Source: a virus
Direction: 5' to 3' (one strand)
IMG/VR virus record: IMGVR_UViG_3300027763_000026
Length of the DNA stretch: 64,000 bases
The position numbers were made by a program, and so were the translations under genes. The notes under the pieces were generated by a model that saw nothing but the letters and a program-made list of their open reading frames with translations, ran no database searches and was not told the DNA's origin. Positions 1-64,000 of the stretch are shown here, piece after piece (within the stretch, counting starts at the first letter, position 1; each line of letters opens with the position of its first letter).

Positions 1-10412: not shown

Positions 10413-10880
10413 TCAATATACGGCAACTTTAACTATTTTAGGATTGCTATTGACAAATCTCATAGCTTCTTTTTCTGTCATAAAGAAAATGTCTATGATA
10501 GGATATTTTCCGTGACTAGCTTTTTTCTTGATAACATCTGTGCCAGTATCGTGAGCAACCCTAAAACCAAGATTAGGAATATAAAGTTTTGAAAAGTAAG
10601 GTATAATTCTAGGGTCTACCGCAACGCTCTTATTAGGTTTAAGAGTAGCACCAGTAGAGCTTTGTCTCTTTGCACTCCAAGAATCTGTATCAGAACCTCT
10701 TGCCCAATAAGCGGTTAAGCGAACTTTAATTTCTTTCGTAGGAGTATTAGTTTTAATAAAATTATCAACCATCTTATCTTTATTAAAAATGATAGGTTTA
10801 TGCGATGATGATGTTATTTCATTCTTGAATAAAATCCAAGAGGCTAATAACAAAACGGATATTCTACATAGTATTTTCAT
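10413..10880 (-). CDS. 3D-domain (MltA-like) cell-wall hydrolase with an N-terminal signal/anchor
   Basis: LTAYW...VAVDPRIIP...AHDTG...IDIF; GAGGA Shine-Dalgarno upstream. Confidence 0.8.
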   Translation of the reverse strand: MKILCRISVLLLASWILFKNEITSSSHKPIIFNKDKMVDNFIKTNTPTKEIKVRLTAYWARGSDTDSWSAKRQSSTGATLKPNKSVAVDPRIIPYFSKLYIPNLGFRVAHDTGTDVIKKKASHGKYPIIDIFFMTEKEAMRFVNSNPKIVKVAVY

Positions 10881-11045
10881 AACTTGTCCTCGACTTATTT
10901 AAGATTAATTTAAATTGATTAAAATGTCAAGCTAGATTAACTTCTTCTAGCGACTTGATAATTCCTTATGATTATTAGACTTCATAGTAAAATAGATTAC
11001 ACCCCTAAAGAATATTAATCCCTAAGAATGTAATCGTATTATACT

Positions 11046-11222
11046 TTATCTCGTTACGAGATCAGAGCTACGGAGCTTGCTAGTTAACTTACGCTTGTCA
11101 AAGGAACGCCAATGCCGAGCGTGTTGATTAACTTTATCAAGGACTTTTGCCTCACTAATGGTAATTGTACCATTTGTGTTGTCTGTCATCTTAACGAAGT
11201 ATGTTTTGGGTCTATTTGCCAT
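11046..11222 (-). CDS. 58-aa hypothetical protein, below the ORF-track cutoff
   Basis: MANRPKTYFVKMTDNTNGTITISEAKVLDKVNQHARHWRSFDKRKLTSKLRSSDLVTR; TTGACT-N17-CATAAT-N6-ATG. Confidence 0.6.
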   Translation of the reverse strand: MANRPKTYFVKMTDNTNGTITISEAKVLDKVNQHARHWRSFDKRKLTSKLRSSDLVTR

Positions 11223-11264
11223 AATTCTATTATGGCAAGGTTTAGCGATTAAGTCAATATTATT

Positions 11265-11504
11265 TTAAGGGGTAGAAGGAAGCAATTCTATTTCTATTAC
11301 TTCGTGAGGTGCGATTGGGGAAACTATGATTTCTAATTTGTCTGATTCTTTCAGATCATTAATAGAAATTAATTCTCCATTTTGCCTTTTTACTACCACC
11401 GATGGGTCAAGCTCCAATTCAATTCTTTTAATAATTGTGATATTATTACCTTCTTTTTTTCTTAAAGAACATTTAAATGGATTATTAAATGGTGTGTTTT
11501 TCAT
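11265..11504 (-). CDS. Hypothetical protein
   Basis: ORF; GTGTAA-N8-ATG upstream. Confidence 0.55.
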   Translation of the reverse strand: MKNTPFNNPFKCSLRKKEGNNITIIKRIELELDPSVVVKRQNGELISINDLKESDKLEIIVSPIAPHEVIEIELLPSTP

Positions 11505-11512
11505 AAATCATA

Positions 11513-11914
11513 TTACACTATTTTTTGGAAGTTGCCCTTAGAGTTGCTATAATAAACATTTTTAAAATTTAATTGAGTTATCATATCCATACATCCATTA
11601 CAAGGTGCAGAGTTATCTAATACATTATTCCTATTGATTCTAGTGTTAATAAGTGTTAAGTTACTGCAATCTTCTTCACCAAATCTTATCACAGCATTTA
11701 ACTCTGAATGAGTACCAACAATTTCACTAATCTTTTCATTAACTTTATTAATATAATTGTATTTTAAATTCATAGGATGAGTCTTAGAATTATTCATACC
11801 TATGCTAACAATTTTATTACGATCAAGTATAAAAGAAAAGTGTCTGCATCTTAAATCTGCATTATGCTTATTTATAAGAGCATAAGTAACCTCAATAATC
11901 TTATTGAAGTTCAT
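11513..11914 (-). CDS. Cytidine/dCMP-deaminase-family zinc protein
   Basis: HSE...APCNGC zinc motif. Confidence 0.75.
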   Translation of the reverse strand: MNFNKIIEVTYALINKHNADLRCRHFSFILDRNKIVSIGMNNSKTHPMNLKYNYINKVNEKISEIVGTHSELNAVIRFGEEDCSNLTLINTRINRNNVLDNSAPCNGCMDMITQLNFKNVYYSNSKGNFQKIV

Positions 11915-11918
11915 TTTA

Positions 11919-14552
11919 TTAGTCTTTTTTATCTAAATCTTCGTATTGTCTTTCAACTTCGTCTGCTTCTTTATCTAAATCTTCTTGCATTTCTTTTAAA
12001 TAACTATCAATCTTATCTAGGTCTGGAGCTTTTGGAGTATAAAAGTTACTAACATAATTTGTATTAGTGTTACCAAATAATATTCTGGTTATCAAATGAA
12101 TCCCAAATCCTTGAAGAATAGATAAATGGATATTTGAAATAGATTCAAAAAGATAATTCCAAACAAGAGCTACAATCGTTCCATAGATTAAACCAAATAA
12201 AATATATGTTGTGGCAAGATTTAAATAATCAATTTTTGGTAATTTCATTAAATTAACCTATTCATAAATATTGGAGTGTATTCTCCTGCATAAGAACCTA
12301 TTACATTATAATCAAAGTATTCAATAGCCTCTGTCTTTGGGTCATCTGATTCAGAAAATTGTTGCATTAGGATTCTAATACATTTATCACTACAATAAAT
12401 TGCAACTGGATTACCATTAAATGCTTGTCCAATGCCTAAAAAAGCCTTATCAAATCCATCAGCAAGTAAGATATCATCTTTATGGTCTGGATATTGCTCA
12501 TTAATAAACGATACGATTTTTTTAGAATGTTGTTGTGCTTTTAATTTCATCTTAAATATTTATACCAGAGTTCTACTTTTTAAGCAAGAACTATTCTTTA
12601 TCTAAATTTAATTCAATTTCTTCAATAGCCCAACGGATATAATCTAACGGAGTAGCATTTTTATTTTCGCCAGAGAGTTTATCTCCAGCAAGCATATCTT
12701 TGACTCTTTGTTCTAAATCTTCTAAGATTTGCCGTCTTTTCATTTTTGCCATTTCCTAAAAGATTCATATTGTTTTTGAGAACCATTAGCTAATATGAAA
12801 ACTACTTTTCCATCAGATAAACTTTTTTTAGCTTTTATTCTACAATTTTTTATTGGAACTACATCGCCAACTTTACCTAAATATTTTTTACTTTTCAATT
12901 CAAAAACATTATTGTTTTGGTCTTGAAACTCGTAGTAAAAACATTTTTCGAGCATATGATCTTCATATGCTTTTTTTCTATTGCGAAGCTCTTCGTGTTT
13001 TTTTAACATCCATTGATTTTCTATCAATGTTGGGTCATTTAAATTTAAATCTTTTTTTGGTTGCATATGTAAATGGACATTTTTTTCTGAGAGAATTTTA
13101 AAATCTCCATTTATAGTTTGTCCCATTTCGAAGTTATTATTCATATTCATTTTAAAAAAGTTTTAAGATTTCTTGTTAATGTATTTTTTAATCTTTTTTA
13201 CCAGAGATTCTACCTTTTCAAGTTCTTTCCAATTTACTCCAGATATATTCTTATGGTTCTCATCGTGCCATTTTACTAATGATTGCATATCATCTTCTAA
13301 ATCGTGCAATTCTTTATTTACTTTTGTTACCAATGCTTTTTGATTTTCCATATCACCCTAAAAATTTGCCCATTTTTATATTCTCTTCTTCTTCTTGTTC
13401 AAGAATATATTTAAATTTAATATAAAATTTATGAAGCTCTAAATCTCCTTGTAGACTTTGTTCAGTTGTGATATTTTCTTTTGCTTTATACCAAGCTACA
13501 AACTCTTTTATTGTGCGAACCGCTTTAACTTCTTCTTGCATATTCTATATACTAAGTTGAATTTATTTTTTATTCAAGTTTAATTTTGAATGATCTGCAA
13601 ACATTTTTGGGTTGTCTTTGTAAAGTTCTTCAAGACATTGTTTTGTAAATTCTCTTAAAAATTTTTCGTCTTTAATTGCATTTACAATCTTTTTAGCCAT
13701 TAAGCTGAAAGTCTTTTCTTCTTTTTCTAAACCCTTTTCTATTCGTGATTTCTCTGTCCTTTGCTTGCCCATAATTCTAATTACACATTAGAATTTAAAT
13801 TCAAACTGCTCTGCCATATATTTTGGGTTGGTTTCATACTTTTCAGAGTATAATTGACAAAGTTGAAAATCTGTTAGATTATTTAAATACCCTAGAATCC
13901 TATCCACAAGAGATACTGGATGCTCTTTAAGATATGCTCTTTTTAAGTCTGATAGGATTTTTGCTCTTGGATTAATCATTTTCCTTCTCCAACAAAAACT
14001 CTGGAATCATATCTTGCTTTGCGTTCTTATCTTCGATAACATCAATCCAGTCGGTGATATTACCATACTTCACCCCTTGCATTAAATCTTCGTAAAGACA
14101 TTCAATGGCTCGTTCAACCATTTCTTGATTGTCCATATCTACGATATAATTTAAATCCACGCAAACTCGTCCTAGTTTCATTTTGCGTTCTTATACTCCA
14201 TTATAAATTCACTAGCTTCTTCAAGAGCATTAACAAAGTGCATTGTTCTACAATCTTGAGGACAATCTTCGTCAGCTTGAATAACAAGTTCTTCTAGAAT
14301 TTTAATTGCTTTATCCATTTCTTTATTGTAAATCATTTTTGTTTAAAGTCAATTAAAACCCAATAGGGGTCTTTCATCTTGGCTAAACAACTCTATGATA
14401 CGAATATTACTTACCAAATGCCAATCATTATTTATTTTAATACATTTTTCCGCTGGAGAAATCTCTGATACCTTACCTTCTTGGATTGCGTGTCGATTTA
14501 TAGGAAAATTTATAAAAAGGATTTTACGATCTATTAAGTCTTTCAATTTCAT
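11919..14552 (-). other. Cluster of small hypothetical genes (11919-12248 membrane, 12248-12550 conserved phage protein, 12740-13150, 13163-13351, 13353-13541, 13563-13772, 13788-13979, 13972-14181, 14349-14552)
   Basis: ORF track, co-directional packing. Confidence 0.6.
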
Positions 14553-14721
14553 TTGTTTAAATCAGAGTAATACACATCAATCTTATCTTTGAGTTCGAGT
14601 AGTTTATTGCCAGCATCCCAAGATATAGAAAAATCATCCATAGCTTTTTGATCGTCAAGAAGTTCGCTTGCTAAAGCTAAAGCTAACTCTAATTCCGCAT
14701 CAGTAAAAAAAGATGTTACTT

Positions 14722-15354
14722 TCATAGTTCCAGTTCAGTAGTGTAGTTGAAATTTATAAAATCTTCAAGAAAAAACTCTTTAACGATTTTTATGTTTTTT
14801 TGATCGTAGACATCTTTTTTTGAAATAAAATCTATTGAAGCGTTTAGCTTGGGAAGGTCTTTTATTTCTTCATTTAAATTTTCATATTTAATAATTTTTA
14901 TACTTGAATCTATTTTTTTATTTTCATTTAATAAAAAATCAGTTTGAGATCGGCGTATAAAAAATGCTTTATTTTTCAAATATAAATTTAAATATTGATT
15001 AAATTTTTTAAATTCATTATCCAACAATAAAATTTCAGAATTAATTTCTGCTTTATAGATATGATATTTATAATAAGAAAAAATTCTATCGTATGGATTT
15101 CTTACAATAGTGAATATTTTATATTCATTATTTTTTATATGTTTCTGGTATCCTTTAAAGTCCAAATGAGCAAATTTAAGAGCTTGGGGAAGAGTTTTCT
15201 TTGAAGCTTCTCTCAAAATTTTTGGGTCAACATCTGATATACTATCATATTTTTGATTATCAGAATCGGGAAGGGAATATTTGACTAAAACGCTAGTGCC
15301 AGCGGTTCTAGGTATATGTATAAAAATCAATTTTTGTTGCTGGAAAATTGGCAT
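14722..15354 (-). CDS. Sulfotransferase family 2 protein
   Basis: FIHIPRTAGTS (5'-PSB) and FTIVRNPYDRIFSYY (3'-PB). Confidence 0.8.
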   Translation of the reverse strand: MPIFQQQKLIFIHIPRTAGTSVLVKYSLPDSDNQKYDSISDVDPKILREASKKTLPQALKFAHLDFKGYQKHIKNNEYKIFTIVRNPYDRIFSYYKYHIYKAEINSEILLLDNEFKKFNQYLNLYLKNKAFFIRRSQTDFLLNENKKIDSSIKIIKYENLNEEIKDLPKLNASIDFISKKDVYDQKNIKIVKEFFLEDFINFNYTTELEL

Positions 15355-15355
15355 T

Positions 15356-16030
15356 TTAAAATGGTTTTAAAACATAACCCCAATAATCGCTATCAGTTTT
15401 CTTCTGAATGTCATCCCACATAATACATCTAGCAATATAAGATGGAACATTTAATTTGTCGCAGTTATCAACCCAATGCTTTTCCATAGCTTTGTATTTT
15501 GCAACGCCAATTTTTGATTTGCTATACTTTAAATTCTCCATACCATAAAAGCGAAGATGGTGAACATCACCACATAAAACTCTTGTTAAAATAGGAGTAA
15601 TCATCTCAAGTGCAAAACTTACCTTTGCGTAGCTCAAGCCACGAATACGCTCCACAAGGCTATCACGAACCTTTACATAATGTTTTTTATTGTAGCAAGC
15701 GAAGTCTTTAGGGTTCTGCCAGAAATCTTTTGCGAAGTCCCAAATGTAATCTGTGCGTTCATTTTGACAACCAACACCAGAACGAGTAAGACGCTTCAAC
15801 AATTCTTTACGATTATACCTCCAATAAACAAAATCACGAATAGCCATATAGCCTCTGATATTACCTTCCCAAGTGGTATGAACAGAGCAGAAGGCAAAAA
15901 GCCAACGCCGAAAAATATCATCTTGAGTGGTAGGCTTAACGCTTTCCCAATATTGCTTGTAGGCTTCTACCTTATGACTATGAAGGTCATTGAAGGTGGC
16001 GAAAAACTGATCTGGTTTAGTTGTATCCAT
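15356..16030 (-). CDS. HhH-superfamily DNA glycosylase, OGG-like
   Basis: IRGLSYAKVSFALEM HhH-like segment and LCGDVHHLR with conserved Asp. Confidence 0.6.
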   Translation of the reverse strand: MDTTKPDQFFATFNDLHSHKVEAYKQYWESVKPTTQDDIFRRWLFAFCSVHTTWEGNIRGYMAIRDFVYWRYNRKELLKRLTRSGVGCQNERTDYIWDFAKDFWQNPKDFACYNKKHYVKVRDSLVERIRGLSYAKVSFALEMITPILTRVLCGDVHHLRFYGMENLKYSKSKIGVAKYKAMEKHWVDNCDKLNVPSYIARCIMWDDIQKKTDSDYWGYVLKPF

Positions 16031-16060
16031 ATCTCAAATATAATTGAATTTTAATTAAAG

Positions 16061-16777
16061 TCAAAGAAAATCTTTTTCTGTAATAGGATTCAACAATCCT
16101 CGCTGTATAGACCATTCTTCCCATTTATTTATATTTGAAATAACCTCATCTAAATCTTCGACTTTAAAAAGTTTCGCTTTTTCAGCTTCATTTAGTTCAT
16201 ATACTTGATTGTGTTTTTTAGATTGGACATCTATCTTATTGACATTAAACAATTTGCACAAATCCTCTTCTAAAGAATCGAACCTAATAAAGTTAACATT
16301 TTGAGGTATTTCTCCATTTATAGTAAAAAAACTTTTTGTATTTCTCAAAAATCTATGCTTTCCTAATTCACTTGTAAAAGACTGAAAACAATCTAAACAC
16401 TTGCCTTTGATATAATTAAATTTATAAAGAGATTTTGCTCGGTCTAAAGGATTTCTCAAGCAAGTTATTATTTTTTTGCTCTTAAAGTCTGGTAAGCCTT
16501 TTTTATCTATTGGCGTTTGATCTTTAAATATAATTGAAGTATTTTTATAAAAATCTACTAAACTCTTATCTTGATTAATATGATAAATTTCTTCCAAAGA
16601 AAGATGTACCGCATTAATTTCTATTTCATTAAAGTGATTTTTATTGAAAAAATTTTCATTGATATTCCTTTGGGCTAGGTATATAGGCTGTTCAAGCAAA
16701 GGGATTATCGCACTTTTAATACATTTTCCAGCACTTCTTGGTATATGTATAAACAAATAATCTTTATTGTATAACAT
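16061..16777 (-). CDS. Sulfotransferase family 2 protein
   Basis: FIHIPRSAG and ITCLRNPLDRAKSLY. Confidence 0.75.
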   Translation of the reverse strand: MLYNKDYLFIHIPRSAGKCIKSAIIPLLEQPIYLAQRNINENFFNKNHFNEIEINAVHLSLEEIYHINQDKSLVDFYKNTSIIFKDQTPIDKKGLPDFKSKKIITCLRNPLDRAKSLYKFNYIKGKCLDCFQSFTSELGKHRFLRNTKSFFTINGEIPQNVNFIRFDSLEEDLCKLFNVNKIDVQSKKHNQVYELNEAEKAKLFKVEDLDEVISNINKWEEWSIQRGLLNPITEKDFL

Positions 16778-19700
16778 TATTTGCCGTCATTTTCCATCCA
16801 ATTCCTTGCGTGATAAGGACTTGGGAAGGTTTTTAATAATTTAGCATCAATGAAATCAACATTAGGGTAATTATCTTTACGAGTTTCCTCGTAAGCTCCC
16901 CATAATTCAAGATCATTTCCAAATTCATCTTCTAATTGTTTTATGTATCTAATTACTTTCATAGTTATCTAGAAAAGCGTCTGCATCCTTTAGCTTTTTA
17001 AATGTTTTAACTTTGATAGTTTTAACTAATGGAGTTTTATAGATTGACCAACCTTGCACAAGATTTCCGTCTTTATCCTTGTCTTGTTCTATATAATATG
17101 TATATTTGATTTTACTCATAAAACAACAATATTAATTTTTGCGTTTAGCTTATAAACTCGATTGCCTTGTTTTTCATCGGGGTCATTAATTGTATTCCGC
17201 TTTTTAGCGGAAAAGTCATAAGCCTTGCCATCTCCTAAATCTAGAATATTTACGCTAGTAGTATTAGGAACTTTAATCTTCATATATATTGAGTGATTGC
17301 CTCTCTGAACAGATTCGGGGTCAAAGAAAGAAAAAACTTCTCCTTCTTTTATCTGGTCAAATTCAGTTAGTGCTTCTTTGTCTTGCGATGTTATTGTGTA
17401 TTTCATAAATTTTTAAAATGGTCTAAAGTTATACATCCTTTCAGCTATCTTACTTATATTTGATTTGTTTGTCAAACTGAATCCATATTTTTTCTTAAAT
17501 TTTTGTAATTTTTTAGGATTCATATTCTGTTTTTCAAAATCGCCAACCGAGCTTTCATCAGTCACAAGGTATTCGCCTTTTTTAAAATCAAATAAATCCA
17601 TTATTTCTTGCACTTGATCTGGATACTTGTCTACTACTGCTGAACCAGCAAACTCAATAATTTCACCATCGTATGAAATTAATTTTCCTTTAGTGAAGTC
17701 GTATCTAGGTTTCATTATCTATTCCATTGAAACTCAAAAATCCAACCTAACCAATTAAATCCACATTCAGTAAAGTATTTGCCATTCATATAAAAAAATT
17801 TAGGCAATAATTTAAATTGAAATGAATTTAAAATATAAAGTCCCATACCTTTAAATGTGATACGATAGTAGACTTTACTAACGAACCTACCTTGAGCCTT
17901 CATCTCTTTCTCAAACTCTTCGCTTGTCACTTCTTTTTTCCGCTTTTTTATCTTCTTCATATACTTTTTTAAGTAATTTATTTACATCGCTTGCTAATTG
18001 ATATAAAGATTGATTGATTCCAGTTAAGTTTTTGTTAACATCTACTAATATTTGTTCTTGAATTGTCATAATTTAATCCCATAAGTCTTTAAAGTAAAGT
18101 CCGAGCAAAAGAAGTCCATTCCTTTGACGCTCATAGGCTTTATTTAATTTTGAGTAATCTGGTTGAATATTATTCTTGCTTTCAAACTCAACCAAACTTG
18201 TTCCGTCTCCTTGAGGAGTCAGAAACATTTGTCTATCTTCGATAGGGTCGAATCCCTTTGGATAAACTTCATAGAGTCTATCTAAATTAATATCTATGTT
18301 ATCCTCATCTACTATCATTTGTAGCGAGAATATAATCTCATCTAAAACATATTCATATTCTTTTTTATCTAAAGAAATTTCCATACCAGTTGTTTTATCT
18401 TTATAACATCCAAGTTTTTTATTAAATTCAAAATTATCCTGCTCTCCAACATAAGGCACAATCTTACCATCTATAACTAAATGATGACGATTAGCAAGAC
18501 TATGATAGTTTTGTCGAAGATGTTTGATTCTTGGAAGTATAAACTTTGCGATGGCTTGGGGCAGATTCCAACAATCACTATCAGAATATCCACGAATTAA
18601 TCTTTGAAGTTTATTCTTTAATCCCCACTTAACATTAAAATAAGTATGAGAGTAATAATTGACCTCACCTAGAAACCAATTTATAATAGGATTCTTGTGA
18701 AATCTAAAAGACCGCATCAATTCTTCAAATGTTTTTCTTTCGCTCATAACTTATTTAATGTCTGTCTTACTGAGTCTAAAACTTCTTTAAGGTCTTGTAA
18801 AGAAAATGATTTAAGTCCACCATTGAAACTATAACCTTCTTTGTCTTTATTAAAAGTAACTATTAGTTTAGTTTCAGCAAAAGTATAATTGCTTCCATTC
18901 CAAGAGCTTCCTTGAGCTTCTTTCCCATAAAAATATGCGGTTGCCGTTGGGTTTTTATCATTAAGATTATACATACGAATAGTTACTGCATCACAAGGAA
19001 ATTTATCCGTGGATGTTTTATTGATAATTTGTGCAGATGGGACAACGCCCTTAACTCTACTATTCTTTTCCCAAAATATTTTATGTTTCATAATCCTTGC
19101 TCCTTACATTTTTCTTCGTAATCTTTTACAATTTTATAATCATCCCAACGCCCAGCGTTGGCTAGAATATTACTTGTAAGCATTACTCGATGTTCTCCCT
19201 CTTTTTTACTATGCTTTTCATCATATGTCAAGGTAATTAAACCTAATCCATAATCATCATAGTCTAAAACTTTTAAATCTACTCCTTCTTTCTCTTCTTG
19301 ATCTAAAAGAGATTCGATTGCTCTTGTGGTAGCTTCTGTATATCTATCAGACTTTTTAACATCTTTATCTAAGGCTACTTTAGCTAACCAATTATGTCCA
19401 CTTACAAAAAAGTTCATATTAGTATGCAAAATTATCGTCTCCATCATCTTCATCATCTTCAAAATCATAAGATTTTTCTTGATCTTCTTTTAATCTAAAC
19501 CAGATATTGACTTTATCTTTAATTTGCTTGTGTTTCATATTAACAAACTCTAATGGGCAATTTTCTAATCGTGCCATTATGATTTCTGCAAATTGAACAT
19601 CTGTATTAATAAATAAACTTGCATCGCTTTCAACCCATTCATATGATTCAGCATATTCTTCGCAAATCGTTTGAATTTTGGGATGCAGTTTCATAAGTCT

Positions 19701-20070
19701 TTTAAATCAATTTTTTCTACATCTTCTACTTCATTATTAACTTTGCCACGAATTTCAGCTAACAGATTAACTACTGAGTCTAAATCGTGTTCGCTAGAAT
19801 CACTCGTATCAAAATCAATTAGCTCTTGGATATTTATAATATCTTCAATTACTAAATCAATTTTATCAATTATTTTCTTTTTCATTTGTCTTGAGTCTCC
19901 ATTTTTAGATTATCTAACTCTTTCTCATTTAAGTCAAGAGCAGAAGGATGAATTGTTAGTGTCATATCTAGATGAGGCACAAAACAATAAAACATTTTAA
20001 TATTACTATCATAGCTTAAAACTTCCATTGGAGTTCCATATTTAATTGTTTTAACATTAAACTTTTTCAA
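16777..20070 (-). other. Cluster of hypothetical genes (16777-16962, 17116-17406, 17413-17715, 17715-17960, 18073-18747, 18744-19091, 19088-19468, 19419-19694, 19691-19885, 19882-20070)
   Basis: ORF track, overlapping start/stop codons. Confidence 0.6.
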
Positions 20071-20992
20071 GATGCTCCTTATGATAATCCGAGCCTCTTT
20101 TAGTTAAAGCTCTACCAGTAGGGCGAATTTCAATTAAACTATTTCTCATAAGATAAAGTTCAACATTCTTTTGGAGCATATCTCTGGTAAGATTAGTTTT
20201 AGCAGAAAGATTAGTTAATCTTAACTCTCCGTGTTCTTTTAAAATTTTAATTACATTAAGTTCAATTTCTGATAAGCCAAGAGGGTAGATAGACAACTTG
20301 CCCTTAATCTCGCTCCAACCTCCGCTAGTGAGTTTATTGGATTTTTTACTGCTCAAATAAGAGGATATTTGATTTGCCATAGACTGAGCTTGCCTAGCGT
20401 TTCCACGGCAAACACTAGCGATCTCATTAATAATATTTTCCTCGATAAACTGGCTTTTTGATTTTAAATTGTTTTGAATGATCTGGCCTAATTGAACATA
20501 AGAATAATCTTCCATATCAATTCTATATAACCTATCAGCAAGTGCGTGGAAAATCTTTTGAGCCTCTGTTGTGCAAAAGATAAAGGAGTTTTGATTGAAT
20601 CTAAAAGTATAAGTGCCATCTTCAAAAGTAAATTCATTAGAGTTATTTTGATTAGGATTCAATATAGTAAGAAGTGCCATAGTAACATCTCTTGGCAGTT
20701 CACTAGCCTCATCAAATATAATTGTGGTATCTTTATCATAAACATAAGGTAGCATAATTTGATTAAAGAAACTTTTAACATTCTTTATCGTAGAGCAATT
20801 AACAATTACATTTCTTTCTCGTTTCATTATCTTGCTCGTCTCTTGAGCGATAAGAGTTTTTCCGCATCCTCTTGGAGCAACGAAAAGTAAATGAGGCATC
20901 ACCTTAGTCTGATTGAATCCTTCCAATAAGAAGTTTAGCTTGCCTTTTGTTTTTTCTTGTCCAATGATCTGTGAATAATTTTGTTGTGCCAT
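20057..20992 (-). CDS. ruvB: RuvB-like Holliday-junction branch-migration AAA+ ATPase (start refined to MAQQ at 20992)
   Basis: IIGQ, Walker A APRGCGKT, Walker B FDEA, CTT, DRL, RGNARQA, C-terminal wHTH ...VELYLMRNSLIEIRPTGRALT; TTGCTC-N17-TATAAA-N6-ATG. Confidence 0.8.
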   Translation of the reverse strand: MAQQNYSQIIGQEKTKGKLNFLLEGFNQTKVMPHLLFVAPRGCGKTLIAQETSKIMKRERNVIVNCSTIKNVKSFFNQIMLPYVYDKDTTIIFDEASELPRDVTMALLTILNPNQNNSNEFTFEDGTYTFRFNQNSFIFCTTEAQKIFHALADRLYRIDMEDYSYVQLGQIIQNNLKSKSQFIEENIINEIASVCRGNARQAQSMANQISSYLSSKKSNKLTSGGWSEIKGKLSIYPLGLSEIELNVIKILKEHGELRLTNLSAKTNLTRDMLQKNVELYLMRNSLIEIRPTGRALTKRGSDYHKEHLEKV

Positions 20993-21036
20993 ATTTCCTT
21001 TATACAAGGGATTTTTTTCTGGAGCAAGAACTTTCT

Positions 21037-21664
21037 TTAACTTACTTGAAAATCAATGGGTTGCTGAATACTATCGTAGGTTTTAGTGGTAACTTCTTTT
21101 TCAATTCCTCTAATACTTAAATTGTCTGCAAATTTCTTTGATACGATAATGATTGCATCTTGCTTTAAGACTTTATTTAATTCCGCAAGAGGAATCATAG
21201 AAAAACAAAACGAACCTTTCTTGCGTCCTCTGGTAGATTTCATTGTTCGTCCTCCGTACTAGCTTCTCTCATAGCATTTAATAGATCATACTTTAATGAT
21301 TCTAAAACTCCAATAGCTTGAAATGCTGTCATATCACTTTCTTTAGCATATCTTACGATATCTTTAAAAAGAGTTTCTCGTAATTGATTTCCAGCATCAC
21401 AATTAAAATTATTTTCTTCACTCATAAATTAAACTTGCTTACTTTAACTCCAAATCCAAATAAAGTCAAGCTAAATATTTTTCCGTATTCATATAATTCA
21501 AATGATATGTCTGTGCTTAAATTGAATTTAAATCCAAACCATTTATTATCATCTTCATTTTTATAACCGAGAGAGATGGTCGGTAGGGTAAATCTAATTT
21601 CAAGATTATTATTCCTACCAAACCATCTCCCTATGCACCAATCAATGTGCAAACCTAATTTCAT
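21037..21664 (-). other. Three small hypothetical genes (21037-21243, 21240-21425, 21422-21664)
   Basis: ORF track. Confidence 0.55.
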
Positions 21665-22611
21665 TATCCCTTAACAAACCTTCCAGTATGAGGGTCACGC
21701 TTATTGTGATAATTAGCTTTAAGTGTGCCATCAGTTCCCCAATCTGGAATATCATCATCCTCATCTTCATCCTCATCGGGGTCTACATAATACATTTCTT
21801 GCATAGCTTCGATAGCTTCTGGACGATATGGATGAATATAATTTCCGTAAGTAATATCATAAAGTTCTTTGTCAAGAGATTTACGATATAGTGCAACAAC
21901 TTCTAATTTAGATGCACGAAGTTTCTGACATTCACAATCGTTTGGAACAGAAACTACATCAGCAGGGTTGATCTTAACTATCACAAGATTACCACCACCA
22001 TTGAAGCTCTTTGCATATTCCTCTGAGCCAGCGTGATAACCAGCAGAACAACCAATATCTGCATCATCGCAAACTTGATTTCTGGTCATCTCACGGACTT
22101 GGCCGATAGCAAAATTGTGTTTGCCACTATACCAATCAGTAAAATCATTTCTAACGCTCTTGTATGCAAGAAAATCGCCATCTGGTGTGAGAGGCATTTT
22201 CTTATGCTCCAAGAATTTATAGAGTTCATTAACTGCTCTGCGAGAAGGATTTGCCATTAGCTTATCAAGAAACTTAACAAGAGGCTCATAAGGCAAACCA
22301 TTCTTAATAAAGTTCAAGATTCTATCTACAACAATATTATGAATTTCCTCGCCAGCATAAGTTACAAGCCCATCACGAACTTCGATTTTGCCGTGAGAGA
22401 ATCGTGCAATAGCTTTGCTCTTGTCGAGAATATCTGGAAGATCATTAAACCTTCCTTCTCTGATTGCGTTGATAGCGTCTTTCCAAATTGGATTTTCGCT
22501 AGTGATAGTCTTGGGCTCATCGTTAAGAACGATGGTAAGACTCCGATCTGTTAATATGTATGGTATTTTCATTTCTTCTAATTTATACTCCTTTTTAGTT
22601 TTTGTCAACAA
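21664..22611 (-). CDS. rIIB: T4 rIIB-like protein
   Basis: LYKFLEH...PLTPDGDFLAYKSVR...VCDD...CSAGYH...INPADVVSVP.D; directly downstream of the rIIA-like gene. Confidence 0.8.
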   Translation of the reverse strand: MLTKTKKEYKLEEMKIPYILTDRSLTIVLNDEPKTITSENPIWKDAINAIREGRFNDLPDILDKSKAIARFSHGKIEVRDGLVTYAGEEIHNIVVDRILNFIKNGLPYEPLVKFLDKLMANPSRRAVNELYKFLEHKKMPLTPDGDFLAYKSVRNDFTDWYSGKHNFAIGQVREMTRNQVCDDADIGCSAGYHAGSEEYAKSFNGGGNLVIVKINPADVVSVPNDCECQKLRASKLEVVALYRKSLDKELYDITYGNYIHPYRPEAIEAMQEMYYVDPDEDEDEDDDIPDWGTDGTLKANYHNKRDPHTGRFVKG

Positions 22612-24793
22612 GATTTATGTAATTTAAAATCTTTGTCATTTCTGGTTTGCTATTGTAATGCCACCCATAAGTATGAGGGACAAATACATCTAGCACTTCA
22701 TATCTGCTTCGCATACTCTTTAAGAGAGTATTCAAATCATAACTTGGATTGACTTGATCGAATTTAATATCAATTTCAGCCAATTTTAAAAACTCAAGAG
22801 CTTCGCCAACCTTCTTAAAGTTCGATTTTGCGTAAAACATAATCGCACTTAAATATTGGGCAAACTCTGAATTTTCATTTTGAATAAGTTCGTGCAAACT
22901 TTTCTTGTGCATATCTTGAACAACATCAGCAAAGTTATTATCTTCTTTAGTGTGTTTATCCCAATGATTCTTGTCTGTGATTTGCTGTGATAGTTTAGAA
23001 TACTCGTTGCGGATTCCATCTTCGAGATGCTTCCAAAGGCTTGTAAGATTTTTATTTTTAGTAATAATCTTTTTCTTAGATTCAAAAGTTTTAGATTTGA
23101 TTCCATAAACTTCTGGAAGTTTCTCGCCAGTAAGTTCTTCATACTTCTCAAGAATTTCTTTTAGAGTTCCATTTCTAAATTCGTGTTCCTTGCCTTGGGC
23201 TTGGAAGTTGCTGATTTCTACATAGATAGCAGTATCGTTAGCTAAATCCATACTCATAGTTTCCCAATGAGAAGATTTTGTTCCCCAATTTTTCGCATCC
23301 TTACGATTAAACTTAAAGATTTGAGAAGAATGTTTTGGATTCTTACTGGTTACAACGCTAGTTCCAGAGTTGATTTTCTGAATAGTAATCTTCTCATAAT
23401 CAGATAGATTCAAATAGTTTTCAGTTACAAGACCAAGTTCCTTGTTAAAGGCATCTTTTGTCGCTTGATCTGCGAATGTAAATACATAAGCACCATCAAT
23501 CTTGTCTCCTAGTTCATTCCAAAGAGTAGCAAGACGATGAGTTACTCCCATAGCTGAACCAGTATCATTAACTAAAATCTTGTGAGTCTTTTCGCAAAGA
23601 ATCCTTTTATCTTCACTTTCAGAATTTAGCTTTGTGCTTCTACGAGATTTTTGGTAAAACTTAGAAACTAATTTACCATTCTCAATCATCTTCGCAATCT
23701 TATCATTGAAATCAATATGATTATCATTAATAGCCTTGTTATTCCAAGTTACTTTGTTACTTAAGGAATTACGAACAATGTAGCCCAAACTACCATAAGT
23801 ACCAAACACTTCATTGTAAAGAGATTTAGCATCATAGACATTTGTAGAATCTTTAAATTGTTGGGAGATAGACTCTGCCATTTCTTTCTTAATCTTGCGA
23901 AACTTGTCTCTAATAGCTTTCTTGGTTTTTTCTGTATATTCTAGATTCTCTCTGCTCGCAGTAATATCTAGTTCGCCAAGATCAAACTCAACTTCAAATC
24001 CTTGGCTACAAATACTTTGCTCATCACAATCTTCTTTGAATTGCACATCGCTAGTCTCAATAGGATAACCAACTCCCATAATAGCAACAGATTCTCTACC
24101 ATAGCTAGAGTTATTATAATAAGCCCAGCCATTACCTTTAAATACTGGTGTGCGATCATAGACTTCTGATAAATCTTCTTTTCTTGCACCCTTGATAAGT
24201 GGCTTGTTCTTAAAGTATTTAAACAATTCTTTAGCAGTAGACAAGAATGTTTCTGTATCTTCTTCTTTGATTGGAACAGAAATTAATACGCCAGAAGGTT
24301 CAGAAGATTTTTCTTCTTTGAGCTTTACGATTTTACCGATTTTTGTTTCATCAATAAAAGCATTATAGGTTGTCTTGATTCCTTTGTGGTAAGAAACTAG
24401 AACGAAGTTATCACCATAACTAAATGGTGCAAACTTTCCAATGCCATAATATCCAATAGCAGAATTACTTTCTCGCTTTGTGGATTCACCATAGAAACAA
24501 TAAAGATTCTTAATATCATCAGAAGAAAGACCATTACCAAAATCTCTGATAGTTAAAGTAGGGTCTAGCTTTGTAGGAAGTTTAACTTCAAAAGGACGCT
24601 TGCTTTTTGCTTCGATATTAGCGTCTTGTGCATTACAAGAAACTTCACGCAAAACTGCGAGAGGCTTGTTGGAATACAACTGGTTACGAAGGATGTTAAA
24701 GATATAAGGCAAGCCACTTTGTTTGATTCCGAAACTTACGGACTCAAACTTTTCTGACTCGACCACATTGATTGTTTTTTCTAGTAATTTCAT
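22595..24793 (-). CDS. rIIA: T4 rIIA-like protein with an N-terminal GHKL/HATPase domain
   Basis: LYSNKPLAVLREVSCNAQDA...IRDFGNGL...YGESTK...GYYGIGKFAPFSY. Confidence 0.85.
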   Translation of the reverse strand: MKLLEKTINVVESEKFESVSFGIKQSGLPYIFNILRNQLYSNKPLAVLREVSCNAQDANIEAKSKRPFEVKLPTKLDPTLTIRDFGNGLSSDDIKNLYCFYGESTKRESNSAIGYYGIGKFAPFSYGDNFVLVSYHKGIKTTYNAFIDETKIGKIVKLKEEKSSEPSGVLISVPIKEEDTETFLSTAKELFKYFKNKPLIKGARKEDLSEVYDRTPVFKGNGWAYYNNSSYGRESVAIMGVGYPIETSDVQFKEDCDEQSICSQGFEVEFDLGELDITASRENLEYTEKTKKAIRDKFRKIKKEMAESISQQFKDSTNVYDAKSLYNEVFGTYGSLGYIVRNSLSNKVTWNNKAINDNHIDFNDKIAKMIENGKLVSKFYQKSRRSTKLNSESEDKRILCEKTHKILVNDTGSAMGVTHRLATLWNELGDKIDGAYVFTFADQATKDAFNKELGLVTENYLNLSDYEKITIQKINSGTSVVTSKNPKHSSQIFKFNRKDAKNWGTKSSHWETMSMDLANDTAIYVEISNFQAQGKEHEFRNGTLKEILEKYEELTGEKLPEVYGIKSKTFESKKKIITKNKNLTSLWKHLEDGIRNEYSKLSQQITDKNHWDKHTKEDNNFADVVQDMHKKSLHELIQNENSEFAQYLSAIMFYAKSNFKKVGEALEFLKLAEIDIKFDQVNPSYDLNTLLKSMRSRYEVLDVFVPHTYGWHYNSKPEMTKILNYINLVDKN

Positions 24794-24854
24794 ATTCTTA
24801 ATATAAATGAATTTTAATTTAGAGTCAAACAGATTTTATAAAATATTTTCTTTG

Positions 24855-25244
24855 TCAAGCGTTAAATTCTGCAAACTCTTGAGGCACAACAACATTTGAA
24901 GGATAAGAAATAAACATAGGAGCAATATCTTTAATAGTATATCCAGCTAAACCGCAACCGATCTTGGTTACTAAGAAATCTTTTAGAGGATAAGTCTTTG
25001 CTACATCTAGAAATTCATTTACATAAAATTTAATATATCTTAACGGCAAAGCATTTAAGTTATGATCTTTCGTAGGAATAGCATAGCTCTTTCCTTGAAG
25101 TCCAACTCCTTGTCCCCATCTTGCACCAAATTTATCTAATGCTAATTTAGCAGTTCCTCCAGCGTGGATACCAAATAGATTTGAGCCAAATACAAATACT
25201 TGGCAATCAGCAAGAGATTGAATATTTTCTGGTGTGTATTTCAT
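24855..25244 (-). CDS. A1S_2505-like phage protein (start refined to MKYTPENI)
   Basis: FVFGSNLFGIHAGGTA...GQGVGLQGKSYAIPTK...VTKIGCGLAG. Confidence 0.55.
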   Translation of the reverse strand: MKYTPENIQSLADCQVFVFGSNLFGIHAGGTAKLALDKFGARWGQGVGLQGKSYAIPTKDHNLNALPLRYIKFYVNEFLDVAKTYPLKDFLVTKIGCGLAGYTIKDIAPMFISYPSNVVVPQEFAEFNA

Positions 25245-25245
25245 T

Positions 25246-25503
25246 TTATTCGTGGTGTTTGCAACCTTGATGTTCAAAAGTTAAGAGTCCACATCTATGA
25301 CTTTTACTATTACAGCATACTCCCCAATCGTTTCCAAGGTCACTTTCTAAATTCAAATAATGCTTACAACCCATAGAACAATCTGGATAATTTTCGTTTT
25401 CGTTTTCCCATCTAATTACTTTGCCAAAAGGTTCATAATCTTCTTCTTTCTTAATTACTATCTCAAGTAAGTGATCGTGATTATTCATATTTGTCTCTAT
25501 CAA
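25246..25503 (-). CDS. Small Cys-rich hypothetical protein
   Basis: CSMGCKHY...WGVCCN...GLLTFEHQGC. Confidence 0.55.
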   Translation of the reverse strand: MIETNMNNHDHLLEIVIKKEEDYEPFGKVIRWENENENYPDCSMGCKHYLNLESDLGNDWGVCCNSKSHRCGLLTFEHQGCKHHE

Positions 25504-26593
25504 TATTTATGACATAAGGAAATCTTGGCACTTGATCTGGAGTATAATTAAAAAACTTAATTGTTGCAGTTTTACCTACCAAAGTATTTCTTTCTTTATA
25601 GACTTCTTTAAGATAACCAAAATCACCTTTGATATTACTCTTAAAGTATTTTCCTTGAGCGTTCACAAACTCCATATATCCAGCAGTTCCTTTACGATTG
25701 CCTTCACCTTCTTGGACTCCTTTGATAATAAATTCAGCGTCCATAAATTCTTTTCGCTTGAGAAGAAACTTACTACGCTTATTTTCATAAGGTCTATTTA
25801 GTCTAACCATTTGACCTTCGTAACCTTGTTCCATATACATTTCATAGGCTTGAGTTAATTCTTCTTCTTTGCTTACTTTTAAAGTAGTAACAATAACGAT
25901 GCTAGTGTATTTTCTTTTGGTAAGAGCATTAGAAACCATTTCATATCTCTCATAGAATAAATCTTTCTCATTTAATAAACCGATTCTAGGAGCATCATAA
26001 ACCCAATATTGAATACTATCTGCACTCTCTTCTAATTCTTTATCGTCTGGCTTAGTTCTTTTAACCAAGCTACAAATCTTATTAAAATCATTAGCAAACT
26101 TATCACAATATAATTCACCATCAAGAATTGCATTAGGATAATCTTTAAAGAATAAATCTAAATGTTGGCGAATGTGAGGAGCAGAAATAATCTTCTTGCC
26201 GTTTCTGCTAAACATTCCATCCTTTGTTACAATACAACGAATACCATCAAGTTTAGGTTGGCTATAAACTGGATAATTAATTTCGTGATCTTCATACTTT
26301 TGAGCAAGCATTGGCTCAAAGTATTGAACCTTATTAATATCTTTGATAGATTCAAAATAACCAGATTCTAATTTCTTCTTGCGTTTTGCTTCTGCTTCTT
26401 TGATTGCTTGTTCTTCTGGAGTTGTGGCGTTTGCTTTACCACCATTTTTAATTTCGCAATCGCTCCAATTATTTGTAATTTTTTCTCCATCAGTTTGTCC
26501 AGAGATTGTGCGATATTGATTTCCCTTGACTTCAATAGTCCACTCTTGGACTTTGCCAGTCTTTGTCTTTTTATAAATTGTAGGTAACTTCAT
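25481..26593 (-). CDS. ATP-dependent DNA ligase
   Basis: QPKLDGIRC, LDGELY, YEGQMVR, LLKRKEF motifs; TTGACA-N17-TAAACT-N6-ATG. Confidence 0.92.
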   Translation of the reverse strand: MKLPTIYKKTKTGKVQEWTIEVKGNQYRTISGQTDGEKITNNWSDCEIKNGGKANATTPEEQAIKEAEAKRKKKLESGYFESIKDINKVQYFEPMLAQKYEDHEINYPVYSQPKLDGIRCIVTKDGMFSRNGKKIISAPHIRQHLDLFFKDYPNAILDGELYCDKFANDFNKICSLVKRTKPDDKELEESADSIQYWVYDAPRIGLLNEKDLFYERYEMVSNALTKRKYTSIVIVTTLKVSKEEELTQAYEMYMEQGYEGQMVRLNRPYENKRSKFLLKRKEFMDAEFIIKGVQEGEGNRKGTAGYMEFVNAQGKYFKSNIKGDFGYLKEVYKERNTLVGKTATIKFFNYTPDQVPRFPYVINIDRDKYE

Positions 26594-26624
26594 AGTCTCA
26601 GTTTATACTGGACTAGCCAACTTG

Positions 26625-26864
26625 TCAAATTTTGTTTTTTTTTGATTTAGAAGGAGTTGCGACTTTAATCAAACTCCAAGAACCATCTTTGTTATCTTGC
26701 CAATCAATCGTATCACCGATTTTCCATCCCATCTTTTTAATTAAAGAATCTGGTAATTCAATATATTGGTATCCATCTTTCTCTTTGACTTCTAAAATAT
26801 GAGGTTTTTTCATCTTGGCGTTAAAACCTTTATTAAGGTTTTTATACCTTTCCATTGTAGCCAA
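26625..26864 (-). CDS. AbrB/MazE/SpoVT-type DNA-binding protein
   Basis: YIELPDSLIKKMGWKIGDTIDW. Confidence 0.7.
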   Translation of the reverse strand: MATMERYKNLNKGFNAKMKKPHILEVKEKDGYQYIELPDSLIKKMGWKIGDTIDWQDNKDGSWSLIKVATPSKSKKNKI

Positions 26865-27457
26865 TTTAAGAAACTTATAATACGATTAATTACATTATAG
26901 ACCTTCCATTCAATTTTTTCAAAAGTTCTAACATAATAATTAAAATAAAGACTATAAACTGGACACTTCATTTTTGTTTTGTGATCGTCCATTTTTTTAA
27001 AAAAATTCTCATCGGATTCTATTCTGTCTTTAGATGAGTGTCTTTCTATTGGAGTAATTAAAGATATCTCTGTAAGCAATCCTTTTACTACAACGCATTT
27101 CCAGTCTGGAAAAAGATCATAGCTTTCTTTTGTTTCGCCATAAATATAATTTCCGAAAGTGAATGTGCCAGTATAATCATCTCTAAAAACTTCTTCTCTA
27201 TTATCCTCTACCCATTTATTTTTATTAAAAAATTCGCCAAATCTACTATTATCTTTTACATAGTCTGGATTATCTTCCCAATGACCAGTTATTTTTAATT
27301 CAAATAACCTATAATCACGGATAATATAAGTAACCATTACATTATCCTCTAATTCTTTTGTTTGATATTCTTCTTTCTTAAAGTCAATATTAAGAGTTTT
27401 CAATTCCTCATTAAGAGGTAAATCTTGCTCAACTTTGATATAATTAAACATACCCAT
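26810..27457 (-). CDS. Conserved phage hypothetical protein
   Basis: MGMFNYIK...YQTKELED pattern; ORF. Confidence 0.55.
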   Translation of the reverse strand: MGMFNYIKVEQDLPLNEELKTLNIDFKKEEYQTKELEDNVMVTYIIRDYRLFELKITGHWEDNPDYVKDNSRFGEFFNKNKWVEDNREEVFRDDYTGTFTFGNYIYGETKESYDLFPDWKCVVVKGLLTEISLITPIERHSSKDRIESDENFFKKMDDHKTKMKCPVYSLYFNYYVRTFEKIEWKVYNVINRIISFLNWLQWKGIKTLIKVLTPR

Positions 27458-27473
27458 ATACTTATATTACTCT

Positions 27474-28142
27474 TTATTTAATTTTTGTCAATGTTATCTT
27501 ACCTTTTTTATCTATAACAATGTAACCGCATTGATTTTCACAAAAACTACCAGTATTTATATACTTATCATCATCTTCTGGAAGATGAGTATGCCCACAG
27601 ATTATCTTATCATATCCATTAATATTGATATAATTCAAGGCATTTTGTTTAATATCCGAACTTTTCTCTACAAAATCGTTTGTGTGGTGTTTAAATAATT
27701 TAAAGAAATCTTCTGCAAATGGCGTATTATGTCTGATAAAGTAATATACCTTAATAATAAGATTAGTAATCCATTTATATTTTGTAAAGTAAATATCAAA
27801 TATATCTCCGTGAACAACTAATACTTTACTATCTTTTAATTCTATGATATGTTCATCTTTGCAATTAAAGCCAAGAAGAATACTCATAAACTCTGCTTTA
27901 AGAAAACAATGATTGCCAATCAAATAAATTATCTTGCATTTTTTAGAAAGTTTGCGTAATTTAGATAATACCTTCCAATGAGTTTTATTTAACCTATGTA
28001 AATTGTGATGGTCAAAAAGATCGCCAGCAATTATAATTGTTTTTGCTTTATTCTGTTTTAATACTTTTAAAAGTATTTCAGCTTTACAATCTTTATCTCC
28101 TAAATGAATGTCTGATACGATTAAATATTTATTCATTACCAA
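27474..28142 (-). CDS. Calcineurin-like metallophosphoesterase (LpxH/YbbF-like)
   Basis: SDIHLG, GDLFD, GNH, HGDIFD, GHTH, NTGSF. Confidence 0.85.
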   Translation of the reverse strand: MVMNKYLIVSDIHLGDKDCKAEILLKVLKQNKAKTIIIAGDLFDHHNLHRLNKTHWKVLSKLRKLSKKCKIIYLIGNHCFLKAEFMSILLGFNCKDEHIIELKDSKVLVVHGDIFDIYFTKYKWITNLIIKVYYFIRHNTPFAEDFFKLFKHHTNDFVEKSSDIKQNALNYININGYDKIICGHTHLPEDDDKYINTGSFCENQCGYIVIDKKGKITLTKIK

Positions 28143-28523
28143 TGATGTATTGCATTGATTATAAGCACTATATTAGCAATTACTCCAAGGATAACTATAA
28201 ACATTTCGTATGGTCTATTAGTCATAAATAAAATTTACTATTTCTTGATGGTTGCTTTTTGTTTTTTTGTAACAATTTATAGGCCAAATGCTTTCTTAAC
28301 CAAGAGTCATTAATATGACTAAAATGGCTTTGTGCTTCTATGAAATTCATTTGTTTTTCGGCTTCTTTTTCTCCAATTTTTTTTTGCCTCAAGTGTTTTT
28401 TTTCACGATTAAAAAGTTTATCAAGTTCTGATTTATACATTGTTGGATTTTTTTGTTTAGCGAATCTCATAAAAGGATCTCGCTCTAATTCTTTTTGTAG
28501 CCTTTGAAGTATTTTTTTATTTT

Positions 28524-29423
28524 TCATAATTTTGCAAAAGATTGTTCTTTCATTTTTAATTCAAAATCAACATCTATATTATCATAACCATAAGTATTAG
28601 GCAAGGACTTTGCGTAGTCTGCGTGTTTGCGTGGATTCTTATGACCATCAATGCTTTCTGAATAATGAAATAGTGGAGTATGATTACCCCAAGTAATTCG
28701 TGCAAGATGAAATGCTTCTTCTTCTGATAGATTGTCTGGATGGCATTTGTGATGAAGATAATCAAAAGTAATAGGAATATTAGAAACAGAATGAAAATAC
28801 TTCATAAGTTTCTTAACTGACCAGCAAGTATCTTTATCATCATTTTCTATTACTAATCTAGACTTAACATCATCTGATAGTCTTTGAAAGTTGCTCATAA
28901 ACTTTTTAACTATATCATTTAGATTGCCCTTGGAATTATGTATGTGCATATTCATAGGTGCATCATAGTTTAGTGGACAACCGATTTGCGTCATAAACCA
29001 ACCATAGTGATTTAATTCTTTTATTGTTTTAGTGATTGCATTTTCATTATCACTTGCAAGAACATTAAATTCACTAGGATGGCAAGATACTCTAACATTC
29101 CTAGATTGAATAAGATGTTTGATAGTATCAAATGATACTAATATTTTATGATAGTCTGGTAAATCTTCTAGCTTTACATTTGCTTTGTCATAAGTGATAA
29201 GAGGAAATAGATCAGAAGAAATTCTGTAAGTATGATTATGGTCTGCACAATACTTTATGTATTGATAAGTAGTAGTCATATTATTTAATATTCTAGAAGA
29301 TAAGGTAGAAAGAGCTTCTTTCCTATCCATAGACGAGAAACGAGCATAAGTCATAGTATTGAACTTGATAGGATGATCTTGTTCAGTTAGACTTAATACA
29401 ATACAACAAACTCCTTTTCTCAT
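28524..29423 (-). CDS. uvsE: UV-damage endonuclease
   Basis: YRISSDLFPL, SCHPSEF, IHN, LVIENDD, FDYLHH, PLFHYSES, HADY, DFELKMKE. Confidence 0.9.
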   Translation of the reverse strand: MRKGVCCIVLSLTEQDHPIKFNTMTYARFSSMDRKEALSTLSSRILNNMTTTYQYIKYCADHNHTYRISSDLFPLITYDKANVKLEDLPDYHKILVSFDTIKHLIQSRNVRVSCHPSEFNVLASDNENAITKTIKELNHYGWFMTQIGCPLNYDAPMNMHIHNSKGNLNDIVKKFMSNFQRLSDDVKSRLVIENDDKDTCWSVKKLMKYFHSVSNIPITFDYLHHKCHPDNLSEEEAFHLARITWGNHTPLFHYSESIDGHKNPRKHADYAKSLPNTYGYDNIDVDFELKMKEQSFAKL

Positions 29424-29708
29424 ACTATAAGAATACTACTTTTTGATAACTCTGTCAAGAGTCTATATATTACTCGTAAATATATACTGCTGAACCATCT
29501 TTGTTTTTTAATTCCTTTTTAATCAACCCTTTATGTTTTTTAGTTTTCCATTTTATACTATCATAGTTATTTTTAAAACTATTAGAGAAACAATTTCTTG
29601 GTTTGCTTCCTTTTCCAGCCCCTATATTTGGCCGATTATCATTCATATTTGGACTTTTTTGATTCATATTTGGACTTTTCTTGTTAGTAAATAGATTTCT
29701 TTTATGTT

Positions 29709-30305
29709 TTAAATATTAGTTTTCTTAAAGACCATCCCTTGATTTTTATTTCCTATGAATTTATAAAAAGTTGCATGATTGCTTAAGACCTCCTTAGTGT
29801 GTGGAGGGTTTCCCCATTTACAATGTACATCTTCTATAATATAATATCCATTTACTTTTAATTTTTCCCATAAAATAAAAAAAGATAGTATTTGATCCGA
29901 GCTTATATGAGTTCCATCGTCAATTATAACATCACAATTAGGGATAGAATTTTTCAATTTATATAAATCATCTTTATTTGACTGATTTCCTTTCGTAAAA
30001 TGAAATCTATCGTTCTTTAATAAATCTTCTGGAGCATCCCCAATATCAAACCCATATATTTGGGCTTCTGGTAATAAAGTCAGGAATGCTCTAATTGAAC
30101 AACAAGCCCCGTCCCATGTTGCTGTTGTACCAATTCCAATTTCTAATAAAGCCTTGGTGTTTCTTGGTATGAGCTCTTCATAAGATTTTGTATATTCATG
30201 TGCTTGCCCAAAAGTTCCCTTATCGCTTCTACAATTATTGAATAGTGATTCTAAATCTGTTACATTCAAATATTGATTGGTCTTTTCCACAAATGGCGAT
30301 TCCAT
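29709..30305 (-). CDS. Class I SAM-dependent O-methyltransferase-like protein
   Basis: LLEIGIG, YGFDI, VIIDDGTH, GYYIIEDVH. Confidence 0.75.
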   Translation of the reverse strand: MESPFVEKTNQYLNVTDLESLFNNCRSDKGTFGQAHEYTKSYEELIPRNTKALLEIGIGTTATWDGACCSIRAFLTLLPEAQIYGFDIGDAPEDLLKNDRFHFTKGNQSNKDDLYKLKNSIPNCDVIIDDGTHISSDQILSFFILWEKLKVNGYYIIEDVHCKWGNPPHTKEVLSNHATFYKFIGNKNQGMVFKKTNI

Positions 30306-30333
30306 ATATTAAAAACTTTTTCACTGGCAAATC

Positions 30334-30630
30334 TTACTTCTTAAAATCCCCAAGATCACGATCAAAAGAAAATTTTCCAGGTTTTTCTACAAGACCTTCA
30401 TATGTCTCTTCTGTGCATCCTGCCATTTCAGTAAATGGTGCTACTACTGCAAAAATTCCAAATGCACCAATAGTTGCTGCGGTCGAAATTGGACGAACAA
30501 GCACAAGATCTCCTGCTGATAGAAAGCCGTCTGCTACTGGAGTAGATTGATCCGCTGTGCCAGAATCGGCAAGAGTAAAAGAGGCAGAAATTAGAATGAG
30601 ACTTAGCACTGTATTTTTGATTTTATTCAT
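30334..30630 (-). CDS. Bacterial-type small secreted/membrane protein (start refined to MNKIK)
   Basis: Signal peptide; DLVLVRP...PF...LVEKPGKFSFDRDLG; TTGACA-N17-TATAAT-N7-ATG. Confidence 0.55.
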   Translation of the reverse strand: MNKIKNTVLSLILISASFTLADSGTADQSTPVADGFLSAGDLVLVRPISTAATIGAFGIFAVVAPFTEMAGCTEETYEGLVEKPGKFSFDRDLGDFKK

Positions 30631-31025
30631 ATTAGTAATTATATGTAGATCTTGTGATCTTGTCAACTATATTTGGGATTTTCTTATTAGCAAATAGGAG
30701 TGCGGGTTTTTGCTATTAAGCGAAAAATTAATAATTATTTTCTGCAACCTCATTTACATGCTCTTTAATTAAATTATATAGTCTCACTTCTTCTTTGTTT
30801 GCTTGTCTTTCTATTTTAGAGAGATCATTAAATTTATATTCTTTGAGTTGATGATGTTTAAAGTGATATATAGTTTTATTTGAATAAGAACTATTCGTAA
30901 ATCTGATATATCTAAATGGTAATTCCTCGCCTCTGATCTTGTAAAGCGTTCCTAACATTGGTTGAATTTCTTCTTCTGGGAAAATACCATCAATAAAATT
31001 TAATATTTTGACCCAATTCATATTT

Positions 31026-31766
31026 TTAATTTGGTTTTCCGCATATCTCCCATATGCTCTGAATTGAATCGTACACTTTATTTAAAATAATTCCAACAAA
31101 TTTATCTTTAATTCCATCAATGAACTTTTTGCACCTTACGCTATTCCTTATATAATCTTCGTAATCTGCAATGACTAGAGTCATGTCTACTTCAAGTGAA
31201 AATATTTTTGCATTTTTAAAAAATCCAATTGGCGGAGAATCTACAGCAATTAAATCATAATCTAATTTACACATTTCTAAAAGTGAATGAAAATTATCGC
31301 TATCTAACAGATGGTTAAAGTCTTTATTTCCGCTAGTCAGCATATATAAATTTAAAATTGGCGTGGTTTTAATTAATTTATTTAATGGAATTCGAGAGCC
31401 TAGCCATTCTCCGAGCCCAGGAGAATTTTCAATTTTTAAAAAATTTTCAATAGAGTCTGCGCCTTGAATATCTCCATTTATTATTAATACTTTCATCCCA
31501 TTTTCCGAACATCTTTTAGCTAAATTAAATAAAACTGTAGACTTGCCTTGTTCTGGCCTTTCGCTAGTTATTGTAATTGTTTTGCAATTTGTTTTAGATT
31601 TTTTTAAATTTAATTTTCCAATAAGGCTTTCATACGCCTTTATTGACTCTAATTCTGATTCTTTTAAAATAAAAGGGTGATCTGTTTTTGGAAATCTAGC
31701 TAAAATATTAAAAGTTTCTTCAAAACTATTCATTATAAATGATATGATAATCTCGGCTTTTATCAA
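31026..31766 (-). CDS. CpsD/CapB (Wzc-type) BY-kinase-like P-loop protein lacking the Tyr cluster
   Basis: TITITSERPEQGKST, VLIINGD, GLGEWL, LYMLTSG, IAVDSPP, GIILN. Confidence 0.75.
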   Translation of the reverse strand: MIKAEIIISFIMNSFEETFNILARFPKTDHPFILKESELESIKAYESLIGKLNLKKSKTNCKTITITSERPEQGKSTVLFNLAKRCSENGMKVLIINGDIQGADSIENFLKIENSPGLGEWLGSRIPLNKLIKTTPILNLYMLTSGNKDFNHLLDSDNFHSLLEMCKLDYDLIAVDSPPIGFFKNAKIFSLEVDMTLVIADYEDYIRNSVRCKKFIDGIKDKFVGIILNKVYDSIQSIWEICGKPN

Positions 31767-31799
31767 ATTTATTTTTGCATATATTACGATTTGACCGCA

Positions 31800-32603
31800 T
31801 TATTGTTCTTTTAAAAAGTTTAGTGTCTCAACGTCATTATTCTCTTCTGCGGCTTTTTTAAATTCAGCATAATTTAAAATTTTATCTTGCGTTTTGTAGA
31901 TATTTATCTTTTTATGATTTCCAACATCGCCGTTTTTTCTAACATCAATAAAATTTTGAAAATTTAAATCTAAGAGATCAAATATTTTTTTAAAACATTC
32001 GATAAATTTTTCTCCAAAAAAATCTTCATATGTTATATAAATATATTGTAAATTATAATCTTTTATAACTTTTAAGTTGTATTTAAGATCTCTTTTAATT
32101 TTTTTATTATATTTAATATATTCATCGTAGTCTATTTCTACGGGGTTCAATTTATATACTTTTTTGAATTTAGGATGTCTTGTGCTATTGGTAAAAATGC
32201 CTATTGATCTTGCGGTTAATAAGGATATATATTTTAATAAAATATTTTTTCTTTCTAATATGATAATTTTAGTGTTATTTTCTTTTAAATAATTTAAATA
32301 GATTTCATTATTAGGAAAAGCTTTAAAATGTTTTGGAAAAAATTTATAACCAAAAATTTTTTTATTTGATTTTTCTGAAAGTTTATTTAAAAAATCTTTA
32401 AAATTTTCGTTTCTATTTTTTTGCCACATTGAATGGTCTTCGCCAAGGAAATCTTTCATATTTATTTTTATATATTTTACGTCAAGAATATTGCTTTTAA
32501 AGATCTCTTTTAAACAAAAAATGTCTTTTTGTGCATTTAAAGCAGAAGTTAAAGCTCCAGAACCAGTTCTATGACTAGCAAAAATAACAAAATTTGATTT
32601 CAT
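31800..32603 (-). CDS. Sulfotransferase (Stf0-like)
   Basis: FVIFASHRTGS...IIILERKNILLKYISL. Confidence 0.65.
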   Translation of the reverse strand: MKSNFVIFASHRTGSGALTSALNAQKDIFCLKEIFKSNILDVKYIKINMKDFLGEDHSMWQKNRNENFKDFLNKLSEKSNKKIFGYKFFPKHFKAFPNNEIYLNYLKENNTKIIILERKNILLKYISLLTARSIGIFTNSTRHPKFKKVYKLNPVEIDYDEYIKYNKKIKRDLKYNLKVIKDYNLQYIYITYEDFFGEKFIECFKKIFDLLDLNFQNFIDVRKNGDVGNHKKINIYKTQDKILNYAEFKKAAEENNDVETLNFLKEQ

Positions 32604-33604
32604 TCTATTGATTTTTTAATTCTCATGTCTGAAATACATCCGCATTTTTCAAGACTGCAAATTATAGTATCTTTAAATAATTTAATTTTTAAGTTAGGAT
32701 TTTGTAATAAATTACCAAAAGTTAGCCGTTTAATGCCACAATGCGCTCCTGTAACTCTTCCGTCCCATTTTATAGATAAATTAGATTTTCCAGCATCGCA
32801 TTTATAATTTTTAAATTTATTTAAACCTTTGCTAATTATTTCTTGACCAAGAAATTTTTCTCTTGTATTGTCTTCATATACAACGTAAGCATTTCTAGTT
32901 TGGTAATTTGGATTAATTTCTGTTAAATCTTTTATATTATTGCGATATGTATTATTTTTTATCCAATGTATTTGCTCTTCTGTATATGAATTATAGTAAT
33001 CCTGCTTCATTGTTCCATCTTCAGACCGTTTACCGAGTTTGAAGACTAAGCCTTTAAACTCCATCGTCGGTACGTTATTTTCTTGAAAAAAATTAACCGC
33101 CTCCATAGCTCTATCCCAACAGTCTACGTCCATTATGACTGCGACTTTTACAATAGATTTTTTTTCTATACCAAGCTTAACTACTCCTAGTACATGTTTG
33201 AAATTGGCATATCTAGGGTGCACGCTAAGATTTGTCATATTTATTTTACTTAAATTTTTTTCCCAAAAATCCATTTTTGCGCTACCATTAGTATCCAACC
33301 CTATGTTAAAATTATTTTGTTGAAAAAAATCAATTAAATCGTCTATTCCTGGGTAAACAGTTGGTTCTCCTCCAGTCAAACCAACAAATCTTTTTTCATA
33401 CTCCATTATTTCAGGATTATCTGCGATTAAATCTTTAAAAAATCTAATATAAGTTTGAATCGGTATTAACGGGGTGGAACCACTATTAAGCTTTGGTGGA
33501 CAGTAGTTGCAGCTGTAATTGCATTGATTTGATACTGTGAACTGGATATTAAATTCATTATTTTCTATTGATTTAATTTTCATAGTTTTTATTAATTTCA
33601 GCAA
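32600..33604 (-). CDS. Radical SAM protein
   Basis: CNYSCNYC, LTGGEPT, DTNGS, C-terminal Cys cluster. Confidence 0.85.
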   Translation of the reverse strand: MLKLIKTMKIKSIENNEFNIQFTVSNQCNYSCNYCPPKLNSGSTPLIPIQTYIRFFKDLIADNPEIMEYEKRFVGLTGGEPTVYPGIDDLIDFFQQNNFNIGLDTNGSAKMDFWEKNLSKINMTNLSVHPRYANFKHVLGVVKLGIEKKSIVKVAVIMDVDCWDRAMEAVNFFQENNVPTMEFKGLVFKLGKRSEDGTMKQDYYNSYTEEQIHWIKNNTYRNNIKDLTEINPNYQTRNAYVVYEDNTREKFLGQEIISKGLNKFKNYKCDAGKSNLSIKWDGRVTGAHCGIKRLTFGNLLQNPNLKIKLFKDTIICSLEKCGCISDMRIKKSIE

Positions 33605-34580
33605 TTAGCGACGTTCGTATTTTATAATTATAATAAAGAGTTAAATTTTCTAGTTCGTCTGACTGTTGTTCGCTTTTCTTTCTATTATTAAAATATTGAG
33701 TTATTAAAGGCTCGAGTCTTTTTCCTTTTTCCGTGAATTGAAGCACTCCATATTTGTTATACATAATGTCCTCGTTCGGATCATAATTCAAGTGTTTTAA
33801 TATGTTAAACCTTTTTGAATATAGTCTATCTTCTAGGGATCCATGCCAATAATGCACAATAAGCCCATCGACATAGGAATATTTTACATCCTTGAACTTT
33901 TTTTGATATTCTAACCAGTTAATTTTGGTCTTATCTGTGCTTTTTCTGTCTAAATTTTTTATATAGTCTTGCCGTTTTAAAACGCAAAAGTTTGCAATAA
34001 TTGAATCTGCGCCACCAATTATTTCTATATCATTTATTTTACCAATTTTTTCATAAAACGATTTAGTAATCGCCCAAATTTGGCCAGTTGATGTCTTGAT
34101 TTTGTTGTTATGATTTTTATGATTAATATCTGCGCACAATATGCTTTTATTAGAAAACGTTAACTCATCCTCTCGTTTGCTTATCACGTCTAATTTATGA
34201 GACGAATTTAAATGTATAATTTCTGACCATGGTTGTACTATGTCGTATATTTTTAATTTTTCAATTGTATCCTCTACCCACAACGGATTAAGAAAATGTA
34301 TATCTCTATCTGACCAAGCAATAAATTTTGCATCATCTGGTAAATCTTTTATAGCAAGATTAATTAAATTTTCTTTTACCCATAAAATATCATTAAGTTT
34401 AAATTTTAAATGTTTGAATACCTTATTTGAATAGTCTGGCAATTCTTGATTGTGTATTCCTTCACATAATACTATTCTCAAGTTGGCCCTTTGAGCATAA
34501 TTTGAAATAAATAAATCTAAATTCTTTTTGGGTAAAGTGGATTGATTAAAATCAAAATACGGTAATATTAAATATAACAT
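33573..34580 (-). CDS. Glycosyltransferase-like protein
   Basis: WVKENLIN...IAWSDRDIHF...IIGGADS...HYWHG. Confidence 0.5.
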   Translation of the reverse strand: MLYLILPYFDFNQSTLPKKNLDLFISNYAQRANLRIVLCEGIHNQELPDYSNKVFKHLKFKLNDILWVKENLINLAIKDLPDDAKFIAWSDRDIHFLNPLWVEDTIEKLKIYDIVQPWSEIIHLNSSHKLDVISKREDELTFSNKSILCADINHKNHNNKIKTSTGQIWAITKSFYEKIGKINDIEIIGGADSIIANFCVLKRQDYIKNLDRKSTDKTKINWLEYQKKFKDVKYSYVDGLIVHYWHGSLEDRLYSKRFNILKHLNYDPNEDIMYNKYGVLQFTEKGKRLEPLITQYFNNRKKSEQQSDELENLTLYYNYKIRTSLIAEINKNYEN

Positions 34581-34676
34581 ATACTACTATATTATATAAA
34601 TAAAAAAAATTATCTCAATTTATATATTTGTTAATTGTGGTTTTTAATCCTCTATAAAGTATCATTTATAAAATTT

Positions 34677-36611
34677 CTAGCAATTTGATACTCCATCATT
34701 TGGTCCAGGTTCATTTTGAAGTCCATAGAGGGCCTTTCGGTACGTATTGCATACAGGCGCCTGCGCGGTCGTGCAGTCTACGCCGTCTAGATTACAGTCC
34801 ATTTTGCCTGTATTGGGATTCCATACTGCGTGTCCTATATCCCTTCTAAATGCGGCGCTACCTGTTATTTCTTTCTTATAACAATCAAAACCTGGACACC
34901 TAGGATCATCACCTGGGACTTTTCTATGTTCTCCCCACTCCCTACATTTTTGGCATCCTACGTTTTTCCCATTACAAATTCCATAATAACAACAATCGCC
35001 TGGACGAGGCGCACAACTGGGACTTTGAGTTTCTGGAGTAGGAGTAATGTATGTGCATGTAAGGCAGGTACATTCTTTGTTGGAATCCGAAGAGCAGGCC
35101 TTGGGTGAGCAACTACACTGTGCATATTTATTATTATTTTCAATATCTTCTTTGGCTGATTGACAATCTGGACCATATTCATAGCAACCGCTTTGGCATA
35201 CGCACGTACTTGATGGAGTAGGAGTACAACATATATCGCAAGGTATCGTACTACCATCTTTACAAACCAAGTCTACGCCCTCACAAGTTCCAGCTTGGCC
35301 GCAATGTCCAGGAGAAGTATAACCTGAATTCTCGCAATTGCAAGGAGTCAACGAAGGTGAGCCTGTGGGTATTGGAACTATGCACCAACAGGGCTCAAAG
35401 ATACCGCACTCACCTGTTACACCGCAATCTTCGCACATATCAAGTGTACTTCCAGCAACGCTTTTGTCGCAAGCGGATTTGCTGCTAAATCCTCCCTTAT
35501 CTCTGCATGTTTTACGCTGGTGCACACATATATCGCAGGTGAAAAGTGGACACCGATTAATTCCACAAGGTCCAGTTCGGCAACATGCAGCCACGTCGTT
35601 CCCATTAGGCGAACAGTTGCCTGAATTACAATCGCCAGGATCGCGACAGCCAACATCTTCGCATCCTTCGGGACATGTCGGCGTAGGAGTCTCACAAGGA
35701 GTAGGAGTAGGGTCAATTATTAAATCTGTACATTCACTATTTGTTTTGCAATCGTCCCCAGAGCATGGATTAGGTGAACATTCACAGTTAAGACTGCAGT
35801 ATTTACGTTTAGCATCATTACATGCGCTCATCGAAGGATACATTGCACAATCGCAAGGACAAAGCCTCGTGTCTGTGGGCGTTGGAGGTGTAGGAGTTAC
35901 GGTAGGAACTTTCTCACACGATCCACAAAATATAACACATCCGTTAGAACATGTTTCTGAATGTTGATTTACGCATTTATAATCTGGAGCAGCACAATTA
36001 CCACAATCTGTGCCTGAATCACAAACGCAAGGATCACCAGCATTATCGCAGCTTGGAGTTGGAGAGTTCGTTGGGCAATCATAACAGTCATCTTTAGGTG
36101 GACTGCAATCTCCTGATTGACACGTTACCTTTGTACAATCACCACTATTAAAAGCACTATATCCGCAATCAAAACAATAACAAGGTGTAGATGATGATGT
36201 TGGTGTGTCGCTTGGAGGCCAACATTTAGGACAAACTGGCGGATCACAAAAACCACCACAACCCGCTATGTCATACGCTCCAAATTCATTCGCTGGGCAT
36301 GTGCTAGTGTCGTCTCCACAAGGACCATCCCCAGTATCTTTGCATCCACAAGTTGGCGTAGGAGGACATTTTGGACATTTCATTAATGGATCTTCTGCAC
36401 ACAAACAAAGTTCTTCTGTGGGAAAAAGTGCTTCTGGACAATCTACTGGTGGATCATCTCCGCAAAATCCGTTTTCACTTTTACATCTACATTCGGGTGG
36501 CCTAGGCTCATTAGATGCTCCTTGTTGATGGTCAGACTGCCTGTGATCTTCTGTATACTCTAATATTTGAGATATTAACTCAACTATGTCTTTATTTTTA
36601 GAGTTGTCCAT
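34677..36611 (-). CDS. 644-aa Cys-rich modular protein with Pro/Thr linkers
   Basis: About 93 Cys by hand count, in ~10 modules of 7-11 Cys separated by PTPT. Confidence 0.8.
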   Translation of the reverse strand: MDNSKNKDIVELISQILEYTEDHRQSDHQQGASNEPRPPECRCKSENGFCGDDPPVDCPEALFPTEELCLCAEDPLMKCPKCPPTPTCGCKDTGDGPCGDDTSTCPANEFGAYDIAGCGGFCDPPVCPKCWPPSDTPTSSSTPCYCFDCGYSAFNSGDCTKVTCQSGDCSPPKDDCYDCPTNSPTPSCDNAGDPCVCDSGTDCGNCAAPDYKCVNQHSETCSNGCVIFCGSCEKVPTVTPTPPTPTDTRLCPCDCAMYPSMSACNDAKRKYCSLNCECSPNPCSGDDCKTNSECTDLIIDPTPTPCETPTPTCPEGCEDVGCRDPGDCNSGNCSPNGNDVAACCRTGPCGINRCPLFTCDICVHQRKTCRDKGGFSSKSACDKSVAGSTLDMCEDCGVTGECGIFEPCWCIVPIPTGSPSLTPCNCENSGYTSPGHCGQAGTCEGVDLVCKDGSTIPCDICCTPTPSSTCVCQSGCYEYGPDCQSAKEDIENNNKYAQCSCSPKACSSDSNKECTCLTCTYITPTPETQSPSCAPRPGDCCYYGICNGKNVGCQKCREWGEHRKVPGDDPRCPGFDCYKKEITGSAAFRRDIGHAVWNPNTGKMDCNLDGVDCTTAQAPVCNTYRKALYGLQNEPGPNDGVSNC

Positions 36612-36704
36612 GATTTAACTAGGTTACACTTAATTTTAAATCAAAATTATACAATAATTTAGAAATAAATAAATTACAAATATATTATATAGAGTATTCG
36701 TAAT

Positions 36705-37235
36705 ATGATTCCAGAACTACAAAAAAAATATATAGAAAATTTTGAAAAAAATCTTATATATTCCTCTTTAAAAGATCTTCAAGTCCTTCAGTCTAAAAAT
36801 ATAGATAATACAGCAAATTTAGGAGTTTTTGCAAAAAGAAATTTTTCAAAAAATGAATTAATAGAATGTAGTCCAATTTTTCAATTAGGTTGGCGATCAA
36901 ACTATCATCGTGACCCTGTGATAAGTCAATATGCGTTCACTCATAATCGTCAATGTCAATGCAATGAATGTAAAACTCATGGATTCAATTATTATATCTC
37001 TTTGGGGTATGGCTCTATTTACAATAGCAAAAAAGATCGTGATGCAGATTGGTTCGTATCTCCAAAGCATAGAGCTTGGTTCTTGGTCGCTGTAAAAGAT
37101 ATAAAAAGAGGAAATGAAATATTTACTTACTACGGAGACGGTTATGATATGAACCGCTATCAAAATAAATCAAGTACGCCTAAATCAATAGAAGATATAG
37201 ATTGGTCAAAGATACCTTTAACACCAACAAAATAA
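36705..37235 (+). CDS. SET-domain protein-lysine methyltransferase-like protein
   Basis: GVFAKRNF, GYGSIYNS, AVKDIKRGNEIFTYYG. Confidence 0.8.
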   Translation: MIPELQKKYIENFEKNLIYSSLKDLQVLQSKNIDNTANLGVFAKRNFSKNELIECSPIFQLGWRSNYHRDPVISQYAFTHNRQCQCNECKTHGFNYYISLGYGSIYNSKKDRDADWFVSPKHRAWFLVAVKDIKRGNEIFTYYGDGYDMNRYQNKSSTPKSIEDIDWSKIPLTPTK

Positions 37236-37236
37236 T

Positions 37237-37866
37237 TTAAAAATCTCTTATTCCATCCATCATCACGTTTGTCGTATTCGACATATTTGCTATTTGATAT
37301 GCGAATCTATTGTGCGGACAATATATTTTATCTGTTTCGACTAAATATCTATTCCATGCTTGATCAAGAATCCATGAATCTGAATGATCATTAACTCCTT
37401 CATATGTATCTTTTTGTTTTATATAGCTCCAAAATAAAAAATTTGTATATTTTTTATAATATGGTTTATTTACAATTTGCATTGTAGATTGCCATATTCT
37501 TGAAGGCTTTAAAAAAAAATCATTTATCTTTGAGTTTATATCAAAATTGCTTCCCATAGCAATAAGATCCCATTCTATTTCTTTTAATTTCAACAAAAGT
37601 AATTTCAATTCTATTAAAGAATAAGGAAAAAACACATCGTCTTCTATGATAATAACTTTATCAAAACCTTTTTGAGTTGCATATTCCATCGCTAAAAAAT
37701 GACTGAAAGCGCAACCTTTATGTCCATTTTTTTTATTTAAAAATGCCTCAATTATATGTATAGAAAAATTATTATCGAAATAATTATTAAAAAGATCTAA
37801 ACACCTTGTTAGCCGATCCTTTCTTTCTTTTAAATTAATTAATATTATATTTATATGTTCCATCAA
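37237..37866 (-). CDS. Glycosyltransferase family 25-like protein
   Basis: [22 protein letters not shown]. Confidence 0.75.
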
Positions 37867-39065
37867 TATTGTTTTAAAAATTCTTTCAAAGAGTCCACTT
37901 TACTTTTTAAGATATCATCTTTCGTTACATTATAAAAGAATGGATTATCATTTGGAATATACTTTTTTAAGACATCTAATTTATTTGATTTGACTTCGTA
38001 CCATCCTTTGCCAGTATAAATGTTTAAAACGTCTTCAAAATATTTTTCATACATCGTAGCCACTTTTTCTAAAGAAAAATTTTCACCAAATTTTCTACAA
38101 TTTATTGGCTTAATTTTATTTATATTTTGCGCAGCGTATATAAAATCTTCAAAACTTTTGCACCTATATCCAGTCAACCCATGAATATTATTCTCTGCAA
38201 AAGACCCCCAATCTGTTGTTATTGTAGGAGTCCCGCTTAAAAGACTCTCTACTTGAACTCCACCAAATGGTTCTATATATTGCGAGGCAACAAAAGTGCC
38301 TTTAGCTTTTGACATTAATTTTCTTCTAGTTTCTATGTCTGCATAGCCAATATGTTCTACGTATTCAGAGTTTATGTTCATCTCTTTTAAATTGCCTTGA
38401 CCTGCGATTATAAGTTTCTGCTTTAAGTGCTCACAAACTTGATGAGCTATATGAACTCCTTTACCGCTGTAAACCCGTCCTAGATATAAAAAATAATCTT
38501 CTTTTTCTTCTGAGTATTCAAAATCGTCTAAATCAAAATAGTTTGGTATAACTACATCATACCAGCCTTGTTTGCAGGTTCCTATCGCTTCTAAGCCGTA
38601 ATATGCATGATAAATAGCATAAGATTCAAAAATTTTAAATTTAGCCCAATGACCTCCAGCATAACCAATTCCTGGTTCGACAACTATCATATCTTCATGA
38701 GCATCGCAAATCGTTCTAACTCCACTCCCCCAAAATGGTAAAAGAAAATCTAATTTTTGTTTTCTTTTGTGAATTTCAAGAATCGCATTTTTATAAAAAG
38801 TTTGATAAGCGTGATCATTTGTATCAAATTTAAAAAAATTATTTTTCCAATCGTGCGAACCATAAGATATTTCAAAATCTTTATTTGTCAAAACTGTAAC
38901 ATGCTCGTCACAAATCACCTCTGAATCTTCGTGGCCATAATGAATTATATAGTGGCCTCTGGCTTTCATCATCTTGCAAAACTTAACTACTTTTTGAGTA
39001 TAAGCGCAAGCGTTGAATAGTTTACTTGAAACTGTATGAGGCAAACCTAATACATGAAATCTCAT
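37863..39065 (-). CDS. GT-B (family 4-like) glycosyltransferase
   Basis: LYLGRV...KGVHIA...IAGQG...[23 protein letters not shown]. Confidence 0.85.
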
Positions 39066-39445
39066 ATATTATTTCTCTCTAATGAAGTAGTTTTTTTTTC
39101 TTTTAGGATTAAGTTTATTAATGTAATTTTTTGCTAAAGCATATCCCTCTTTTGAGAATGGAAATACTCCATAAAGAAAATTTTCAATTGAATATATACC
39201 ATAATATTTTTTCTTTTTACTTTTTGGCATTGTTATATTCCTCTAATAGCGTTTTTAATAATTTTAAATGATAAATATCCCAATTATCGCCAGTTTGTAA
39301 AGCCTCCCTTACCAAAGAATCATCATATTCCTTTTTTTCTAATATTTGGTTTAATAAGTTTAATATTTTGTCCATAGTGAATTATACTAAAAAATATTGA
39401 TAAAATCCAAAATCTAATGTAATATAAAGATAGTTCATTCTAATT

Positions 39446-39832
39446 GGGCCCGTACTGGTTTCGATTTTAAAGAAATAAATTGAAATGCAAGTGGAGGTTG
39501 AATCGAGGACTCCTTAAAAAGTTTCAATTTATATTAACTGCCAAAACAGCAAAATATAAAGGTCATATTTCAGCAAGAGTTTCTCTTGTTGAGATGACCG
39601 CTTCTGTAGCTTAAGTTACAGCGTGATACCCTTGACACATCTATTGGGATATTGCGTAATTAGATGTCTTATTATTAGTAGTTTTTTTATTCTATTAATA
39701 TTAAGTATCAAAAATAAAATCGCTGAGTATGTTTGCTCTTTATCTATACAAAGCTAAAAACAAAAAGAACTAAACTTGTAGTATTTTAATTTAGATTTTT
39801 AAAAGACAGAGGTTCAATTCCTCTCGGGTCCA
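39446..39832 (+). ncRNA. ssrA: tmRNA
   Basis: 5' GGGCCCGUACUGGUUUCGA; 3' T-arm AGAGG-UUCAAUU-CCUCU then CGGGUCC-A; acceptor stem with G3.U70; tag frame 39540-39614 (AKTAKYKGHISARVSLVEMTASVA*); CCA not encoded. Confidence 0.92.
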
Positions 39833-39899
39833 AGTAAACGAATCCCTCTGTCTGCATTTTTATTAGAAAAAACGTATCGTAACTATATATAATCCTTAT

Positions 39900-40451
39900 A
39901 TGAATATCAAAAAAACAAAAATAATTTGCGCCACTTGTAGCAAAGAACGCGAAGTAAGGCAAAGCGATTATAATAGAAAAATTAAAGCTGGTCAAAGTAA
40001 GTTTTATTGTAGTTTAAAATGTTCTGGAAAAGCTGATTATAAGAATAATCCTCAAAAATTAGAAAAAAACAAAGGAAATATTAATTTATTGAAGGGTCAT
40101 GAAGCGAATAGATTAGATGAATATAGTCCATTTAAGTATTCTTTAAATAAAGCCAGGTCAAGAAGCAAAGAGAGGGGGGAAGAAACGGATTTAACTCTTG
40201 AATATTTGAAACAACTCTTAGAAAAACAAAATGGATTATGCTCTTATACAAGTATAGTTCTTGAATTACCCAGAAGCTCTCAAGATGCGGATATAAAGAA
40301 AAGCCCAACTAAATTAAGCCTTGATAGGATCGATCCAAATATAGGATATATCAAGGGAAATGTTGAATTTGTATGTTATTGTGTTAATGTTATGAAAAAT
40401 GACTTTTCAAAACAAAAGATGGTAGAATTTATTAAAAAAATTAGAAATTAA
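39900..40451 (+). CDS. Free-standing HNH/EndoVII-like endonuclease with an N-terminal Zn-binding motif
   Basis: CATC...YCSLKC; QNGLCSYT...SLDRIDPNIGYIKGNVEFVCYCVNVMKN; TATAAT-N6-ATG. Confidence 0.8.
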   Translation: MNIKKTKIICATCSKEREVRQSDYNRKIKAGQSKFYCSLKCSGKADYKNNPQKLEKNKGNINLLKGHEANRLDEYSPFKYSLNKARSRSKERGEETDLTLEYLKQLLEKQNGLCSYTSIVLELPRSSQDADIKKSPTKLSLDRIDPNIGYIKGNVEFVCYCVNVMKNDFSKQKMVEFIKKIRN

Positions 40452-40476
40452 AAACTTGACTTAGTATAATACAAAT

Positions 40477-40914
40477 ATGAATATATCACCATATTTAGAC
40501 ATTCTTGTAAAAAATGAGAAAATTTTTGAAGCCTTAAAAGCAAAATATCCAGATATTTTAGCTGATCTGACTAGCGCTAAATTCAACCCGAACTGTTCAT
40601 GCCGAGGTAGAGTTTCTGCCCATTTGAATAAAAAATATGTAGAGGGCGACAAGGATTTTATTGATTTCATCTTGAATATGGAAGAAATAAAAGAGCAAAA
40701 AGCTACAATGGATAAGATTATTAAAGAATCAGAAGAGGCCAATAGACAAAAACTTGAAAATGCAAAAGACATAAGCATTAGTAATATTTATCAAGTCCCT
40801 AAAGGTCCAAAAGCTTGGGAAGATTTTAATAAGTTTGTAAATGAAAAAGGCATACCTTTTAGATCATTTTCTGTTCTAGACAAAGGTGAGTTTCTAGAAG
40901 TTTATTTCTTATAA
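40477..40914 (+). CDS. Hypothetical protein
   Basis: ORF; TATAAT-N6-ATG. Confidence 0.6.
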   Translation: MNISPYLDILVKNEKIFEALKAKYPDILADLTSAKFNPNCSCRGRVSAHLNKKYVEGDKDFIDFILNMEEIKEQKATMDKIIKESEEANRQKLENAKDISISNIYQVPKGPKAWEDFNKFVNEKGIPFRSFSVLDKGEFLEVYFL

Positions 40915-41204
40915 TGTTGACTTTTGTAATATATTTATTTCTCTGTTTAGGATTAACTTACGCTTGGTCTGATACTGAAGTCTCAAGACCATTTAGAAAT
41001 TTTATAGCAAAAATACCTTACATTCGACGACCCTTGCTTTGTCATGAGTGCAGTAGTTTCTGGGTTTCTCTGGCTCTGTCTTTTTTTATCAATCCACTAC
41101 AAGAATTGACTTATCCAATCGTCTCTAACATACTTTGTAGTTTCACTGGGTTTTTTATTAATTTAATTTTTGTTCGAAACCATTTTATTAAATACAAAGA
41201 GTAA
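40914..41204 (+). CDS. DUF1360-like membrane protein
   Basis: Transmembrane segments and LLCHECSSFW. Confidence 0.55.
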   Translation: MLTFVIYLFLCLGLTYAWSDTEVSRPFRNFIAKIPYIRRPLLCHECSSFWVSLALSFFINPLQELTYPIVSNILCSFTGFFINLIFVRNHFIKYKE

Positions 41205-41206
41205 AG

Positions 41207-41479
41207 ATGCCGCGCGCACAAAAAAAAATTGATTTAATGTATTTTAGTGCTTCTTGGTGTGGGCCATGCAAAATGATGAAGCCTCTAATTGATAGTTTTA
41301 TTACCCGTAATTCAGATAAAGTGAATCTAATGAAGATCGACGTAGATTCTGATCGCCATATGGCTCAAGCTTATCAAATAAACTCCGTGCCAGCTTTTGT
41401 AGTATTAAAAGACGGAGCTTTAGTGGACAGATTCAATGGGATGGTGAGTCAGGCTAGATTAAATCAAATTTTAAATTAA
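41207..41479 (+). CDS. trxA: Thioredoxin
   Basis: WCGPC, KIDVD, SVPAF. Confidence 0.92.
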   Translation: MPRAQKKIDLMYFSASWCGPCKMMKPLIDSFITRNSDKVNLMKIDVDSDRHMAQAYQINSVPAFVVLKDGALVDRFNGMVSQARLNQILN

Positions 41480-41691
41480 TTTTTATTTTTTGGGACAAAG
41501 TATATTATGACTTCGTCCCCGTATGTTTGAAATTTCTTTAATTTATAATTTTTTCTATCAAGAAGATTTGTTAATTCGTTTGTATATTCGCCTTTAGTAT
41601 AGACTATAATAGTGTTTGAATCTTTTGAATCAACCCCGTATTCGTCTGAAAATTCAGAGCATATTGCCAAGGCTTCGCTTTGGTTACTCAC
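41476..41691 (-). CDS. Hypothetical protein (GTG start)
   Basis: ORF; GTGTAA-N8-GTG. Confidence 0.5.
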   Translation of the reverse strand: MSNQSEALAICSEFSDEYGVDSKDSNTIIVYTKGEYTNELTNLLDRKNYKLKKFQTYGDEVIIYFVPKNKN

Positions 41692-41709
41692 ATAATAGTT
41701 TACACTATT

Positions 41710-42702
41710 TTAAATAGATTCTTTGTTTCCAGAAAAGATAACTTCTATATAATCATTAATGGAATGGTTTAGATATGTTTTAATAAAAGACTGCATTGCG
41801 CTTAACGTATCAAATTTGTATAAATCATTATTTTGATATAATTTGTAAGTGTCCATTTGCTCGAAAATATCGCATTTATTAATTATAAGTTTTGTTACTC
41901 CAGAAATTCTAATTGCATCAATTAGTTTATTTAAATTAAGCCAATTTACCATTCTCTTTCTACCAGTTGTTGAGCCAAACTCTTTACCTAGTTCAATTAT
42001 CATATTCAATTCCTGGTCTTGCCATAGAGATTCTGGAAATAATGGATCTACCCCACTTTTTGTATCATAAATTTTTGCTACGCCAATTATATTCCTTACT
42101 TTTTTTGGACTAAAACCTAAAGAGCAAGCTGAATATGGAAGAGTTTCACTACTAGTAACATAAGGATAATCTCCATAATTTATATCTAGCCAAAAACTTT
42201 GAGCTCCTTCGCAAAGAATTTCTCCATAGAGTCTTCCGTCCCAAAGATATTTTTTATCTAAATAGTTTTGAGCAAGTTTCCCAATTCTTAATGCCTTATC
42301 TGAATATGCTGGAGCAATACCTTGGCCAGTGGTTCCAAATTTTGTTTTTAAGAATTTAAGATCATATTCAATATGTTTTTCTGTTATAATATGAGCCTTG
42401 GGACTAACTTTAATTAAAGATGTATCAAATCCTTCTTTTTCAAGATAATCTATTTCGTCATAAAATTTGTCTACATTAATCACACAATTAGGCCCTATAA
42501 CGCTAAGTTTGTTTTGGAAAATCCCGCACGGTATGACATGAGTTTTATATTTTTTATCATTAATATAAACTGTGTGACCTGCATTGGGGCCACCATTCCA
42601 GCGACAAACTATATCGTAATTTTTAGATATAGCGTTGCTTATCTTTCCTTTTCCTTCATCTCCCCAAGCTAAACCAAATATAATATCAACTGCTTTGATC
42701 AT
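41710..42702 (-). CDS. purA: Adenylosuccinate synthetase, short form
   Basis: WGDEGKG, GGPNAGH, GTTGQGIAPAYSDK, EGAQ, YPYVTSS, GSTTGRKR. Confidence 0.92.
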   Translation of the reverse strand: MIKAVDIIFGLAWGDEGKGKISNAISKNYDIVCRWNGGPNAGHTVYINDKKYKTHVIPCGIFQNKLSVIGPNCVINVDKFYDEIDYLEKEGFDTSLIKVSPKAHIITEKHIEYDLKFLKTKFGTTGQGIAPAYSDKALRIGKLAQNYLDKKYLWDGRLYGEILCEGAQSFWLDINYGDYPYVTSSETLPYSACSLGFSPKKVRNIIGVAKIYDTKSGVDPLFPESLWQDQELNMIIELGKEFGSTTGRKRMVNWLNLNKLIDAIRISGVTKLIINKCDIFEQMDTYKLYQNNDLYKFDTLSAMQSFIKTYLNHSINDYIEVIFSGNKESI

Positions 42703-42910
42703 TTTTAGGCGTATTTTTTTCTATAAATTCATTTAACAGTTTTTTACAAAAATTTGATCCGTCTATTCCGCAGCATCTTTTAAATTTCTTTCCTTCGAAT
42801 GGACAGAGATAATTTCTACCTAGCTTTGGGGCGAGTCTATGTATTGGAGAGCTATCTGTTCCTCTTACATATAGCGGTACATCAGATTTAAACAAAGACG
42901 ACTGTTCCAT
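42686..42910 (-). CDS. Small SEC-C motif protein (start refined to MEQ at 42910)
   Basis: KLGRNYLCPFEGKKFKRCCG; TTGACA-N17-TATAAT-N6-ATG. Confidence 0.6.
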   Translation of the reverse strand: MEQSSLFKSDVPLYVRGTDSSPIHRLAPKLGRNYLCPFEGKKFKRCCGIDGSNFCKKLLNEFIEKNTPKNDQSS

Positions 42911-42930
42911 GGTTTTATTATACAAATAAA

Positions 42931-43272
42931 TTATCTTATTGTCAACGGCGTTTGCTGTGCTTTATTTATAAGAAAAATCTTATGATTTAATCTAAAAGTT
43001 TCATTTTCTTTGGCGGAAATAATTGCTTGTTGTCTAGACCTTGCTATCGACTCATTTTTATTAAACAAGGAGTATGACTTCTTTTGTTCGTTCAAGTATT
43101 TAATTTGCTCGGCATTTGATTGAACCTGAGCCTTAACTATATAAAGTTCTACTGATCTTGTGGATTGGTCCATTTTTTGATAAGCTACTTGTGCCTGAGA
43201 TTTATTCATAGTCCAAAAAGCTATGAGAATCAAGCATATGTATTTTACGTATTTAATATCACATTTTTCCAT
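42931..43272 (-). CDS. Putative secreted hypothetical protein
   Basis: Signal-peptide-like N-terminus ending SQA. Confidence 0.5.
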   Translation of the reverse strand: MEKCDIKYVKYICLILIAFWTMNKSQAQVAYQKMDQSTRSVELYIVKAQVQSNAEQIKYLNEQKKSYSLFNKNESIARSRQQAIISAKENETFRLNHKIFLINKAQQTPLTIR

Positions 43273-44365
43273 GAGAAAATCCCTCGTACATATTATTTAT
43301 TGTTGATCTAACTGCGATGATTTTATTCGTCCAAAGTCCACCACGCATATCTTCCATTTTTCTAAAACCTAGATAACTCATGGCGCTTCTTAGTCCATTT
43401 GCGAAATCGTAAACAACATCTTCTATGGTATTGTCTGATAATGGAATTAAAGTGTTGTCTCCTTCTACGAAGAGATTCTTTTTCGTCCCGTCGTATAATT
43501 GATAATCTTCTACGACATCTTTAGAAGCCATGCCTCTATATTTTGCATATTTTTTGCCATTCTTTTCCACTATGTCTTCGTCATCGACCGTGTCTTGCAA
43601 TCCAGCAAAGATTTTACCGCATATTATTGCGTCACACCCACTCGCTATAGCTTTAACTAAATCTTTTGGATAACGAATTCCACCATCTGCTAATATACTT
43701 GGCCTATGGTCTGGATTTGGTTTGTCTTGCTTAAATAAATCGACTTGAGAAAGTTCCCAATTTTTTACTGATTGCCAAGCGTAAAAATTACCAGTTACGC
43801 TTGGGCAACCAATGCCAGTTTTTACTTGCGTTAAGCACATCGAGCCTGGCCCGATAAGGTGTCTAAATCCGTCTGCTTTTAAATTTGCTAGTCTATAAAC
43901 GCTTTCTTTAGTTAGAGTATTTCCAATTATAATATCTTGAGTAAAATTACTAGTCTTGTACCATCTGAGAAAGTCTTCTGCGTTTTTTGATAATCCATTC
44001 GCTGTGTCAAGAAAGTAAATGTCTGTATATTTCTTAGTGAGATTAATTCTTTCTTCTGCGTCTTTTAATCCAATTGCATTTATGGATAAACCACTTTCGT
44101 CTTTAATCATCTTTGATTTAACTTTTTGCTCTTCGATTGGCATAAATCTATGCAAAACGCCAGCCGCACCAATTTTATTCATTTTAATGCATGACTTGAC
44201 TGAAGAAACGGTATCCATAGGAGATAAAATAATTGGTATTTTAATCTGATTATTTCTAGAAATTTTTGTGGACGTATCAACTTCTTTTCTAGAAGAGATA
44301 TCTGAAAAATTAGGCAAAAGAGAAATATCGTCGTAGCCTAGAGCTTCTTTGAAGTTTTGTTGCAT
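43259..44365 (-). CDS. IMP dehydrogenase / GMP reductase family protein without CBS domains (direction unresolved)
   Basis: YDDISLLP, SPMDTV, HRF, GPGSMC, ADGGI, YRGMAS, VEG. Confidence 0.85.
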   Translation of the reverse strand: MQQNFKEALGYDDISLLPNFSDISSRKEVDTSTKISRNNQIKIPIILSPMDTVSSVKSCIKMNKIGAAGVLHRFMPIEEQKVKSKMIKDESGLSINAIGLKDAEERINLTKKYTDIYFLDTANGLSKNAEDFLRWYKTSNFTQDIIIGNTLTKESVYRLANLKADGFRHLIGPGSMCLTQVKTGIGCPSVTGNFYAWQSVKNWELSQVDLFKQDKPNPDHRPSILADGGIRYPKDLVKAIASGCDAIICGKIFAGLQDTVDDEDIVEKNGKKYAKYRGMASKDVVEDYQLYDGTKKNLFVEGDNTLIPLSDNTIEDVVYDFANGLRSAMSYLGFRKMEDMRGGLWTNKIIAVRSTINNMYEGFSHGKM

Positions 44366-44383
44366 ATATGAATACTAATATTT

Positions 44384-44809
44384 TTATATTTTTCTGTCAA
44401 GTTTTAAAAGATCCATATTATAGAACTTAAATATCTCCTTAGCGCCTTCATCAAAACTATAGTCTTCTGTATAAATGATTTTTTTAATTCCATATGAGGC
44501 TATATTTAGGGCGCAGCTTGAGCATGGAAGTAAAGTGCAGGCTGCAATATAAGGCTCATCGTCTCTATTTATTCTTGCTAAAGCATTTATTTCTGCATGG
44601 ATAATGAACTTTCTTCTATAATCTCTATCTTTCCAAAAAAGATCGTTTTTGTCTACTTTGGGCAATAACCCATTATATCCTGTGGAAAGTATCTTACCTT
44701 CTTTATTCAAAATACAACATCCCACTTTTCTGTGCATGTCCTCTGATCTTTTTGCACATTCCACAGCAATATTTATTGCCATTTCTTCAAAAGAAATTCT
44801 ATTTTGCAT
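44384..44809 (-). CDS. dCMP deaminase (start refined to MQNR at 44809)
   Basis: KVGCCI...GYNG...HAEINAL...PCSSC. Confidence 0.88.
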   Translation of the reverse strand: MQNRISFEEMAINIAVECAKRSEDMHRKVGCCILNKEGKILSTGYNGLLPKVDKNDLFWKDRDYRRKFIIHAEINALARINRDDEPYIAACTLLPCSSCALNIASYGIKKIIYTEDYSFDEGAKEIFKFYNMDLLKLDRKI

Positions 44810-44815
44810 ACTCAT

Positions 44816-44872
44816 ATATTATCATAGAAGTTACGCCTTGACAAGGTAATTTATTATGTCTATAATCATTAA
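44816..44872. promoter_or_regulatory. Back-to-back sigma70-type promoters sharing the CTTGACAAG dyad
   Basis: Plus strand: TTGACA(44838-43)-N17-TATAAT-N6-ATG(44873). Minus strand: TTGTCA(44844-39)-N17-TAATAT-N6-ATG(44809). Confidence 0.8.
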
Positions 44873-45457
44873 ATGATAATAGGCATTACTGGAGTAGCAA
44901 GGTCTGGGAAAGACACTTTTTATTCTATCCTAAAGAAATATTTAGAAGAAAGAAATATAAAGTCTGAAAGATTAGCTTTCGCTGATGATTTAAAAAATGA
45001 ACTTAATGATTTTACTAAAGACAAATTTAAAATAGACCTATTTAAATGCAATGACCAAGAAAAAGAAACTATTAGACCTTTAATGGTTGCTTATGGTAAA
45101 TGCAGAAGATCTCAAAGTCAAGGAACCTACTGGACTTCTCAATTAGACAAAAAAATAGAAAGGCTTAAAAAAGATAAAACAATACCAATTATAACTGATG
45201 TCAGATATATCGAATATAAAGACGATGAATATGCATGGCTTAAGTCTTATAACGGAGTTTTAATACATTTATCTAGAAAACTGGATGACGGATCTTTCGT
45301 GCCACCAGCTAATATAGAGGAAAAATCAAATGATAATAAATTAAAAGCCGTTGCAGATATCTCTGTGTGCTGGGATACTTGCCAAGATACAAATGTTTTA
45401 TATGAATTAACTCAAAGACATTTAAAATCAATTTATGAAAGAATTTCACAACTTTAA
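44873..45457 (+). CDS. Deoxynucleoside monophosphate kinase
   Basis: IGITGVARSGKDT, AFADDLK, IITDVRY. Confidence 0.8.
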   Translation: MIIGITGVARSGKDTFYSILKKYLEERNIKSERLAFADDLKNELNDFTKDKFKIDLFKCNDQEKETIRPLMVAYGKCRRSQSQGTYWTSQLDKKIERLKKDKTIPIITDVRYIEYKDDEYAWLKSYNGVLIHLSRKLDDGSFVPPANIEEKSNDNKLKAVADISVCWDTCQDTNVLYELTQRHLKSIYERISQL

Positions 45458-46064
45458 TATGAATATAAAAACAACAAATGATAACGCCTTGATTCAAGAT
45501 GTATTGAATCGAAACAATAGCCATGCTCTTAAAGAACTCGAATTAAGACATAGCGGCATATGCCATAAAATGATTAAAAAATATTATTATAATATGGTGC
45601 AGTCTGGGATTGACCCAGAAGATGTAATCGCAGAGAAAACTTATATCATATATAAATCAGTAATGAACTTTAACCCTGATAAAAATGTTAAATTTTCTAC
45701 TTGGTTAGGTAATCAAATGAGATATCATTGTCTAAATACAATCAATAAAAACAATCGTCACATAACTATGGAAGACACCGCAATCAAACATATTATAGAA
45801 AAAAATCAAATCAAAGCTAATAATGAAACTATAGCTTTTAAAGAAAAAGCTGATATGATATTCTCTATCCTAAATAGATGCAAAGATAAAAGAATTAAAA
45901 AAATATATAAATTAAGATATTTCAACAGTAAGAGATTGATGTCTTGGGCAGATATTGGCGAGAAAATGAAATTAAGCACTCAAACTGTCATTAATATTCA
46001 TAATAAGGGCAAAGATTTCTTAAAGAATAAATTGACAAGTAACACTAACTCGGATATAATATAA
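45435..46064 (+). CDS. Phage sigma70-family sigma factor
   Basis: Region 2 FNPDKNVKFSTWL; region 4 SWADIGEKMKLSTQTVINIH. Confidence 0.8.
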   Translation: MKEFHNFNMNIKTTNDNALIQDVLNRNNSHALKELELRHSGICHKMIKKYYYNMVQSGIDPEDVIAEKTYIIYKSVMNFNPDKNVKFSTWLGNQMRYHCLNTINKNNRHITMEDTAIKHIIEKNQIKANNETIAFKEKADMIFSILNRCKDKRIKKIYKLRYFNSKRLMSWADIGEKMKLSTQTVINIHNKGKDFLKNKLTSNTNSDII

Positions 46065-46079
46065 ACAATAGGAGACAAT

Positions 46080-46406
46080 ATGGAAAACAATAAACAACAA
46101 AATGATTGGCAAAAAAGAGACATCGGTGCATTGTGGAAAAGAGAAGGGAAAACTCAGAAATATCTTTCTGGTTATTTTAAAGATGAACTTGGGGAACAAG
46201 TAGAGATCGTTATTTTTGCTAATAAATTTAAAAAAGAGAATCCTAAAGCTCCAGATTACAGAGTATATCTCTCGTCAAAAATTGATGGATCTAAAAAAAC
46301 ACAAGTTGAAGCGCCTACCGCTTCTGAAGTCCCTGTCAAGGCCCAAAAGAAAGTTGTCGAAAAGGTTGTAGAGAAAGTAATTGAAGAGGAAGAAGATCTG
46401 CTGTGA
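46080..46406 (+). CDS. DUF736-like protein
   Basis: IGALWKREG...YLSG...NPKAPDYRVY; GGAG Shine-Dalgarno. Confidence 0.55.
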   Translation: MENNKQQNDWQKRDIGALWKREGKTQKYLSGYFKDELGEQVEIVIFANKFKKENPKAPDYRVYLSSKIDGSKKTQVEAPTASEVPVKAQKKVVEKVVEKVIEEEEDLL

Positions 46407-47485
46407 GTTTATGCTTGAATTTGCCAATTAACTCCGTATCTTTTGGGCAAACTTCTGCGTTAATTTTAAAAGAACTCTTCAAAAGGGAAACAGATGTAAT
46501 TCTATTTCCAATTGGAAGTCAGATAGATTTTTCTACTCAAAATGTCGAAAAGAAATTTCTTGATTGGGTTAATATATCATTAAAAGATAATGACTCCAGA
46601 TATTCTAGGAATGATAGGATTTTTAAATTATGGCATATCAACGGCTCCCTAGAGTCTTTCGCTAAAGAGCAATTATTATTTTCTTTTTATGAACTTGATC
46701 AACCTACGCAAGCCGAAATAAATATTGTAAAAAATAACCACAAAGTCTTGTTCTCTTCTGAGTACACTTGTGAAGTTTTTAAAAATGCTGGTTGCAACAA
46801 TATAGAATATGTACCATTAGCTTTTGATAAATATAACTTTTTTAATACTAATAAAACATATATGGAGGATCGTATAACTTTTAATTTAGCAGGTAAATTA
46901 GAAAAAAGAAAAAATCATAAAAAGGTTATACAGAGTTGGCTTAAGAAATACGGTAATAATAGAGACTATTTTCTACAATGTGCAATCTATAATCCATTCT
47001 TAAAACCTCAAGATCAACAACAATTATTAAATTCTATTTTAGAAGGTAAAGAGTACTTTAATATATCATTTTTAAATTTTATGGAAAATAATGCTTTATA
47101 TAATGACTATTTAAATAGTGCAGATGTAATAATTGGCATGAGCGGTGGAGAGGGCTGGGGATTACCAGAATTTCATTCTGTAGCTCTAGGAAAACAGGCT
47201 GTAATCTTAAATGCTCATTCTTATAAATCTTGGGCTAATAAAGATAACTCTGTGTTAGTAGAACCATCTGGTAAAATTGAAGCATATGACAACATGTTTT
47301 TTCACAAAGGGCAAAGGTTTAATCAAGGTAATATTTATACATTCAATGATGATGATTTTATAGATGGATGCGAAAAAGCTATTAAAAAAATAAAATCAAA
47401 TAAAATAAATAAAAATGGTTTAAAATTGCAAGAAGAGTTTTCTGCTACAAGACTAGTTGATAATATATTAAAACATTATGCCTGA
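46403..47485 (+). CDS. GT-B glycosyltransferase
   Basis: AGKLEKRKN...SGGEGWGLPEFHSVALGK. Confidence 0.8.
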   Translation: MSLCLNLPINSVSFGQTSALILKELFKRETDVILFPIGSQIDFSTQNVEKKFLDWVNISLKDNDSRYSRNDRIFKLWHINGSLESFAKEQLLFSFYELDQPTQAEINIVKNNHKVLFSSEYTCEVFKNAGCNNIEYVPLAFDKYNFFNTNKTYMEDRITFNLAGKLEKRKNHKKVIQSWLKKYGNNRDYFLQCAIYNPFLKPQDQQQLLNSILEGKEYFNISFLNFMENNALYNDYLNSADVIIGMSGGEGWGLPEFHSVALGKQAVILNAHSYKSWANKDNSVLVEPSGKIEAYDNMFFHKGQRFNQGNIYTFNDDDFIDGCEKAIKKIKSNKINKNGLKLQEEFSATRLVDNILKHYA

Positions 47486-47828
47486 ATATTTATATCAACA
47501 TCCCAAAAGTAATAAAATCATATCTTTAATTCAAAGTATTCATGAAAAACATGAATATCAAGACGATTCTGGAGTTAAATGGAACAGGATTTTTACTTCG
47601 CCTCAGTTGAATACAGAAGGGACTTTGAAAGCTGATTGTACAGCAAAAGAGTTTAGTGATTTCACTGGCAGAAAAAAAGGCACCGTAGGTGATCTTTGGG
47701 ATAGAAGTGCTGAGTTATCAGCAAAAAGAGAAAAGCTCCTTGGTAAAGACCCATTAAAACAGAAATATTTTGATAATTGGAGCAAGAAAAGAAAAGGCAA
47801 AAAGCACCCTTCATCTAGACAAGACTAA
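47478..47828 (+). CDS. FmdB-like hypothetical protein
   Basis: MPEYLYQ N-terminus and RIFTSP segment. Confidence 0.4.
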   Translation: MPEYLYQHPKSNKIISLIQSIHEKHEYQDDSGVKWNRIFTSPQLNTEGTLKADCTAKEFSDFTGRKKGTVGDLWDRSAELSAKREKLLGKDPLKQKYFDNWSKKRKGKKHPSSRQD

Positions 47829-48157
47829 TTTTTTCTATTAAAATGATTTTGTATTATATCAAAATTACGATCTAATTTAGCTTCTATTCTATCAAAATAA
47901 GTTTCAAATGATTCTTTCGTTACATAAGTAGTTGAAATTTTTAAAGCTAGATCTGCTATCTCTTGTTGATGTTTTCTGCCTTCTAATTCCATTTCTTTTC
48001 TTAATGTTATAAAATCGCTAAATGTTTTATCATTTATATCTTTCATTAAAGTCTCTTGTTTGTCAAAAAGAGAAAATACTCTAGTGAATAGCCATCCCCC
48101 TAAGAAAGAAAGTGCCCCTAAGACTAAGTTAAATATAATAGTAATATCTAAATTCAC
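47825..48157 (-). CDS. Membrane-anchored coiled-coil hypothetical protein (GTG start)
   Basis: N-terminal transmembrane segment; GTGTAA-N8-GTG. Confidence 0.55.
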   Translation of the reverse strand: MNLDITIIFNLVLGALSFLGGWLFTRVFSLFDKQETLMKDINDKTFSDFITLRKEMELEGRKHQQEIADLALKISTTYVTKESFETYFDRIEAKLDRNFDIIQNHFNRKN

Positions 48158-48186
48158 ATAGATAATTACACATTAATATATAGATA

Positions 48187-49251
48187 TTAGAGTTTTAAAT
48201 CACCAAAATCTTCGTCTTCTATGTCCGTCTTCCTTGCGCCCACTTTATAGCTTGATATCTCAGTTTCTTGTGGCGCAACTTGCACTTTGCTACTGTCCAA
48301 ATAGCTGTCATGCCATCCAGCTATAGGATTATCTTTTTGATTAAATATCTTCTTATAGCCTAAGCTTCTTAATCGGCTATCACAAAGCCACTTAGAGTAG
48401 CCATCTAGAACGTCAGCATTTAATCCAAGTAAACTGCCTTTACTAAAGAGATACTGAGACCATTCACTTTCGTTCTTCGCGGCCTGTTCATAGAAAGCGT
48501 ATATCTTATCTTCATTTTTCTTTACAATAGATGTAAAGCCTTCTTTATCTTCGTCACGAAGTATCTTCAATAGATTTTGAGAGGTAGCAAAATGCAAAGC
48601 TTCATCTCTTTGAATGAATTTTATAATTTTAGAATTACCTTCCATCTTTCCCCGATATCCAAAATAAAAAGAACAAGCAAAAGAAACATAAAACACGAGT
48701 CCTTCCATTACATTAATAGAAAGAATAGCATCAAAAATCTTTTGTTTAGGGTCTTTCTTTTCGTCGCTACCAAGAATTTTATCAAAATTATCTCTAATTA
48801 ATTGAGCGCGACCTGTTATTTCTTTATCCTCCATGATACTATCAAAAAATTTAGTAGGATCTGGATGAACATTATTTAAAAGATAAGAATAAGAATAACT
48901 ATGAATGCCTTCAAATTGAGCCCAAGTATTCATGCATATTTCTAGCTCTGGATTACTAACGTAATCTTTTAATGAGTGTATGCTTCTAGATAACATACTA
49001 TCTCCAAGAGTTTGGAATCTTAAATTACTATCAAATACAAATCTTTCGGTGTCAGTCAAATTTTTATAATCGCTTCTATCTTTTCCTAAAGCTATTTCAT
49101 GTGGCCACCAGAAGTTTTCATTTTGTTTTTTGAATAGCTCAAAAAATATTGGATATTTAAACCTATCATATCTTTGCAAATTTAAATCCTCGCCAAGAAA
49201 CAATGGTTGTTTAGTAAAGTCTACGTTTTTAAAATTTAATACTGTTTTCAT
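48187..49251 (-). CDS. nrdB: Ribonucleotide reductase class Ia beta subunit
   Basis: FWWPHEI, QTLGDS, EGIHSYSY, EGLVFY, IQRDEALH. Confidence 0.95.
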   Translation of the reverse strand: MKTVLNFKNVDFTKQPLFLGEDLNLQRYDRFKYPIFFELFKKQNENFWWPHEIALGKDRSDYKNLTDTERFVFDSNLRFQTLGDSMLSRSIHSLKDYVSNPELEICMNTWAQFEGIHSYSYSYLLNNVHPDPTKFFDSIMEDKEITGRAQLIRDNFDKILGSDEKKDPKQKIFDAILSINVMEGLVFYVSFACSFYFGYRGKMEGNSKIIKFIQRDEALHFATSQNLLKILRDEDKEGFTSIVKKNEDKIYAFYEQAAKNESEWSQYLFSKGSLLGLNADVLDGYSKWLCDSRLRSLGYKKIFNQKDNPIAGWHDSYLDSSKVQVAPQETEISSYKVGARKTDIEDEDFGDLKL

Positions 49252-51494
49252 AATTTACAAGCTCCACTAGCACAGTCATCTTCTTTTTGTGTCATAGACT
49301 GCTCTTTATCTCCATCGTCTGTATTATTATAATACAAACTAATTAGTCCAAGGCTATAAGCATACATTATTTCTTTCATAACTTTGCTGTCTGGTAATAT
49401 ATGATTTTCATAGTGACTGTAATTATAATACACATTAGTAGAAATAGCCATATCAATATATTTTTGAATTACTGCGTTTATTTTTAATAAACCTAAATTA
49501 TCTTTAAAATCAAAAGCTAATTCATAATTATGATCATATTTTCCAATTCCTGGAACCATAACTGGAAGTTTACCCATTTTGCTTGTTTTATAAGTAATAA
49601 GACTACGAATAGGCTCGACACCGTTTGTAGAAGATTGAATTACAGAGCTACTCTCACAAGGCATACAGGAGGATAATGTCGAATGTCTTAATCCAAATTC
49701 TTTGATATCTTTTCTTAGTTTCTCCCAATCAAGTGATAGTTTTCTTTTTACTAATTCGTCTACTTTATCTTTGTATGTATCTATTGGCAAGATACCTTTA
49801 GAGTATTTTGTATTTTCAAATTTTTCGCATCTGCCTTTTTCTTTAGACAATTGGCAACTACTCTTTAAAAGATAGTATTGAAAATGCTCCATCCACTCAT
49901 CTATTACCGAAAGAGACTTATCTGAATTATATTTTAATTCATTTTTAGCAAGAAAAGCTGCAAGATTGGTGATTCCAACTCCAAGGCTTCTACGCTTTTT
50001 AGCAAAATTTTCTGCTGCGAAATTGAAGTAGTCTTGAATGTCTATAATTTCTTCAAGGAATCTTACAATTAAATCACAAACTTTTTCTAAATCTTGCCAG
50101 TTTTTTACTTCTAACATATTAACTGCCGAAAGAATACACATACCAATTTCTGCATCTTTATCATGGTAGTCATTAAGTGGAATTGTGGGGTGAATAACTT
50201 CTGTGCAAAGATTGCTCATGGTTACTTTATCAGACCAAGCTCCATGATTGTTAGCATGATCTACATTTAGAATATAAATTCTTCCAGTTTCAACTCTTTC
50301 TTTTATTATAAGAGAGAATAATTTACGAGCAGAAATTTTCTTTTTAATTTTTAGTTTCTTAGACTCGCATTCTTTATAAATCTTATCAAAGTCTTTTGTC
50401 CCCCAAGCTTCATAAAGCTCTGGCACTTCGGCAGTATTAAATAGCATGATATCTTCATCTTTTAAAACCCTATCATAAAATAATTTGCTCATACCAACCG
50501 TATAATCAAGTTTACGAACTCGATTGTCGTCTGTTCCAGCATTATTTTTCAATACTACAACATCTTCAATTTCGTAATGCCACCATTGTATATTGCAGGT
50601 TGCACTTCCTCCTCTTAAACCATTTTGTTGCCAAGCTTTCACGCTACTCTCATAAATTTTTAAGAATGGAATTAACCCCGTATGGACGACTTCCCCATTT
50701 TTAATTGGGGCGCCAATTGCTCTAATCCTGCTAACATCAATTCCAATTCCACATCTATTTGCCGTAGCCATACTAACTGCCGTAGCACTAGCAGTAATGC
50801 TTTCTTTCGTATCGTCTACCCCAATCAAGCAACAACTCGCGTAATTTTTACTAGAAGTTCTTACTCCTGCCATAATTGGAGTTGGCAAATTTATTTTATG
50901 CTTACTAATAGCATCGTAAAATTTCCTTACATAAGTCAATCTAGTTTCGCTTGGATAATTTATAAATGCATAAGCAGAGATTAATATATAAGCAAACTGT
51001 GGTGTTTCGTAAATTTGTTGGGTAGTTCTATTTTTTATTAAATATTTATCACATAATTGTTTTATACCAGCATAGGTAAAGATAAAGTCTCTTTCGTGAT
51101 CTATAATTTCGCCCAGTTTATTTATTTCATCTTCTGTGTATTTTTCTAGGATAGCAGGGTCATATATCTTATTTTTTAAACCATTATTTATAAATTCAGA
51201 AAGTCTTGGCGCATGTTTGCCCTTCCAAACGTCTTTTCTTAATTGATAATTAAGAAGCCTAGCTGCAACATATTGATAGTTTGGTTTTTCTATAGAAATT
51301 AAATTTGCCGCACTTTCAATCAATAAGCTATGAATTTCTTTTGTATGAACTCCATCGGTTATATTAATTTTAGCATTTATCTCTATGTCTGTTAAACTAA
51401 CTCCAGAATATCCATCTATAGCCCAATTAATAACTTTGTTAATTTTTTCTATATCAAATTTTTCAGTAGTATTATTTCTTTTCTTAACATTCAT
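49248..51494 (-). CDS. nrdA: Ribonucleotide reductase class Ia alpha subunit with ATP cone
   Basis: VKKRN ATP cone, ASCC, SNLCTE, MPCESSS, C-terminal CASGACKL. Confidence 0.96.
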   Translation of the reverse strand: MNVKKRNNTTEKFDIEKINKVINWAIDGYSGVSLTDIEINAKINITDGVHTKEIHSLLIESAANLISIEKPNYQYVAARLLNYQLRKDVWKGKHAPRLSEFINNGLKNKIYDPAILEKYTEDEINKLGEIIDHERDFIFTYAGIKQLCDKYLIKNRTTQQIYETPQFAYILISAYAFINYPSETRLTYVRKFYDAISKHKINLPTPIMAGVRTSSKNYASCCLIGVDDTKESITASATAVSMATANRCGIGIDVSRIRAIGAPIKNGEVVHTGLIPFLKIYESSVKAWQQNGLRGGSATCNIQWWHYEIEDVVVLKNNAGTDDNRVRKLDYTVGMSKLFYDRVLKDEDIMLFNTAEVPELYEAWGTKDFDKIYKECESKKLKIKKKISARKLFSLIIKERVETGRIYILNVDHANNHGAWSDKVTMSNLCTEVIHPTIPLNDYHDKDAEIGMCILSAVNMLEVKNWQDLEKVCDLIVRFLEEIIDIQDYFNFAAENFAKKRRSLGVGITNLAAFLAKNELKYNSDKSLSVIDEWMEHFQYYLLKSSCQLSKEKGRCEKFENTKYSKGILPIDTYKDKVDELVKRKLSLDWEKLRKDIKEFGLRHSTLSSCMPCESSSVIQSSTNGVEPIRSLITYKTSKMGKLPVMVPGIGKYDHNYELAFDFKDNLGLLKINAVIQKYIDMAISTNVYYNYSHYENHILPDSKVMKEIMYAYSLGLISLYYNNTDDGDKEQSMTQKEDDCASGACKL

Positions 51495-51620
51495 TTTATA
51501 TAAAATAGGGGGAACTCTATATTACAGTGTTTTTTAAAATTTAAAAAGAAAAAAATTTAGTTTTATTAACATTTATTATTTAACTCAATAAAGAGTGTAC
51601 TAATCTGTATTTTTATAACA

Positions 51621-51905
51621 ACTTCCCAATGAGCTCTTCAAAGCGGAGCTTTCCCTGTGCTTTGCGCAGGGTTGGTGAAAGCCTATTAGTTCTACTTCCC
51701 AATTGAGTCTGTAAACCTTTCGGTCCCTAACACTTATCGGATGTCGGTAGGATCATCCATCGCGTGTTAGCCCTTACACCTACACTCCCACTATTGCTAG
51801 TGGTTTCTGGGTCGCAAGCTCCTAAGCGTTGCCCACGTTTCGAACTAATGAGACTTATCGTTTAACGGAGTACGACAAACCTTATCCGCTAATTGGGCGG
51901 TATGT
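51621..51905 (-). ncRNA. Large structured RNA of about 285 nt, family unknown
   Basis: GC-rich island between AT-rich flanks; TTGACA(51940-35)-N17-TACTAT(51917-12); GNRA-capped hairpins and long-range 5-8 bp complementarities. Confidence 0.75.
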
Positions 51906-51969
51906 ATTTATATAGTATTATACATATTTACATTTGTCAAATAAATTTAATTTAATTATAATGTAAATA

Positions 51970-52713
51970 ATGAAAAAAGTTTCCTATTGTACAGTATGCT
52001 ATGGTAGATTATGGCAATTAGCGTTTACATTAAAATCTAATTTAGATAACCTTAAAGAAGACGAAGAGCTTGTTCTGGTAGACTATAATAGTCCAGATGA
52101 TACTATGATTTTTGTTTTAGGCACAAAAACTTTTAAAAAATATATAGAGGAAGAAAAATTAAAATTTATAAAAGTCTTAGATGTAAAAGAGTATAATTGT
52201 CCAAAATCTAAAAATATAGCTCATAGGTTAGGCTCTGGAGAAATTTTAGTAAATTTAGATGTGGATAATTTTTTATTAGGAATGCGGGAAGAAATCGATA
52301 AAGCTTTTAATAAAAATAAAAATAGTTTACTTCATATGTATTTTGAACCACAAGGAGGGTCTTTTGGCAGGATAGCTTTGACAAAAAGTAATTTTTATAA
52401 ATTGGGCGGTTACGATGAAGATCTATTGGAACATTCACATCAGGATACAGACTTAATCAATAGAGCAAAGGCATTGGGCATGACCTATGGCCTTCGTCCT
52501 TTAGAATCTGAAGTTATAGCTAATAACCTTTATGCGAAAAATAGATACTTAAGAGAGGACTGGTTTAGCATGCAACAAAAAAATAGAAAAATTAGTCAAG
52601 AAAATATTATGAATGGAAAATTTGTAGCTAATAAGAGTAAAGGTTGGGGAGAGTGTAAAATCATAGAGAACTACGATAAGGATATTATAAATTTAAAAGC
52701 TATACGCCCATAA
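51970..52713 (+). CDS. GT-A glycosyltransferase (GT2/GT7-like)
   Basis: LVLVDYNS, VNLDVD, FYKLGGYDE...QDTDL. Confidence 0.75.
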   Translation: MKKVSYCTVCYGRLWQLAFTLKSNLDNLKEDEELVLVDYNSPDDTMIFVLGTKTFKKYIEEEKLKFIKVLDVKEYNCPKSKNIAHRLGSGEILVNLDVDNFLLGMREEIDKAFNKNKNSLLHMYFEPQGGSFGRIALTKSNFYKLGGYDEDLLEHSHQDTDLINRAKALGMTYGLRPLESEVIANNLYAKNRYLREDWFSMQQKNRKISQENIMNGKFVANKSKGWGECKIIENYDKDIINLKAIRP

Positions 52714-52734
52714 AACTAGTGTAATCAATATATC

Positions 52735-53598
52735 ATGGAAATTGATTTTAGCAACGATATTCAAGCAGCTAAAAAAGGCAAAGCACCACTTAATAAACCA
52801 TTTCGTCTTCCTTCTGGGAGCAAAAAGAAATTTGGTGTTTATGTCAAAAACGATAAAGGTAATATTGTTAAGGTTACTTTCGGCGATCCAAATATGTCTA
52901 TCAAAAGAGATAATCCCGAAAGACGCAAAGCTTACAGAGCAAGACACGGTTGCGATAATCCTGGTCCAAAGTACAAAGCCAATTATTGGAGTTGCAAAAT
53001 GTGGAGCGCAAAACCAGTTAGTAAAATCGCTGGGAGTTGCGGAAAGCCTAACTGCGGTTCAGTTCAAAATGAAGAAGAAGTCACTTTGGAAATAGATGTT
53101 CAAGCTAAGAATAAAGGTCTTTGGTACAACATCCAACAAAAGAAAAAAAGAATGGGTAAAAATTATCGTCCAGCAAAACCAGGGTCGAAAGATCGACCAA
53201 CCCAAGAAGCTCTTAAAAAAGCACAAGGCTCTGATTATGAAAATGAGAATTATGAATGGGATGGAGAAACAGAATTTGATCAAAATGAATTTTTAAAATT
53301 AGATCCGACACTTGCTCAAGTAGCAGAACTCCCAGATGATCCAGAAGAAATGAAATATCATACGGAAGATACAGCTGATATGGCTCTTGCTCAATTTGAA
53401 GTCATAAGAGATTCTGCGATTGAAATTATTGAAATGTTAAAAAATAATCCAGAAGCAGCATTAGAAATAACAGAAGGATGGGTGACGAATAAAATAGCTT
53501 TAATTGAAGATTATATTGTAACAGTAAAAGATTATATTAAATATCCTTTAGAGGAAATGCAAGCTAAACAAATTGAAGGTGAAAAAAACATTAAGTAA
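52735..53598 (+). CDS. Conserved large-phage hypothetical protein
   Basis: LNKPFR...KKFGVYVKN...FGDPNMSIKRDNPERRKAYRARH...YWSC; GTGTAA-N10-ATG. Confidence 0.6.
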   Translation: MEIDFSNDIQAAKKGKAPLNKPFRLPSGSKKKFGVYVKNDKGNIVKVTFGDPNMSIKRDNPERRKAYRARHGCDNPGPKYKANYWSCKMWSAKPVSKIAGSCGKPNCGSVQNEEEVTLEIDVQAKNKGLWYNIQQKKKRMGKNYRPAKPGSKDRPTQEALKKAQGSDYENENYEWDGETEFDQNEFLKLDPTLAQVAELPDDPEEMKYHTEDTADMALAQFEVIRDSAIEIIEMLKNNPEAALEITEGWVTNKIALIEDYIVTVKDYIKYPLEEMQAKQIEGEKNIK

Positions 53599-54109
53599 AC
53601 TCTGGAACTGGAAAACAAAAACATTACTTGTTGGGGTTGGATTAATCGTATCTTGGGTCGCTTGTTTTAAAATTGGTTTTGAACTTAAAAAATACAATAA
53701 CATAACTAACCTTCCAAACTCTTGTTTTGTTGATGCTATGATTTATGCTTCTCAATGTAATCTCTTATTAGAAACAAACAATGATATATGGAACAATGTT
53801 TATGGTTTTACATTTTACTACAAAGACGACATAGATAATATAATTGGTCATGCAGTTTGTGTTTTTGAGTATAAGAATAACTTATGGATCTATGATCCAA
53901 ACTGGGGAACATCACCAATATGTCAAATTGGAAATAAAAAAGAATATAGGGAAAAAATAAAGTTGTACATCAATAAAACTTATCCTATAATAGTAGTAGA
54001 GGATTTTATGTTAAATGATTGGACATACGTCCAAAAAATAAAGAAAAATAAAATGAACAAAATCTATAAAGAGGTGTCTATACATTTAGATGAAAACAAG
54101 AAGGAGTAA
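53573..54109 (+). CDS. Membrane-anchored protein with a possible Cys-His-Asp (transglutaminase/papain-like) triad
   Basis: Transmembrane segment, SCFVDA, GHAVCV, YDPN. Confidence 0.4.
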   Translation: MKVKKTLSKLWNWKTKTLLVGVGLIVSWVACFKIGFELKKYNNITNLPNSCFVDAMIYASQCNLLLETNNDIWNNVYGFTFYYKDDIDNIIGHAVCVFEYKNNLWIYDPNWGTSPICQIGNKKEYREKIKLYINKTYPIIVVEDFMLNDWTYVQKIKKNKMNKIYKEVSIHLDENKKE

Positions 54110-54118
54110 ACTAATAAT

Positions 54119-54850
54119 ATGAAAATAAACCTACTAAAAGGGTTACTAATAAGCACAGCCGCAAAATTAATTGCGGCTTTTTTAATGCTCAGTAGCGGTC
54201 AGTCAAAAGCTGCATTGACCGTAATCAATGGTGACTTTAGCGATCTGACAGGCCTAACTTATGTGGGTGACGTCTGGTATTCTGGCGTTCCCACTGGCTG
54301 GAACACTGACTTTCCAAACACAATTTACACAGTCAAGTATACTGGTATCACTAATGGCACTTATGATTACGTTGCTAATATTTCTCAGCTCACCTCTACA
54401 TCTCCTAATTTTTATGCTCTTTATCAAAGCGTAGGAACTACAGATTATACAGGTGATGTTACTGTAAAATTTGATTTAACAAATATTAATGGTGGTGGAT
54501 ATGATGTTGGTGTTGCAATCTTTCAAGGTCCCAATTTTAACACTCTACTTGCGAATCGTAGCATTCAGGATGTGTTCCCAGATGCTAACGGTGTTCCTCA
54601 AAACGGTGTTGGAACCTTTGAGCTCACAGCATTGAATGTCGCATCTGGAAGCTTACTTCAGATCGCTTTTTGGACAACTGGAGGCACTCCAGGCTTGGAC
54701 AATGTCTCGATAATCCCTGAACCCACAACATTAGATTTAATCTCACTACCAGTAACAGCAGGTGCTTACATGGTGGATATGATCTCAAAGAATATCTACA
54801 CATGTGGAATAAACCCTAGAAAATTTAATGCTCTAACCATTGTGTACTAA
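54119..54850 (+). CDS. Secreted protein with a variant PEP-CTERM-like C-terminus
   Basis: Signal peptide; SIIPEPTTLDLISLPV. Confidence 0.75.
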   Translation: MKINLLKGLLISTAAKLIAAFLMLSSGQSKAALTVINGDFSDLTGLTYVGDVWYSGVPTGWNTDFPNTIYTVKYTGITNGTYDYVANISQLTSTSPNFYALYQSVGTTDYTGDVTVKFDLTNINGGGYDVGVAIFQGPNFNTLLANRSIQDVFPDANGVPQNGVGTFELTALNVASGSLLQIAFWTTGGTPGLDNVSIIPEPTTLDLISLPVTAGAYMVDMISKNIYTCGINPRKFNALTIVY

Positions 54851-54853
54851 TTT

Positions 54854-55705
54854 ATGAACAAACCAACAAACATAATAAAGAAGGCATTGAGCTTGATTGC
54901 CGCTGCTTTCATGACAACCGCAGGTAATCTGTATAGTGTATCATATTTGTATCAAGATGACTTTAGCGTCAATGCTGGGGCATTGAACGGGCGCGCTACT
55001 GCTGCAGGGTTCGGCAATTGGACCAACGCTGATGGCGCGTTCCAAGTCGGAAGCGATATGATTACTATCAACTCAAACACTCCTGTTGATTACCACTCAG
55101 CGTCGTTCTCGCTTCCCACACTGGGAGTCACCGACATTCTCTCGCTCAGTATTACAGTTCGCCCCTCTGGACCACTCTTCACAGGAATTGGTTTTAATCC
55201 GAACCCTGCCGCATACCTAACCCAGTCTGGATATGCTTGGGTTTATTACGAAGGATTGGGCGCAGCTAATCCGAACATTCAGATTTTTCAAGGTCCAAGT
55301 ACCGCAGGAGCGGTTTACGCAGCACCACTGACCCACCCGACTCTTAATTTTGACCCATCTCTCGCGACAACATTTGAATTTACTTACTCTGCTTCCGCCA
55401 AAACGCTCTCGCTACTGGCATCGAATGGGAGCAACTCGTCCACTCTCCTGAACCAACTCAATGTGAGCACAATGCCGCTGGAAGCTTTCAGTAATTTTTC
55501 CTTGCAGTTCCAAGGTCAGACTCTAGATACAGACTTCTATCCCGCTCATGTTGATCAATTGAGTGTTTCTATTATTCCTGAACCTACAACATTAGATTTG
55601 ATCTCTTTACCAGTAAAAGCGTGTTTTTACATAGCATGTAAAAGTGAGTCTCTACAAAGTAGACATTATCGCAAAGAATATTTAAGCAAATGGATTAAAC
55701 CCTAA
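54854..55705 (+). CDS. Secreted protein with a variant PEP-CTERM-like C-terminus
   Basis: Signal peptide MNKPTNIIKKALSLIAAAF; SIIPEPTTLDLISLPV; GC-richer core. Confidence 0.75.
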   Translation: MNKPTNIIKKALSLIAAAFMTTAGNLYSVSYLYQDDFSVNAGALNGRATAAGFGNWTNADGAFQVGSDMITINSNTPVDYHSASFSLPTLGVTDILSLSITVRPSGPLFTGIGFNPNPAAYLTQSGYAWVYYEGLGAANPNIQIFQGPSTAGAVYAAPLTHPTLNFDPSLATTFEFTYSASAKTLSLLASNGSNSSTLLNQLNVSTMPLEAFSNFSLQFQGQTLDTDFYPAHVDQLSVSIIPEPTTLDLISLPVKACFYIACKSESLQSRHYRKEYLSKWIKP

Positions 55706-55713
55706 AAAATTTT

Positions 55714-57732
55714 ATGAAAAAACCAACAAACATAATCAAGAAAGCTCTGAGCTTCATTGCCGCTGCTTTCATCGCAACCGCAGCCTCAGATGCCCAAGCA
55801 GTAGTGTTCTTATGGAACAACACTGGTACCAATTGGACATCACCTGCCAGTTGGACCAATGGAGTGCAACCTGCATCCACTAGTTCCAGCGCCACCACAG
55901 ATGAAATTACATTTGGTAATTTTGGAGCAAGTAACAATACTGTTGTATTAACCTCTACAAGATCAGCAAAAAACATAACATTCCTAACAAACGCAAACCC
56001 ATATTTAATCAATAGTTTTAATGGCGTTCAAACACTATCATCTAGTGGAGGAATTACAAATAATTCTACTGCTACTCAAACATTTAATATATTAATAGAA
56101 AATGCTAACGCTAATAACACTTGGTTTCAAACAGCAGGAGGTTCATTAATATTTAATAATATAGCTTCGCTAACCACCGCTTCATCTGCTACATCTAGAA
56201 CTCTAACTTTAGCAGGAGATGGTGCATTCACATTTAATAATGAATTAAAACAAGGTGGCACATCTACTGCTGGTAAAGTTATATATACTGGAGGTGGAAG
56301 TGTTACATTTAATGGAACCAATACTTTAGGAGGTGGTTTTGATATTACAGGAGGCGGTACTGTTAATGTTAATGGCGGTACTGGATTAGGTACAGGTTTA
56401 ATAACACTTGGAGGAGCAAGCGGTACAACTAATGCGCCAAAACTTATAGTTAATACAGCCAATGGGTTATCTGTCGCCAATAGTTTAAAAGGATCAACAA
56501 GTCTTTCTACCATGGGAACATTAGATCTAGCAGGATCTAATTCTGCTGCGGTTACCACTTATGTTATGAATCAATATCAAGGTAACAATATGAATTTTAC
56601 CAATCATGGTGGATACAAGACATTGCTACAGTTTACTAATTCTGCTAGTACATTGACTGCATCTACAGGTTCTAGTGGTGGTAGAAGATTGTTTAACAAT
56701 AGTACTAATTTAATTGTACAGTTTGATGGTTCATTAGATATTGGCGGAACAGTTGCAGATAATAGTCTTGTTGGCGGTGTGGGCGATTTCCTTTTTAAAG
56801 GATCTTTACTCAATACAGGAAGTGCACTCAGAGGTTTAACAAAGTCAGGAACTGGAACAGTAACTTTACAAGCAGTTAATTCATACAATGGAGACACTAC
56901 GATACAAGATGGTATATTTGTTGTTGATACTGCTGGTTCTATTGCTTCTAGCGCTGCTATAGTAACAGGAGGTACTTTGCAAGTTAAAGGTATCGCTGGA
57001 GGAGTCAATGTTAATAGTGGAAGATTACTTGTAGATACTGGTGGTAGAGTTGGAACTACAACAGTAGGAGGTGGTACTCTATTAGTTTCTGGTACAGCAG
57101 GAACTACCACAGTAAACTCTGGAACTGCTACAGTAAATGTAGGTGGAACAGTTGGAAGCACAACAATCAATGGAAGTTTGCTATCAGTAAATGGAAACGC
57201 AGGAGATGTTTTAGTAAATACAGGAGGTACATTAGGTGGCTCTGGTAGTGTGCAAGGTTTGACTTTAAATGGTGGTACTGTGGCCCCTGGCAATAGTCCT
57301 GGTCTGCTAACTGCTTATGAGTTAAACGGAAGCAATGGAAGATTCCAATTCCAATTAGGCGCACCAACTACCAGAGGTACTACCTATGATGCTATTAATG
57401 TAAGCACTTTACTAACTTTAGGAGCTAGTACATCATGGACATTTGAAACATTAGATAATTACTCATTTCAAATGAATGATAGTTACGATTTATTTAATTT
57501 TGCGTCAATCGAAGCATCTGCATTTGATGTAAATACATTACTAGCAGCATTACCTAATTTAGATACTGCTAATTCAAATTTGAAATGGGACGCTAATAGT
57601 TTTACCACAGATGGAGTAGTAAATGTTATTCCAGAACCTTCTACATTATCACTTCTATTAGGTGGTGCTAGTGTTTTAATAGGTCTTAGAATTGTGAGGA
57701 GAAACAAATGCAAACTCCCAACACGCTTTTAA
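55714..57732 (+). CDS. Beta-helix protein with an autotransporter-associated beta-strand repeat and canonical PEP-CTERM sorting signal
   Basis: LTKSGTGTVTLQAVNSYNGDTTIQDG; GTVAPGNSPG; VIPEPSTLSLLLGGASVLIGLRIVRR. Confidence 0.88.
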   Translation: MKKPTNIIKKALSFIAAAFIATAASDAQAVVFLWNNTGTNWTSPASWTNGVQPASTSSSATTDEITFGNFGASNNTVVLTSTRSAKNITFLTNANPYLINSFNGVQTLSSSGGITNNSTATQTFNILIENANANNTWFQTAGGSLIFNNIASLTTASSATSRTLTLAGDGAFTFNNELKQGGTSTAGKVIYTGGGSVTFNGTNTLGGGFDITGGGTVNVNGGTGLGTGLITLGGASGTTNAPKLIVNTANGLSVANSLKGSTSLSTMGTLDLAGSNSAAVTTYVMNQYQGNNMNFTNHGGYKTLLQFTNSASTLTASTGSSGGRRLFNNSTNLIVQFDGSLDIGGTVADNSLVGGVGDFLFKGSLLNTGSALRGLTKSGTGTVTLQAVNSYNGDTTIQDGIFVVDTAGSIASSAAIVTGGTLQVKGIAGGVNVNSGRLLVDTGGRVGTTTVGGGTLLVSGTAGTTTVNSGTATVNVGGTVGSTTINGSLLSVNGNAGDVLVNTGGTLGGSGSVQGLTLNGGTVAPGNSPGLLTAYELNGSNGRFQFQLGAPTTRGTTYDAINVSTLLTLGASTSWTFETLDNYSFQMNDSYDLFNFASIEASAFDVNTLLAALPNLDTANSNLKWDANSFTTDGVVNVIPEPSTLSLLLGGASVLIGLRIVRRNKCKLPTRF

Positions 57733-58367
57733 AACATCCAAGACTATTAAAAATTTTTGGTTTTACATTAGTTGAAATGGCAGTTGTAATAGTTATAATG
57801 GCATTTGTAATGAGCTTATCGTTCTCTGCTTTTGGCGCAGTCAAACGTAAATCATCTCAAGCTGCTTGTGCTTCAAACATGAAACAAGTTGGTACAAGTA
57901 TTTTGTTATTTGCAGCAGAAAATGATGGCTGGTTGCCTCCAGGTCCAGATGGTCAAACAATTAATACATTCATTAGCGATAGTAGATTTGGTGGCACAAC
58001 TCAAAATGTGGTGGATAAATCTAACATAGAATATTATCTCACTAATTATATTCCTGTTACATATACAGGTAAAAAAAAGAAAGCAAATACTGTGTTTAGT
58101 TGTCCTGCACACAACGAACAACATCCTACCATTTGGAAAAGAGGATCTTGTTTTGGAGGAGCAGGTGGCGATTATGGCATAGAAAATTCTAAAAAAATAT
58201 TAGCATTGGATACAAATGATTATTTCTTAGTTGATTTTACCAAAGCTTTTACTAATCATTCTAGTGGCGCTTTAGATAAAACAATTAAAAATCCACATGG
58301 AAGCACAAGAAATCTGTTAAGAACAGATGGTAGTGTAATATTAGAATCTGACACAAAAGCCAGATAG
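57708..58367 (+). CDS. PVC-type prepilin-like protein (N-terminal cleavage/methylation motif plus H-X9-DG domain)
   Basis: GFTLVEMAVVIVIMA; CASNMKQVG; H-GSTRNLLRT-DG. Confidence 0.85.
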   Translation: MQTPNTLLKHPRLLKIFGFTLVEMAVVIVIMAFVMSLSFSAFGAVKRKSSQAACASNMKQVGTSILLFAAENDGWLPPGPDGQTINTFISDSRFGGTTQNVVDKSNIEYYLTNYIPVTYTGKKKKANTVFSCPAHNEQHPTIWKRGSCFGGAGGDYGIENSKKILALDTNDYFLVDFTKAFTNHSSGALDKTIKNPHGSTRNLLRTDGSVILESDTKAR

Positions 58368-58376
58368 AATAAAGCA

Positions 58377-59771
58377 ATGGATAATCACATGAGAAACTTA
58401 TTATTAAGTAATTATGAAAAAAGTCTTCCCTCAAAAAGAGATACAGAAGCCTTCATAAGTAATTTCCATCAATATAGGGCTAAGAAGAAAGCCCAAGAAA
58501 AAACTCATTATGCTTTAATTTTTGCTTGTGTTCTTATATTAAGTATGATAGGATCAATAATAGCTAAACAAACTAAAAACAATTTAGATATACAAACAGC
58601 AAGTGGAACAGAAAAATGCAATACACAAGTCATGGAAAAGTAGTAGTCTTTGAAGGAAACGTTGGTGAAGTTTCTACTTGGATCAAAAAACATGTTGGAG
58701 ATCACGACACAGTTAGTTTAAAGGATTACTTTAAAGATGAAGTTTTTGGAGTTCATAAAGTTGGAGAAGAGAAGTATAGATACTATTATCAATGCTTAGG
58801 AAAAGGTAGATATTCTATTTTTACAATGCAATGAATAAGATACCTTTTATCGTGGGCATTTGTATTGCAATTAGTATTTTTTATACAGTTTATAGTCCTC
58901 ATCCGTTTTTAGTAAAACAACAAATAGATAATTATGGCATGGATTTTGAATATGTAACAGATGAAGGTTCTTGCTTTACCCAGAGCGCAGAACCTATTGG
59001 CCATGATAGCCATAAATATATTTTAAGTCTAGGCAAACCTGCAAAGCCTACAAATTCAGAAGAACCTTTGTATGTGATGATAGGTTATACCATGAAACAA
59101 GTACGTTTAAAAAATAAATCCAATGTTTTCCAAACCCCAATATATAAAACCTTATGAAAAAAACAATAATACTATTAGCGGCGTTTCTATTAACAACCTA
59201 TTCTTATACAGAAGACCAAATAAGAATTAAAATAACTAAAAATGAAAAAGGTGAAATGATGCTTAATGTATCAGGTCATAAAAGCCCAGTAGCTCTAGAA
59301 GTTAATGGAATATCCAGACAAGTAGAAGTTAATGAAAGTGATGTTAACATGGAAAAAGAATTTCAATTCTCTACTTTTAGTTCTCCAGACACAGCTTCTG
59401 GAGCTTCGTCTACTCCAACCGATTCTCAATATAAAGTGCCTCCAGTATTATCAAACGGAGTTCCGTATCAAGCAACTCCAATTTAATCTTGTGTAAGCCT
59501 ATGTATGCTACTTAAAATCAAAAATTGGTGGGCTAATTTAAAATCCTATGATAAGTTCTTTTTTATCTCATTTGTACCAGCGATGCTTTTCACACTTTGG
59601 GGGCTAAGTGATCTTTACATTAATTACTTTGATTTATTAAGTAAGGAAGATCACCTTCAATTCTTTCTTAGAGTATTCTTTCCAGTATCATTAGCTACTT
59701 TCATTACGGTTCTAGAACATAATAAGAGAAAAAAGTTAATTAAAGATATCAAAACCTATTTAAATAACTAG
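58377..59771 (+). other. Five small genes, mostly membrane or secreted (58377-58643, 58616-58834, 58831-59157, 59154-59486, 59505-59771)
   Basis: ORF track; overlapping genes; transmembrane or signal segments in four of five. Confidence 0.6.
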
Positions 59772-59784
59772 TGTAATATAATTT

Positions 59785-62700
59785 ATGGCTTTTATAGTTA
59801 AAAGAGATGCTCTACCATCACCATTACTTAATGGGCTACTCGCTTATTGGAAACTGAATACAACTAGCTGGTTGGATTCAAGTGAAAATCAGAATACCCT
59901 TTCTGTTACAAATGGTCTAAGTTCAAATATTACAATAGAAACTGGCAAAATAACAAATGCAACAAGATTTAATTATAATAAAACATTTCTTGAGAAATCA
60001 GATTTTCAATTTCCAAACTATTGGACTCAGTCATTTTGGGTAAAAATTATTAGTGACAATGTTACTGATGATAATTCAGAGGGGGAGGGAACATACCCAT
60101 GCTTCTTTGATTCTGGATATATTTCTGGAGCAAGAATAGCTTTTGTTGGTGGAGAACATAATTGTAGGAATAATTGGATTTATTCAAACCCACCTGGAGA
60201 TAATTATGGTCAAGTTTTTTCATTGGAATTAAATGAGTGGTACCATGTTTGCGTTACACAAGATTCATCTGGATTAAAATGGTATGTTAATGGATCATTA
60301 TATATTACGGATGAAGGGGCTTTAACAGAAAGAAGTGGAACTGGATTAGCTATAGGAGCCCAAACCGCAGGAAATGATCCAGAGTCACGTTTTTATGCAG
60401 CTCAAGGAGATTACAGTATTTGCGAATACGGAGTCTGGAATCGAGCATTAACTCAATCAGAAATAAAACAACTTTATAACTCTGGGTCTGGAATAACCTA
60501 CCCATTTTATTCTTCTCTTTTACTTCATATGGATGGAGCAAATGGGTCAACAAATTTTACAGATAGTTCTATAAATGATCTTCCAATTACGGTCAATGCA
60601 AATCCTCAGATAAGCACAGCTCAAAGTAAATTTGGAGGAAGCTCTGCTTATTTTGATGGAGATGGAAGTTATTTAGACGTTTCTAATTTGCCTAGCGATT
60701 ATCTAAGTCAAGATTTTACTATTGAAGCTTGGGTTTGGGTAGATGACTCTAAAATTAATTCTTGTTTATTTAATACATTTCCACATAACTCTTTCGGAGT
60801 TAGTTTAAATAGAGAATATACAGGAGGTAGAACGTCTTTTGGTGTTGGTGATGGTGTTAATTGGGATGTAGTAATTGAAAGTGATACTCCATTATCTTTC
60901 AATACATGGCAGCATATTGCTTTTGTAAGAAGTAATAATACTATAACTTTATATGAGAATGGAATAGCTCGTGCTTCTACTAATTATATGCCAACTGGAT
61001 TTAGTACTTCTTGCAGAATTGGATCAATTACATGGGATGGTGGTTTAAATGGCGAAGAATATAAAGGATATATGGACGAATTTAGAATTATTAAATACGC
61101 CGCTTACACATCAAACTTTACTCCACCAACTCAACCATTTGAATTTTCTGGTGCACGAAGTTTAATAATTAAAAAAAATACAACCTTCAAAATTCCAAGA
61201 ACGTTTGAATTCATCCTCACCTCAAGAGCCTTTAACTCTTCTGGTAACCAAGTCGGCGAAGAAAATACAGGGGATATACCCCAAGGATGGATGAATAACC
61301 AAAACTGTACCTCTGTTACCTTTGCAAACAACAACAGCGTGACGAGTATTGGAAGTTATGCGTTTGATGGTACCAGCCTAGCCACAGCCACCATACCGAA
61401 TAGCGTTACAAGTATTGGGGATTATGCGTTCAAGAATTGTCTAACCAGCGTCACCTTTGCGGCTCCTTCTAGCCTAACTAGCATTGGGAATTATGCGTTT
61501 AAGTGTTCCAACCTAACCAGCATAACCATTCCAAATAGCGTAACCAGCATTGGCGCTCATTCATTTGAGCAATGTACTAGCCTCGCCACAGTCACTTTGC
61601 CAACAAATATAAACTTTACGAGTATTGGTGCCAATTCATTCAAATCTTGCACCAGCCTAACCAGCATCACAATCCCCAACAGCGTAACGAGCATTGGGAA
61701 TTATGCGTTTGATGGTACCAGCCTAACCAGCATCACTATTCCTAACAGCGTAACGAGCATTGGTAGTTATGCGTTCCATCAATGCAGCAGTCTAACCAGC
61801 ATCACCATTCCAAGCAGCGTCTTAAGTATTGGGGGCTATGCGTTTCAAAATTGCTCTGCCCTAGCCACAGCTACTATTGGTAACAGCGTAACTAGCATTG
61901 GAAATTATATGTTCCAAAATTGCTCTAGCCTAGCCACAGTCACCTTTACACCAAATTCTAGCGTTACAAGCATTGGTGATTATGCGTTTGCTGGCACTAT
62001 TTTTAATTCCATTACAATCCCCAATAATGTGAATAGTATCGGGAACAGAGCGTTCGAAGGTTGCGGTCTAGCCAGCATCACTATTCCCAATAACGTAATA
62101 AGCATTGGGGCTTATGCGTTCTCTGGTTGCACCAGCCTAGCCACAGTCACCATTGGAACAAGTGTAACGACTCTTGGGGATGCTGTATTCAAAAACTGCT
62201 CTAGCCTAACCAGCATTACTATCCCAAATACCGTAAATAGCATTCCATATTATGCGTTCAGAGGCACCAACCTAGGCACAGTAACCTTTACACCAACTTC
62301 TACCGTAACAAGCATTGGGAGTTATGCGTTTGCTTACCTGCCGCTAAGTAGCGTTACTATACCCAACAGCGTCTTAAGTATTGGGGTTCGTGCGTTCTTT
62401 AGTTGCTCCAGCCTAAACACACTCACTATTGGCACTAGCGTAACAACCATTGGAAGTTCTGCGTTTGCTTATACAGCCCTAACCAATCTTACTATCCCAA
62501 ACAGCGTTTTAACCATTGAGCCTGAAGCGTTTAATCAATGCAACCTAAACACACTCACTATTGGCACTAGCGTAACAACCATTGGAAGTTCTGCGTTTGC
62601 TTATTCAGCATTAACTAGTGTTACTATCCCAAGCAGTGTTACAACTATTGGAGAGAATGCATTTAAAGAGAATTCAATTAGCTCATTGACCATAATAGGC

Positions 62701-63585
62701 AACAATCTTAGAACCATTGGTGGTTTTGCTCGCAATCAAATTGCCTCACTAACCATACCCAATGGTGTGACAACCATTGGCAGTAGTGCATTCTATTACA
62801 ATTCAATTGATTCACTAACCATACCCAGTAGTGTGATAACCATTGGCAGTGGTGCATTTTCTTACAATGAAATGACCACATTGACCATAGGAAGCAGTGT
62901 CATAACCATTGGGCAGAACGCATTTTATTACAATCTACTTACCTCGCTAACCATACCCAACGGTGTTCAGACCATTGGCGATTTTGCATTCGCTTATAAT
63001 CAAATTGGCGGCCCATTAACCATACCCAACAGCGTCCAAAATATTGGAAGTCATGCGTTTGCTGACAATTCAATTTCATCTGTGACCATAAGCAACACTG
63101 CGACTAGCATTGGAACTTATGCGTTTAGTAACAATTTATTAACTTCAGTAATTATACCAAACAGTGTTTTAACCATTGGGAATGGCGCATTTTATAACAA
63201 TCGACTTGCCTCAGTGACCATAGGTAACAGTCTCCAAGTCATTAGTGTTGGTGCATTTAGTACCAATTTATTAACTTCAGTGACTATACCCAGCAACGTA
63301 AATAGCATTGGCAATTACGCATTTAATAACAATTCATTAACTTCAGTGACTATACCAAGTACTGTTTTAACCATTGGGCAGGGCGCATTTAGAAATAATT
63401 CTTCACTTACCACAGTGAACTGCTACACAACACGAACAGCTTTTGTTGCTAATAATGCGTTTTTCAATGTTGGTGCATTGACCATTCATGCAAGAATATC
63501 AGATAACACTTGGACTGCCGCACCTAGCCCTGGCGTAACGTTTCAAGGAAAGACTGGCGTTATAATCATCAAAGATTTGACTTAA
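59785..63585 (+). CDS. 1266-aa protein with two LamG-like domains and a long BspA-type leucine-rich repeat array (putative adhesin or tail fibre)
   Basis: WYHVCVTQD...WYVNG...YGVWNRALT; WQHIAFVR...YMDEFRI; about 30 LTSITIPNSVTSIGxxAF-type repeats. Confidence 0.85.
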   Translation: MAFIVKRDALPSPLLNGLLAYWKLNTTSWLDSSENQNTLSVTNGLSSNITIETGKITNATRFNYNKTFLEKSDFQFPNYWTQSFWVKIISDNVTDDNSEGEGTYPCFFDSGYISGARIAFVGGEHNCRNNWIYSNPPGDNYGQVFSLELNEWYHVCVTQDSSGLKWYVNGSLYITDEGALTERSGTGLAIGAQTAGNDPESRFYAAQGDYSICEYGVWNRALTQSEIKQLYNSGSGITYPFYSSLLLHMDGANGSTNFTDSSINDLPITVNANPQISTAQSKFGGSSAYFDGDGSYLDVSNLPSDYLSQDFTIEAWVWVDDSKINSCLFNTFPHNSFGVSLNREYTGGRTSFGVGDGVNWDVVIESDTPLSFNTWQHIAFVRSNNTITLYENGIARASTNYMPTGFSTSCRIGSITWDGGLNGEEYKGYMDEFRIIKYAAYTSNFTPPTQPFEFSGARSLIIKKNTTFKIPRTFEFILTSRAFNSSGNQVGEENTGDIPQGWMNNQNCTSVTFANNNSVTSIGSYAFDGTSLATATIPNSVTSIGDYAFKNCLTSVTFAAPSSLTSIGNYAFKCSNLTSITIPNSVTSIGAHSFEQCTSLATVTLPTNINFTSIGANSFKSCTSLTSITIPNSVTSIGNYAFDGTSLTSITIPNSVTSIGSYAFHQCSSLTSITIPSSVLSIGGYAFQNCSALATATIGNSVTSIGNYMFQNCSSLATVTFTPNSSVTSIGDYAFAGTIFNSITIPNNVNSIGNRAFEGCGLASITIPNNVISIGAYAFSGCTSLATVTIGTSVTTLGDAVFKNCSSLTSITIPNTVNSIPYYAFRGTNLGTVTFTPTSTVTSIGSYAFAYLPLSSVTIPNSVLSIGVRAFFSCSSLNTLTIGTSVTTIGSSAFAYTALTNLTIPNSVLTIEPEAFNQCNLNTLTIGTSVTTIGSSAFAYSALTSVTIPSSVTTIGENAFKENSISSLTIIGNNLRTIGGFARNQIASLTIPNGVTTIGSSAFYYNSIDSLTIPSSVITIGSGAFSYNEMTTLTIGSSVITIGQNAFYYNLLTSLTIPNGVQTIGDFAFAYNQIGGPLTIPNSVQNIGSHAFADNSISSVTISNTATSIGTYAFSNNLLTSVIIPNSVLTIGNGAFYNNRLASVTIGNSLQVISVGAFSTNLLTSVTIPSNVNSIGNYAFNNNSLTSVTIPSTVLTIGQGAFRNNSSLTTVNCYTTRTAFVANNAFFNVGALTIHARISDNTWTAAPSPGVTFQGKTGVIIIKDLT
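62412..62604 (+). repeat. Exact 61-bp direct repeat within the LRR array (62412-62472 and 62544-62604)
   Basis: cctaaacacactcactattggcactagcgtaacaaccattggaagttctgcgtttgcttat occurs twice, 132 nt apart. Confidence 0.9.
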
Positions 63586-63597
63586 TTTTCATTTTAA

Positions 63598-63632
63598 TTG
63601 ACAAAATATATTATAGAAAATATAATATATAT
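63598..63632 (+). promoter_or_regulatory. Consensus sigma70 promoter in leaderless geometry
   Basis: TTGACA(63598-603)-N17-TATAAT(63621-626)-N6-ATG. Confidence 0.85.
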
Positions 63633-64000
63633 ATGAGTAAAACAATTCACTTTGTATCTGGGCTGCCTAGAGCAGGATCAACATTATTAATGAATCTTTT
63701 AGCACAAAATCCTAAAGTTCATTCAACCGCCACTAGTGGACTTCATGAAATAGGTTATATTGCTAGACAATTTCATAGCACAGAAGAGTTTAAGACTATC
63801 CCCAATCCAAGAGATGGCGAGACTTTATTCTATGACTACGTGAAGGGTGGATGTGAAAATGCTTTTAATAGATTAACAGATAGACCTATCGTAGCTGATA
63901 AATGCCGTTCTTGGGTTGGGCATCTTGATATGCTCTTTGCTATTTGGCCTAACGCAAAAGTGCTAGTGCCAGTTCGTGATATGCGTGCGATCCTATCTTC
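63633..64000 (+). CDS. Sulfotransferase (partial, runs off the window edge)
   Basis: HFVSGLPRAGSTLL...IVADKCR...PVRDMRAILS. Confidence 0.8.
   Translation, partial: MSKTIHFVSGLPRAGSTLLMNLLAQNPKVHSTATSGLHEIGYIARQFHSTEEFKTIPNPRDGETLFYDYVKGGCENAFNRLTDRPIVADKCRSWVGHLDMLFAIWPNAKVLVPVRDMRAILS

What the first reader, a model, noticed from the sequence alone, without database searches (positions are those of the whole stretch)
51621..51940. Unclassified ~285-nt GC-rich RNA with competing long-range helices upstream of nrdAB
Seen: a consensus promoter gives +1 at about 51905, and there is no ORF. Hairpins: CCACUA-GCAA-UAGUGG, GGACC-GAAA-GGUUU, CUAACAC/GUGUUAG, CCCUG/CAGGG. End-closing helices: CCCAAU/AUUGGG and AGCGGA/UCCGCU. 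Mutually crossing pairings: AGUCU(51855-51)/AGACU(51710-06), AUUAGUUC(51849-42)/GAACUAAU(51692-85), GGAGCUU(51822-16)/AAGCUCC(51651-45). UUGGGAAGU occurs twice, and several helices are mutually exclusive. No obvious terminator precedes nrdA. Inference: a large pseudoknotted ncRNA (ribozyme-like or scaffold) or a switch controlling ribonucleotide reductase. I cannot match it to a family I know.
Basis: partly seen in the sequence, partly recalled or inferred. Interest (0 to 1): 0.8.

Follow-up and report, generated by a model that had tools for sequence, protein, structure and literature searches.

The report
Knotted twin-box RNA of lake phages
This is a real gene for a folded RNA of about 287 bases, with its own promoter, found in many uncultured T4-like lake phages and in no RNA catalogue; it is not a switch for the neighbouring ribonucleotide reductase genes, and two short stretches in it always mutate together, which points to a mechanism nobody has tested.

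Summary
The flagged stretch (window 51619-51905, minus strand) is a real structured non-coding RNA gene. It is a GC-rich island in a T4-like phage genome of about 28% GC. It has a conserved TTGACA/-10 promoter, no ORF, no terminator and no Rfam match even at E<=10.

Homologues occur in at least 149 phage and lake-metagenome loci (89 distinct sequences, four subfamilies only about 50% identical). None turned up in one pattern scan of bacterial genomes.

Ten nested helices and two pseudoknots are supported by compensatory changes. On a structure-blind alignment, 54 of 67 pairs changed on both sides and 86% of cells were paired, against 33-45% in slid controls.

The gene is not an nrdA leader. 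In other phages it lies convergent behind nrdB, next to the tmRNA gene, or is separated from nrdA by another gene.

Two 10-13-nt purine-rich tracts are identical to each other in all 88 members that could be scored, across 8 sequence variants, and no complementary partner was found.

My leading, unproven reading is that the upstream tract pairs with the template DNA under the downstream tract, anchoring an R-loop as in ColE1 RNA II. This scan noted the same family earlier on other DNA (e1-5530590).

The parts
51935..51940 (-). -35 hexamer TTGACA of the RNA gene's promoter
   Evidence: Conserved in nearly all homologues of all subfamilies.
51912..51917 (-). -10 hexamer TACTAT, 17-nt spacer
   Evidence: A TAnnAT box sits at the same place in the homologues.
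51619..51905 (-). The RNA itself, about 287 nt. The 5' end (conserved ACAUA) is inferred from the promoter; the 3' end is inferred from where conservation stops, just after box B.
   Evidence: Model R1 matches 51618-51906 at 316.5 bits. Conservation boundaries. Many G-U pairs fix the strand.
51886..51900 (-). H1 hairpin (CCGC / GCGG, loop CCAAUUA)
   Evidence: The stem sequence differs between subfamilies but still pairs. MAFFT aligns this region poorly.
51857..51876 (-). H2 hairpin (GUCGU / ACGAU)
   Evidence: 100% paired with 3 of 5 pairs changed on both sides in A1; 97% paired in A3.
51842..51856 (-). H3 5' strand (AAGUCUCAUUAGUUC), the long-range helix that closes the core
   Evidence: 13 pairs, 99% paired, 7 with changes on both sides.
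51679..51692 (-). H3 3' strand (GAACUAAUAGGCUU)
51809..51834 (-). H4: two-part hairpin GGG-CAA-CGC ... GCG-A-CCC. Its loop holds the 5' strand of PK1.
   Evidence: 97-98% paired across subfamilies, with GGG/CCC changing to UGG/CCA and UAG/CUA, and CGC/GCG changing to UGUC/GACA.
51816..51822 (-). PK1 5' strand GGAGCUU (in the H4 loop)
   Evidence: 15 distinct fully complementary variants; own Watson-Crick run at least 6 (median 7) in all 88 scored, against a mean of 3.9 when strands are swapped between members.
51645..51651 (-). PK1 3' strand AAGCUCC (after H9). It crosses H3.
51788..51803 (-). H5 hairpin CCACUA-GCAA-UAGUGG
   Evidence: 3 of 6 pairs changed on both sides in A1. It is longer in subfamilies 2 and 3.
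51779..51783 (-). PK2 5' strand GUAGG
   Evidence: Covaries with the H7 loop: GUAGG/CCUAC, GUAGCU/AGCUAC, GUGGCU/AGCCAC, GUGGAU/AUCCAC. 94.7% paired in A3.
51747..51751 (-). PK2 3' strand CCUAC (loop of H7)
51727..51770 (-). H6 (CUAACAC / GUGUUAG) enclosing H7 (GGAUG / CAUCC, 51739-51758), with a 5x5 internal loop
   Evidence: H6 has 6 of 7 pairs and H7 4 of 5 pairs changed on both sides in A3.
51714..51725 (-). H8 hairpin GACC-GAAA-GGUU (GNRA loop in subfamily 1; longer hairpin in the others)
51694..51707 (-). Box A, CUCAAUUGGGAAGU, single-stranded, in the junction before the H3 3' strand
   Evidence: its 10-13-nt core equals that of box B in every member scored.
51653..51671 (-). H9 hairpin CCCUG / CAGGG (variable loop)
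   Evidence: 93.8% paired in A3, 4 of 5 pairs changed on both sides.
51621..51633 (-). Box B, CUCAUUGGGAAGU, at the 3' end of the conserved region, with no hairpin after it
49248..51494 (-). nrdA (class Ia large subunit with ATP-cone). A neighbour, not part of the element.
   Evidence: Pfam.

Best explanation
Shown:
- The stretch is a stand-alone gene for an RNA of about 287 nt, read from a sigma-70-type (early) promoter.
- The RNA folds into a compact core: ten helices and two pseudoknots.
- It belongs to a family carried, apparently as one copy per genome, by a clade of uncultured T4-like freshwater phages.
- It is not a leader of nrdA.

Inferred mechanism:
- The fold holds a single-stranded purine-rich tract (box A) in the core. 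The last pseudoknot (PK1) pulls the 3' tail, which carries an identical tract (box B), back to that core.
- A and B change in lockstep, and nothing complementary to them exists in the RNA. So what must pair is A with the complement of B.
- The only complement that is always present is the template DNA strand under box B.
- I therefore propose that, as RNA polymerase passes box B, box A takes hold of that template strand and keeps the transcript on the DNA as a persistent R-loop. RNase H and a DNA polymerase could then turn the R-loop into a replication primer.
- This is the logic of the rG/dC contact of ColE1 RNA II and of the promoter-plus-R-loop origins of phage T4.

The confidence of 0.3 is for this mechanism. 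That it is a real, stand-alone, uncatalogued structured RNA I put at about 0.95.
For: Real RNA family:
- Covariation.
- A model built from subfamily 1 alone finds full-length matches in three other subfamilies.
- 89 distinct sequences.

Stand-alone:
- Variable position and orientation.
- Conserved own promoter.

Twin boxes:
- Identical over at least 10 nt in all 88 scored, with 8 variants. Between members with different variants the longest shared stretch never exceeds 9 nt.
- No covarying complement inside the RNA or its flanks, none elsewhere in the 64-kb window, and no consistent one in three half-complete relatives. A two-way change (A with the complement of B) is more economical than a three-way change involving an outside partner.

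Fitting an R-loop:
- The box cores are 7-10 purines out of 10-11.
- Box B ends the conserved region, with no 3' hairpin or terminator to protect a free RNA.
- AT-rich DNA follows box B.
- One copy in the 64-kb window and one in a contig estimated 86% complete.
- The PK1 3' strand lies only 11 nt before box B, so the core closes just before box B is made.
- In the window the gene sits at the strand switch and at the cumulative GC-skew minimum.

Precedents: ColE1 rG/dC persistent hybrid and T4 oriF/oriG R-loops (PMC4412123, PMC5043065).
Against: - No transcript, R-loop or replication start has been observed.
- In contig G005 the skew minimum and strand switch lie 8.5 kb from the RNA gene, and skew is confounded with gene orientation.
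- In subfamily 3 the RNA points head-on into nrdB and nrdA.
- T4 origins need no elaborate RNA. Two pseudoknots and many invariant junction bases suggest the RNA does more than anchor a hybrid.
- Box A always carries one extra A compared with box B, which the model does not explain.
- No antisense regulator like RNA I is visible.
- Host genomes could not be searched for an outside partner.
Confidence: 0.3

Rival explanations
1. A trans-acting scaffold RNA. The knotted core presents two identical single-stranded tracts that each base-pair with the same outside sequence. That could be two copies of a host or phage RNA or DNA, or a repeated site, which the RNA would sequester, bridge or guide.
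For: - The lockstep change of the boxes argues for nucleic-acid reading.
- The elaborate conserved fold and early promoter resemble trans-acting structured RNAs.
- RNA alleles are only 49% identical in phages whose NrdA is 98% identical. That looks like changing specificity, as in an arms race.
- Other notes of this scan read larger twin-box phage RNAs this way (e1-5753569).
Against: - No complementary site of 10 nt or more in the 64-kb window, and no consistent site in three relatives.
- Every box variant would need three coordinated changes: A, B and the partner.
- Box B sits at an unprotected 3' end with no terminator hairpin.
- Host sequences were not testable.
Confidence: 0.25
2. A protein-binding scaffold or ribozyme in which the two boxes are twin binding sites for a dimeric protein, or duplicated structural modules.
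For: - Invariant junction nucleotides and a double-pseudoknot core are typical of ribozymes and RNP scaffolds.
- The similarity between the two copies extends upstream of the core (GA.CUCA / GGA..UCA).
Against: - Single-base changes that occur in both boxes at once in close relatives (AAGU, AAAU, AAGA, AAUU, GGAAAG, ACUGGG) are hard to explain by protein recognition.
- No conserved protein gene travels with the RNA.
Confidence: 0.12
3. A template RNA for repeated or rolling copying. A polymerase copies from box B to box A, and the new strand's end re-pairs at the other box (telomerase-like or DRT2-like template jump).
For: Identity of two boxes flanking a segment of about 75 nt is what a template jump needs.
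Against: - No reverse transcriptase (PF00078) in four contigs estimated 77-87% complete, and none next to the RNA.
- The segment between the boxes consists of structural parts (H3 3' strand, H9, PK1 3' strand), not a free template.
Confidence: 0.05
4. A riboswitch or leader that controls nrdAB in cis.
For: In the window and in 23 of 80 related loci the RNA lies about 125 nt upstream of nrdA on the same strand, with no terminator between them.
Against: - In at least 24 related loci it is convergent, behind nrdB, and no gene follows it.
- In two further contigs (L004, L011) it lies kilobases from nrdA.
- In L059 another gene intervenes.
- There is no expression platform.
- nrdA has its own conserved upstream motifs.
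Confidence: 0.03

Closest known systems
ColE1 RNA II (plasmid replication primer) and T4 oriF/oriG R-loop origins
   Same: A promoter-driven, untranslated, structured transcript with no terminator. An upstream purine tract has the same sense as a downstream one, so it could pair with the template strand there (rG/dC contact; PMC4412123, PMC5043065). T4-type phages are known to start replication from R-loops.
   Different: There is no sequence or structural homology. The RNA is half the size of RNA II, and its double-pseudoknot core is unlike RNA II's stem-loops. No antisense RNA I is visible. An origin function has not been shown, and T4 origins need no folded RNA.
'Twin-box' structured RNAs of aquatic T4-like and jumbo phages noted in this scan, some containing the Rfam Polynucleobacter-1 motif (RF01718; Weinberg 2010, PMC2864571)
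   Same: Stand-alone, knotted, uncatalogued phage RNAs with a short word present twice that changes between relatives but stays identical within each RNA. One note (e1-5530590) concerns this very family.
   Different: Those RNAs are 355-470 nt with 7-letter boxes. RF01718 matches neither this RNA nor five contigs of this phage clade. Homology between the two groups was not tested, because I had no sequences of the others.
Ornate orphan RNAs linked to phages: GOLLD (RF01998), ROOL (RF03087)
   Same: Large, intricately folded, phage-associated RNAs with no known function.
   Different: No Rfam match at E<=10. This RNA is much smaller, is not next to tRNA genes, and has the twin boxes.
Riboswitches and operators upstream of nrd genes (cobalamin riboswitch RF00174; NrdR boxes)
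   Same: Position upstream of nrdA in the window.
   Different: No match to any riboswitch model. The position is not conserved, and there is no expression platform.
Template RNAs with repeat-guided re-pairing (telomerase RNA, DRT2 non-coding RNA; from my own knowledge)
   Same: Short identical words bounding a segment inside a structured RNA.
   Different: No reverse transcriptase was found in these phages, and the bounded segment is structural.

Membership tests
Any Rfam 15 family (4227 models, including tmRNA, RNase P, group I/II introns, GOLLD, ROOL, raiA, cobalamin) | Covariance-model match at or near the gathering score | tested here: not met
   At the gathering threshold only the tmRNA at 39446-39833 matched. 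At E<=10 on 51450-52050 there were only three chance-level matches in the AT-rich flank. At E<=1 on loci of the other three subfamilies only tmRNA matched.
Polynucleobacter-1 motif (RF01718) | Match to the RF01718 model | tested here: not met
   Absent. No match at E<=1 in five large contigs of the clade.
Riboswitch / cis leader of nrdAB | Constant position in the 5' UTR of the regulated gene | tested here: not met
   Convergent behind nrdB in at least 24 loci, kilobases away in two further contigs, and separated from nrdA by a gene in L059.
Riboswitch / cis leader of nrdAB | Expression platform (terminator/antiterminator, or masking of the start site) | tested here: not met
   No minus-strand terminator. 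The fold of the 3' part plus spacer is no more stable than shuffles, z = +0.91.
Riboswitch / cis leader of nrdAB | Binding of a small ligand | not testable with these tools
   Needs in-line probing or SHAPE with ligands.
ColE1 RNA II-type primer / R-loop origin | Untranslated transcript from its own promoter that runs on without a terminator | tested here: met
ColE1 RNA II-type primer / R-loop origin | Upstream RNA tract able to pair with the template DNA of a downstream tract (same sense sequence twice) | tested here: met
   Boxes A and B are identical over at least 10 nt in all 88 scored, and purine-rich.
ColE1 RNA II-type primer / R-loop origin | DNA synthesis starts at the 3' tract; the locus is the replication origin | tested here: inconclusive
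   The GC-skew minimum is at the RNA gene in the window but 8.5 kb away in G005, and skew is confounded by gene orientation. Read-depth data were not obtainable.
ColE1 RNA II-type primer / R-loop origin | Antisense regulator RNA against the 5' part | tested here: not met
   No plus-strand promoter inside the gene. There is only a terminator-like hairpin, which is the antisense of H1.
Retron / DRT2 / telomerase-type template RNA | A reverse transcriptase encoded with it | tested here: not met
   PF00078 is absent from four contigs estimated 77-87% complete, while the control genomes gave matches. Neighbouring genes are NrdA, glycosyltransferases and small ORFs with no family.
Guide RNAs of TnpB/IscB (omega RNA) | Adjacent nuclease gene | tested here: not met
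   The neighbouring ORFs have no nuclease domain.

The most novel reading that the evidence does not exclude
A new mechanistic class of phage RNA. A double-pseudoknot scaffold exists to bring two identical tracts together, so that one tract pairs with the complement of the other. That complement could be the gene's own template DNA, giving a self-anchoring R-loop that fires replication in T4-like phages. It could also be a freshly copied strand, or the two tracts could pair with each other in parallel, base with like base. Any of these would be a recognition rule based on identity rather than complementarity, which no catalogued bacterial or phage RNA family is known to use.
Probability: 0.3. 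Interest if true: 0.85.

Novelty: new variant of a known kind. Interest (0 to 1): 0.72.

Why it matters
- Structured RNAs this large, with two pseudoknots supported by covariation, almost always turn out to be ribozymes, riboswitches or RNP cores. This one is in no catalogue, yet nearly every member of an abundant clade of lake phages carries it.
- The two tracts that evolve in lockstep are a rare and sharply testable clue: change one, the other, or both.
- If the R-loop reading holds, it would give the first defined replication origin for the aquatic T4-like phages related to pelagiphages and cyanophages. It would also show that a folded RNA can programme its own persistence on DNA.
- If an outside partner exists, the RNA is a new kind of two-handed guide or decoy used early in infection.
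- In either case the family, together with the larger twin-box RNAs this scan keeps finding in giant phages, deserves a covariance model and an experiment.

Tried and rejected
- **Rfam.** Searched at gathering and at permissive thresholds on all four subfamilies; nothing but tmRNA. RF01718 on five contigs: nothing.
- **GenBank phages.** blastn of the RNA against the phage collection: no match.
- **Bacterial genomes.** One pattern scan gave 18 stretches, all chance matches in GC-rich coding DNA that fail the family HMMs. This is a narrow test, not proof of absence.
- **Whole-record search with model R1.** It returned nothing even for a contig known to hold the RNA (compare). Its blank on Pelagibacter phage HTVC008M therefore shows nothing.
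- **Helices rejected on covariation.** Also my own trial pairings: GACUC with GAGU or GAGCUC, the H1 loop with the boxes, J1/2 UUUG with the CAAA of box A, and the 5' ACAU with GUGU. Each is broken in some lineages without compensation.
- **Alternative 3' hairpin.** A hairpin using the PK1 3' strand (AGCUCC/GGAGCU) is possible, but its variable positions do not covary, whereas PK1's do.
- **Partner for the boxes.** None found inside the RNA, in its flanks, in the window or in three relatives. A single 11-nt complement in one contig (G009:772) has no counterpart elsewhere.
- **tRNA-anticodon reading.** The idea that the boxes read a tRNA anticodon loop fits subfamily 1 only (UUCCCAA), so I dropped it.
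- **Reverse transcriptase.** Absent. No nuclease partner genes.
- **GC skew as an origin test.** Inconclusive.
- **csRNA catalogue.** Supplement tables of the 10,006-csRNA catalogue of IMG/VR (PMC10690425) are not held. I cannot tell whether the family is among its unnamed candidates.

Full report
**Setting.** The window is part of a T4-like phage genome. It encodes rIIA, DNA ligase, a baseplate-wedge-like protein and phage glycosyltransferases, class Ia NrdA and NrdB, and a one-piece tmRNA. No whole genome is held for it. The nearest cultured relatives by NrdA are Pelagibacter phages Mosig and HTVC008M at only 52% identity, so the host is unknown. Other first-stage notes suggest a PVC-type host; I did not test that.

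**The observation.** On the minus strand, 51619-51905 is a GC island (45-48% against 20-30%) without an ORF. It lies behind TTGACA-17-TACTAT and folds better than shuffles, z = -2.65. Rfam has nothing for it at the gathering threshold or at E<=10.

**Relatives.**
- Fetching 80 phage loci through NrdA (78-98% identity) gave 18 with a BLAST-detectable homologue just upstream of nrdA.
- Their alignment shows conservation starting at the promoter and stopping right after the second UUGGGAAGU.
- Five loci carry a very different sequence of the same architecture at the same place (subfamily 2). L067 carries a third type.
- A profile of subfamily 2 found a fourth type downstream of nrdB on the opposite strand in at least 24 loci.
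- A covariance model built from subfamily 1 alone, with nested helices only, matched all four types end to end: 258-328 bits for subfamily 1, and 39-68 bits (E 4e-10 to 3e-19) for the others.
- Pattern scans added members from IMG/VR and lake metagenomes. In total there are 149 loci and 89 distinct sequences.
- The one scan of bacterial and archaeal genomes gave only chance matches.

**Structure.**
- On the subfamily 1 alignment my curated structure has 96.8% of cells paired, against 32-47% when partners are slid. 25 of 67 pairs changed on both sides, and no shuffle of 500 reached that.
- On a structure-blind MAFFT alignment of 34 representatives of all subfamilies, 86.1% of cells are paired (33-45% slid). 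54 of 67 pairs changed on both sides, and the covariation score is 0.469 against at most 0.149.
- The order of elements is: H1, H2, H3 5' strand, H4 (two-part, its loop holding the PK1 5' strand), H5, PK2 5' strand, H6/H7 (the H7 loop is the PK2 3' strand), H8, box A, H3 3' strand, H9, PK1 3' strand, linker, box B (coordinates).
- PK1 is not part of the model, yet it occurs in 15 fully complementary versions. Each RNA's own strands give a Watson-Crick run of at least 6 (median 7), against a mean of 3.9 when strands are swapped between members.
- PK2 covaries likewise (GUAGG/CCUAC, GUAGCU/AGCUAC, GUGGCU/AGCCAC, GUGGAU/AUCCAC).
Three other helices he proposed fail the covariation test (see the observation check).

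**Not an nrdA leader.**
- In subfamily 3 the RNA gene is convergent with nrdA-nrdB plus one or two small ORFs. It ends 12-25 nt from a stop codon, and no gene follows it on its own strand.
- It then lies 300-800 nt from the tmRNA gene.
- In the contigs of L004 and L011 it lies kilobases from nrdA (about 6 kb in L004's).
- In L059 a family-25 glycosyltransferase gene lies between the RNA and nrdA.
- Every copy keeps its own TTGACA promoter.
- The spacer before nrdA holds motifs (GTACAC, TGTTAATAA, a T-run, ACTGTAAYAT) that appear only where nrdA follows, so they belong to nrdA.
- No terminator or masking helix is present.

**The twin boxes.**
- Box A (51694-51707) and box B (51621-51633) share an exact core of at least 10 nt in every one of 88 distinct members that could be scored.
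- The core exists in 8 versions: AUUGGGAAGU..AAAU..AAGA..AAUU, AUUGGAAAGU, ACUGGGAAGU, AAAGAAAAGU and AGGGAAAAAGU. RNAs with different versions never share more than 9 nt.
- In all subfamilies box A has one extra A after the UCA that precedes the core.
- I found no tract complementary to the boxes that covaries with them inside the RNA or in 200 nt of flank. There is no exact complement elsewhere in the window, and no consistent one in three relatives estimated about 50% complete.
- The phages encode no reverse transcriptase.

**Mechanism (inference).**
- Lockstep single-base changes point to base pairing, not protein recognition.
- Pairing of A with the complement of B needs two coordinated changes per variant. 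An outside partner needs three.
- The complement of B that always exists is the template DNA strand.
- Box B ends the conserved region with no protecting hairpin. The boxes are purine-rich, AT-rich DNA follows, and PK1 closes the core 11 nt before box B is transcribed.
- This fits an RNA that anchors itself on its template as a persistent R-loop. That is what the rG/dC contact does in ColE1 RNA II, and T4 uses R-loops at oriF and oriG (PMC4412123, PMC5043065).
- I hold this at about 0.3. The skew evidence is equivocal, the orientation in subfamily 3 is head-on, and the ornate fold suggests more than an anchor.
- An outside nucleic-acid partner gripped twice is nearly as likely (0.25).

**Further point.** The window's RNA and that of L002 are 49% identical although their NrdA proteins are 98% identical and the RNA sits at the same place. 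The locus therefore carries exchangeable alleles whose helices and boxes differ while the architecture is kept.

**Earlier notes.** This scan had already reported the same family on another genome (e1-5530590), and larger twin-box RNAs in giant phages. I reached the family, the stand-alone status and the lockstep boxes from my own searches before reading them. I took the ColE1 analogy and the Polynucleobacter-1 lead from those notes and tested the latter, with a negative result.

Noticed in passing
window 39446-39833 (+); L044:7799-8188; L009:7850-8238: The phage encodes a one-piece tmRNA with an unusually long predicted tag of 24 residues. In subfamily 3 phages the knotted RNA gene and the tmRNA gene are divergent neighbours 300-800 nt apart; in the window they are 12 kb apart.
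   Followed up: partly
window 51519-51600 (-): Between the RNA and nrdA lie motifs conserved in every locus where nrdA follows the RNA: GTACAC (51595-51600), TGTTAATAA (51563-51571, like an extended -10), a T-run (about 51543-51555) and ACTGTAATAT (51519-51528). They are absent behind subfamily 3 copies, so they are probably nrdA's own promoter or operator elements.
   Followed up: partly
window 51495-51515 (-): nrdA has no Shine-Dalgarno-like sequence. Its start codon is preceded by CCCCCUAUUUUAUAUAAA.
   Followed up: no
window 51619-51905 compared with L002:2537-2857: The RNA alleles are only 49% identical at the same locus in phages whose NrdA is 98% identical. Either the allele has been replaced by recombination or the RNA gene diverges very fast.
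   Followed up: partly
L059:1778-2893: A family-25 glycosyltransferase gene is inserted between the RNA gene and nrdA in one lineage. Glycosyltransferase genes also flank the locus in the window (46403-47485, 51970-52713).
   Followed up: partly
window 51886-51900 (+): On the plus strand the antisense of hairpin H1 followed by a T-rich tail scores as a terminator-like site, exactly at the RNA's 5' end. No plus-strand promoter was found inside the gene, so there is no evidence for an antisense RNA.
   Followed up: partly
G005 (record of L066), 88 kb; window about 52 kb: The nrdAB block lies on opposite sides of the main strand switch in the two genome types, which implies a rearrangement of this block within the clade.
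   Followed up: no
G009:C1:772 (locus L374): A single 11-nt site, TTCCCAATGAG, is complementary to box B of that phage's RNA. It is about 24 kb from the RNA gene and no counterpart was seen in the other contigs.
   Followed up: partly

Follow-up and report, generated by a model that had tools for sequence, protein, structure and literature searches.

Organisation of the locus

The window analysed in this study is the whole 64,000-nucleotide stretch of the viral record IMGVR_UViG_3300027763_000026 (IMG/VR). Eight tightly packed genes, O1 to O8, occupy positions 54119-59486, all in one direction on the + strand and either overlapping or separated by gaps of 3-9 nt (Table 1). The initial annotation had proposed this segment as a phage-borne cassette of surface proteins, and both its coordinates and its co-directional packing were confirmed, as all eight open reading frames (ORFs) were recovered at those positions. 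The flanks consist of phage genes, namely rIIA, a DNA ligase gene and nrdAB. The first gene of the run, p287, lies 5' of the O1-O3 array in most relatives, and O9 is kept 3' of the cassette in relatives, its membership of the module being uncertain.

Table 1. Positions of the genes and sequence elements of the locus in the window
Feature	Position	Strand	Description	Remarks
GTGTAA motif	52719..52724	+	10 nt before the ATG of p287	Positional enrichment only
p287	52735..53598	+	287-aa conserved phage protein, first gene of the co-directional run	phrog_7595, unknown function
p178	53573..54109	+	178 aa, N-terminal membrane anchor and Cys51/His93/Asp108 domain (predicted)	TTG start uncertain
O1	54119..54850	+	243 aa, signal peptide, beta-rich domain and non-canonical IIPEP tail without TM anchor
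Scaffold copy 1	54703..54923	+	O1 IIPEP tail, intergenic stretch and O2 signal-peptide coding	Direct repeats D2, D3; alignment
O2	54854..55705	+	283 aa, phage-type signal peptide, L-type-lectin-fold domain (predicted) and non-canonical IIPEP tail
Scaffold copy 2	55564..55783	+	O2 IIPEP tail, intergenic stretch and O3 signal-peptide coding	Repeat of 54703..54923
O3	55714..57732	+	672 aa, signal peptide, beta-helical PATR/autotransporter-associated repeat passenger and canonical PEP-CTERM tail
O4	57708..58367	+	219 aa, prepilin-type, G|FTLVE and C-terminal H-X9-DG	25-nt overlap with O3
O5	58377..58643	+	88 aa, predicted single-pass membrane protein	TM segment 45-63
O6	58616..58834	+	72 aa, small soluble protein
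O7	58831..59157	+	108 aa, N-terminal hydrophobic anchor or signal
O8	59154..59486	+	110 aa, signal-peptide protein, Ser/Thr/Pro-rich end
O9	59505..59771	+	88 aa, two-TM protein	Own GTGTAA motif at 59491

Hydropathy analysis of O5, which is kept in most relatives, placed about 44 residues ahead of its membrane segment and a short tail behind it. At the position of O6, loci L013 and L024 have a single ORF of 154 aa with an O6-like C-terminal half, and in L004, L010 and L014 the O8 slot is filled by a protein of about 303-307 aa. A FecR domain (PF04773) was present in both of the O8-slot proteins scanned, those of L004 and L010 (32.6 bits, cut-off 24), and PF04773 had no match anywhere in the window. 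Just 3' of the cassette lies a variable gene with LamG and leucine-rich-repeat (LRR) domains, which resembles a receptor-binding protein and of which the N-terminus MAFIVKRD is common to relatives.

The hexamer GTGTAA had been put forward as a promoter at this locus. It occurs at 22 sites in the window against 27 expected, so it is not enriched overall; six of the 22 sites, however, are followed after 8-12 nt by the ATG of an ORF of 40 aa or more (permuted hexamers about 5%), and three of these six precede p287, O9 and the LRR gene. By its placement GTGTAA is a positional motif, and to this extent the proposal stands, whereas the promoter role goes further than the positions and the lack of overall enrichment allow. 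The copy at 52719 may mark the start of a transcription unit running through the cassette.

Conservation in phage genomes and presence in RNA libraries

About 25 independent IMG/VR contigs, drawn from many samples, have this locus with the same neighbours, in the order p287 - p178 - array - (O4) - O5/O6/O7 - O9. The contigs bearing it include genomes of 217 kb and 172 kb rated complete; L007 and L027 also carry nrdAB, and the 217-kb genome (G001, CheckV 100%) encodes T4 Gp23 (312 bits). Continuity of the cassette with phage genes, as initially claimed, is borne out by these contigs. A chimeric assembly with host DNA was excluded by the recurrence of the same neighbours in some 25 contigs, complete genomes among them.

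Across O1, O3, O4, O5, O6 and p178, dN/dS ranged from 0.07 to 0.39 (0.07-0.15 for O5 alone). The cassette genes of relatives are intact and under purifying selection; the decay into pseudogenes that had been named as a possible objection was not observed. Silence of the cassette had been named as another. In RNA libraries that were picked for holding the cassette, were compared as contigs, may contain DNA and give neither strand nor level, the O1-O3 bins had the highest depth in 16 kb (18-42 in X3 against 0-1.4 over nrdAB). The exact cassette contigs in these four lake metatranscriptome libraries argue against silence, though they do not in themselves prove transcription.

Array copy number and alleles differ between near-identical phages. 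Most relatives have O3 only, the O1/O2-type lectins being accessory. These comparisons indicate that the module is conserved, and fast-reshuffling, in a clade of T4-like freshwater phages.

O1, O2 and the repeated scaffold

The N-termini of O1, O2 and O3 are signal-peptide-like by hydropathy, with a basic stretch, a hydrophobic stretch and an A-x-A-like site in succession. All three proteins also carry a C-terminal IPEP motif, on which their description as PEP-CTERM proteins had been based; the description applies in canonical form to O3 only. In O1 and O2 the C-terminus consists of IIPEPTTLDLISLPV and a tail of 27-30 residues, with no TM helix and no terminal Arg cluster, and neither protein matched any PEP-CTERM model in profile searches (TIGR02595 and PF07589). 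Because O1 and O2 lack the anchor needed by exosortase substrates, two of the three array proteins may take another route. Tails of the form IIPEPT.L.L..P were also found in L018, L019, L024, L026 and L027. O1 had no family match in profile searches, and with its orthologues in L018, L024 and L027 it gave dN/dS values of 0.24-0.39. Alignment of the two scaffold copies revealed direct repeats of 89% (D2) and 81% (D3) identity, and after the IPEP block the O1 and O2 tails are read in different frames. One RNA contig has a loose end at 54923, the end of scaffold copy 1.

GC content rises to 0.49 within O2, compared with a background of about 0.30. O2 shares 70% identity with P0274 and P0277, and 71% with P0273, all of which have a signal peptide unlike that of O2 and a canonical PEP-CTERM tail; P0277 is located on a contig of 1,846,145 bp. 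The AF2 model of O2 (pLDDT 82.7, above 90 over residues 30-240) matched ERGIC-53 and legume lectins in Foldseek searches (E 3e-9, probability 1.00, TM 0.45-0.6), and on this model the domain is a predicted concanavalin-like beta-sandwich of the L-type lectin fold, an assignment that covers the fold only. Two further proteins look like intermediates of domain capture, since in P0266 the phage signal peptide precedes a passenger and tail of cellular type, and in P0264 it is combined with a canonical tail. As judged from these sequence comparisons, the lectin-fold domain of O2 was captured from a bacterium, and the phage appears to equip captured domains with a signal peptide and tail of its own, which is a new point. 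The donor was found neither among 401 sampled Verrucomicrobiota nor among 401 genomes in the order of one Opitutae MAG. On the cellular contig L086, an O2-type PEP-CTERM protein is encoded beside a LacI-type regulator, GH116, a GDSL esterase, a LamG protein, an N_methyl prepilin and an MFS_2 sugar symporter. This arrangement, likewise newly recognised, indicates that relatives of O2 belong to a PUL-like locus for sugar utilisation in cells, of which an H-X9-DG prepilin is also part.

O3 and O4

The tail of O3 comprises VIPEPS, a TM helix (residues 643-661) and RIVRRNK. It scored 19.0 bits on TIGR02595 (cut-off 16) but only 18.6 bits on PF07589 (below the 20.7 cut-off); the orthologues in the four large relatives G001-G004 scored above cut-off on the latter (22.9-24.9 bits). 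Residues 374-404 form a repeat match to TIGR02601 (33.9 bits, cut-off 19.85) and PF12951 (31.6 bits, cut-off 27). With its presence in 27 viral loci and dN/dS of 0.11-0.27, O3 qualifies, on comparative grounds, as the conserved core gene of the locus. For its C-terminal half, 25/36 cellular relatives were from Planctomycetota or Verrucomicrobiota. An adjacent O4-like gene was present in only one of the 36 cellular O3-like loci. In the Verrucomicrobiota MAG L044, a gene for an 821-aa PEP-CTERM protein overlaps by 22 nt that for a 255-aa H-X9-DG prepilin, and by its gene features this pair is of the overlapping O3/O4 type, which had not been reported in the initial annotation.

The overlap of the array with a prepilin-like gene of the GFTLVE/H-X9-DG type had been claimed earlier and was verified. 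The O4 leader at residues 18-37 matched PF07963 (21.6 bits, cut-off 21.2) and TIGR02532 (18.0 bits, cut-off 16.3), with a TM segment at 16-34. In the C-terminal motif (HGSTRNLLRTDG), H197, D207 and G208 do not vary among 14 homologues, and this end aligns with HG..RN...DG(H/S)V of cellular relatives. A survey with TIGR04294 had been suggested as a check, and O4 matched neither this model nor PF07596 at E <= 0.1. A profile built on O4 retrieved 12,465 proteins at E <= 1e-10, and PF07596 was at or above cut-off in five of ten checked. The nearest non-phage look-alikes were N_methyl+DUF1559 clusters of Planctomycetota and Lentisphaerota, and atlas neighbours had N_methyl plus SBP_bac_10; no close cellular relative was found, all close relatives being on phage-like contigs. 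O4 has dN/dS of 0.07-0.25. About half of the related loci lack it, and the pilin is therefore dispensable for the module.

The upstream gene p178

In nearly every relative whose contig extends that far, p178 lies directly 5' of the array, with 77-97% identity and dN/dS of 0.14-0.23. Hydropathy analysis revealed one TM segment (residues 18-36) with basic residues ahead of it. Wherever the catalytic domain is aligned, the members all keep C51, H93 and D108, and Verrucomicrobiota homologues retain NSCFV..GHAV..YD.N.G, including the Cys, His and Asp. The order of secondary-structure elements fits a Cys at a helix start and His and Asp on later strands, and the domain is predicted to be papain/transglutaminase-like. 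No profile family matched p178, and the best domain matches, AvrPphB (Z 5.6) and VASH1 (Z 5.2), are in the noise range and were obtained on a poor AF2 model (pLDDT 58). The conserved order indicates that this putative membrane-anchored Cys-His-Asp protein belongs ahead of the array, a new point that the initial annotation had missed.

Sorting enzymes and host

Searches for exosortase (PF09721) and prepilin peptidase (PF01478) found neither in four large relatives, of which two have a completeness rating of 100%, and the window has no ORF with at least four membrane segments. The claim that neither enzyme is encoded in the window was thus upheld: no polytopic ORF lies there, and neither enzyme was found in the four relatives. 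With the sorting enzymes found neither in the window nor in these relatives, we see no reading consistent with their absence other than reliance on the Sec, exosortase and prepilin peptidase of the host. A PVC bacterium is the probable host, and a member of the Verrucomicrobiota the likeliest one. The PVC link made earlier gains support from the look-alikes of O4, 25/36 cellular relatives of the C-terminal half of O3, the gene pair of L044 and the occurrence of the p178 domain in Verrucomicrobiota.

Discussion

Host-dependent remodelling of the cell surface by a phage module is, in our view, the best reading of the locus (probability about 0.6). The exported proteins made by the phage during infection would comprise O1 and O2 with their lectin folds, the beta-helical and adhesin-like O3, the pilin-like O4 and the small membrane or secreted proteins O5-O8. 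Since the cassette proteins bear sorting signals of bacterial type, and sorting enzymes were found neither in the window nor in the four large relatives, they would be exported through host Sec. The exosortase of the host would anchor or process O3; its prepilin peptidase would cut O4, which would then enter a type II secretion or type IV pilus-like filament of the host. Both the O2 domain and the pair O3-O4 would represent phage versions of PVC surface gene sets from sugar-regulated, PUL-like glycan-utilisation loci, with bacterial passenger domains swapped into a constant phage scaffold of signal peptides, IPEP tail and spacer. The net result would be an infected cell that displays glycan-binding and filament proteins chosen by the phage, changing what its surface binds. 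Three things escaped the initial annotation: p178, the origin of O2 by capture from a glycan-utilisation locus of cells, and the swapping of modules.

With regard to the pay-off, we lean towards exclusion of competing phages or receptor masking, including on debris of lysed cells, with glycan capture or particle attachment nearly as likely. Exclusion or masking, tentative as it is, would be one specific pay-off within surface remodelling: pilin-like and PEP-CTERM proteins of the phage would replace or cover receptors used by itself or by competitors, whereby the infected cell would be protected and progeny would not be lost on cell debris. Lytic phages offer precedents in T5 Llp and T4 Imm/Sp. 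Prophage FimU-like minor pilins enter the host pilus and block tip-binding phages (PMC12952977). The variation in array copy number and alleles between near-identical phages points the same way, as does the location of the array just 5' of the variable LamG+LRR gene, but O4 is absent in half of the relatives and the source of the O2 domain is a glycan-utilisation locus and not a known receptor. Auxiliary nutrient capture or attachment is the other candidate pay-off: the phage might sustain or redirect glycan binding at the host surface during infection, either fuelling replication of its genome of about 170-220 kb or sticking the infected cell to polysaccharide particles with dense hosts; cyanophage PstS plays a comparable role for phosphate at the time of infection. 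The lectin fold of O2, its approximately 70% identity to cellular surface proteins encoded alongside GH116, an esterase and a sugar symporter, the cellular pairing of PEP-CTERM protein with H-X9-DG prepilin, and a large putative sugar-nucleotide/glycosyltransferase gene set 3' of the cassette all favour this possibility, against which stand the lack of a hydrolase or transporter in the module and the fact that O3 alone, not the accessory lectins, is present in most relatives.

A private phage sorting route is unlikely. The substrates of p178 would in this case be the anchorless IIPEP tails, which it would cleave or transfer, or else PEP-CTERM proteins or pilins of the host, and exosortase would not be needed. 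Consistent with it are the near-constant place of p178 next to the array and its better conservation than that of the array, the Cys/His/Asp positions kept in aligned members and Verrucomicrobiota homologues, a predicted topology (N-terminal TM after basic residues) that places the domain outside the cytoplasm, cysteine proteases as best fold matches, and the recurrence of the IIPEPT.L.L..P tails in five other loci. Those fold matches are, however, in the noise range on a poor model with no family match; p178 also occurs in loci with canonical tails only; and the different frames of O1 and O2 after the IPEP block fit a scaffold acting at the DNA level better than a peptide signal. That the array proteins are instead virion parts (fibres or decoration proteins), with incidental sorting signals, is very improbable: beta-helix and lectin folds are common among receptor-binding proteins and the locus adjoins the LamG+LRR gene with its conserved N-terminus, yet assembly in the cytoplasm is hard to reconcile with export signals such as signal peptides of the cleavable type, a PEP-CTERM anchor and a prepilin leader, and the close cellular homologues are ordinary PEP-CTERM proteins.

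Among the closest known systems is P-FimU of F10-like Pseudomonas phages, prophage FimU-like minor pilins (PMC12952977). In both, a phage gene for a type IV filament subunit needs host peptidase and assembly machine (here predicted) and replaces a host surface component (here proposed), in a highly variable system. P-FimU, however, comes from temperate phages, consists of one gene and is clearly homologous to FimU, with a shown defence role, whereas the cassette is from a lytic-type T4-like phage and couples a prepilin of the H-X9-DG/DUF1559 type to PEP-CTERM proteins. O3 conforms to PEP-CTERM/exosortase sorting (TIGR02595, PF07589; EpsH/XrtA) in its signal peptide, PEP motif, TM helix and basic end; the differences are that the genes are on a phage, that no exosortase was found, and that O1 and O2 have kept IPEP and lost the anchor. 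With the H-X9-DG/DUF1559 proteins (PF07596, TIGR04294) of Planctomycetota, Verrucomicrobiota and Lentisphaerota, O4 has in common the G|FTLVE leader, a Cys..N.KQ.G block, Cys-Pro and HG..RN...DG.V, but it is shorter (219 aa), has no direct TIGR04294 or PF07596 match, and has close relatives on phage-like contigs only.

The PVC PUL-like cassettes of L086 and L044 share with the phage locus a PEP-CTERM protein adjacent to or overlapping an H-X9-DG prepilin, and one member has about 70% identity to the O2 domain; the phage copy lacks regulator, hydrolase and transporter. T4-like cyanophages keep, in hypervariable islands, auxiliary genes of which the products are exported host proteins, PstS being one. 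The cassette resembles these in that host-derived genes for exported proteins occupy a variable island of a T4-like genome, and in its predicted reliance on host export. In contrast to PstS, a defined nutrient-binding protein, its cargo consists of surface lectins, an adhesin-like protein and a pilin, and it has a modular scaffold of signal peptides and tails.

Organisation of the cassette

The window is AT-rich (GC about 30%) and carries T4-type genes, namely rIIA (phrog_612, E 1.7e-100), DNA ligase and nrdAB, in keeping with the phage-type flanking genes described in the initial annotation. The eight co-directional, tightly packed cassette ORFs reported there, designated O1 to O8, were confirmed by ORF listing (Table). 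Every gene between 52735 and 59771 lies on the plus strand, and neighbouring genes overlap or are separated by gaps of a few bases. The G+C content of O1-O3 (0.37-0.49) exceeds the background and reaches its maximum in O2. No DNA-level similarity to deposited phages was found, and PHROGs, NCBIfam and Pfam gave no useful matches for O1, O2, O5-O9 or the upstream gene p178.

Table. Features of the cassette region and related sites
Feature	Position (strand)	Length	Remarks
11518, 13786, 36629, 52719, 59491, 59771	11518(-), 13786(-), 36629(-), 52719, 59491, 59771		(T/A)(A/T)GTGTAA, 8-12 nt upstream of the ATG of six ORFs
tmRNA gene	39446-39833 (+)		full-length; Rfam RF00023 107.6 bits (gathering score 47); also called by ARAGORN
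GT2-like glycosyltransferase	51970-52713 (+)		
p287	52735-53598 (+)	287 aa	
p178	53573-54109 (+)	178 aa	directly upstream of O1
Cassette	54119-59486 (+)		O1-O8
O1	within cassette (+)	243 aa	
Inverted repeat	54157-54178	8 bp, 6-nt loop	perfect; inside O1-type signal-peptide coding (residues AAKLIAAF)
O1 end and O2 start	54703-54923		repeated at 55564-55783; DNA identity 81-89%
O2 end and O3 start	55564-55783		second copy
O2	within cassette (+)	283 aa	
O3	within cassette (+)	672 aa	
O4	within cassette (+)	219 aa	starts 25 nt before O3 end
O5-O8	within cassette (+)	72-110 aa each	
O9	59505-59771 (+)	88 aa	two TM segments
LRR gene	59785-63585 (+)	1266 aa	two LamG-type domains, nine BspA-type LRR blocks (PF13306, E 1.4e-251)
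Sulfotransferase	63633-63998 (+)		PF13469
ORF after O4 in two relatives	L013:13080-13544; L024:13107-13571	154 aa	C-terminal half O6-like

Conservation in related phages

Relatives of O3 (52-84% identity) were found in 27 IMG/VR loci and relatives of O4 (72-99% identity) in 14, on contigs of up to 217 kb. Comparison by a tblastn matrix and ORF listing revealed a single layout everywhere. It opens with p287 and p178, followed by between one and four proteins that carry signal peptides and PEP-type tails. O4 comes next at roughly half of the loci, then O5, O6 and O7 and, in some cases, either O8 or a protein with a FecR domain (PF04773; 32.6 bits in L004 and in L010), with O9 closing the series. 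The genes nrdAB share a contig with the cassette in L007 and L027, and T4 Gp23 (312 bits) is present in the related genome G001 (217 kb, CheckV 100%). Pairwise dN/dS against relatives was 0.07-0.39 for O1, O3, O4, O5, O6 and p178. Since one layout recurs throughout, phage genes lie on the same contigs and dN/dS is low, a chimeric assembly and pseudogenisation in relatives are both excluded, and the cassette stands as phage-borne and intact. A single ORF follows O4 in two relatives (L013 and L024), and O5 was not detected at this position.

Terminal signals of O1-O3

O3 matched the autotransporter-associated repeat (TIGR02601, 33.9 bits; PF12951, 31.6 bits; both above cut-off) and the PEP-CTERM model TIGR02595 (19.0 bits, cut-off 16). 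On the Pfam PEP-CTERM model O3 reached 18.6 bits, short of the 20.7 cut-off; its orthologues in four large genomes of related phages pass it, at 22.9-24.9 bits. The tail of O3 is canonical, with VIPEPS, a hydrophobic helix at 643-661 and RIVRRNK. In O1 and O2, the IPEP motif is followed by TTLDLISLPV and 27-30 residues, with neither a membrane segment nor a terminal arginine cluster after IPEP and with no model match. Three-frame reading revealed no frameshift concealing a canonical anchor in either gene. Of the three PEP-CTERM proteins initially proposed, O3 is thus retained as canonical, and O1 and O2 are reclassified as anchorless variants. These tails are not private decay; the same type (IIPEPT.L.L..P) recurs in five relatives (L018, L019, L024, L026 and L027) and in eight clusters of O2-related proteins.

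The prepilin-like protein O4

The prepilin leader of O4 was recognised by PF07963 and TIGR02532, each barely above cut-off. Its C-terminal sequence is HGSTRNLLRTDG; the H, D and G and three cysteines are invariant across 14 homologues. These features and the 25-nt overlap with O3 bear out the earlier description of an H-X9-DG prepilin-like gene overlapping a PEP-CTERM gene. TIGR04294, one of the profiles suggested there for a survey, failed to match O4 itself, as did PF07596. A profile built from O4 and its homologues and searched against 1.84 billion representatives matched 209,543 proteins at E <= 0.001 and 12,465 at E <= 1e-10, with PF07596 at or above cut-off in five of ten matches checked. 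The matches share an FTL.E leader, a Cys..N.KQ.G block, Cys-Pro and an HG..RN...DG(H/S)V end. In a language-model atlas, the neighbours of O4 were Planctomycetota and Lentisphaerota clusters with N_methyl and SBP_bac_10 (score 0.97). We take O4 for a short and divergent representative of the H-X9-DG prepilin-like group. A word-based search for close cellular relatives returned the phage clade only, at at least 65% identity, and a scan of genome contigs found none.

Cellular origin of the cassette proteins

More than 200 O2 homologues were identified. In the eight closest clusters the signal peptide is of phage type and the tail anchorless, whereas three others (P0274, 70%; P0277, 70%; P0273, 71% identity to O2) have a different signal peptide and the canonical tail IVPEPSTFSMLLCGLGAMTAIYRRRR. 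P0277 is encoded on a 1,846,145-bp contig and is therefore cellular. Two further clusters look like intermediates: P0266 has a cellular passenger and cellular tail behind a phage signal peptide, and P0264 combines the canonical tail with a phage signal peptide.

A metagenome scan recovered L086, a 27.6-kb cellular contig (GC 0.56) encoding an O2-type protein (PF07589, 32 bits) with two paralogues nearby. Its neighbours are a LacI-type regulator, a LamG/DUF4450 protein, GH116, a GDSL esterase, an N_methyl prepilin (end ..FLDGHV) and an MFS_2 sugar symporter. Together these genes make up a predicted glycan-utilisation locus. O2 was modelled with confidence (pLDDT 82.7, >90 across the domain), and Foldseek paired the model with L-type lectins, namely ERGIC-53 and those of legumes (E 3e-9, probability 1.00). 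No O2 donor was found among 401 sampled Verrucomicrobiota (one match, 36% identity) or in a sample of 401 genomes from the order of an Opitutae MAG. In the O2 homologues P0329 and P0373, an O1-like N-terminal domain is fused to an O2-like lectin domain without a PEP tail, which suggests that the O1 and O2 domains may work together.

Relatives of the C-terminal half of O3 (about 30% identity) occur in 36 genomes (13 Planctomycetota, 12 Verrucomicrobiota and 11 others). In L044, an uncultured Verrucomicrobiota MAG, the end of an 821-aa PEP-CTERM protein is overlapped by 22 nt by a 255-aa H-X9-DG prepilin, the same arrangement as O3/O4. Such adjacency is not a general cellular rule, being found at one of the 36 loci, with two more pairs within 8 kb.

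Exchange of passenger domains

The junctions of O1/O2 and O2/O3 are repeats of each other (Table). A 22-nt indel after the IPEP block shifts the frame, so that homologous DNA is read differently in O1 and O2, which argues that part of the repeat is kept as DNA rather than as peptide. Among relatives, one and the same O3 passenger occurs behind three different signal peptides. In run X3, a metatranscriptome contig parts from the window sequence at 54923, precisely where the O2 signal-peptide module ends, and continues into the N-terminus of an O3-type passenger; a contig from run X5 diverges at 54860, just before the O2 ATG (AATATAATTTATG). These divergence points show that cassette variants co-occur in the lake population. 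Because of the repeats, the three signal peptides on one passenger and the break at 54923, the locus behaves as a constant frame with exchangeable passenger domains. A capture mechanism is visible here, with constant phage signal-peptide and tail modules around passengers about 70% identical to bacterial glycan-utilisation proteins.

Presence in RNA libraries and candidate regulatory signals

Part of the stretch was present in 24 public runs, six of them recorded as RNA. Over 48000-64000, pieces identical to the window were found in four lake metatranscriptome libraries, and the highest-depth bins lay within O1-O3 in all four. Depth in X3 was 18-42 over O1-O3, 0-1.4 over nrdAB and 1-6 over the LRR gene, values that are unusable as a measure of expression, as the runs, which had been selected for containing the stretch, were compared as contigs; depth of this kind is compatible with DNA carry-over and blind to strand and level. 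The unevenness of depth across this region argues for transcripts, short of proof.

GTGTAA, proposed initially as a promoter, stands as a positional motif. The hexamer is not enriched overall in the window, but its position before start codons stands out, with the six ATG-proximal sites (Table) making up 27% of all GTGTAA sites as compared with about 5% for permuted hexamers. The motif is a candidate promoter or start-site element specific to the phage. Sigma-70 and terminator scans were at or below chance.

Interpretation

The absence of an exosortase and a prepilin peptidase from the window, claimed earlier, agrees with a crude test in which no stop-to-stop frame had more than three membrane-like segments; PF09721 and PF01478 likewise matched nothing in four large relatives, of which two carry a completeness rating of 100%. 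As sorting enzymes were not found, the cargo would need to draw on the Sec system, exosortase and prepilin peptidase of the host, or on an alternative route. From the gene content and its conservation and cellular origin, together with the missing enzymes and the occurrence in RNA libraries, we infer, with a probability of roughly 0.6, that the cassette proteins are exported, sorted by host machinery and alter what the infected-cell surface binds. The finding points to PVC hosts, probably Verrucomicrobiota, for this abundant lineage of large T4-like phages from lakes, no cultured host of which is known to us.

An alternative route could involve p178, which precedes the array of signal-peptide/IPEP-type genes in every contig reaching that far and whose identity (77-97%) exceeds the conservation of the array; by position, it is a candidate processing factor for the array proteins. 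It has one N-terminal membrane segment with basic residues ahead, and the motifs LPNSCFVD and GHA.C.FEY..NLW.YDPNWG, in a Cys-His-Asp arrangement, in every member whose catalytic domain is aligned. No Pfam family fits it, a PDB sequence search gave only noise and its AF2 model is poor (pLDDT 58); the two best fold matches of the globular part are cysteine proteases (AvrPphB, Z 5.6; vasohibin, Z 5.2), both within the noise range. Homologues keeping the three motifs were found by profile search in 5 of 401 sampled Verrucomicrobiota genomes, and in the atlas Verrucomicrobiota clusters rank next behind the viral p178 cluster. That p178 is a phage periplasmic enzyme cleaving or transferring the anchorless tails, or host PEP-CTERM proteins, seems improbable. 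If true, it would give an exosortase-independent, phage-private attachment of captured lectin domains to the infected-cell envelope, alongside a plug-in scaffold for exchanging host-derived passenger domains. A role of the array proteins in the virion is unlikely, because they bear export signals. For surface alteration through host sorting, two pay-offs are candidates. One is exclusion or masking of the receptor, for which FimU-like pilins of prophages offer an analogy (PMC12952977); the other, to which the origin of O2 points, is that glycan capture or attachment continues.

No paper describing PEP-CTERM or H-X9-DG genes on phages came up in text searches. Pilins and exported auxiliary proteins encoded by phages belong to kinds already known; within the literature searched, this would be the first virus with exosortase-type (PEP-CTERM) cargo plus an H-X9-DG/DUF1559 pilin-like gene. 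To our knowledge, DUF1559 is among the largest bacterial protein families of no known function, and a phage counterpart that is small, conserved, coupled to a surface protein and represented in RNA libraries offers a compact system for probing the role of the pair.

Other features

No tRNA genes that might hint at the host are present in the window; the tag peptide of the phage tmRNA is unusual, ending in ...TASVA. The inverted repeat in O1 may be a DNA- or RNA-level site, and the signal peptide encoded there is conserved in relatives. The region is flanked by the GT2-like glycosyltransferase, with several further glycosyltransferases upstream of it, and by the sulfotransferase, a heavy phage investment in glycan chemistry beside lectin-like cargo. 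The LRR gene adjoins the cassette on its downstream side, and its product has no signal peptide. Its N-terminus, MAFIVKRD, is common to same-position proteins of widely differing size in relatives, and the product resembles a variable fibre or receptor-binding protein.
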